From Macrostomum lignano (lineage: Eukaryota): a stretch of 64,000 bases of DNA. Positions 1-64,000 of this stretch are shown here, piece after piece. Positions within the stretch are counted from its first letter, which is position 1, and each line of letters starts with the position of its first letter. The stretch spans positions 62,001 through 126,000 of the forward strand of contig NIVC01001568.1 in NCBI GenBank assembly GCA_002269645.1, in the 5' to 3' direction. The position numbers and the translations under genes are program-made. The notes under the pieces are model-generated. The model saw only the letters and a list, made by a program, of their open reading frames with translations. It did no database searches and was not told the origin of the DNA.

Positions 1-11052: not shown

Positions 11053-14000
11053 TTTTAAAAGGAACGACCCAAGGAAGCGGAGTTGTCGCAGATAAACTAC
11101 ATGAGTTTGGGCAAACTTTAGAAAAAACGGGCGAGAAAGCTAAAGGATTTTTTGACAATATTGGAGCCAATTTTAGACCAGCCGTCTAGAAAAAAAGAAG
11201 ATTTTTAATAAGTTAGGAAAAGATTTTAACATAATCGAAAAACACGACGGAAGCGGATTATATCTCGAAATGAGGCCAAAAGCAGGTTCAGGAATCTTCT
11301 TAAATGCAAACGTTATGGGCAGCGGATTACTGTTACCGAAAGCAGATCTCGAGTAGGGAGCAAAAATTGTATAAACTTTTTTCTATAAAATGGAAGCTAT
11401 TCCCACTGGTTCACACGACCTCGAAACGACATCGAATCAAGCAGTATACCTCGATTTGACTATATTCTGGTTTTTCCAACAATTTGTTTATATAAACCAT
11501 CCCCGTGGTGTCGAATGTATTAAAAAACATAGATTTTTTTAAAATTAAAATGATAAAGTATGACGTAATGACATCGTATCCATGCCGTAAAGTAGGACCT
11601 CGTTTGTACGATAAAACTTCGATAAGAAGTTGATAGTTCAAATTTTTGACAACAAAAAACATGTATTAAAATGAAAGTACCACTGTTAATTCAAAGATTT
11701 TTATAATCATTTTTTACCAGTTATGTTTTAGCATTAACGAACAATAAAGAGTATTTTTTCAATTGTTATAGTACGTTTATTAAATATGGACAGACTAGTC
11801 TATCTGCGGTTTTAAATTATTTTCCAGACCTACGACGGCCCTCTATACACGTGCGTGCGGACGTGTCAGTATAGAGTATAGTCTACAAATGATTATCTTT
11901 GCTGCGCTAGAATTGTTATTGAAAGATAAAGTTAAAAAGTAATATACACTGCGTTTCAAATAAGCTTGTCTAATATAGTTCATAATAAACTTTCATTCTT
12001 TATTTTCATTTTTTTTAAAAATATTGAAAAAAATAAATGTTTCAAAAACATTCATTTTTTAATTCATTGCTTATATTCAAATTCATTTATATTATAGTTA
12101 TACTTAATTTTATGTTCATAATTTGAGTAAGATACTGTGTCTAACTCTATATTTTAATAAAAGTTTAATTTCCTCTTACTGGAGACTCCAAGCCTAGTAG
12201 ATTCTGAAAGCATGGGCAGCAGGCAGTGGAGCTTGTGACACCGGGGGCACATGCCCACCTCCCCTAGAAAATAAGTCCATATGGAAATTTTAGTGCTTTT
12301 TCTTATTTTAGACTTTAATTAGCAGCTTATAAAGGTACATGTGGCCCACTTTCTTTGTGCCCAATGCCCCCCTTAAATATTAGGCTCCACTGCCCCTGTC
12401 TGAATGTTAAAAAATTCAAAGTTGTGTAATATAAATTTTAATTTTTGTCAAGATTAATAAATATACTGCTTATTTAAACTTCTATTTTTAGTGAGTGAAC
12501 ATTTATTTTATTGCTTAACATAGTTTTTTTAAAAGAATTTTCATAGAGCAAAACAAGTTTGTTTATGTAAAATACATATTAAATGAAAGTAGTGCATTCA
12601 AGTATTTTTCAATTCCACATAGCTGGCCTATATAGACAAGTTTTGGCCTACAATTCGGTTTTTATATTTTATTATATGACACATTGTATGAATGTTTTAT
12701 GTTTACTATACAAATTATCTTTTATTTTAATTTTATTTAGACATCATAATATCAATCATATATTTCATGTATATGATATTAACTAGTATTTTTTATATCT
12801 ATGAAAACTTGTAGCATCCAAGTGTTTTAGTTATTAGGCCTAGTAGAAATAAGGGCATTCTTTCGTTTTACGATCCCTGAGCAGGTCAAGTTTTATCTTA
12901 TGATCCCCAAAAAAAGAGTTGAAAAGACACTCTAGTTTATCAAAAAGTACATTTCACATTTATTTTTCAAGAAAAAAATCACTGCAACTCACTTTCTAGT
13001 CAACTTAAATCATCACTGCAACTTACTTTTCAGTCAACTTGAGGATTGTGGGTGTAGCATAGTTATGAAAGCATATAGCTTATATTCACTTTGTCATACA
13101 ATCATTTAAATGGTGAAATTATGTGTAGAATGATCGCAGGACAAAACCAAAAGAGCTTGTAGGTTTTGAATTATGATCACCGCATTAGTAGAATTGTATT
13201 GAAGGGATTGTATGATGAAAGTGAATGGATTGCTATGTCCTAAATTGCTATATTAACTGATCATTGTCACTCTATGGACTGTATCTTAAAACTGTATTTG
13301 TTATAAAATTTGCATGCGTCGGCGTACACTGCCCCCCCTCACTTTTGTTATACAATCACCCCTTGGTATAACACATAGGTCCAATGAACTGGGGGATCGT
13401 TAGACAAAAGTTAGGGGGTACCCAAAAAGGGTGCAATATAGTTTATTTAGTAAAAAATGCTTCTTATGTGCGCCACAGGGACTTGGCTTTCTATTTACAG
13501 ACATATTGTAGAGAGGCTAGCTGCAATTGATTGTTTAGTTAAAACGTCTATTATAGCAACAATTTTCTACCATTTTGTCATACAATCCCTCCAATACAAT
13601 TTTAACATTAATGTGATCATAATTCAAAACCTACAAGCTTTTTCAGTTTTGTCTTGCAATCATCTACATATAATTTCACTATTTAAATGATCATATGATG
13701 AAAGCAAATATAAGGACACTTCTAACTTCTGTAGGACACAGGATTTTATATTAAAATGATATGCTTAGAAGTGGTCCTATTTTGAACTTTGATTTGTCTT
13801 CTGTGGGGGATTGTATAACAAAAGTCCCAACTCCCATAGGGACAGTGCTGGGTCAAAACAAAAGAATGCCAAAATAAGAAATAAAGGCCTAGCTAAAATG
13901 TGTTATACAATTCAATGACAATGAGTTGATCTATTTTAAGATGTGCATAGTTACTTATCCCATTTATCTAATTAATTTTAATAAAATTTTAACAGAGGCA

Positions 14001-14890
14001 GAAGGCTTTTTATTTCAATGGATAGAATGGCAGCAAAGAGTTTATGCTTCTTTGTGGGTATATTTATATTTACACAAACTGCGCAAGATTAAGGGGCCTA
14101 GAGAGATTTGAAAAAAGGTGGCATGGCATAATAAGCTATGCTAACCCCCCAGCTTAGTGAGCTGGCTAGCCTGGTGCATAACCAGTTTTACAACATGCCA
14201 ATTTTAGTGAGCAACAAAGACTAGGCAAAGCCTCTATATGGAATCAAGATAATAGAATAAGATAAGATAATAGAAAGTTAAAACCCATGCTGCCATTGTC
14301 AATAACCTGAATACAAAAAATGCTTTAGTTTTATAACACAATATATTGACCTAAATATTTTAATGAGAAAGTTTTAAATAATAATTTATTGTAAGATATA
14401 TGACAATAATATAATAATACCTTAAAAACAAGGTTGTTTTATTTCAATGGCCATGGCATAATTTCAACTCATATTAAACATGATTACATGAAATTGATTG
14501 TTAATACACATTATTTGAGCCTGATGTGAAAAAGTGAGATCCCCAAAATGCCAAAACAAGCTGAAATTTAATTCATTGAATTCAACTATGCTGTTTAGCT
14601 TGCAATATTTTTCCTTTATCACTTGGGTATTATAAAAAGCGGACATATAGTTTAACAAATATTTAATGTTTTAAACAAAAACCTTTTTTGTTCTATTTAG
14701 CTATCTAAAATTGGAATAAGGTGTAAAAAATAAGCTGTTGAGCTTTTATTAGAACGAATATTGGTAAGATAATCTTAATAAAAATCTAGCTAAGAGAATC
14801 TTAGTACTCTTGGAAAATCATTTACTTAAATAATTTTAGTATAAAATTTTATCATACCCTCAAAACAATCATTTTTTTAACTTTTCAGAA

Positions 14891-16854
14891 ATGGCTTCTA
14901 GACAAACAGCAAATCGCTACATCCGTGAATATCTGTTGACTCTGATGTCAGCAGACAGCACTGCTAATTGTGTAGAGGATGAGAGTTTGTCTGAAGTTTC
15001 TGCTTCATTTCAACTTTCTGAAGCTGAAGAGTTTGCGAATCCGCACGTGTGGAAAGACCTGGCTCCAGATGCTGGTGAAGACAATTCGGAAATCCCATAT
15101 TGCTACTCGCACGAAAGTAGTGGTGAATCTTCTGATACAAGCGATGACGAGTCAGGTTCTGCAACAAGCAATCCGCAAACAAGCCGCCCTTCGCTGCCGG
15201 CGAAGCTTCTGACTTTCATGCTGATATTTTCTGTTAGCAAAAGAGCTATGCAACACCTTTTAGTAATTCTGAACGAGGAGGGTTGCAATGTACCGAAGTC
15301 GGTCAGCACTTTGAAACGCTATTGTCAACCTATTTCACATGACCTTTTATCTGTCGCATGTGGTGGCCAATTCGCCTACTTCGGTATTATGAACAATATT
15401 CGTTTTTGCTTCGAACGCCAGCTTTTAAAGCTCAATGATCACTTCCAGAAGTTGACAATATTAGTCAACTTTGATGGGGTTCCCGTGTACAAGAGCTCGA
15501 AAATGTGTCTATGGCCCATTTTGCTTGCCATTAAAGGTGTTGATTTATCTGTCCCTTTACCAATCGGAGTTTTTTGCGGCACCAACAGGCCACCATTGAG
15601 TACGTATCTTGAGAGTTTTGCTCAAGAGTTGCGCTCTTTAATGGAAACTTACGTTTCCATTGCTAATAAAGCTATAACAATCGAACGCTGCATTATTATT
15701 GCTGACGCACCTGCCCGTGCGTTCATTCAAGGAATTTACAGCCATTCGGCTAGACTCGCATGTGGATATTGCAAAATTGAAGGCTCTCGTATTGAAAACC
15801 GTATGTGCTTTCCTTATAATCAATATGAGCCACGTACCAACGACGCTTACATGTCCATGCGTGAAAGTAACCAACTTGTATCTTCTCCATTACTCGGCAT
15901 TGTCAATTTCGTGGAAGATCTCCCCCTGAATACATGCATTCGGTGTTTCTAGGTGTTGTGAAGCGTTTGTTTTCTTTATATGTTTCTTCTATTAAGGGTA
16001 TTAAGTTACCGTGCCGATTGTCTGCTGTTCAGAGAATTCATCTTTCGCAGCTAATGATTCAAGTTTCTAAGTGCTTGCCCCGTGAGTTTCACAGAAAGCT
16101 CAGAAGCCTCGACGAATTCGAGCACTTCAAGGCGTGTGAGTTTAGGACTTTAATTGTGTACCTCGCTCCCGTTTTGTTTCGTAAGTTTCTACCAGCTCCT
16201 TATTTTGACCACCTGATGCTATTGCATGTAGCAATCTTTTGCTTTGTTTCACAAGAGCTTTCTACTTCTCTGTTTCATCAAGCATCTTCTTGTATTACAC
16301 TTTTTTGCCAGAGAGCTCCAGGATTATACAAAGGTGCTCTGCAATCTTTTAATGCGCATCTGTTATCCCACATGCCTCATTTTGTAGAATCACTCGGTCC
16401 ATTGGATCAGTGGTCTGCATTTTTTTTCGAAAACTACAACGGAGTTTTGAAGCGTCGCTTAAGGTGCACATCAAATATTTTCATGCACACCATAAATACT
16501 ATGTCTCACATTCGAAACGCTTTTGTTACTACTACTCCTCGCCCGCTATACTTTTCCTGCGCGTCGCCGGACAATTGTTGTATTACTCAATGTGGTCATG
16601 TACTTGCTATTTCAGCTCTATCTATCGAGTATGGGCGCACAAAAGTTATTGGTAAAATTTTTCAATTTGTTAGAGACATGTACTCTTTTCCATATAGCTC
16701 TTCATCAATAGGCATTGGTATATATAAACTGACAAACAATAGCGTTTATGATGCCACGGCAAAGTCCAAATGTATTCTGATACCACGTGAGAGCAATGAG
16801 TATTTCGTTATTCCTCTCGCCAATCCTGATTTGGCTCTCTTTTCGCCATCCTAA
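14891..16854 (+). pseudogene. EnSpm/CACTA-family transposase with one frameshift
   Basis: Motifs VNFDGVPVYKSS..LWPI, ADAPARAF..H..CGYC, MHSVFLGVVK, FKACEFR, NAHLLSH, SAFFFEN. One C is missing in the C-run at ~15920-15925 (would read DLPPEYMH); mutation or homopolymer error. Confidence 0.88.
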
Positions 16855-17728
16855 TCCTATTTTGACTCCATTCTACTTCGGGTGTGTCATAAGTAATGCC
16901 ACTGCATCCTTCTGTCTAAAGTATGTAGGCATATGCACTTAAGGATGGTCCAGCTGCAACGTATAATTCACCAAAAATCTCAGCAAGACGCCTGCGCCAA
17001 GCAGATTCGCATGGACTTTTCCAAAAGGAGTTTTCGCAAAGTATGAAGATGTCAACAGGCCGTGTTGCACTGGTTCCGGCAGCTGGAGGAAAAACTGGAG
17101 GAAGGCTGAGTTGGAGAAGCTGTATGAGCACTGCCAGGGGTCGATTGATATTGGGGGGACACTGTGTTGTTGATTGATACGGTTTTGTTCATCTGCGGTT
17201 GTAAGTTTGTCTGTTTTCACATCACTCAGTGACATTTCTTATGACACACCCGAAGTGTATCGGTATTTTGCGTCTTTGTTTCGTGTTTTACGGTTTAAAT
17301 TCTCACAAAAGTCTTATGCATTATTGGCTTGTGTAAACATTGGGACTTTTAATTAATGCTCTTGAAGAATGAGCTCCAGTTTGACTTAAACTTCTTTATT
17401 TTTTATTTGCACTTTGGATATTATAAGTATAAAAAGATACTTAACTGCTTGTAATCTTCAAGTTTTGTTCATATTTTTAGATAATGAACCGCCGTTATTT
17501 TAAATTACTAGTCCACCCAATCTGCATGCTGCCCTATACTTTCTTTTTCTATCTAGTTAGCTTGTATCGACTATGGGGAGCTAGAATACTGCCTAGAACT
17601 TGTTCGCCTGCCAAATTCCTTTACCGAGGATCGCTTACTAAAAGTAAAATTATTGAACAAATGCTAAAATTTTGATAATTTTCTCAAAACTAATTAAATA
17701 GCCAGTCCATTTGTTTAAAATTGCAGAA

Positions 17729-19637
17729 ATGTCGCAAGCAGGCGAGTCAACTGCATTTATGCTGTTTTTTCGGACTTTTAATCAATTCCGCGTAATTGCT
17801 GGTGATTTCATAGATTTGCCGCACCGCAATTGGACAGAGGAAGACTGGATGGACACTGGGTACGCAGAAGTCGCAGTTGACTTGCAGGACGAAAATGGAT
17901 CAAGTACAGGCATTGTAGTCCAAGTGGCTACATCTATTACCGATCTAAATGAGACATTTAAAAAGGCAAAGGATCTTCGCTACAAAAAAAACTTCTCGTT
18001 GGCCAAAATCCTGACGTTCTTTCGCCGTTTTAAGTCCGGTCGGGATCACGTGCCGCCTATGAGAAACCTAACTACCGAAGATGAGCAAACCGATGCAGAT
18101 TTAGATGCTGCAGCAGTACGAGTGAAGGCTTTACCTGCACAGCATCAACAACAGCAAGAGATTCAGCTGCCATCAATGCCTGCCAAAAATGCACCATTAA
18201 CTACACGTACAATTTCGAATGAGTCAGCGGTTGAGACTACTGTTGTTTCGACAGGCGTGTCTACGAATTTGGTTAGTCATGCATCAGCATCGTTTGCCCC
18301 TCAGCCCCGCGGTGGTGGAAGGTTTCAGTCAAATCTACGACCGTACATTCAGTCGCTGCAGGCGCAGGGTATTGACCCCTTCTCTCCGGACGGTCATACT
18401 CATCTGCTGCTCCTTGTCCTTACGGAAGTGACCAAACTAAAACAAACGATTTCAGAAATCAGACCTGCTGCGTCAATGGCCAACACCAACACGGCAATTG
18501 ATTTGGGCCTTCCTATCAAGGACCGTGAAGAATACGCCGCTTTCTCGAACCGCGTCAAGGAGAAAAATTTTCGACAAAGTATTGTGAGTCTGACCGCATG
18601 TTTATTTTTCTGAGTGCATATTATACAGACAATCATTTATGGCATGTTTGGATTGAGTAATTTCCCTATCCTGTATACTTCGCATATCGAATGTCATGGT
18701 CAACAATTTCAAAGTCAAAAGCTAAGACTTAGTGGATATTTTTGATTTAATCAAATAACTATAATATTTGAAGCAGGTGCTTCTGATTGCATTTTTACCT
18801 AAGTCTGATGTCATTGACATCATTGTAGGTTGCTTATCTCCGCCGGCTGGGCGGCCAGTCAGTTGACAGAATGATTACGTCAATGGTGGATGCACTACTG
18901 GCAACTGATTTTCAACGCCAGTTTAATTTGACTGGGAAGGATTACAGCCAGCAGGGGCGGCCGAGATCGAAGATATCGTTTCGTGAATCTATTGAGCCCA
19001 TTATCAGCGGTAAGTCACATACTCTGTGAAGCGTAGTTTTGCAGGAGAATCATAATCCGATTTATTATTTAGTAGTGACTATTGTTTTTAAAACAAGAGT
19101 AAATTTACTAAGTTTTCTTAATTCCTACATAAAATATAGGAGAATAGAATTAATTACTGTAGAGAACCAAAATTTATCGTAAAGGGAAGGAAATTAGATC
19201 GTATACCAATGCAGTGCGTTATCAGACTAAATACTATACAGTATGCTGCAGTTGTTGTTTAGAAACTTTCATAACTTCAGGGTCATATCAGTTATTTTCA
19301 GCTATTATGCCTATCTACTTACGCAATATAGCTTTATTCAGATGTTAGCTCTAATATATTGGCCTATTGATGGTATTTTAAGTATGCAAATTTAATCTTT
19401 TTTCCAGAAGCAATGGCCACGTGCAAGCCGCCAGTCACGTCGGCTGAGGTCACCCGGCGCATTAGTCGCTATCTGCAGGATGTTGGCCAGCGTTGTAAAG
19501 CCCTAACGCGCTTAAACCCTCAGCCTGACGGCAATGAGGAAAGCCAAACCGAGGGACGCGATTCTGCCGACTGCGACAGCGAGGATGAAGATTTTGAACC
19601 ACTTCACAAGAGAGTGGCAAGGCAAAGGGAGACCTAA
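17729..19637 (+). CDS. Spliced companion gene of EnSpm-1, DUF4806-like C-terminus
   Basis: Exons 17729-18583, 18829-19009 and 19408-19637 with GT-AG introns in consistent phase (0, 1); exon 2 VAYLRRLGGQSVDRMITSMV..FNLTGK..KISF and exon 3 EVTRRISRYLQDV fit DUF4806. Confidence 0.75.
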
Positions 19638-20463
19638 TTTTGATGCTGTACGACGCACTCCATCTATGAAACAGTTCATGAATTTCTTGCTCAGCACATT
19701 TTTTGTTTTGCTTTCCTTGTTTTTCTTGTTTCTTGAGTATTATGCAAACTATGGTACAAGCAAATTATATTAAAGAAAAACTGGGATATGAAAAGCAAAA
19801 ACAATTTTGCTGTCGACAATCGGTTACGAGGGAAAACTAGCAAAGCATAAGAATGGGTCAAACTTGTGAAATATAAGAGATAATAACTACATGTAACATA
19901 CGCTCGAAGTTGTTATAGTAGTGGTAAGATCACCAGGGGAAACAGATAACTGTAAAAATTTTCTCATGTTACTTTTCCTATTTTTTAAAAGCAGAATAAA
20001 ATTTCGTTTTTGTTGCATGTACGATTTTTTGTTTCATCATTTATTTTTTATTTCTTATTCTTTTCCGCTTTGCATTCGTTTTCTTTTCGTGTGTTTCGAT
20101 TGCTTGTCGGCCAGTGTTTAACGTTTTTTAGAAAAACAAATGTATCAAATAAAGTGCAGACAATCCCCCTAAAATATTATAATGCTGTTCGATATAAATT
20201 GTACGTTTCAATTGCATATCAGCTAGTTGTTTTCTCATCATTGGTTATTTATAAATGCGTCCATGCAGCCAAAAAGCAAGTTTAATTGCAATTCCGTATT
20301 TAAATCTATGTACAGTACTAAATATACGCGATCTCGTTTTCACCTCGTTTTTATGACTCTGTCACGAGGTCGAATCAACGAGGTCGTTACGCCGGAACAT
20401 TTAGTATACTCGTTACGAGATGCCAAAATGAGGTCGATTCGAGGTCGCATTGACCAGTGGGTT

Positions 20464-23400
20464 TTAGCCTAAATCGACAATCCAGAACTAAGAGCGCAAT
20501 TAATGGCTCAAATAGAAGCACAACGAATGGCCGATAGGGCAGAAATAGAAGCAAGAGTTAGAGCAGAAAATGAAATTCGGTTACAAAGACAAATAGATAT
20601 TATCGAACAATCAACATCAAAAACAGATGGTGCTGAAATAATAAATATTGATATTGATATAAATACTGATTATAAAGAATATTTTAAACAAATGAAAAAT
20701 AAATTAAAGGCCATATTAGATAAATATACAATGAAATATAATAACAAACGACAGCCAATTAAGTATAAAATAGAAATTGAAACAGAATTTAAAAAACCAA
20801 ATATGATAAATGCAAATACAGAAATTGAAGTAATAAACAAATTTTCACAAGAATCCTATAAGTCTCTTTTAGCTATGAAAGTATTTAATAGTCAATTTGA
20901 TCAGATTGAAGCAGAGTTTGATGAATGGATAGATAAGATGACAGAAAACGGATCTGGGTTTATATTTGTATCTTGTAACTCAGCCACAGTAAAGATTGTT
21001 CCAATTGAAATTCTTCGAGGACGAGCGCATATGAATCCTGGATTTAAATCACCAATGATCATAAATCCTGACAATAAAGATGATAGGTGTTTATTATGGT
21101 GTTTACTAATTCACAAATACCACAAACATTTAAAATCACATGTAAATAAAATATATAATTATAGAGATTATGAGGATGAAATAATAATGAAAGACATATC
21201 CTACCCAGTGTCTATAGACGATATATACAAGGTTGAAAAAATGAATGGTTTAAATATTAATGTGTTTACAATTGAAGAGCCAGTAAACATTAATGAAGCT
21301 GATAAAGATTGGTATAAAAAAAGATGTTATTTAGTAAAGCCAGCAACAGATATAACAGCACCGGATCAAATCGATTTATTATACTTACAGCATGAAAACA
21401 ATACTCATTATATTTACATAAAGGACATTAGTTCTTTTTTGAAGAGAAAATGGAAATAGGATGATATTATGTAGAAATTGTTTCACATTTAAAAAGGATG
21501 AAACAGCTCTTAGAAACCACCAAAGGTTTTGTTTAGATCACAAATTTACTAATGTTGTAATGCCCAATGAAAAAGAACAAACCCTAAAGTTCCAACAACA
21601 TTATATGGCAATTAAAAAACCAATAGCAAAATATACCAAAACCAATACCAAAACCAAAACCAAACCTGATTTTGAAGCAACAAATGTTCCACTTGTACAA
21701 CAGGATAGCACCGACTGCACAAAAAAATTAGCACAGCAGTTTCCAAATAGTTATTGCATATATGTACACTCCATAGCTGATCAAATATTTAAATCAAGGA
21801 TGATTACTTATCATGGCAAGGATGCCGCAAAACACATGGCAGAAGCATTAGTAAATGCATTTGAATATATTCAAAATCAATATGATAAGTTATCAAAATA
21901 TATTATTATGACAGATAAGGATAGAGATAATTATAAAAATGCAACAAATTGTTTTATGTGCAAAAGGCATTTAAGTAAGAATAATAAGATACGAGAGCAT
22001 TGCCATCTAACAGGAATTTATCGCGGGGCGGCATGTACAGTAGATCATGTAATGCAAAAGAAGGAAAAGGCTGTAAGGAAATACCATGGGATTTAGAAAT
22101 AGTAAAGAAAAACTTTCCAATACTATTGAATCGTTTCAAAAAGGAAAAACTATCCGAGGAAGAACTAATGCTATTAACTCGCAAGGGGGTCTACCCATAT
22201 GAATATGTAACATCTGAAAAGGTATTTAATGATACTCAACTACCCCCAATTGATAAGTTTTACTCAATACTATCACAATCAAATATAACCGAATCGGATT
22301 ATGAACATGCTCAAAAAGTATGGAAATATTTTAATTGTAAAACATTTAAAGATTATCATAATCTTTATCTTAAAGCAGATGTTCTCCTGCTAGCTGATGC
22401 GTTTGAAAACTTTAGAAATCATACATATGAGAATTTTGAAATCGATCCCGCATATTGCTTCAGCGCACCCGGATTAACATGGGCGTGTGGATTGAAACAT
22501 ACAGATGTTAAAATTGATTTACTAACTGATCATGATATGTTGTTAATGATTGAGAGAGGAATTCGTGGTGGATTCTCAGGGGTACTAGGAGATAGATATA
22601 CTAAAGTAAATAATAAGTATCTTCCAAATTATAATAAAAAAGAAAAATCATCATATGTATTATATCTAGATGCAAACAATTTATACGGCGGTTGTATGAA
22701 ACAAAAATTACCAATTGCCGATTTCCAATGGGAAGACGATCCAGATTACTATAAAAACATTCCTGAAGGAAGGGGATGTATCTTAGAAGTGGATTTGCAA
22801 TATACTCGGGAAGCAAAAGCAAAAACATATAAATATCCTTTAGCTCCAGAGCATTGTTCAGTTAATGAAGATGATTTATCACAAACACAAAAAGATTACC
22901 TCGAAGCGGATAATGCAAAACATCTAGCAACAAAAAAGTTAATACTAAATTTACATGATAAGAAAAACTATGTAGTGCATTATAAGCTTCTACAATTTTA
23001 TGAAAAGCAGGGATTAAAAGTATCTAAAGTACATCGAACAATATCGTTTATTGAGGAAGAGTGGTTAGCTAAATATATCGACTTTAATTCAAATCAGAGA
23101 CAGATGTCAAAAACAAATTTCGAGAAAGATTACTGGAAATTAATGAACAATGCTTTTTATGGAAAAACGGTTGAAAATATTAGAGATAGAACCCAATTCC
23201 ATTTAGAAAAGGATATTGAAAAAGCGAAGAAATATTTTTCTAAACCAAACTTTAAAGACTTTATAAAATTTGATGATGAGTTTATGGGAATTCATATGCG
23301 CAATAAAACAACAAAGTTTCTTAAACCAATCTTTATTGGAATGGTTGTTTTAGATTTTGCAAAGCTGGTAATGTATGAATATTATTATGATGTTATAAAT

Positions 23401-24130
23401 AAAACTTGGCCAGATAACTATCCAATATATGCAGACACCGAAAGCTTGGTATTTAAGGTTGAAACGCCGGACGTCTATAAAGACATGGAAACAATTCAGG
23501 ATACATTGGATACATCCGACTATCCGGATAACCATCCCTTAAAATCAAATAAAAATAAGAAAGTTGTACTTAAAATGAAAGATGAATTAAATAGCAAAAT
23601 CATAACCGAGTTTATAGCAATAAGATCAAAATGCTATGCATTTAAGGTTTTAGGACAGGAGGGAGAGGTAAAAAAAATAAAAGGGGTATCAAGGGCAGCA
23701 GTTAAAAAGATAACATTTGATGATTATAAAAACGTACTTTTAGATTACCTTAATACAATTGAAAATTATCATGCTCCACAATATCGATTAAACTCAGATA
23801 ATCATCAGATGTTTGTCATCGAGACAGATAAAAAAACATTAAATCCATTTGATGATAAAAGGTATTTAGATGATAAAATTAAAACATATCCATATGGTTT
23901 AAAAGAAGAAATTAAAAACATGCAAAAAGATAAAAAACAAAAAGAGGATATAATAAGCAAATATAAAGAATACAATGAGTCAATAAATGAATATTATAAT
24001 AATTGTGATTGCGAGGGGGACTGTGAATGCGAATATAATACATTTTTAGAATATGAAAAAGATATTGATAACTATTATGCAACATTTCCAAAAGAACTTA
24101 AAAAAATAAACAAGGAAAAAGCCTTGGATA
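20464..24130 (+). pseudogene. Protein-primed family B DNA polymerase of the Polinton (first 4 codons stranded at 11390-11401)
   Basis: EndoVII-like HCHLTGIYRGAA, KGVYPYEY, YLKADVLLLAD, YLDANNLYG, KLMNNAFYGK, DDKRY. Disabled by a stop at 20470, a break at 21459, loss of the ExoII region near 22040, and YxDTDS reading YADTES. The tail to 24273 is foreign sequence. Confidence 0.92.
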
Positions 24131-25769
24131 CCCGGTGTAAAAAGCTGAGTCTAGCGGACGTCTTTAGGACCATGGTGGGTCATCAAAGGGTCGCGTCAGC
24201 TTTAGGAGAAAAAAACGCAATTTTTTTTGTCAAACCACTGCAAAAGGTCAAATTGCAGTTACCAAATGGTTAGAAGGTTTATTACTGATGGACTTTTGAG
24301 GGTCCGTTTTCAGTCTACTATCGTCCGTTTAGATCCTACCTAATTTTAAAAAATCAGTTTCATCGCTGAAATAATGCTGATAATTTGTCGAAAATTCGCT
24401 TAGTTTACGGTTTATTTCTGAATATAATACACATATTGAAATCACTTCGATAGTCCGTTTTAAACTGACATGTACTGCCAAGAATGACCCTTTAATTTCT
24501 GTAGCTAATTTTGCGACTTACAACAGTAGAGCAGGTAGCAAAATTGTTTTTAAAAGAAGTTAAGCACATAAGAAAGCAGATTAGAGTTGCAAATTTTCCA
24601 AATTGGAGTTTCGTTATTTTCTGGTTATTCAGTAGAAATTGTACAAGTTTTTTGTTGTCAGTACAGTACGAGCGTACGCTCGTATATGTTAATGAATTTA
24701 AATTTATCTGATGAACAACATCTTATCAGGTTTTAGTATTAGTCATATTTTTAGTCCTTATTTAATATCCCGGGCTGCCAAAAAACGTTCGTCCAACGAA
24801 AAGGATATTTGGGCAAAGTGAATAGTCGTATGGGCTGTTGAAAAAACGTTGGAACAATGTGGGACATTCAACGAAGGAAAATACCGCACATTTGCGGCAC
24901 ATTTACTTTTAGTAGCATAATATGCATGTTTGTATACCTGTACAAAATAGACGAATTGGCCTGAATTTTTTTGAAAAACTGTTTACTGTTAATCGGGTAA
25001 ACTAATCTGTTCCCGCTTGTATTAATTATGCAAAGCTTTTCGTACATGTAGCTCGAAGAAAAGATGAAAAAATAAATTCGCTGGACGACGATACAGATTA
25101 AGCTGAAACTGTTTTTCTGCTACATGTACGAGCGTACATGTAGCTATAGCTGAGCTGATGGCAATTACAATGAATCAGATATTTCTGTTATAAGTTACAT
25201 TACACGTGCAATTAATTATGAGCTTATTAAATTTCCAGTTTGCTGAAGGCGCCGAATAACTTTATATTTTGATTTTGATTTTGATGGTCGGGTGAAAAAC
25301 GTCTTCATACATGTATAATATGGTTGCCCGTTAGTTAGCTACTACTGACAGTAAGGTCCTAAAGAGTATTCGTTTGAAAGCATCAATATAACCCACTGGA
25401 AAATCACAGCCGATTACTCAATTAGTTGTAGAATACAGTTGGGTTCACGGAAAGACACGATTTTTCCATGGAATCGTTCTGGAATTCTATAGAATATTTG
25501 TTCCTATTGGTTGAAGCGCGGCCAATTAGTAGAACACTGACAGCCTCCCCCACCAAACCGCAACAGAGAAAGAATGACACGGTGGGGTGACAGTTGACAG
25601 TCAAAAGGTGTGTGTATACTGTAACCTCCATGCACTAATATTTTTCCTATATTTCCCATCCTTCTAACCAATTACAGCATTAAGTCTGTCTTTCAAAGCA
25701 ATATTTTTGTAAGGGTGCTTTCGTGACCTTCTAAGTGCAGGTACTGGTCCTCGTCGTTCGTCACGTCAT

Positions 25770-26389
25770 CCCGAATCGCCGCCTTCGAATAATATCTGGA
25801 AAGCGGATTAATCTAGAGACACGATTCTTTCTGCGGGTGATACCGACTGGCACACTCTAATGATGTGTAGAATCCCAAAGCTGAGGCTACTGATACAGCT
25901 TGGCAATTCCTGATTGATTTTCCCGGATTTGCCTATTTGAATGCATTAGAATTTTCCCGAATCGCCGCCTTCGAATATCTGGAAAGCGGATTAATCTAGA
26001 GACACGATTCTTTCTGCGGGTGATACCGACTGGCACACTCTAATGATGTGTAGAATCCCAAAGCTGAGGCTACTGATACAGCTTGGCAATTCCTGATTGA
26101 TTTTCCCGGATTTGCCTATTTGAATGCATTAGAATTTTCCCGAATCGCCGCCTTCGAATATCTGGAAAGCGGATTAATCTAGAGACACGATTCTTTCTGC
26201 GGGTGATACCGACTGGCACACTCTAATGATGTGTAGAATCCCAAAGCTGAGGCTACTGATACAGCTTGGCAATTCCTGATTGATTTTCCCGGATTTGCCT
26301 ATTTGAATGCATTAGAATTTTCCCGAATCGCCGCCTTCGAATATCTGGAAAGCGGATTAATCTAGAGACACGATTCTTTCGGCGGGTGA
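25770..26389. repeat. 183-bp tandem repeat, ~3.4 near-identical copies
   Basis: Unit starts (cccgaatcgccgcc) at 25770, 25956, 26139 and 26322; stops in all six frames. Confidence 0.95.
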
Positions 26390-28388
26390 TATCAAGTGAA
26401 TTAAATTAATTTTGTTAGTTTCGGCCTAGTGAAAGAGGCTGCTAAAATGATTTTTCGGCAATGTGAAATTTCGGCCTAGTGAAACCCCCCATTCTCCCCA
26501 CTTTTTCTATGAACCTAGTATTTTCTTTTATGGACCTACATGTAGTAACTTTATGAATGTATCTAGTAACTTTATTTTTAATGATTCAGTTTAATAGTTT
26601 CTAATGATTTTAATGAGTCTGGCGGCTGTCCAGAAGATCTGACGAAGTACATTATAAAATCTTTAGAAGCCCTTTTGTACTTGTTGACGCGGCAAACAAG
26701 CTAGAATACATTCTCCAGCTGACTGCAGAGTTGCTGTGTTGTCTTCAAGTGATTCCATAATGATTTGATTAGGTTCGGCAACTGCCTAGAAAATCTGACG
26801 AAATACAATATAACATCCTTAGAAGTCATTTTGGCGCCATAGGCACTGTACTCCTTTTGGGCGCAGCAGACACTCGGCAGTGTCGCCACTCATTTTGGCG
26901 CTGCAGGCGCTATGTTTTGTTGCCCTGCAGCAAAATACATTCATGCAAAGCAGTAAAAACAAAAAATAAGAGTAAAAAATATAAACAAAGTCTACATTTT
27001 GCATTTAAAATGTGGAGGGGCCAGATACCATTACTGGCTTCCCACTTCAAAAGTGGGGGGGCATGGCACTACTCTCCTCCCCCAGTTCCTACGCCTATGC
27101 TTCATATAGCTAGATTTGATTTTTTGTACATTTGAGTTAACAATTTACTGTCTCTTCGCATGCCCACAAAGGTTTTTTTGATGTCGGGTTGTAAAATACA
27201 CAAACAATATGGTGAGAATAGTGAATATACTATGAAAATGAAGCATTTATGTAAGTGCTGTTTTACAGTGGCATTGCAATCAATATACATGCGCTCGCGT
27301 TTTTTAGTGTATTGCGTTCGAGAGCAGTAATTTGTCTACTCGTATAGCTAGCTAGCACAAGTAGGAGCGTATACACAACATTTGCAGTATACTTCTACTT
27401 GAAATATAATTTTGCATTACTGAACCTCGTGGGACTCACAAGTTCCTAACTGATACTATAGATGATATCTTTAGAACTCCTTTTCTCTGGGGCCCAAATC
27501 CAAGTTGATAGTTGCCATTCCCATGACATCTGCCCTGCCCCCTGTATCTATCTGCCCTCATAAGTATGAGCACCAAGTGGCAAAATTTATCAAAGCAGAA
27601 GCTTTACAATTCTTTAAGTCAGAGGCAGTCTAGTTGTATGTGCTAGACTGCCTCTGACTTAAAGGGATGCTATGACTATGACTTAGAGACTGTGCTATGT
27701 GCTAGTATTTTATTTTTATCTTATAATAGCTTGTACTAGCCCTGTCGCAGGGAAGAAAGCCTAGGTGGATTGAACAAAGAGGCAGACTGGGGAAGGGGGC
27801 ATTGTAAGAAACTTTATACTAAGGGTATCCCATAGTAATTTTTTTTCCGTTGGGCAGATGTTATCTCTAGCCAAGCTCGCAAGTAAAGCGGAGGAAGAGC
27901 TTTATGATATTTATACTGCTAAAACGAGCACACACAACAAACTGGGGGCTGAGTGGGGGGTTGTGGCCAACTTGCAGGAGGCTTGAGAGGGGGGGGGAGG
28001 AAAGAGAGGAAAAAAACCACACTCGAATACAAGCTTGTAAAAGAAACTAGCTTGGGCATGATTGTACCCAATACGAATGATTTATGTGATAACTCGAATA
28101 TGAATTGAATGCTACAGTGCTTCTCAGTCCCAAATATGAATGGTATGACTGCTCTGGTTCTCAGTCCCGCCCTGATTGAACTAACTTTGAATATTGCTTT
28201 CGTTGATCGTTATCGCTCCCTTCATTCTTTTCACAATGAAAAACAAACGACTGTTTATGCTTTTCTTCGTCTCTTATCTCCTCCCAGGGCATTTCTAGCA
28301 AACACACAGGCTTCCCCTATTTTATCGGTCTCTGATTTTGCTTACCGGCACTCTTTCCAGATTGGAAGCAATAACCTCTAGTCTAGTC

Positions 28389-28891
28389 CAAGGGCCGGCA
28401 AACTTTTACCCTAAGGACCAGGTAAAGAAGGATCCAGCTCTTGGCGGTAAGCCAGATGAGACTGGAAAGGATAAGAAACAGAAAATTAGAGATGAGAGAA
28501 GAGAGGAGATGCGAGAAATAGGACGAGAGAAGAGATATGAGATATGAGGAGAAACGAGACAGAAAAAAGAGGAGAGAGGGGAGGGAGAAGAGAGAGGGGA
28601 GAGAGGATCGAAAAGGAAAAGAAGAGAAGAGAGGAGAAAATAAGGGAAAAGAAGAGAGAAATGAGAAAGAAGGGAAAGAAGAGGAGAGGGGAGAAGGGGG
28701 AGAGAGGGGAAGGGGAGAGAAGAGAAAAATGGAGAGAATATGAGAGAGGAGAGAAGGGAGAGAAGAGAAGGGGGAAAGAGAAAGCGATCTGAGAAAAGAC
28801 AAAACTTGAGCGAGCCGAATTGCTATTGTGAAGTTTCAAAGGACCCGAGGGCCGGATAGAGAGGCCCGCGTACAAAGTTTGCCAACCCCTG
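28389..28891. mobile_element. hAT (Charlie-like) MITE with an internal GA-rich low-complexity tract (~28480-28790)
   Basis: TIRs caagggccggcaaactt / aagtttgccaacccctg; left flank gtctagtc resembles the NTCTAGAN target; the right TSD is absent, apparently displaced by the next element. Confidence 0.55.
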
Positions 28892-29731
28892 CACGGTAAA
28901 AATGATAAAAACGGTGACTTAGATATTTTGTCCAAAGTCTATTTTTCTGTCAGTCAGTAGAAACCAATTCATAGACGCATGGAGCTGTACGACCGCAAAC
29001 AAAAAACAATGTAATAAGAATATTCAAGCGGGCGGATGTGGGTGTTCAGCTGCAGTTTCCACTGACTTGGAATTCAGAATGGAAGGATCGATTTGACAAT
29101 AAAACTGTCATTTGAATGCAGAGACACATCGGACGCTTATGATACAGTGAATTTATTCATCTTAAAAAATGCCAAAAGCCGGGGTTAGATGAACCCCTTC
29201 TACCTTTCCAGTTCTCCCTTACAATTCCTCAATGGGTCTTTGAATCATATATCATTTAGTCCAATCTTTTCGTTGTTCCCTCCAGCCCACAGGGCTTTCT
29301 TTTTCTCTATCTTCTATAACTATAAAAAATCTAAACTGTGTGTGTGTGTCGCTTCAGTTTTATCAATCCTTCAAATTTGACACAAACAATTTTCGGGAGA
29401 AACACCTGTCCGTAAAAGCTTTCCAAAGCTTTCGTTTTTTATTGCTATAGATATTGCCCCTATCAAGCTCCTATCCCTCCCAAAAGACAGCCATGGAAGC
29501 ATTAGCTCATTAGCTAAGCATTTGTACTAATATTTGTCGTATTAATGTATTCAAAGTAAATTAAAAAAGAACGGTTTGATTCTGTTAAAGAGCAGTAAAA
29601 TTCTAATAGCATTAGACAAAGCCAGAGAAGAACTCAGCTACAGTTTGAGTCAGCTGTCATGTATTTACATGTACTCGTGTAGAAATAACGATGAAGCTGA
29701 GTAGCCATAGTTTATTCAGCGAGCTACTCAG

Positions 29732-32012
29732 CTACTCAGCTTCGGCAAGAGGAATGACTAGCCAAGCTCCAGAACTTCGGGGGAACAAGAAACACTTCTT
29801 TTGGGGAACGCCTACAATTACAGATCGCGTCTCAACAAAAATTCCGATTCCTAATCTGGAAGACTCGTATGGATAATCATACAAGTTGGATTTAAAAGTT
29901 AAAACAGCACCACTCACTTTGTGGCCAAGCACACTAGTTATGCGAATGACCTTGCTATCCACAATGCAGCAGTTGTCTGGACTTTTAGCTGAATACCTTA
30001 CAGGGGCAATTTGGTCAGTAGTTAGCAACTCGCGAATACATAGCATTTGATTCAATAAGTGAGCGGAAGCAAAACGCGTTACACGGAGCCGACGCTTAAG
30101 GTGAGACAGATAATTTTCGAATGGAAAAGCTGAAAAATTAGAGACGTTTCCACGTTGCTTGGCAAATGCGGGCAGGTGTAAAAGTACATGGGCATTGTGT
30201 GTTAAAAAACTATCACCGTACAGTTGGTAGGCATCGTAGACGAATAGACGAATGGCGGCTTCAGCCATCTCAAAAAGCTCAGCATCTCGGAGGAGGTCTG
30301 AGCATAGAATATAGCAGGCGAAGTGGAATAATAGAAAATGCCTGTACAGTTCACTCGGCAGAAATTTACGCAAAAAGTAGGGGCCTACGTAGAGCACCCA
30401 AGTGCGGAATTCAGTTGCCTTGAAATGACTCAGTTCCTGGTCAATTCTGCGCGGGCGCCGCTGAAAGTTTGTCGGCGTGAAGGACTGGCGCGCTTCGGTA
30501 TAATCAGACAAGCTTGTGATCGCATCAGGCCGAATTTTGCGACGCCGACCGTCGTCAACGGCGAACAAAAAGTGAAACAGTCGCCTGGCCACGCCAAGGA
30601 ATAGCAGGTGCATCGGCTCAGGTGGGCAAGCTTCAGGCAGCTGGATGCCTGGAAGCAACAGCAAAGGACTCAAATCTTTCCGCTGATTTGACTCCCTGCA
30701 AATAAAAAAATTTAAATGGTCAAAGAAAGATGGTGTTACCTAATGTACCAAGATTATCTACACCAAATCTACCCTTTCTACCGAATCACCTTTCTATTTA
30801 AGCTCCCCAGTCTACTATCTATCATGTCTACCATGCCTTTATAAAGAAGCATAAAAGGAGGACTTACATTTTAGCTCGGTAGAATTCGGCTGTGCGACAT
30901 TCTCCAGCTTGTTTCGGGTAGACAATTCGCCGGTCGACTGTCTTGGCGACCGCCCTACAATAAGGGCATCCATGGTGCGCGGTATGACCCAATGTAGAAG
31001 TAATGAAGGCCCGAGCTGGTGAATCACAGATAAAAGTGACTCGTCGGATGCGGATAAGGACTCCCTCGACTTCGATGAAACCAGCCATGAAGGACTCCAG
31101 CTCCTTGCAGAAATCGGCCAGATATTCATTGAGAGGGGGCTTGCCCAAACCAGCGTACACAGCGACAGGAAGAGGGCGAGAAAAACAAGAAAATTTTGCC
31201 AGAATCGGCCAAGCGGCATAATTGGAGGAGTTGTACATTGGCATGCCATCAATACCAAAATCGGCATCAACCTCGTACCCTTGTCTTCCATCGGAAGTTG
31301 TCGTTGGATTGATCAGAGCCAACATTCCGCTCCGGTGTAAGAAAGCAAGGTTCGAAGCAATTCCGAGATAGGAGAAGTGGCCATTCCCCATGTTGAACTT
31401 CTTTACTGACTCACGGGTCGATTTAGTAAGTCGGTAAAGTGTTTTTGCAACAGGAAGGCCGCGGCTGACCAGCGCATTTAGAAGAAATTGCATGGCTCGG
31501 TTTGAATTGTTAAACGTGAAGAAAAAAACAAGAAGCTCTTCATTCAAAGTATCCATCGTAGGCTTCTGATTTTCCTCCCCTTCATCATCGTCATAATTGG
31601 ACAGCTTCACGGAGTCAGATTCGTTATCCATGTCAGCCGAAACGTCGTCAAACTCTACATGGTCACACGCCATGCCACGTTGCTCCTCGGGCTGAAGTAA
31701 GAGAGGAAAAATGCATGCTTAGGTGAGTAATAGTGGGGTGGGCATGAGTTTTAAAATCTTGACAGCTTGCCAAACAAGACTGTCATCAAAACTGTTTACC
31801 TCAGTCAGCTCTCTTAAAAAGTCATCAGTCGTAGTAGATTTTTCAATGGGAACAGCTGAGAGCGATTCCAAAACAGCCTCTTTAGCAGTAATTGGGTCTG
31901 TAGAGGGGGATGATTCTGGTTCGGGACCTTCGTCCAGTAAGTTTTTATGAAGCCAGTTGCGGAAAAGTCGCGATTTATTCGTATCGCCTTCGGTACGGCG
32001 TCTTTTTGACAT
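29732..32012 (-). CDS. EnSpm-family transposase, apparently intact, 3 exons (~666 aa)
   Basis: Exons 32012-31800, 31691-30868 and 30695-29732 with GT-AG introns restoring the frame; motifs FGIDGMPMYNSS..AWPI, CDSPARAF, PMHLLFLG, FKATEFR, NAHVLLH, SAFPFEN. Confidence 0.85.
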
Positions 32013-32369
32013 CTCTGTGCTTGTTATGAAAATCTTGTTTGAAGTGTATGCACAGTGCATTTGATTGATTTATTTTTAATGAAACTATTATTCATGACAC
32101 CATTATGTTATGCCCGAATATCGAATCAGGGCTCTGTTTTCTCCAACAATCGAACGGCCAGGGAATCGTATTGGCTCGCTGCCGGCCCGGCCCGCAAGGT
32201 AGCGACCATAGAGGCTTCCCTGTCACAGCCAATAGAAATTAAGGCACACGGAAAAAGGAATATTTGAGAAGAGTGCACCCCCACTATAGTTAAATATCTA
32301 GCTCGTAATCCCGTGCTCCTCAGTTATCCACAGATTTTTCTTATCCCTGCAAGCAAGCACTGTCCCAAC

Positions 32370-33300
32370 ATGTTTGAGCCATCCGATTCAAGAATTAGGT
32401 ATATAGTATTTTTCCATTTAGATGGGGAAATAATCGAAGTTCAAGAGAACGAGATCTTGCTCGGAGACTACCAGAGCTATACAGAGGCTGACTGGCGGGC
32501 TATGAGCACACCAGAATTGTTTTCTCAGGTGCCCATAGAAGTGCGTGCTGAGTATCAAGGCGACTGGTTCGATGCTATACTTTTGCAAGTTGTCTTAAGC
32601 CCAGAGACCGACAACACGCCGACGATTCGAGCTCTCCGAAGACTCAGAAGTGAAAAAAGGAAGACGCCGCAGAGCCTGTTAAGGGCAATACGAAGAGTCA
32701 ATATCGGCCGACGCAACGCAATTCGGCCCATCGAAGTAAGTATTTTTTAAACGAGAATCCTAAAAGAAAGTTAGAAACAAACTTCAAAGTGAGGGAGGGG
32801 AATGAGTGAGTAGGTGATTAGTGAAGTAAATGGGTGGATGAGCGACAAAATGAGCGCAGGTGATTGCCGATGGGCGATGAAGAAAAATAATTAGATTTTC
32901 CTATTTTTCTTACAACAGCAGTGGACAACGTCAGAAAGCGAAATCGATGTCACTGATGATGCTCAAGGCCAAGACCGAGGTGGTGTGACTCTAACACCCC
33001 AGTGAGAAGAAGGGCGACCAGTGCTACCCAACAGACAATCTACAGGCCTGCGACCCTCTGCTATGCATGACAGTCCACAGCCGCAGCGGGAGGAGGTCAG
33101 AGTCTTCGCAGCCGAAACAGGAAGACAAAGTCCGATGTCTCAGGAACTGCTGTGTCAACCGCCCTCGGCAGCTTCCACTTTGTCTGCTGATGGAGCTGCA
33201 GATAAATCTATGCAGTCGGACCGGGAGGCGAGCACCATCGTAAAGACAGCAACAGATAACTCGACTGAGCCGCTTGGATTTCACCCAACGCTTTTGCGCA
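32370..33300 (+). pseudogene. Companion gene of EnSpm-2, 3'-truncated
   Basis: Exon 1 (MFEPSDSRIRYIVFF..YTEADW..AILLQV) aligns by eye with the EnSpm-1 companion (FMLFF..WTEEDW..GIVVQV); gtaagt donor ~32735 and a further exon after ~32920. Confidence 0.55.
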
Positions 33301-33303
33301 GCA

Positions 33304-33660
33304 CTATGATTTATATTTTTCCTTTCTTTTTTTAAGATATAATTTAATTGCCAAAAGTATTGATAAGTTTCTGATTAATTCAAAACCTGATATTGAGCCA
33401 ATTGAAATACCTAAAAATAACTGAGATAAATTAAGAGTTGGAATAGATTGTAAAATACCTAAAACGATTACACATAACATTGATAAGCTTCCAAACCCAA
33501 TATTGAAAAAATCCATATTTCTGATATGGTTTGAAACTCTTCGTACTTTTTTAGCATATAAATCATAATCATAGTTAATACGATCAACATTACTTAACAT
33601 GTGACCCTTACGTTGGTTAAAATGGTCACGTTCCCTTTTATCTGCCTCAGACACCGACAT
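33304..33660 (-). pseudogene. Polinton two-transmembrane protein, resembling adintovirus 'gasderminX'-type ORFs; C-terminus cut at the junction
   Basis: Basic N-terminus (YAKKVRRVSN), a hydrophobic hairpin, then basic KKRKEK. Confidence 0.4.
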
Positions 33661-33976
33661 TTTCGTCTATTTTTAATAGCACCAAAATGAATTCCCCGCG
33701 CTCTTTGGGGATTTGTCCTGCGCTCAATAAGTATTGTATTGGAGTTATTCTTTCTTTTTTCTCCCATTTAAATCCAGTCTTCCAAAACTCTTGAAGTATA
33801 ATATAATTTTTTAATAATTTAATTAATTCTTGAAGTTTCTTATTATCCTGAACATTTACATTGCTAAATAAAAATTTGGTATGAGATTTGAATGTTTTTA
33901 TAATCGGTTCTTGTTTAGGAATAGGAATGACAATATTGTTATTTTGTCGCATCGATGGAGTTCTAGTGAAAGCCAT
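33647..33976 (-). CDS. Polinton hypothetical protein, 109 aa
   Basis: ATG preceded by tatataaa; tightly packed between Polinton genes. Confidence 0.5.
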   Translation of the reverse strand: MAFTRTPSMRQNNNIVIPIPKQEPIIKTFKSHTKFLFSNVNVQDNKKLQELIKLLKNYIILQEFWKTGFKWEKKERITPIQYLLSAGQIPKERGEFILVLLKIDENVGV

Positions 33977-33991
33977 TTTATATAGAAATAT

Positions 33992-35862
33992 TTAGGTTAT
34001 TTGTACGGGTGGTTCTTCCAAATAACCAGTAGAAGGAAAAACATAACCAAACGATGTGCTACCACAAACGGCGGCGCCACGAATAAAATGTGCAGCATCC
34101 GCTCCTCCGGTTCGAGCACCAAAACCCATAAGAGTTCCAGATTTATCTAAAGTTCCCCAATTTCCACTATCATATGTGAAAACGTTCTGCCCAATGAGGG
34201 TATAAGAATCGGCTGAAGCATTGTATGAATTTAATCGATACCAAACTCTTTGATTTAAAATATTAATTTCAAATAAATGCCAATCGCCGTTATCAATATT
34301 TGCATAGTCTACCGTTTGATCCGCGGCAGTATTAACATCCGCGCGTGTTGATCCGTCTGATTTTTTAGAACTCTAAAGTAGGCCAAATTTATCATGCCAC
34401 TCACTTGCAAAAACTATCAATACGGCGTCTGTTGTTAAACCTGCCCCACTTTCGGTTGTTGGTCGTTCGTGACAATATGCATAAAACCATACCGCATCTG
34501 CTCCAGTTCCTCCAGCATTGGCAACTCTGAAAAAGAAAGACGCCGATATATTTTGAAAATGTGTGAAATTAAATTGCAATGCCCCACTGACTCCACCAGT
34601 TTCACGAGTAATTCTAGCACCATTTTGATAATCGATATAAGAAGCGTCGCCAGTTAAAGAACCAACTGGATATATATCGCCGGCGGTTGTTGGATTTTGA
34701 TATCCAGTCCAATTGCAAATTACTGTCTCGAATAATGCAGCATCAATTGCGGGAATATTATCCAATTTATTTTTATCACCGGCAGACATTCTACCATTTG
34801 AAGTTGGGGTTGCTACCTGATCTACGTACGCTCGCGGGGTTGCAGAAAGTATTTGATTCGGCCAATTAAGATCTTGAATTTCAACTCGGTGTTCAAACAA
34901 TTGTATTAGGCGAACTTCGATAGGTTGTGTAGCGGTGCCACCAGTTGGGAATAAAACACTAATATTTCCAAAAATTAGTCGTTAAATTAGTTAACGCAAA
35001 TGAAGTTGCTTGAATTGGTGATCCCGACGTTCCTAATACCGTCCATGCGTCGCCAGCAGCATTTTTTGCGCGAACCGACCATCCCGATGGGATATCAATT
35101 GTTGCGCTGCCTGTAATTCTTAATTCATTTATTCTTCGATTATAACCTAAAAATTCAAATTGAATTTCCATATTTGTTGTGGTTCCGGTATTTGGTGACC
35201 ATTGTGTCGCAAGGCTTCCATCTCCAACTCGAAAAGCATCGTTGGTATTTTCAGATGCTGTAAGAACAACATCAGGATTTGAAGTATTTGATGTAAGCGG
35301 CGTGGCAAAAATATCGGCGTCTGTTGCATTAGCTCGCTCATTTACTTGGCCTAGAGTCACCGAGTCTGCGTCCTCTGATCCAAATAATAAATTTGTTAAT
35401 TTAAAATTATTCATATTAATATTACCATTACGACTAGCAACCTGATTATCGACATAGTTCTTATCAACTACCGAGTTATTCGTTGTAATTGCAACATTTA
35501 TAATTCGATTGTTGTCCATATCTAAGGTTCCGGTTGCGGTGGTTTGAACATAACGTGAATCAGAATCAGTTCGAGAATAAGAATCAGTTATATCTCTTTT
35601 TAAATTTAACCCAGTGTCAACCTCTGTTTTTGTATATGAATCACTAATATCTCTTTTAAGATTTAATGGTGTCGATTTCAGTTTTGGTATAGGAATCTGC
35701 AACATTTCTTTTTAAATTTAGTTTAGTATCAATTTCAGTTTTTTTATAACCTTCATCTTCATTAATATATCGGTTATCTCCGAATGTAACACTAATACCA
35801 CTTGATTCTCCACCGCCAGATCGTGTAGTTCCGTTCCATTAGGGTGTTCCAGAAAATAACAT
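33992..35862 (-). pseudogene. Fibre/receptor-binding-like protein: stalk repeats, F5/8C-like domain, L-type (ConA-like) lectin domain; frameshifted
   Basis: Repeats YTKTE(I/V)DTxLNLKRD, LDMDNNRIINV..KNYVD motifs, DGSLATQWS..IQFEF..INELRI, then GADAVWF..IVF and GFGARTGGADAAHFIR. Pieces at 34959-35705, 34373-34900 and 33992-34370. Confidence 0.6.
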
Positions 35863-35889
35863 TTTTACTGCCTATTTTATAGAGTATAA

Positions 35890-36364
35890 AAATCGAACCG
35901 AAGGTCCGTCCGATCGCCCTGTGGGGTCGCATACTTTGTATGATTGTCTTAAATACTTCGGGAGTTACCTGTTTGACCTTTTCGAGCCTATATAAAAAAT
36001 ATAACGCCGCTTGTCCGCAATAACTTTTGTCAAAGGTTTGAAATTGTTCGTGATGATCTCCACATAAACGATTTTTAGTATGATGAAATTTGTCTTTTAT
36101 TTCCTGTAACGGAGAAAGTGCGTATGAATCAAAAAAATAAACAAGTTTGGGTTTTTAATAAACTGCTGACCAATGAGCACCATTTTCTTTTGTCTTTTCC
36201 ATATTAACAATGAAAGATCCATATTGTGGTAAGTCTTTGATTTCATCCCGCATCACACATCTAAATGGTTTTATCTTTAATTGCCTCGCCCAATTTGTTA
36301 ATTCGATATTGCTTGTTGTATCAGTTCCATATCTTTGTTTGAACTCACTCCAGCTCATAGTCAT
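35890..36364 (-). pseudogene. Adenain-type cysteine protease of the Polinton
   Basis: GAHW (His), FFDSY (Asp) and QTFDKSYCG (Gln/Cys) read in one frame through a premature TAA at 36155-36157. Confidence 0.85.
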
Positions 36365-36424
36365 TTTATTTTCCTGAAAAACTCATGGTTTTAGTTTTTT
36401 TCGTAGCTGTGGGTTTTAACAGCC

Positions 36425-39336
36425 TCTGGCAGCTTAGAAAAGCCGGTCTCAAAATTAAGCCATCTAAGTGTGAGTTGTTCCAGGACAAGGTTGCCTTCCT
36501 GGGGTTCGTTGTGTCTAGCCGGGGCATTGAGGCTGACCCAGCGAAGACTCAGGCTGTCCAAGAGTAGCCTAAACCGCTTTCTAAGAAACAGCTCTTATCC
36601 TTCTTAGGATTCGCGAATTACTACCGGAAATTTGTGCCGCGATTCTCAATCATCGCCACGCCTTTGTATGCCTTAGCCAAAAAGGATGCTCCGTTTCTAT
36701 GGCAACCGCATCATGAACGGGCTTTCCAGGAACTCAAACATAATCTCTGTTCACCACCAATTCTGGCGTACCCAGACTTCTCTGCCAAGGGGCGCGAATT
36801 TATTTTGGACTGCGATAGCTCGCTTGACGGCACCGGGGGTGTGCTGTACCAGCTCGGGCCAGATGGCCAAGAGCAAGTCATAGCTTACGCATCCAAAAAA
36901 TTCAACAGTAGCCAGAGAAACTACTGCGCCACCATGAGGGAGTTGCTAGGGCTCGTTCTGATGCTCGAGCACTTCCGTCCTTATCTATTAGACAAGCCTT
37001 TCACTGTCCGGGTGGACGCGGCCGCGCTCAAATGGCTGCATTCTAAGAAGCATGCCACTGGTATGCTGGCCCAATGGCTTGCCACCATTGAACTGTACCC
37101 GCTGAAGGTCCAGCAGTCCACTCTAGAACGAATAGCCGAATACGATTTCACAGTCCAGTACCGTCCAGGCGTTGACCACGTGCCTGCTGACGCTCTTAGT
37201 AGACTGCCAAAATTCAGAGCCGATCACTTTGACTGCCCGACGTGCAGCCAGATTCCAGAATTTAAGGGGAAATTCCTGGACCAAGACCCAAAGCACCGGC
37301 GTACGCCCCCCGCTAGAGAACTGCGTCAGGTGTGCGTCCAGACCATAGGCATTAGCGTAGCGTGTCAGACTGACACAGATGCCCCGGCTGAACCAACGCC
37401 GAATGTTCGTGCTACTGCTAGCGGTGCTGTTCCTAGTCCGGAGACTGAATCCCGTGAACCTGAAACCGAATCCCAAGTGCTACCTGAGCTCATCTGGGCC
37501 CAGAATGCCCAGGACTCCTGTGTTGACATGGCGCGCTTAATCGCCAGTGTCCAGGGTAAGGTTGAGCCATTGTCCAAGGCCGAACTGCAGGGTTGTAGCC
37601 GGGAAATGCGCTCACTCTGGGCTCAATTCAATGACCTTGAAGTAGTCGAGGGCCTATTGTACTTAGCCAAACCTTCCAAAGCCAAGACTGCCAGCAGGCG
37701 CCTGGTGGTGCCTGAAACCGCAGACGTCAGTCATCTGGTCCTTCAGTATCATGGCCATTTGAACCATTGCGGTATCACCAAGACGATGGCCGCCCTGAAG
37801 GCGCGCTTCGTTATTTCCGACTTAGATACTATAGTCAAGGGGGTCCTGGCCGAATGCACCGTTTGCGCTAAGACTAAGAAGTCAAAGCGTAAGCTCAAGG
37901 CCCCTATGCAACCAGAACTGTCCGGCTACCCGAACCAGGTTGTCCACGTGGACCACGCAGGCCCATTCGAAGAGTGTGAGGGGTACAAGTACCTGCTGGT
38001 TATGATTGACCGGTTCACCGGGTTTGTCGAAGTAGTTCCTGTTTCCGACGTCAGCGCAGAGACCACTGCCACAACCATCCTGACTGAATGGGTTGCCAGG
38101 TATGGGGTGATGGAGCAGTTGGTGTCTGATAACGGAACTGCCTTCATCAATAGTACCATGATAGAATTAACTAGGCTCCTACAGATTGACATGGGTCGGA
38201 TCACAGCCCGTCGCCCTCAGGCTAACGGTAAAGCTGAGAGGATGATCCAGACGGTGAAAACCCAGATTAGAGCCATCTGTCTTGAGAGACAATGCGACTG
38301 GCCCCTTGCCAGCCGCCTGGCCGCCATGTCAATCCGTGCCACAGTCGCCGAATCCACCGGATTTACTCCAGCCAAACTTTTCTTCGGGCGTGAGTTCGAA
38401 CTGCCGCTCGACCTCTGTCACAATCCACCGCCAAATGAGCACTACCAGCCGGAGAGGTACGCCCACCAGTTGCACCGCACGCTAGTCGAAACCTCTGCCC
38501 TAGCCCGCCGCACTAGGGGTAAAGCCCAGGAAAGGCAGAAAAGGTATTACGACCGCCGCGCCCTCCGCGCTGAGTTCCACGAGGGAGAATTAGTCTGGGT
38601 CTTGAACCCGAATCACAAGGGCATAGAACCCGCTGTGTGGTTGGGGCCATACCGAGTAGTGCAGCGCTGCTCCGAGCGGACTTACCGTTTAGTCCCCGAG
38701 TATGGTCTCCTAAACCCAGCAGATCGGGTGCCAAATCCGCGCCACAACATTTACAACATTGACCGCCTCAAACCGTGTATCAGACAGCCCACTTACCAAG
38801 ACGTAGTTGACCGGTATGGTGAGGCCACCCATGCCAGGTCTCCAGCGCCTAGTGTGAACCCGCCCAGCGGCCCCACGAGCGAGCTTAGCCTCGTCACCAT
38901 TCCCCAGCCTCCCTCTGCCCGGCCAGAGAGCCCACGCAGAGCACCAGGGCCAAATCCACCACCGCCAGCTTCAGGCGCCTTTGAGGAGGGGGCGGGAGCT
39001 GAAGCTGGAGAAGGCCAACCATTCGCCGAAGCTGGCGATGCTGTAGCCATTGAGGGACAGCCACAGCCAGACACTGACACTGACAGCACAGACACTGACA
39101 CCAGCCACAGCCAAGACAGCTCAGAATCGCTGTACACGGCTTCCTTGGGGGATCCCTCCTCCGAGCAAATAGAACCACCTGAGGTTGCTGCGAATCCAGT
39201 CGCTGCGCAAGCAGCTGAACCACCAGCCCTGGCTGACGTACCCAGATCCAGGTACGGACGCCCCATCCGCCCGCCTGTCAGGTACCGGACCTGTCAAGTG
39301 TCCGACCTGCTCCAGCAGTGGGGAAGCAGACACTAA
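36425..39336 (+). pseudogene. pol: Pol fragment (RT C-terminus, RNase H, integrase) of Gypsy-B
   Basis: KIKPSKCELF..AFLG, W-to-TAG stop at ~36565, LDCDSS, HVPADALSR, HVDHAGP, SDNGTAF, NGKAER, WLGPY. Confidence 0.9.
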
Positions 39337-39349
39337 CCGCCAGTTTTTC

Positions 39350-39573
39350 ACGCCCCGGGCAAGGCGTAAAACTAACTCCTGTGGCACCTGCCGGCCACAG
39401 GTCACTGCGGCACCTGTAGACCGCAAGCTCACGCCCCGGGCAAGGCGTAAAACTACCTCCTGTGGCACCTGCCGGCCACAGGTCACTGCGGCACCTGTAG
39501 ACCGCAAGCTCACGCCCCGGGCAAGGCGTAAAACTACCTCCTGTGGCACCTGCCGGCCACAGGTCCCTGCGGC
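39350..39573 (+). repeat. 81-bp tandem repeat (~2.8 copies) in the Gypsy-B 3' UTR
   Basis: Units start at 39350, 39431 and 39512. Confidence 0.95.
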
Positions 39574-40254
39574 ATTTGCCAGCCACAGACCACAAAACAC
39601 AAGCCGAAATTTAATTATGACATGAATATTATAAATATAAAAGTTGTCAAAAATATTCTGTAGTATATCTCTGCCTGCATCGGCGTTGCCGTAGTCTATA
39701 AGGTACACAAGGGCGCGTATGCCCCTGTAAGCCTAATATGACGACAATATGAATATTATATAAATAGTAATAGCATGAATAGTATAAACATTATAGCAAG
39801 GACAAAAATAATTAAAATAATTGATAGCTTAGAATAATCCTATTGCATCCGTTCGGTGTTGCCGAAGTCCATGAAATGTATAAGAGCGTCACCTCTGACG
39901 TTAATACCCCAAAACCATATAATGTGCAATATACGGTTGGTAATTAAAACATACCAACTGGCGACTAGTAAAACTCATAAGTAACTCAAAAAGAATAAAA
40001 ACGGAAAAAACCCTTTGAAAACTTGAAAAATATGCATATAGGAATATAGCTAGCTCAGTTCGCTACTCAGCCATGGACGAGTGCAGCATCGCTCTCACTT
40101 TCATCAAAAATGAGTTGCAGCTCGTCACCAAATTTCGCAAATTTTGTAAATTTCAAGGGAATAATCATAGGTATATATAGCTTGTGTGGGATGAAAGTAG
40201 ATAAAATAATTTCAACATACACACACGCACATACACACGCACCTGCACACGTTC

Positions 40255-40730
40255 TCTGCCTGGGCGCTCTCGCGCCGTCTCTGTTTGGCGCGTGGCGCCG
40301 TTTCCTGCCTTCGCGCGTGGCGCCGTTCCTGCCTGGCGCGCTGCGCCGTCTCTGCCTTGGCGCGCTGCGCCGTTCCTGCCTGGCGCGCTGCGCCGTCTCT
40401 GTTTGGCGCGTGGCGCCGTTTCCTGCCTTGGCGCGCTGCGCCGTTCCTGCCTGGCGCGCTGCGCCGTCTCCTGCCTTGGGCGTTTTTGCGCCGTTCTCCG
40501 CCTGGCGCGCCGCGCCGTTCTCCTGCCTTGGCGCGCTGCGCCGTCTCCCGCCTTGGCGCGCTGCGCCGTTCTCCGCCTGGCGCGCTGCGCCGCCTCCTGC
40601 CTTGGGCGCTCCTGCGCCGTCTTCGCCTTGGCGCGCCGCGCCGTGTCTCCGCCTTGGGCGCTCCTGCGCCGGTTTCCTCCCGCCTTGGCGCGCCGCGCCG
40701 TGTCCCGCCGCCCTTGACGCTTGGCGTCGT
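40255..40730. repeat. GC-rich minisatellite (~20-22 nt unit, gccttggcgcgctgcgccgt) in the Gypsy-B 3' UTR
   Basis: Roughly 20 degenerate copies visible directly. Confidence 0.9.
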
Positions 40731-41256
40731 TTGCCCGCAGTTGTCCGGACTGTGTCTCTGTGCCGTGCCTCTGCTCTGCATCCTTTGCCTCATCCACCTT
40801 GTCATCCTTGTTCTGTGTTTTGCCTCATCCATCGTATCACTTCTGCGCGTCCTTTGTCGTTTTATGGTCGCGCGCCACGCGCTCTGTTCTGCGCTACTTT
40901 GTAACCATTGTTATATTTTGTTATGCTTTCGTAACGCCACCATACTATACTACTCGCGCTCACCGCGCTCTACTGCTCTGTAATCCACCTACCGTCCCCT
41001 TTGTAATGTTCTGTAACTTCCTGTAATCCTACCACCTGTTCTGTAATTTTGACTTCGATTATTCAGCCACTTGTAAGCCTGTGGGTTAGTAATCCCTAAG
41101 GCCTCCAATAATCGTATGCTCATATAAACTGACTCAACCCCACTGTAATTCATTCTACTGTAATTTCATATGCTGCGGTCATGCTGTGTTTCTGCCGTCA
41201 CCCCGCGTGTTGGTTTTCTTTTGCGTGACCCTATCCTTTTTCGGAAGGGAGGCGGG

Positions 41257-42084
41257 TGTGACGTTGCTAGTTTAAGTGGTCCCGCAAAAGGGCCGTTGGA
41301 CTGCTGTTTCTCTATAGTTTCAACCCTTCAGTTTCACCGTTTCAACTAAACTTTTCCATTTGTTTATTGCGACGTTTACTTGTAGTAGTGCCCAACGATT
41401 TTGTGGCAATTTCTAATTCACTGTATATTTTGCTATCCTCTCTCGCGACCGTATAATTTTGGCACGATCGATAATTTCAAGTTCTCTCGCCAGCCAATGA
41501 AAACTCTCCGTGTTTACGCTACCCCCTTTTGCGCTCTTTATTAACCTTCGCCTGGCGGACTGGGGGCTTCCCTTGTGTTCTGTGTTCTCTCTCCCTAGGC
41601 TTGTCCTCCGTCCCGTCTGGCTTGCCTAGCCTTGTCTAGCCTTGTTTTCCTTCTCTCTGTCTGGCTGCCTCGAGCCTCCTTTATCTCACGCCACGGCTGA
41701 CGCCAACCTCGCCACTGCTCATCTACTGCTCATCTACTGCTCATCTACTGCGTCTCACCGCCTTCACTGTGCTCATTGCCATTGCTCATCACGTTACATC
41801 GCCATTGCACCGTTCGTCTGTCACTTGACTTCATATCCAACTTGTCTTCAACCATTGTTGCAGCCGCCAGTGCCCAGAAAGCTATAGTTTGTTTATTGAC
41901 ATAAATTTTAACCAAGCCTAATATTGATACTACCAATAAAACCAACTACGGCAGTTCCTGCCTTTATCGCCAAGTGCTCCGCTACAAAATCCGCTTTACA
42001 AGAGTTGACTTCAACTTACTTTGGGACTAAAACGGCCCTTTTAAGGGTCATAGCATAGCTAGCCGCTACGCCAACATCGTGACA
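41257..42084 (+). repeat. 3' LTR of Gypsy-B, 828 bp
   Basis: Follows the PPT; tgtgacg...cgtgaca termini; aataaa at ~41935; Polinton sequence resumes after it. Confidence 0.8.
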
Positions 42085-42396
42085 AGGACTATATCTCATA
42101 TCTTGGTTGAACAAAAGAATTCTTTTTTGATTGGTTAAATTTCACAAGAAATTATTGTGTCAAAAGATTATACTGGAATGTTAGATATTGATCATTTCAT
42201 CCCCGCTTCCTCATTTAGTTACAAAGACGAAAATCAGATGAAAAAGTCTGAACATTGGACAAATAAAAGATACTTAACTAGTGTAGATAATCGCTATAAA
42301 AAAGTTAAACAACCAACCATTGAAGTTTTTGCAAAACAATTGGTGCTATCGTGTATTTTTAAGGCTATTAAAAATGAGCAATCAATTAGTATTTGA
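42085..42396 (+). pseudogene. HNH endonuclease-like gene, C-terminal part
   Basis: LDIDHFIPASSF..HWTNKRYL..DNRYK matches the IDHIIP.S.F..HWTNL.PL..N..K pattern of viral HNH proteins; 5' part removed by the Gypsy-B insertion/deletion. Confidence 0.6.
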
Positions 42397-43955
42397 AGGA
42401 GGATTGTTGGATATTCAAAAAGGATTAACAAGCTTACCGCCAATCTTTACTACTGGAAAATATACAAATGAATTACACATTCCTGGGTACTCGTTTGCAG
42501 GTTATCCCGTGGCCTGAGTGGTAGAAGCAAAGCTACTGCTAGTCACTATTTGTGGTGACATCTTCAAATTGCGTGAAACCCGTCATAAAGCTTCAAGTAC
42601 CACTTCAACTGAGAAATCTTTTGAAGGAACAGAGGTAACTCCTCTTCCCAATGGTAACAAGCTTGAAGACACGGCGGCAATGCGCAGCCAAGCTCCTAAG
42701 TATTTAAATATACTCGTAAGGAGAAGGTTCAGAGAGCAGACGGAGATGGGCGGTAATTTATCTGCTTAAGGTGTGCTCCAGCCTCTTTCGAAAGATTGAG
42801 GGTAAACTACCGGGGACGCGATTGGATTTGAGATTAAATCCTGACAATACTCCAAAAGCCAATTCAATTCCCATTAATGGCATTGATTGGTTAGCATATT
42901 ATCATGACTTAGCATACAGAGATGCTGACAAAAACTCGCCCGAGGAAGCATTAAGATTAAAGCATGAGGCCGATAAAAAAATGATTGAAGGATTAGATAA
43001 TCTACAGGGATTATCAGTGAGCCAAAGATTAACTAGGTGGATGGTTAAAAAGATCTTGCAATCTAAAGTTAAATTTGGTTTAGGAATTAATTACAACCAA
43101 CATGGAAATAATTGTGTCGAGTGTTTGTTGTTAGGTGGTAGTGGGCTAAGTTCTGATGAGGCAAAGGTTCTTCATAAAGAATACCGAAAACCTAAATTTT
43201 ATAGAAAAATCATGAACTTCAAAAAGAATGAAATTTGGTATGCTGATTTAATGTCAATGCCGAATGAAAGAGGATATAAATATATCTTAACCATACTAGA
43301 TGGTTTTACTCGATATGCGTGGGCTGTTCCTTTAAAATCCAAAACAGGAGAAGAAGTTGCTGCTGCTTTTAGAAGCCTTGGAGAAAAAAGTGAAATGTTG
43401 TGTGTTGACGAAGGAAAAGAATTTTACAATCCTCACATGTATAAATTGTATCATTTTGAAAAAGGACAAGAAAGGAAAAAGGACGCGAATGGGGAGTATA
43501 TTAATAAAATTTATTCTATTTATGGAGAAAGTAAAAACGCATTAATAGAAAGATTTATTCGAACTTTGGGGAAGAAATTGTGGTTTCAGTTTAGTCTGAA
43601 TGGTAACCAAAAATGGGTAAAAATATTACCAGACGTAGTGAAAGATTATAATAATTCATATCATTCAGCTATAAAGATGACTCCTCAACAAGCTTATAAC
43701 AATCCTGAAAATGTTAAAGTTGCCTTTAGGGACTTTGAAAAAAATAAAAAGAAACCTTTTAAGGTTGGTGATTCTGTGTATATCTATAAATGGAAAGATA
43801 AGTTTGAAAAGGGAAGAAAAGGATATTGGAAAATAAGTGAGAAATTTACTATCAGTAAAGTTTTAAATACAAATCATACAACCTATATCATTGCTGATAA
43901 GGATGGTGAAGAAATATTGGGTTTGTTTCATGAGAACCAGCTAATGTTAGTTTAA
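42374..43955 (+). CDS. Parvovirus-type phospholipase A2 fused to the Polinton retroviral-like integrase; 2 exons (42374-42502, 42810-43955), 424 aa after splicing
   Basis: Joined exons read LHIPGYSFAG|PGTRL..PINGIDWLAYYHDLAY (Ca loop and HD motif), then with no stop WYADL / VDEGKEF / IERF (DDE) and FKVGD..FEKG. Confidence 0.85.
42503..42809 (+). ncRNA. Group I intron, subgroup IC1-like, 307 nt
   Basis: P AAATTGCGTGAAA (42566), Q AATGCGCAGCC (42679), R GTTCAGAGAGCAGA (42727), S AAGGTGTGCTCC (42768); P1 with U.G at the 5' splice site; P2, P2.1, P3, P4, P5abc (GAAA loop), P6, P7, P8, P9 and P10 all pair; removal restores the PLA2 frame. Confidence 0.92.
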
Positions 43956-44058
43956 TTTAGACTTTTAATGAATCTAGGGGGTCATTTTGATCTTGTTTTC
44001 GTTTACCATTAATCAGTACTGAAATTGTAATAATTAATATAAGTAATGCAATTATTAG

Positions 44059-45653
44059 TGATGTGGCCGCAGCCTTCTGCTGCAAGCATAGGGCCGCAGT
44101 CACATCTTAGGCACTGTTGTCCGCTGCTAGTATCTGGAATAGGAATTTTCTGCTGCATCCATGCACTCTAAGCAGCCCTCCTTGGCGCTCAGAAGTTGCA
44201 CAATATGGCGCAATCTTAAACATAGGAAATTAGGAAGTTTGCCTAGCCTAGGGTTAGTTAGTGGAAGCCGCCAAATTTGGCGCTTGCCTGTACTGTTGTT
44301 GCCTGGCCTGCCGCGTACAATCGCTCAGTGTACGCAAGTCTAGTTAGCCGCACTCCTCCCCCGTGCGCTCTCTGGACCCTTCCCCTTCTGCTCTCTCGTT
44401 CCTCCTGCGTCCGAGCCTCTCCCCATGCGTCATTCTATTTTTAGACTGAGGGTTTCGCGGACCCCGTGTCCCGAGCTGAACCCTCCCTCACGTGCTGCCT
44501 TGTGCGCACAAGCCCAAATTTGGCATGCTATTGTCACTGGTGGCTGGAGGCGACTGTCGGCGCTTCGTACAAGCTACTTTCTCCCCCATGTTTAATCAAT
44601 ATCTGTTGTGCATCATTATCCGCACTTTTCGGGCTGCAGTTCCATGGTCAAGCCACGGAATGCCCAAACGCTCCACCATCCGCGTTCTATATTAACGAAT
44701 GCAGGCCCGCTTGTCTGATTTTTCCTCAGAACCGCCTCGTGAGGACTTGTCGAGAGCTTTCTCCAAGTCTAGCGCTCTAGCGCCGGTTAACAGCGAAGCA
44801 AAAGCTCCTGAGCAGGTCTTGGTAGAGCTATAAGCATCGCTAAGCAGCTGCAAGCTCCTGAGCAGGTCTTGGTAGAGCATTGCAGCGCTCAAGCTGAAAG
44901 CACGCTCCTGAGCAGGTCTTGGTAGAGCATTGCTAGTGCTATAACTCTGGTTTTCCAGCCTACCCTATTGGCAGGAAATCAGTTAGCTGAAGCCATTCTG
45001 CTAGTGTCTATTCGCGACACAGGCGCGAATAAGAGTGAGAGTGATTGTGCAGTCGCAGCACTCGTGCGCGATTCTAAGAACTAGCTGTAGTTTTATAGGC
45101 CTAGAGTCTATTGCTGCTTCAGGCGCATAGACCTATTCCTCGCCGCCCATCTGCGCGAGACGTAGCTATTAGGTTAGTAGGAGTTAGGGGTCCTCTGAGA
45201 GCTAAACTCAGACACGCTCAAGCGCGGACAATTGTCAGTGCCAGGACTGCGCCGCTCAGGCCATTTGCTACCATTGAGTCCTGTCACTTGGACGTTGAAA
45301 TATCTGAGACTAGTTGTTCTAGCGTTATTTATTTGCGTGGAGCCCAAACAGACCCCTTCATTGCGGATCCTACGGTTCCCACGCTGGTGGCAGCACTACC
45401 CTTAATTTTAGAATTCTCCCCAGTCACAGTCCCCATAAGCGTGCTTGCTAAGGTTGCCTCGGCCAATAGCAGTCCGCCTCACCCTAGCAGCCAGATACCG
45501 AGACACTTCACTGGTGACAGCGGTGGGATACCAAGATCTTCAGGCCCAGATCCGAGCAACCCCAAATTTTAAAGCACGTCACTGGTGGCAGCGGTGGGAT
45601 ACCAAGATCTTCAGGCCCAGATCCGAGCAACCCCAAATTCTTAAAGCACGTCA
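44059..45653 (+). repeat. 5' LTR of Gypsy-C (~1.6 kb)
   Basis: TG..CA ends; internal ctcctgagcaggtcttggtagagc repeats at 44800-44930; the last 700 bp match the 3' copy. Confidence 0.8.
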
Positions 45654-45675
45654 CTGGTGGAGCAGCGGTGGGATT
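45583..45675 (+). promoter_or_regulatory. Primer-binding sites complementary to the tRNA-Leu 3' end
   Basis: TGGTGGCAGCGGTGGGAT (45583-45600) complements ATCCCACCGCTGCCA-CCA; a 2-nt-insertion variant is at 45655 and another variant at 45512. Confidence 0.75.
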
Positions 45676-45883
45676 ACGATACCGACTCCAACTCCAGACC
45701 AAATAGTTAGGAAGTTTAGTAGTGAAGCAGCTGTTGGGAATACCATACCAATAAGCGCTCAAGAGGGAACAGCATCCTATCAGTTAGTAGATAGATTTCC
45801 TAGTATATCAGCTATTAGTATTAGATCGCGCGAAGCTCGCTGCAAATTAGAATCAGTTGAATTCTCGCCTTATAAAAGTGAGA

Positions 45884-47134
45884 ATGTCATTGAACCGATC
45901 CCGTTCGTTAGAGAGTGGTTCAGAGCAAATTCCGAATGAGAACAGGGGCGCAGCCTCCGCTGCAGCCGCATCTTCATGCGCTAGCCCTGATGATGGCATA
46001 TTTGGAGCAGACGCAGACTTCATTAGAGGTCTTGGCGCAGGCGTGAATGCTAACCTGCTGCAAAACCTGCTCGTTAATATGAACAGGCAGATGAATCTGC
46101 AGACTAAAAAGCAGATTAAAATCGCCAAGTACAAGCCATCAATGGACATTCGAATTTGGCTCGAAATGTTTGAGATGAAGTGTGAGAGAGAAGAAGTCTA
46201 TGACATGAGATAGAGGAAAGCTTTAATCATGGATAGCCTAGATATGGAGACTGCCCTCGCCGCAGTTCTGCATATGAAGCTACCACATGATCTTCCTTAT
46301 CACAGCTTTCGGGAGCAGCTCATTGAGCGCTTCGAGAAGCTTGGCGGCCCAAACGCCTATAGGGAAGAATTTCGCTCTCGATTACAGCGAAAGAACGAGT
46401 CAGTTGATGACTACGCTGAAACGCTTCAGGCACTCGGAGAACAAGCGTACCCGAACCTGAGAGCTGACCAGATTGAGATAGAGCTCGTAGATGCCTTCAC
46501 CCGCGGTGTACGCGTAAGCCCTGACACTCGCGAAAAGCTTCTACTGATGCAACCGGCTACGATTATGGAGGCAAAGCGTGCGCTCAAGCGCATAGAAGCG
46601 GCGCGAGAGTTCGCCAATCGAACTCGTGACGCTCCCGTCAGGATGATGCAAGATGACTCGCGATCATCAGAGCATGCCATCCCCAAAGGCCTCCAAGAGT
46701 TGATGACTAGGCAGACAGCCGCGCTGGAACGCCAGCAGCAGGCTACGCAGCAGTTGCTTGAGCTTGTAAGCTCGCAAAGCGCGTGTCCGCCAAGACTGCA
46801 GCAGCCGAGAGCTGCGCATCACCAGCAGTCCCGCTGGTCGAGCAACGTCGAGATTCCGAGATACCGACAGCGTGCAACATGCTATAGCTGTGGCCAGGAA
46901 GGCCATCTTCTCGGACAATGCCAGCGCTACAAAGAGCAGCAAGCGCTCGGAAAGCGCTATTCGTGTGAACGCTGCGGAGAGTCAGGACATGCTGTCCAAG
47001 ACTGTCCCGCGCGTGGTGTTGATCGACAGTACAAGAAGAAAGTTTCGGGAAACGGCGCCGCAGGCGGTTGCGACGGCAACAACCCCTGCGTCAACAGCCA
47101 AGAGCCCGCAGCCAAGAACACCCGGCGACAGTAA
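45884..47134 (+). pseudogene. gag: Gag of Gypsy-C with one in-frame TAG (46211-46213)
   Basis: ORFs 45857-46213 and 46229-47134 are in the same frame; CYSCGQEGHLLGQC and CERCGESGHAVQDC. Confidence 0.85.
47047..47095 (+). promoter_or_regulatory. -1 frameshift signal of Gypsy-C
   Basis: G-GGA-AAC at 47047-47053 in the gag frame, followed by hairpin gcagg-c-ggttg..caacc-cctgc; pol is in the -1 frame. Confidence 0.8.
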
Positions 47135-50100
47135 GCTTCGCTGGAGGAGAGGAGGCACGACGCTCAGACCAACAGGATTTGAGTGAGATCGGTGCCAATT
47201 TTGTACAAAATCTATGCGATGCCGACCCATATGTTACGGCACATATATCCCGATGCAGTGTCGCCTTCCTGTTAGATACCGGTAGCAGACGGAATCTAAT
47301 TGGCAGCGATACTTGGTCTGCGATTAAGGCGCAGCACCCAAATTGCGTAGTTTCACCTATTTATTCCGATGCGATCCAAATGTATGATGGATCTGCACTA
47401 GCGCTGCTAGGCAAAGTTTTTATTCCGATTGAGTTTGGCGACTTTAGCGCTGAAACTGAATTTTACATCGCTAAAGGCGCCCATGAAAATATTTTGGGGA
47501 TTAACTTTATGAGAGAAAACTGCCTTGAGCTAAATTTTCAGCAAGGTATGTTGACTTTCAAATCGTTAACCCGTGTGCCAGTGAGATTTACTAGACGCGA
47601 AGCTGCAGCCAGTAGGTTGTATACAGCCGACAGGTATACAATTCCACCGCGCAGCACACGCGTAGTTGAAGTGAAAGTGGCGAAAGGGCGCCAAGATTTG
47701 AATGGCACGCCCCTGATTTTCGAGCCACTGAAATCCGGTAATAGAGTAGGCAGCCTTACTTACACTATGGCGCCAGCACTCTTAACCGTGAATGAAGGCC
47801 ACAGCTATTTAGAAATAATCAATAATAGTTCGGCTGAAATTACAATTAGAAACAATGTACTGCTTGGAGTAGCTAGTCCGCTTAAATGGCAGGACTTAGC
47901 TTACTTCGAAGAGCCATCAGAGGCGCGAGTCAGACACTTGCAGCCGGATGATGCTCAAGCAGGAAAGAAGAGCTGGATAGATCAGATAGAAATTAGTGAC
48001 CAGCTCTCAGCAGATCAGAAGAAATTAGTTAGAGAACTGCTGCTCCAAAAGAGCGCAGCTTTCGCCAAAGACGAGCTAGACCATGGGCTCACGCATCTAG
48101 TGACTCATGAGATGATCATGACTGATAACACTCCAGTCAGAATTCCGCCGCGCAGAGTGCCGCCGCACTTGCAGGAAAAGCTCGATGGCGTAATAGATGA
48201 GATGTTGGCAAAGAACATCATCAGGCCAGCATACTCCAGTTACAACTCGCCAGTGCTGTTAGTACCTAAAAAGGACGGAACAGTTAGATTAGTGTTAGAT
48301 TATCGCGAGTTGAATAAGAAATGTTTAAGGCACGTCTATCCTCTGCCTAACATTCAAGATACCTTTGCTTGCTTAAAGGGCTCGAATTTCTATTCTTGCC
48401 TAGACTTAGCGCAAGGTTTCTTTCAAATTCCGCTTAGACAAGAAGATCAGCATAGAACAGCCTTTTCAATTATTAATCGTGGCCAATTTTGCTTTAATGT
48501 GTTACCAATGGGCTTGACTGATTCGCCCGGCTCATTCCAAAGGACCATTAATTTGCTCCTAGAAGGATTGAAGCCTCATATTGCGCTGGGGTATATGGAT
48601 GACATCCTAGTTCATTCAGTAACCTTTGAGCAGCATCTTGCGCACTTAGAAACAGTGCTGCAGCGCGTAATTGACGCGAAACTGAAGCTGAAGGCGAAGA
48701 AATGTTTGCTGTTCTCAGCTGAGTTGGCTTACTTAGGACATAAGCTAACTCCCGAAGGTGTCAAGACGGATGAGGCGAAGCTCGCCGCTATCCGCGATTG
48801 GCCAGTGCCGCGCACAGCCTCGCAGTTGCGCAGTTTCCTAGGCCTGGCCCAGTACTATAAGAAGTACATTAAGGACTATTCTAGTATAGCATCGCCATTG
48901 CACGCTTTAACGCGCAAAACTATCACTAGCCTGTCAAAATTATGGACTGATGAGCATCAACAAGCTTTTCAGGCCCTGAAGGACAAATTATGTTCTTCAG
49001 AAGTTTTAGCTTATCCTGAATTTACCAGTGATCCTAAGGTGACATTCATCTTGGACACAGATGCTAGTGATATAGGAATCGGCGCATGCTTAGGCCAGAT
49101 TCAGTCTGATGGCGAAGAGCATCCTATTGCTTACTTCAGCCGCAAGTTGTCAGCTGCAGAAATGCGCTACACGACAACTAAGAAAGAGTTGTTGGCGATT
49201 GTCGATTCTCTCCGACATTTCCGCTACTATCTATTAGGGAAGAAGTTTAAGATTAGGACAGACCATTCCGCGCTTTGCTGGCTACTTCGCCAAACTGAAG
49301 CCACCGGAATTCTAGGTCGTTGGGTGCAGAGGTTGAGTGAGTTTGATTTCGAGTTGTCCCATAGAGCTGGGAAACTGCACGTCAACGCTGACACGTTGTC
49401 CAGGAAGCCGGAGACCCCGGCCCAATGTTCAACTAGCGCCTTGAATAACCCATGCGAGATACGGAGGCAACTGTCTCAGGCCCCGACTGACCGCATTGCT
49501 GGAGGAGAGTGCGCCAGCGAAAGATGCTGCTGTAAAGCGCATCAAGAGTGCCTGCGAGAAATCAGACTGGGAAAGAAGCGAGGAGGCCACTGTGAATTCA
49601 GCCCACCCGCCAGAAATCCCTCAACACTCAGGATGTGATGAAGGCGCATTAAGGCCCGACTGCTCTCCCATGAGCCCGCCTAATGCAACCGATAGTCTAA
49701 CTAAGACTCCATGGCTCGATTGCTTTCCCATAAGCCCGCCAGGTGTCGCCAAACCAAGTGCGCAGAACTCGAATTGCTCCCCGCTGAGCCGTTCTGCTGC
49801 AATGCCGACTATCTCGAAGGTCAAATCGAAGCGATCACTGACCCTGATGTCGAGCAATCCTGCTGAGATGGGCACTGAAGCGTCGATACGATGCGGATTC
49901 CAATCCCGCCTTCGACATGCCAATCAGCAGTGGATGAAGAATTCTGCCAGAGCCAGAAAGGCGCCTCAGAATTGGCTGCCAGAAGCTGAGTGCTCTGATG
50001 ATGATGATGATGCAACAGGTTCGGACTGCACGACAGAATCTGAGACCAATCGACAGCCTGATTCGCCCGATGCATTGCCGAAGCCTCAGTTGGATTTCGA

Positions 50101-52012
50101 CTCCCACCAGTCACCGTCGCTGCCAAGATGTCGATTTCTGCTGTCTGAAGCCCTAGAAGCACCGATTACGAGACAGGAGCTGCTTGAAGCGCAGACGAGA
50201 GACCCTGTACTCGCGAAAATCGCTGAGTTGAAGGCGCAGAATGCGCCCAAACCGTCTTTTGACGAGAGACTAAGCATGAGCAAGGAAATGAGAAACCTGC
50301 TCGGGTACTATGAGACCCTATGCTTAGATAATGATGGCATTCTAATGATAGATTTCGATGATAATCGACCCATTAGATTTGTCTTGCCAAAGGAGTTAGA
50401 CGCTGCAGTAATGCGCGCACTGCATGACTCCCCGCTAAGCGGCCATTTAGGCCAGAAAAAGACTCTGCAGAGAGTCCAGCAGTTATTCTGGAGACCCGGA
50501 ATTCACACTGTGGTCGATCGTTATATCGCCCAGTGCAGAGCTTGCTTAGAGAGCAAAGCCAGGCGCAAAGTGCACTTGCCGCCTCAGAAATTCCCGGTCG
50601 GAGATGTGTTAGACCGCGTACACTTGGATATCATGGGCCCAATCAATCAGCCTAGTGCTGCAGGCCATAGATATGTCCTAACCTTGTGTGACGCGACGTC
50701 GAAGTATCCGTGGGCCTATGCTCTGAGAAATCAGAAGGCCAAGACAATTATTAAAGTGATTCAGGAACAGTTCATTCCAATTTACGGTGTGCCAGCCCAG
50801 TTCCATTCTGATCAAGGAACCAATTTTACGGGCGCCGTCTTTAATAATTTTTGCAAATTATATGGGATAAGACACACAGTAACTTGTCCGTATAATCCTG
50901 CATCTAATGGACTTGTTGAGAACCTGAATCGGAATATTAAGTCTGTGCTAACCTGTCTGCTAGAGACAAAGCACAAAGATTGGGCACACTATCTGCCAGC
51001 TTGCTTAATAGCGCTGCGCACGGCTGTTCACTCAGTGACAGGATACAGCCCGCATTTTCTGATGTTTGGCCGCACGTTCAATTTGCCAATTGAAAATGAA
51101 TTGCGCCACTCACCTGATTATCAGAATTTGCCAGATTATGTGCGCCAATTTGAAAGTAGACTGAGTGAAGCGACAGCCCTAGCAAGAGAGAGAATTCGCG
51201 CTCAGCAGGATTTCCGCGTAGATCACTTTGCCGGGAAACCGCAAGTAGATCCGCTGCAGCCAGGACAATTAGTGTTCTTGGCGAATCCAGTGCTAGAGGC
51301 CGGTGAAGCGCCGAAATTCCATAGACCGCGGAAGGCCGTCTATGAGGTGATCGAGCAGAAGGGCGAGCTGGTCTACAAGATCCGTCGCCAAGGCGAGAAG
51401 CGCCGTGCTCGAAAAGAGGTGCTTGTCGTGCACCGGAAGAATCTGCTCCCCGTGCCAACTGCCGACTATCTCCCACAGGTCGCAGAAGCACCGCACCCGA
51501 TGCACCGACAGCGTTGTCATCCGGCGCCACAGGCTGCTACCGAAGCGCCAGGCTGCCACGCTGAGTTCTGCACCGAGGATTCCGACGAGGACGAAGACGA
51601 GAGCATTGTCGACGTGAATTGGGCGCACCCAGCTGCAGCCGCCGCTGCGCTGTGGTCGACGCGCTCGCCGCTGCAAGCGCGATCGCGAGGCGCCAACGCT
51701 GAAGTTGTCGACCGAGGAGCTGAAATGAGGATGGGAGATGTTGCGCCCATTGAGGTTGCGCAGTTGCCGTCACGCAGCCCAAGCCCACGCGAATCTCCTA
51801 GTCCCGCGCTCCCACCCCCCATCGCACCTGAGCAACAACTAGGAGAAATTTCAACTGTAGATAGGCAGGCAACTAGGACTAGGGACGTCGATCTAGCGAC
51901 ACTGAACCGCCCAGAGCGATTGCGCAGGGAGCCTGATAGGTTACAGGTCAACCCTAGCCGCAAGACATATGCGTCTCGCCTGGCGAGGTTACTTAACCGC
52001 ATCTTCCGTTGA
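47053..52012 (+). pseudogene. pol: Pol of Gypsy-C, one frame change in the RH-IN linker (~49440-49640)
   Basis: LLDTGS, YMDD, LDTDAS, HVNADTLSR; then H..SGHLG..C..C, VHLDIMGP, SDQGTNF, NGLVEN. Confidence 0.9.
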
Positions 52013-52205
52013 AAATAATTGCCTTCCAGCGACAATTATGTCGGACGAAGAAATGAAATCCGCGATCAGGACTACAACTAAATCTAAAAAGCCGGCGGGT
52101 GGCACTACTGTTGCCCAGAGGGTCGATCAGATGAGGAATCAGGGCGAACTCCAGCTCCGGAGCTCGGTGGCTGTTCCGCTAAATAGCCGAGTTCCCTCAT
52201 TGACC

Positions 52206-52907
52206 TCCAGCCTACCCTATTGGCAGGAAATCAGTTAGCTGAAGCCATTCTGCTAGTGTCTATTCGCGACACAGGCGCGAATAAGAGTGAGAGTGATTGT
52301 GCAGTCGCAGCACTCGTGCGCGATTCTAAGAACTAGCTGTAGTTTTATAGGCCTAGAGTCTATTGCTGCTTCAGGCGCATAGACCTATTCCTCGCCGCCC
52401 ATCTGCGCGAGACGTAGCTATTAGGTTAGTAGGAGTTAGGGGTCCTCTGAGAGCTAAACTCAGACACGCTCAAGCGCGGACAATTGTCAGTGCCAGGACT
52501 GCGCCGCTCAGGCCATTTGCTACCATTGAGTCCTGTCACTTGGACGTTGAAATATCTGAGACTAGTTGTTCTAGCGTTATTTATTTGCGTGGAGCCCAAA
52601 CAGACCCCTTCATTGCGGATCCTACGGTTCCCACGCTGGTGGCAGCACTACCCTTAATTTTAGAATTCTCCCCAGTCACAGTCCCCATAAGCGTGCTTGC
52701 TAAGGTTGCCTCGGCCAATAGCAGTCCGCCTCACCCTAGCAGCCAGATACCGAGACACTTCACTGGTGACAGCGGTGGGATACCAAGATCTTCAGGCCCA
52801 GATCCGAGCAACCCCAAATTTTAAAGCACGTCACTGGTGGCAGCGGTGGGATACCAAGATCTTCAGGCCCAGATCCGAGCAACCCCAAATTCTTAAAGCA
52901 CGTCACT
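52206..52907 (+). repeat. Partial 3' LTR of Gypsy-C
   Basis: Matches 44954-45655 at a constant offset of 7252 (the spurious 153-aa ORFs at 45111 and 52363 are identical); PPT and first ~895 bp absent. Confidence 0.9.
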
Positions 52908-53419
52908 TTATTAGTAATGTACTTGATATTGCTATTAATGCTATTGCAAGGTTTATATTTCTTTCATTATATGGTATTCCTTCTATATTTAATTTTTTAG
53001 ATAAAAATAAGGCGGGAAAAATAATCATATCAAGTAAAAGCGCTAAAATAATAGCAATTATAATCTTTAGAGTGAACTTAGTTTCATTTTGGTAGTTAAC
53101 ATCCTTTTCTTTACAATCTTTGTGTTTATCAAATAATAGGGGTGTTGGTGCTATAGAATAGGTGCTGTCACAGGTTCTGGCACAATTGTTTGCATAATCA
53201 GAGCTCATTTTCTAGTTTATTTTTTTATATAATTGCTTATTTGAGACAGCAAGGTAATAAATTTTTTATAACTAATAAAAACAATATTATTACCATTATT
53301 GTTACTAATATTATTATTGACATTTGTTCAACCGTTATCAAACTTAAATTTTCATCAAGTTCATTAATTGGCACATATCCAATGTAGGAATAATTTACCT
53401 TCATTTTTTATATATTTTT

Positions 53420-53722
53420 TTAACAATAATTCTCCGAATCGCTGGTTTCATATGAACTATTTGTTGAGTTGGAATCATCTGAACGAACCTCCCAATCATC
53501 CGAATTTAAATAATCTCCAAGTTGAAATATTAACTCACCCTCTTGTTCTAGATCATACAAACCATCCAACTCTAACGGATAAAGTTTTAGTTCGTGCTTA
53601 TCGTCATATTTTAAATAAACTTCATCAATTATTCCATTCAAAATATGTTGTTTTATAATCTCTGAATTTTTAGCAACAGTCTCAAAAGTATCACTAACTG
53701 AAAAGGTGTAAACTCGGTTCAT
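53420..53722 (-). CDS. Polinton acidic hypothetical protein (~100 aa)
   Basis: MNRVYTFSV.. starts at an ATG preceded by taaaa; the upstream extension in the ORF track runs into terminal non-coding DNA. Confidence 0.45.
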   Translation of the reverse strand: MNRVYTFSVSDTFETVAKNSEIIKQHILNGIIDEVYLKYDDKHELKLYPLELDGLYDLEQEGELIFQLGDYLNSDDWEVRSDDSNSTNSSYETSDSENYC

Positions 53723-53774
53723 TTTTAGTAACAGAAAAAGACCCTTTGCGCCTGCGGCGCGGCCTGGGGTTATA

Positions 53775-54063
53775 AGTAGTAGTATGTAAAAGTACGCTTC
53801 TAGATCAGTCACTTTTCAAACAGATGATTTGAAGGGCTAATAATGGGGGGACGCGAGGGAATTGTTTGGAAGTGTTAGTAGTATTGGGTGGTGTTAGTAG
53901 TATTGTGTAGTGTTGGGGGTGTTGGGGGTGTTAGGGGTGTTGGTTAGTGTTTAATGGTGTTTAAGGGTGTTTTTTGGCTCCCCCCTCGTGTCCCCCCTCT
54001 AGCCCTTCAAATCGTCTGTTTGAAAAGGGCTCTGGGTCTAGAAGCGTACTTTTACATACTACT
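53775..54063. repeat. Polinton terminus (..catactact-3') with an internal inverted copy of the terminal ~70 bp
   Basis: agtagtatgtaaaagtacgcttctaga..tttcaaacagatgatttgaagggcta versus tagcccttcaaatcgtctgtttgaaa..tctagaagcgtacttttacatactact; AGTAGT/ACTACT ends are characteristic of Polintons. Confidence 0.75.
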
Positions 54064-54079
54064 AAGGTCAAAACCTATA

Positions 54080-54813
54080 CTTAGCAACATCAAAAAGTTG
54101 CCATTACAGAAGATTCTGTCTGTGGTCACCACTTTTGAAAATGCAGGTAAAGCCTTTGGGCGATCCTTCAGTTTTCCGCTTTTAATTATTTTTTGAAAAA
54201 TTATGGCAGGCACAGCAGGAATAAGAAATGACGATAAACTTATATAATAGTCACTCATGATAGGCACAACAGTTAACATGGATAATAATGGCGTATCCAA
54301 TACAATATGTTCCCGAATTGGCGCTCTTGAAATAGCCGGCGCCATAAAAACTCTTGGAGGTACATCTCGAACAGGCCATTTGCAGTACTATGCATTGCCC
54401 AGTACTTGGCCTTGCAGTTGGCCCATGCACCCTCAATGGTGCTTGTATGGATGGTAGGATCATTGGGGTCGACAAACTGGATAGAGTGATTAATGGTCAC
54501 ATGATTGGCCAGTTGATTATAGGTGGCCCACTGGTCAGTGATCACTTGGAAAAGCCAAAAAATAATTAAAAGCGGAAAACTGTAGGATCGCCAGCCTTTG
54601 AATCTTGTGAGCAATGCAACTTGTTGCTCCACCTCAGACTTGAATTGAGGACTGAAGTGAGGGAGCAAGGATTGGATGGATTAAAGCTAGGCTACCCTAT
54701 TCAGTTTTCTTGTACCTTTTGGCTTTTTATTTTAGCCTAATATTTTAGGTAGGCCTAGTCCAAGTCCAAGAGAAATTCCTCACTGGCGCATAGGGTAGCA
54801 ACTTTTCAATGTA
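54080..54813. mobile_element. Degenerate TA-flanked MITE (same family as 59722-59990) hosting the Merlin insertion
   Basis: Alignable to 59722-59990 on both sides of the Merlin (cagaagattctgtctgtggtc.., gtccaagagaaatt.ctcactggcgca). Confidence 0.65.
54159..54592 (-). mobile_element. Non-autonomous Merlin (IS1595/ISXO2-family) element, 434 bp
   Basis: ~35-bp TIRs starting ggcgatcc, perfect 8-bp TSD agcctttg, internal transposase C-terminus TDQWATY..HVTINHSIQFVDP..TIEGAW..YLQEFLWR. Confidence 0.9.
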
Positions 54814-55473
54814 GTTTATTTATTCAATAAAATTATTCCTTTTTTATTGCTAGCTTATGTCTTGCTCCTATATCTATGAAAAATGGAATGCCTTTGCAAA
54901 AAAAGCTTCCGCATATTAATAAGACATAGTAGAATCAGTCAGACAGAAATCAAACTTACCTCCACATTGGGTCCATATTAACTAACCTTGTTTAATTTAT
55001 CTGGGCTTCGTGTGTCAGAGCTGCAGGCTGGCTTCATAGTTTTTAACTTGAGCGTCGACTTATTTATCGAGATAATCGCTCGTATACAGCCCTTCGCATT
55101 CTGTGCTTCGCACCGCCTTTAAGTTAGCACACGCAAAAACTTCACCAATCGATAATTTTCAGATGGAGTGCCGATAAGTATAGATTGGATGACCAATCGC
55201 TGTTAGCGAGGACGGGGTGGTGGCCGCCGCCTGTATATATTTAATTCATTTATTTATTTATTTCATTTAGCCAAAGATGATCTTTTTACAGCCACGTTAT
55301 ATAGGCAAGATCAACAGATCTTTTTTCAGGCTAGCCTGAAGATATTTTGATCTTTTTTCCAGGCTAGCGTACTGCCGTCGGGTGTTTTGATGATCTTTTG
55401 GCTGGCCCACTTATTTAATTATAACTCACTGTTTGCGTAAGGATGAGTTTGTCAATGCACTACTGGCCCTACT

Positions 55474-55809
55474 GGGTCTCCCTAAAACACGCACCGCACC
55501 GCCCCGAACCGCTACACATTATAACATTTTTCGTCAATGCAGTATTTGACTACAAAGAAAACTATTTGTTGTAAGAGAATTGGAATAAATAACTTTAATT
55601 ATTATTTTTCATATTCTCGTTTTCATTAATAAATTATATTATGTATCACTTATTATTCACCGAATTTTATCCTTCAAAGTAAAAAAACTAAATTTAATAA
55701 AAACTTAAAGCTTAACAGAAAACGCATTTTAAAGTGTCTTCAGTTATAGTCCAATTTGTTTTAATGTGTAGCCCTGCGGGGCGGTGTGGCGTGTGTTTTA
55801 GGGAGACCC
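55474..55809. repeat. Inverted-repeat pair (MITE-like)
   Basis: gggtctccctaaaacacgc..cgccccg..gctacacatta versus taatgtgtagc..cggggcgg..gtgttttagggagaccc. Confidence 0.55.
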
Positions 55810-56264
55810 TGCACTACTGAGTAATCGAGTTAAGTAGAGTAGAGTATAACGAAAATTGTTGTGAGAAATCTGCAAAATGTGATCGACCTTTGCATTGCAT
55901 CCCTCTTTTCTGTCAGAGAAAAAATCTACATAATAATTTGCGCTGTTTTGCTGTCTGTAATTGATATTTTCGAGAACCGTCTCTAGAACCGCTCTAAAAA
56001 GTTTCAGGCGGTCATGCATAACATTTTTTTCGATGAAAAAATCGATTTAGGAAGCGGGTCAAATATTCGAAGAACGATACTTCTTAATGCTTTTTGAATA
56101 AGCGCTGGATGGTCATGATGAGGACGCACTTTTTTCCAAATCCCGCGCTAGCACATGGGTTCTAAACTTACTAGCCTACAAACAGTGGGCAATGGGCATT
56201 TTTATCATTTTTCTGCGAATTTTCATAGAATCTATACTAGATATAATGTTTGGTCATACTAGTA

Positions 56265-58088
56265 GTCATAAATCATCGCTTTCGAAGCTGGTCTGACAGC
56301 CACCTGCGCCTCACTCAGTGTTGAGGCGGGCGCCAGATGGTCTGAGAGGATGCGGGCGGTAGCTTTTTTCTCATATTTTGACAGGCCATCAAGATTTATG
56401 AGGTCAGAGCCTATTGTTCGTGTTCACTCAAGCGTGTGACAGCTTTGACAGCTATGCGTTTTACCCCTAAAAGTACTTTTGGGATTAGCGATTAGTGATT
56501 TCTCTTGATTATCTTCACTTTCACTTCACTTTCACTTAATAAGAGCTTTCTAATGTATATTTTTTCATTAATTTTTGTCAATTCTACGCGAAAAGACATA
56601 AATCATTTTGTTGCGATTTTGATTGATTTATGGGCGCACCTGTCATGTTTTTACGACCCCGAGGGAACTGATAGGATCTCCCGGTCACGTGATTCTGGGT
56701 AGCAACCAGCTTAGCCAATCAGAAAATTCGACGCTCATTTTAACAAACCGGCTCAGCCAATCAGAATCGACGTGTTCCATTATAACAAACTGCGGTCCAG
56801 TTGGCGGCTATTTAAACCAGTGTTTTTGGCCCGCTTGGACCAACTCCTCCTGGGACCTTAGCCTAGATTGAGACGTCCCGGAGCGCGACCGTCGTTTCTT
56901 GATCCCCGGATTGCGACCTCCCCCATCATCATCAAGGACGAGCCCCCCCGGTCATCAGCAGCGAACATCAAAGTTAAGATAATCACCTGCTAGCTATCTG
57001 CGAAGACTGTGACATCAGTATCATCCCGGGCCTACAGCTGCGAAGCACTAAGCCGATTCGGTCACTGTGGATTACCTGGTCTCCGGCTGTTGAGTTTCTG
57101 ATCGGTTGGGTGAGAGGCTGCCTAGACTTGCTTGATCAGGTGATTCCTTATCTGTCCCCTATTTCAGTAGCTGTATTAGGCGCACACTTTTGCTCATTTT
57201 GTTCAGTAGTGCTGTTATTGAGGCAGAAATCATTCAATAATACTGTTAGTAGTCTGATACTCCGATTCAATCTGAAGTTTGAAGTGATCAAAGGAGAAGG
57301 TTAAATCTAACAGTTATTTTTATCGGTTTTATTTCTTTGTTCGCCGATGGCTCAGATGAATAGCTAAGCTAGTAGGCGCCGGTCACAGTGGACCAATGGC
57401 AAAGCAGTTCTCAGTCGATCAATCTATTAAATCAGTTTGCGAAATTACCAATGGTGCAAAATCGGCCCTAGAGATGTACTTCTGTGCACTCTAGATTCGT
57501 CAAGCGGCCCAGGTAATGAATCATGCGGTCTCCGAAGTTCGAGTTAGTCTACCATCAGCGCTACGAGAGGCTGGTTGGCGCGTTGAAGGCCAAAAGTACA
57601 ATTCCTCGTATTTAGCAATGTAATAGTACATGAAGCTACCCCATAGACTCGCCACTGCAAGAATCCCCTGCACAAGTCCCCTCTGTACCTGCATGGCCAA
57701 TGCGATCTAGTCCCAGCAGTGTCCCTTAACATCGGCTATGACTTCGAGATTGACAGCAAAAAGACACTAGTTCGCAGGTAAGTGCTAAGCCCCTTCTAGT
57801 CGGAAGCCCGATTTCGAGAGTCCCGGTGTGGTGAGCCAGGACGTACGGGCTGGTGGCAGCGAGTTAGTTAATCTGCGGATTAGCTAATTTCTACCTTCAA
57901 AATTCTCCCTGCCTGTCTCTCGCTGTCCCTCTCTTAGCTATAGGACCTAGACTGCTCGCCACATGATCAAGCTACCATGGGGCTGACCATCTGACAGGAG
58001 TGGGGGGCCAGGACTCTAATTGATTTATTTCTGAGACCTGAGGCCCGAAGGCTTCCCCACAAGGGGGCCGAAAGGCCGAAACCCATCA
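56265..58088 (+). repeat. ~1.8-kb non-coding interspersed repeat, copy A (possibly Helentron/HINE-like)
   Basis: Inverted homolog at 61404-63192; two ccaatca boxes and tatttaaa; no credible ORF. Confidence 0.8.
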
Positions 58089-58242
58089 GTCATTTTAATT
58101 GCCAACCCATTCTGACTTGAATTGTGAAGTGATTGCGTCGTAAGTCACCAAGCTGGCTTGAAATAAATATATTCCTGAAAAATGGCACCTTCAAGATGTA
58201 CGAGCGTAATGACATTTAAGATGAACTAAAGCACAGTGTATG

Positions 58243-59545
58243 TGTAACCGGGTCAATAGCTATGACGACTTGACGGTGTGAATACCAAATCCCACCGTCG
58301 CTAGATACAGGTTTGAAATTTATTAAACTTGACGGTGTTATTTATTAAGCTAATTCTAACTTCGCTAATCTGGCTACTGACAAGTAGTCTGTCGCTGATA
58401 TTAAATCTAGTGCCGAACAAAGACAGGCATTTTGTCTAGAGTGACCTATAATTTCCTATGGGCCCTATGTCTCGCGTGACTCTAGATTTCCGTTGGGCTC
58501 TTTGTCCCTCTGGCTCTTTGTCTAGCTGCAGACTATGATTCACTCGGACTTTTACCCGGTGGTGACTCAGCGTCTGGCACAACTCAGACAGGCTCTTTGT
58601 CCGCGAAATCTTAATGAGCGGAGTGACTTGTTTCTCTATTTCCGGTAACGACAAAGGTTCCAAATAACTTAGAATTTCGGCAGCTACGAGAATATGGCCT
58701 AAGGCTATACTGCTTATAATTGCACCAGCAGAAGAGCGTTACCCTGAGATGGTCTGACAGAGTAATGCCAATGATTTCTTGATAAATTACGTTCCCCAGA
58801 TAAGTCGATAATCAATCCCAAAGCTAGAAGTCACGAAAGGTAGTTCGCTGCCACCAATCGAAGCTATGATTAAATGACTGAGAGAAATCGCTATCAAAGA
58901 AAATTTGATTAAGTTGAACTTAATAACTTAAATAGAGTTGCGAAATAATGCTAAACTGACAAATGTAATTATTGAACGATAAATTGGTAAATAAATAAAC
59001 TAGCGCACCAGCAGTAAATTAACGATAAAAAGCTTAACACCAAATAATTAATTAACAAAACACAAAGATAAGCTCGGCCTCCTGTGTCCTTTACTAAACA
59101 CAGTCTGTTAGAGCTAAGATTTAAGTCTGCCTGGCTAACCTCAATTCAATAATGATAAATTCCAATTAGACTAAGACTCATATCGAATATCGATATCCAA
59201 TCACTAATCAAATCACTAAGTTACCAGGCACTACAGGCCGGGCCTACACAAGACAATAATAACTAGACTGGGAGCACGCAGTCCGGGCAAAAGAGAGGTA
59301 ATTCACAGCTGGCCGTCTCGCGAGCGCGGAAATTCGAACTGGTGCGCGCGGTATTTAAATACCCGCAAAGCTAGTGTATTAAAACAACTAACAGTCACTT
59401 TGTCGCGCAGATACGATACGCTATTCGTTGGCGCTTGTGCACGAGCTTCAGTGAATTAAATTTGCATATTAGTATTCCTTCATTATTCATTAGTAACATA
59501 ATAATTATTATGTAATTAACGAGTAATCCAAGGAGCCCTACCACA
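58243..59545. repeat. Probable solo LTR, 1303 bp
   Basis: TG..CA ends, 4-bp TSD tatg (58239-58242 / 59546-59549), TATA-like tatttaaata ~59352, non-coding. Confidence 0.55.
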
Positions 59546-59721
59546 TATGCACATCGCACATGTTTGACTTGTATTGAGGTGACATGTACAAGGATGTGAG
59601 TTTTAAATCATGAATATAAGTCATATACGAGTATTCCATTCCATGACATGCTTGGTGCATTTTAGGAAAGACAGAAAAATTGGACGCGAGTCTTGCATTT
59701 TATTTGTATTTTTAAATTATA

Positions 59722-59990
59722 CTCAGCAACGTCGAAAAGTCGCCTTCCCAGAAGATTCTGTCTGTGGTCGCCATTTTGAGTGAGCAGGTAAGGCCTCTCA
59801 ATCTCGCGAGTGGCGCAACTTAGCTACGCTGCGGCAGACTTGAGTTGAGGAATGAAGTGGGGGAGCGGTGTGCGAGGGTTGGACGGATTAAAGCTACCCC
59901 GATCAGTTTTCTCGTATCTTTTATTTCAAGAACAGTCCAAGAGAAATTGCTCACTGGCGCAGAGAGTGGTGACTTTTCAATGTTGCTGAG
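59722..59990. mobile_element. Tc1/mariner-type MITE, 269 bp
   Basis: ~23-bp TIRs ctcagcaacgtcgaaaagtcgcc / ggtgacttttcaatgttgctgag flanked by TA. Confidence 0.75.
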
Positions 59991-61403
59991 TACGAGTACG
60001 AGTACATGTATATGGACAAATTTGTAATGCTACACGTGTACAAAATCATTGCAATTCACCAGCTTCATAAAAGCAAATTAAACACCAGTTAAAAAGCTAC
60101 ACTACCTAAAAAGGACATGATTTCATCACAACTTCTTAAGTTTTCAAAGTCAACATGTAACTGCAAGAACAGAGCACTTTAAAATGAGTTTTTTAAAAGG
60201 CCGATACACGTATAGCAAATCTATTTAAAATCCTAAAAACTAATTTCATGTCGTTGCAACGGAGCAGAAAACCACGAAGGGTATAGTCACAGGGAACAAA
60301 CCATTCTCCTAAGAATATAACCAATAAACTTGAAGCGACAATAACTTAAACATACTGGTCTTCAGAGCTTAACTTATTGCTAGATTCGTCAATGCATAAG
60401 AGCGTCAGCAATAGCCCCTTATTAGTTCGTTAAGTCCGCGTCCGCGGCGCATTGTCGAACATCCCGGCCTTCATCGGCGGCACCAGCAACCAGACGCCAC
60501 CGCTTGGCGCCACCAGAGCTTCCGCTGTGCAACGCGGCGTCTGTCAGGCAGCCGTCGAAGCCGACTGGTTGAGCAGACGGCCAAAGAGAGCGCCTTGAGC
60601 CCAGAGCCGCCGTCAGGTGGTGCCCATGGAGCTGCCAGGTCGAGCGGTCGATACCACCTGATTTTAATAGAGTTGTGAGATTCGCTGACAATGACTGCAG
60701 GCTCAACAAAACTTTGAGAGTAAAAGAGTTTTGACTTTCAAATGTCGTCGGGCTCGTACGGTACAAGCAATATCCGACGTTTACCACGCCTATCAACGTC
60801 GCAGATAAATATGGGTACATCAAAGACAACTAAAGCAACGTATATACAGGACGCAACACTCGCAATCTATTGAAAATGCTTTGAAGGCCACTTTTCGTCA
60901 AAAATACACTACGAAGATAGGAAGTATTCATTTTTCAGCAGACAAATTGTTATTGCTTTTGATGGGAGGCCGCAGAACCTATTGCTATATTCATCTTTCG
61001 ATATGTTGTGCCTTTTTTATAGCTCTGTTGATATTCATAAAGATTTTCGTTCAGAAAATTAGGATTCCATGTTAATTTTTTATTCTACGTACACATATGT
61101 TCTGTGTCTAAAAACCATTAAAATGGCACAGCTCGGCTCATTGGTTTTATGAATCTTTCTTATCATTCTTAGCTGTGTAACAATATGTGTAATAAAGATG
61201 ATAGAACAGGTTCATAAAAACAAAGATTCAAGATGTGTCATGCTTTTTTATGATTTTTAGGTACAGGAAATGTACGTCGGCGGACATTGCAATGTTGCAT
61301 GGAAGGTCATTGCATGGATTAAATGCTGCTTGCTTACACTGAAAATTAGTATAAACAATTAGCGCAAGTAGTGCATTGTGACCAAAGGACTGCATGTACC
61401 TGT

Positions 61404-63192
61404 GATGGGTTGATGGGAAGCCTTCGGGCCTCAGGTCTCAGAAATAAATCAATTAGAGTCCTGCCCCACCCACTCCTGTCAGATGGTCAGCCCCATGGTA
61501 GCTTGATCTGTGGCGAGCAGTCTAGGTCCTATAGCTAAGAGAGGGACAGCGAGAGACAAGCAGGGAGAATTTTGAAGGTAGAGATCAGCTAATCCGCAGA
61601 TTAACTAACCCGCTGCCACCAGACCGTGCGTCCTGGCTCACCAAACTGGAACTTTCGAAATAGGGCTTTCGACTTGAAGGGGCTTAGCACTTACCTGCCG
61701 ACTAGTGTCTTTTTGCTGTCAATCTCGAAGCCATAGCCGATGATAAGGGACACTGCTGGGACTGATTGCATTGGCCATGCAGGTACAGAGGGGACTTGTG
61801 CAGGGGATTCTTACAGTGGAGAGTCTATGGGGTAGCTTCATGTACTATTACATTGCTAAATACGAGGAATTGTACTTTTGGCCTTCAACGCGCCAACCAG
61901 CCTCTCGTAGCGCTGATGATAGACTAACTCGAACTTCGGAGACCGCATGATTCATTACCCGGGCCGCTTGGCGAATCTAGAGTGCACAGAAGTACATCTC
62001 TAGCGCCGATTTTGCACCATTGGTAACTTCGCAAACTGATTTGATAGATTGATCGACTGAGAACTGCCTTGCCATTGGTCCACTGTGACCGGCGCCTACT
62101 AGCTTAGCTACTCATCTGAGCCGTCGGCGTACAAAGAAATAAAACTGTCAGATTTCACCTTCTCATCGGATCGCTTCACAACTTCAGATTGAATCGGAGT
62201 ATCAGACTACTAACAGTAGCTCGTATTATTGAATGATTTCTGCCTCAATAACAGCACTACTGAACAAAATGAGCAAAAGTGTGCGCCTAATCCAGCTACT
62301 GAAATAGGGGACAGATAAGGAATCACCCGATCAAGCAAGTCTAGGCAGCCTCTCACCCAACCAATCAGAAACTCAACAGCCGGAGACCAGGTAATCCACA
62401 GTGACCGAATCGGCTTAGTGCTTCGCAGCTGTAGGCCGGGGGATGATGATGTTGCAGTCTTCGCTGATAGCTAGCAGATGATAATCTTAAACTCATCGAT
62501 CGATGCCGTTGACCGTTGATTTGTTCTTGATGGAGAGGGGGTTGTCGCAATCCGGGGACGACGGTCGTGACTCCGGAGTAATAAGTCCGGGAGTCCAAAA
62601 GGGATGACGAAGTCATGACGAGGCGTCCGGAGGTTGAGTCCGAGCGGGAAAAAACATCGGTTTATATAGCTGCCAACTGGACCGCAATTTATTAAAATGG
62701 AACACCTCGACGCTGATTGGCTGAGCCGATTTGTTATAACTGACGTATAAATTTCTGATTGGCTGAGCTTGTTGCCACCCAAACTCACGTGACCAAAAGA
62801 TCCTATCAGTTCCTTCGGGGCCATAAAAACACGCCAGGTGCTGTCATAAATCACTCAAAATCGCTACAGAATGATTTGTGACCCTTCGCGTAGGAATTAC
62901 AAAAATTAATGAAAAAATATGCATTAGAAAGATCTTATTAAGTAGAAAGTGAGATGGTGAAGAGAACTCGATAATCCCTAATCCCAAAAGTACTTCTAGG
63001 GGTAAAACGCATTGTTGTCAAAGCTGTCAAACGCTTGAGTGAACACGAACAATAGGCCCTGACCTCATAAATCTCAAAAAATAATGAGAAAAACGCTACC
63101 GCCCGCATCCTCTCAGACCATCTGGCGCCAGCCTCAACACTGAGTGAGGCGCAGGTGGCTGTCAGACCAGCTCAAAAGCAATGATTTATGAC
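61404..63192 (-). repeat. ~1.8-kb interspersed repeat, copy B (inverted relative to A)
   Basis: Reverse complement aligns along the whole of 56265-58088 with scattered substitutions. Confidence 0.8.
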
Positions 63193-64000
63193 CCCAAAAG
63201 TAGCGAAAACCGCGCCTATGTTATTATAACTACAAGTATGGCAAAATCATATAGCTACAATTGCTATCTGGGGGGATGCTTGCTTTTTGCAGATGCTTGC
63301 TATCTGTGGTGATGCTTGCTACGAGCATTAGGGTATGCTTGCTATCTGCGGTTGCTTACTTTTGGAGGGGGATGCTTGCTATCTTGGGAACATTTTCTTA
63401 GGGGGAATGTCTGTTATCTTTGTGAAAGCTATATGTACTGTAGAAATGAAAAGACCGATGGTCCGCCAAACTGTTTTGGAGCTGAGGCTCAAGCGAGACG
63501 CTAACAAAACGAAAAGCGTAAACCGTACACAGGGCTAATAAGCCCTCTCGATGATATATTTATTGCAGTCAGTCAGAATCAGCCAGCGTGGAGGGGGGTG
63601 GGTGAGATGGGCCTGGGCTAAATCAGCGTACATAGAAAATTGAATAATAAACACGTACATTAAATCACGCAGTGGAATTGGAAAGAAAATCAATGCTACT
63701 AATCTACCTCCCAAACATACCCCCCACCTTGGCATAACAATGACAAAAACTATTCGAGGGATGAAACAATGAAAACGAATACGGTAATAGGAAAATATTC
63801 GAAAACGATGCGTGATACAAAATCGAACTCAAAAAGCAAAAAAGCAACGTTGCATGAAACATTGATGGCGACATTGTGAATGGTAGAAAATTAGAGCAAA
63901 AGGTGAAGATAAGTACGCAGATCGTAGATGACAATCGAAAATTTTGCAGAAGTACGTCAGCTATCATATAAAATTTCAAAATTGAACACGAACGCAGACT

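Follow-up and report, generated by a model that had tools for sequence, protein, structure and literature searches.

The interrupted gene and its element

In the window, as we call the whole 64-kb stretch of DNA analysed here, a PLA2-integrase gene on the forward strand is divided by a 307-nt insert. Exon 1 (42374..42502, forward strand) comprises 43 codons, begins in the context TAAAAATG and ends on a Gly codon; exon 2 (42810..43955, likewise forward) resumes with a Pro codon and runs as a 381-codon open frame through the remaining PLA2 domain into an rve integrase (E 7e-8). A first-pass annotation of the sequence had placed the insert in the PLA2 calcium loop of a Polinton gene, and both points hold up. 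PF08398 matches the intron-less allele L063 (E 9e-9), with the junction between the Gly and Pro codons, and the hallmarks of Polintons are present: the rve integrase in exon 2, and a double jelly-roll capsid (PF21738) and an A32 ATPase (PF04665) in a sister element on contig C2696. PLA2 genes of animal Polintons have been described, with no mention of group I introns in the available part of that report (PMC8502044).

At 42081..42378 (forward strand) lies a truncated and frameshifted remnant of an HNH/endonuclease VII-like ORF, recovered by tblastn and matched weakly by phrog_1035 (E 0.003). Among 30 close copies, this slot upstream of the PLA2 gene is occupied by an HNH-like ORF in 22 and by a free-standing Eco47II-like gene in 8, never by both (see also L063, 3-479). 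Three overlapping forward-strand ORFs at 20503..24273 form a gene that we take to be PolB-like from family-B motifs, with no polymerase match in Pfam, PDB, PHROG or NCBIfam; in less disrupted copies it stands 10-12 kb upstream of the intron gene. On the reverse strand, 33304..36154 holds the remnant of a virion module—small ORFs, fibre-like and protease-like—resembling ORFs in two further elements, L288 and L289. The window element is a fossil: its polymerase is spread over three frames, LTR and other elements are nested within it, and frameshifts break it.

The genome around it is that of an animal with nicotinic-type receptors and prospero genes, judging from 157 Cys-loop receptor matches and split prospero genes; a receptor from a contig with an intron-less element has chordate and mollusc clusters as its nearest relatives. 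A mitochondrial contig, which would have allowed the phylum to be judged by its genetic code, was looked for and not found. It is very improbable that the elements are foreign to this genome, as a co-sequenced protist, a free virus or a misassembly would be. Such an origin would fit with no single-copy host gene having been found in the window, and with the environmental origin of the closest relatives of intron and nuclease. However, the contigs that hold copies number well above 100, the copies in some cases lie more than 600 kb into the contig and are interrupted by host LTR elements, and three contigs (C13, C110 and C1766) each hold both an intron-bearing element and a Cys-loop receptor gene, 26 kb apart on C1766. 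The animal nuclear location proposed at first pass thus stands.

Structure and ends of the intron

An Infernal search, which the annotation had suggested as a check on its call of a group I intron at 42503..42809, returned RF00028 as the sole Rfam match in the whole 64-kb window, at 42493-42800 and above the gathering threshold (57.5 bits against 50; E 5.6e-12). Together with covariation and the intron-less allele L063, this establishes 42503..42809 (forward strand, 307 nt, without an ORF) as a real group I intron with an IC-like core. Its ends are set by L063, a natural allele reading GCAGGT|CCCGGG across the site, with second support from the GPGT loop of uninterrupted homologues, recognised by pattern in 8 of 10.

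Every helix named beforehand was found in its place, although the one called 'P6' is P6a. All lie on the forward strand. P1 (42498..42516) pairs exon CAGGU (42498-42502) with the guide GCCUG (42512-42516) and places the predicted wobble, U42502.G42512, exactly where exon 1 ends; a P10 helix can form between 42503-42511 and the 3' exon (-7.4 kcal/mol). P2 and P2.1 occupy 42518..42559, the P2.1 loop being the position of a nuclease ORF in sister introns. The P4-P5-P5abc-P6 scaffold (42570..42728) carries a GAAA loop on P5b (42613-16) and a P6a, CCUAAG...UAAGG, which we take to be receptor-like; its second strand reads UAUGG in sister introns as against UAAGG in the window copy. P3 is likewise present, completing the P3-P7-P8 half of the core, which covariation supports as it does P4-P5-P6. 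P7 and P8 (42732..42779) include the unusual P7, G-a-GAGCA / UGCUCC (42732 and 42734-38 with 42774-79), which pairs fully and retains the guanosine-site pair G42734-C42778, as had been described. The final segment, 42780..42809, comprises P9.0 (AG at 42780-81 with CU at 42807-08), P9 and, immediately after P9.0, a terminal (omega) base, 42809, that is A where G is usual. This terminal A, like the family context set out below—the nuclease of sister introns and the purge of GGNCC—was no part of the earlier description.

The window copy forms all 65 of 65 core pairs, and 97.4% of cells pair in an alignment of 21 sequences, of which 15 are window-type introns, 5 are sister introns and 1 is metagenomic. 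Two-sided change occurs in 20 of the 65 pairs, among them 4 of the 6 in P7. None of 500 shuffles did as well and slid controls pair at 36-53%, figures to be read with the kinship of the sequences, which inflates the shuffle test, and with a structure drawn from the window copy. Minimum-free-energy folding is by itself modest (z -2.0, with 4 of 100 shuffles equally good).

As to subgroup, the IC1 label is borne out in part. P2.1, P5abc with an A-rich bulge, and the GAAA loop with its receptor-like P6a agree with what we presume to be the IC1 feature list. Only 30 nt follow P7, so the P9.1/P9.2 (P13) extension is absent, and we grade the intron IC-like.

Copies, alleles and the terminal base

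In the genome searched (764 Mb, 5,269 contigs), the best 40 of 190 candidates were scored and all 40, the window included, matched at 88-100% identity; in each of 30 copies cut out, the intron (299-307 nt) sits at the same site. The annotation had also proposed looking for intron-plus and intron-minus alleles, and exact patterns yield both: at least 170 intron-bearing 5' junctions and 26 intron-less alleles, against none in controls. Before the site, 24 of the 26 intron-less alleles have C, which is unable to form the U.G pair. The commonest intron-less allele belongs to PLA2-integrase genes with a different upstream sequence (L059, L061, L064, L065).

Among the 30 close copies the terminal base is A in 19 and G in 11. 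Such a predominance of omega-A could mean that window-type introns splice no longer and merely ride in non-autonomous elements, their integrase made from an internal start at ATG 42981. The window element, broken by frameshifts and nested insertions, would suit this account, as would the recombination among copies, seen in at least three changes of the omega state on the intron tree. We nonetheless consider it improbable. In omega-A copies pN/pS is 0.37 in exon 1 and 0.03 and 0.08 in the PLA2 parts of exon 2, with similar values in omega-G copies, and exon 1 and the PLA2 codons upstream of ATG 42981 are thus under purifying selection. Window-type copies retain 63-65 of 65 core pairs, and the mean intron distance (0.06) is below the exon synonymous distance (0.3-0.5). 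An omega-A intron that is spliced has a precedent in ND5-717 of an anemone, going by the accessible text of that report (PMC8146996).

Spliceosomal removal was considered and rejected: none of 54 frame-restoring GT/GC-AG pairs rebuilds Gly-Pro. Taken with the purifying selection in omega-A exons, this suggests that the intron was spliced out while the elements were active. In assembled contigs from four sequencing runs, three of them presumed to be RNA, no joined exons were seen, a result without bearing on splicing because such contigs reveal presence alone.

A third intron type occurs at the same 5' site in L060 (~267-592), L062, L066 and L067. Its P2, P2.1 and P5abc are window-like but its core, GCAACGACUG / CAGUCU, differs and is presumably IE-like (42-43 bits), and the intron looks chimeric. 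Two extra bases stand in the 3' flank, with which the guide pairs extensively; comparison with a metagenome contig, L080, suggests that the 3' end may have to be set back by one base, in which case the loop would be in frame and lack Pro.

A restriction-type nuclease in sister introns

The genome holds 28 further RF00028 matches (73-91 bits). The 25 of these 28 loci that parse, which supply the counts given here, are introns of 836-895 nt at the same site, all ending in G and with the usual P7. Their P2.1 loop carries an ORF of ~160 residues that scores above the cut-off for Pfam RE_Eco47II (PF09553) and keeps the PD-(D/E)XK catalytic residues D65, E76 and K78 invariant. A structural model of the protein (pLDDT 92.9) takes EcoO109I as its best fold match (Z 9.7, rmsd 3.6, 159 aligned; next Z 5.9) and predicts a bare restriction fold of only those ~160 residues. 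Profile, residues and predicted fold together identify the ORF as a restriction endonuclease of the Eco47II family.

In the accessible parts of the sources, EcoO109I is reported to cut RG^GNCCY (PMC3089450) and an Eco47II homologue is associated with GGNCC (PMC10305163). The nuclease resembles a bacterial Eco47II protein only slightly (28% over a stretch of 50 residues), so the specificity of the intronic nuclease rests on family, fold and the depletion described below, which together point to cutting at GGNCC. The nuclease has no sequence match in PDB, none in PHROG or NCBIfam, and none in viral contigs by a single query. Relatives at ~30% identity do occur in giant-virus and metagenome contigs, where C5 methylases adjoin them (10 of 10 neighbour genes tested) and the top plasmid match of those methylases adjoins an annotated Eco47II enzyme. 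Closer relatives (45-65%) come from other data sets, and many read on into an intron core. The metagenome contig L080 shares intron, site and nuclease with these elements and is free of GGNCC over 1,297 nt. In the host genome a search for a cognate methylase gave only a weak split match on three other contigs, and none is found among the element ORFs listed.

In the nuclease tree, which has a long-branch outgroup, free-standing nucleases are sister to the intronic ones within a clade of intron-borne proteins. In public assemblies a cluster of 30 intron-borne members (P0007), on contigs of up to 65 kb, perhaps represents another host with many copies.

Depletion of GGNCC and Gly-Pro

Gly-Pro is always coded GGN CCN, and the empty insertion site is therefore itself a GGNCC. 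Across three elements (26.5 kb), GGNCC is the rarest of 256 XY-N-ZW words, with 1 site and an observed/expected ratio of 0.03 against 0.49 for the next word, and their 31 ORFs contain Gly-Pro 0 times and Pro-Gly 17 times. A nuclease-bearing element has 0 GGNCC in 9,384 nt where 10.7 are expected, while other GG-CC spacings number 7-12. The ratio is not reduced in retroelements (1.06, with 50 sites in 17 kb) or in methylase-linked viral loci (1.0), and ten homologous proteins from elsewhere contain 10 Gly-Pro, 8 of them in the matched loop, against 25 Pro-Gly. The putative nuclease site spans the intron insertion point, and the depletion is independent of flanking bases, which points to a 5-bp site.

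The purge has limits as evidence. L288 and L289 are homologous, which makes the sample one of about two lineages, and both are purged though they lack the nuclease, so the purge may have had a different source of GGNCC cutting behind it. Three sites remain in the Polinton ORFs of the window itself, and these ORFs are not significant by synonymous shuffle (2 against 3.4; 94/300), with Gly-Pro 0 against 4.2; the retroelement control is itself slightly low in such a shuffle (44 against 53.8; 5/100).

One account built on that other source leaves the intron functional and its homing ordinary—by the HNH neighbour, or by a restriction-fold protein with a long site—and has GGNCC purged because a helper giant virus brings a GGNCC restriction-modification system. 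Giant-virus loci do carry this pair, depletion extends to nuclease-free elements, an HNH-like ORF lies upstream in 22 of 30 copies, and nuclear homing enzymes, in the text available, are described as reading 15-20 bp (PMC3679873). Yet the intron sits within the purged motif and carries the very enzyme family that reads it, and the modelled protein amounts to a bare restriction fold of ~160 residues. Even on this account the intron would serve as an immunity allele. We regard this account as unlikely, though as a serious minority view.

A proposed cycle of homing and immunity

Structure and ends, number and distribution of copies, host, nuclease family, depletion and the want of a linked methylase can all be read from sequence: the window intron lacks an ORF and belongs to a group I family that occupies a single position in animal Polintons, Gly|Pro in the calcium loop of PLA2. 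It is likely, in our judgement, that splicing, nuclease-driven spread, immunity by purging and homing explain its history. The intron would leave the PLA2-integrase mRNA by the two-step guanosine mechanism, perhaps with protein help; in many copies the leaving base would be A. Spread and persistence of the family would depend on the type II restriction-like GGNCC nuclease, whose gene sits either within the P2.1 loop of sister introns or on its own just upstream. With no methylase in the elements, immunity would come from purging GGNCC, down to the loss of Gly-Pro dipeptides; by splitting the one Gly-Pro that PLA2 needs, the intron would remove the last site. In mixed replication the nuclease would cut an intron-less element, having few sites or one, once and at the insertion site, which amounts to homing, and the same nuclease would shred unpurged competitors. 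ORF-less introns such as the window copy would be immunity alleles moved in trans.

This reading gains from L080, an independent contig combining intron, site, nuclease and freedom from GGNCC, from the purifying selection on omega-A exons like that on omega-G copies, and from the rarity of GGNCC and Gly-Pro against undepleted controls. Several points weigh against it. Splicing and cleavage are both predictions, and a terminal A is contrary to the rule; 26 intron-less alleles still keep the site intact; in a nucleus as full of sites as the retroelements suggest, an enzyme that cuts at 5 bp would be expected to do harm; the upstream HNH-like ORF is a rival mobiliser; and the purge in nuclease-free elements and the weak signal in the window's own ORFs remain. 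With these in mind we lean, with less assurance, towards a more specific scheme in which a 5-bp restriction enzyme, captured from a giant-virus restriction-modification pair without its methylase, acts as both homing nuclease and weapon between elements. GGNCC and Gly-Pro would have been written out of the genomes and proteomes of the elements. At the single indispensable site, self-splicing introns, in many cases with a terminal A, would be retained as immunity alleles.

Viral connections

The annotation had supposed a viral source, and the closest intron relatives found, in giant-virus RPB1 and capsid genes, agree with it; the elements probably acquired both intron and nuclease from giant viruses, although the intron tree (131 columns, 41 of 89 loci parsed) is too weak for naming a donor. 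No PLA2 locus was returned from viral contigs, and a pattern search for P5b found none. A viral contig with BRO-like genes, L283, has at 1501-1569 an intron, below the Rfam cut-off, whose P7 is the same as the window's unusual one.

Starts of the TAAAA(A)TG type are shared by 18 of the 30 ORFs from Polintons and by 0 of the 11 from retroelements, against a background of 5-9% of ATGs; we take them to resemble poxvirus late starts. The context is seen in L161, L288 and L289 and in the window at 42366-42376, and the intronic ORF has it as well. Together with the giant-virus kinship of intron and nuclease, it invites the speculation that the elements may be expressed by a helper virus outside the nucleus.

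Relation to known systems

Comparisons with published work follow the accessible portions of each source. Nearest in setting are the protist Polinton-like viruses of Rhodomonas, Paulinella and Desmodesmus (PMC12220804), with RF00028 introns of ~310-380 nt in a gene of an integrated element. There the hosts are protists, the interrupted gene is a short ORF that has no annotation and lies upstream of the capsid gene, and no intron nuclease is described, whereas the present family sits in the active-site loop of PLA2, in an animal, and has a restriction-type nuclease. Giant-virus introns, for example in polr2a/b of Bodo saltans virus (PMC5871332), have a related core, nuclease-bearing parents with ORF-less offspring and a proposed role as a co-infection weapon; they differ in having HNH and GIY-YIG nucleases, in not being animal-integrated and in that no genome-wide purge of a short site is described.

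A PD-(D/E)XK restriction fold in a group I intron is known from I-Ssp6803I and I-Bth0305I (PMC3424549), bacterial or phage enzymes with long sites (17 bp for I-Ssp6803I). The nuclease here matches PF09553 and EcoO109I, not PF11645, and appears to keep a 5-bp site. With Eco47II, EcoO109I and the giant-virus restriction-modification pairs it has in common family, fold, catalytic motif and a putative GGNCC core, but it comes without a methylase and lies in an intron or beside the target gene. Tetrahymena-type rDNA IC1 introns (PMC3679873) and the putative shark ITS 'spintrons' (PMC8393795, PMC10964413) are likewise nuclear, with P2.1 and P5abc; their setting is rDNA and their nucleases are His-Cys, whereas the present introns lie in a protein-coding gene of a mobile element, lack P9.1/P9.2 and often end in A. 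Collaborative homing in phages (PMC11296320) also sets an ORF-less intron beside a free-standing nuclease gene, as in 8 of 30 copies here, but here the element is eukaryotic and the nuclease seems to come from an intron-borne lineage.

The claim to novelty therefore narrows to the animal Polinton and the protein-coding setting, since group I introns are already in print for protist Polinton-like viruses (PMC12220804) and, putatively, shark rDNA (PMC8393795, PMC10964413). In the openly accessible literature that we searched, neither a group I intron in an animal Polinton nor an intron nuclease of the Eco47II family came up; a 2024 review, in its accessible text, has group I introns absent from animals save non-bilaterian lineages and five sharks (PMC10964413). 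What looks to be new is the setting of this group I intron, a protein-coding gene within an animal Polinton, and its tie to an apparently new scheme of homing and immunity.

If the scheme with a 5-bp enzyme is true, animal chromosomes would house functional group I ribozymes inside protein-coding genes. The conserved copies in nuclear Polintons, at least 170, make ribozyme function in animal mRNA testable. Homing nucleases are held to need long sites that spare the host (PMC3943268), and some described homing enzymes combine a restriction fold with a long site (PMC3424549, PMC3943268), the nuclear homing enzymes being His-Cys (PMC3679873), again by the accessible text; against that expectation, the record here points to a short-site enzyme with immunity by purge and intron. 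On the same scheme these Polintons would copy themselves at a distance from the DNA of the host, likely aided by a giant virus as helper. The link of intron and restriction-modification genes to giant viruses bears on a helper-dependent viral phase of animal Polintons. Natural omega-A and omega-G alleles of one compact ribozyme also offer a ready comparison of 3' splice-site chemistry.

Other repeats

Palindromic, GTTCG-rich insertions of ~30 nt recur in intron loops and exon 1 (L031, L057, L060, L068 and others), which suggests a tiny mobile element. LTR retroelements occupy 365-8000, 36568-39336 and 44954-52896 of the window, the last with identical LTR segments and inside the Polinton remnant. 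Two related transposase-like gene pairs, at 14891-18613 (forward) and 29732-32750 (reverse), match DUF4218 weakly and are probably EnSpm-like DNA transposons. A large inverted-repeat element spans 56286-63172, with arms of ~1.7 kb that are 77-100% complementary and a 3.3-kb spacer.
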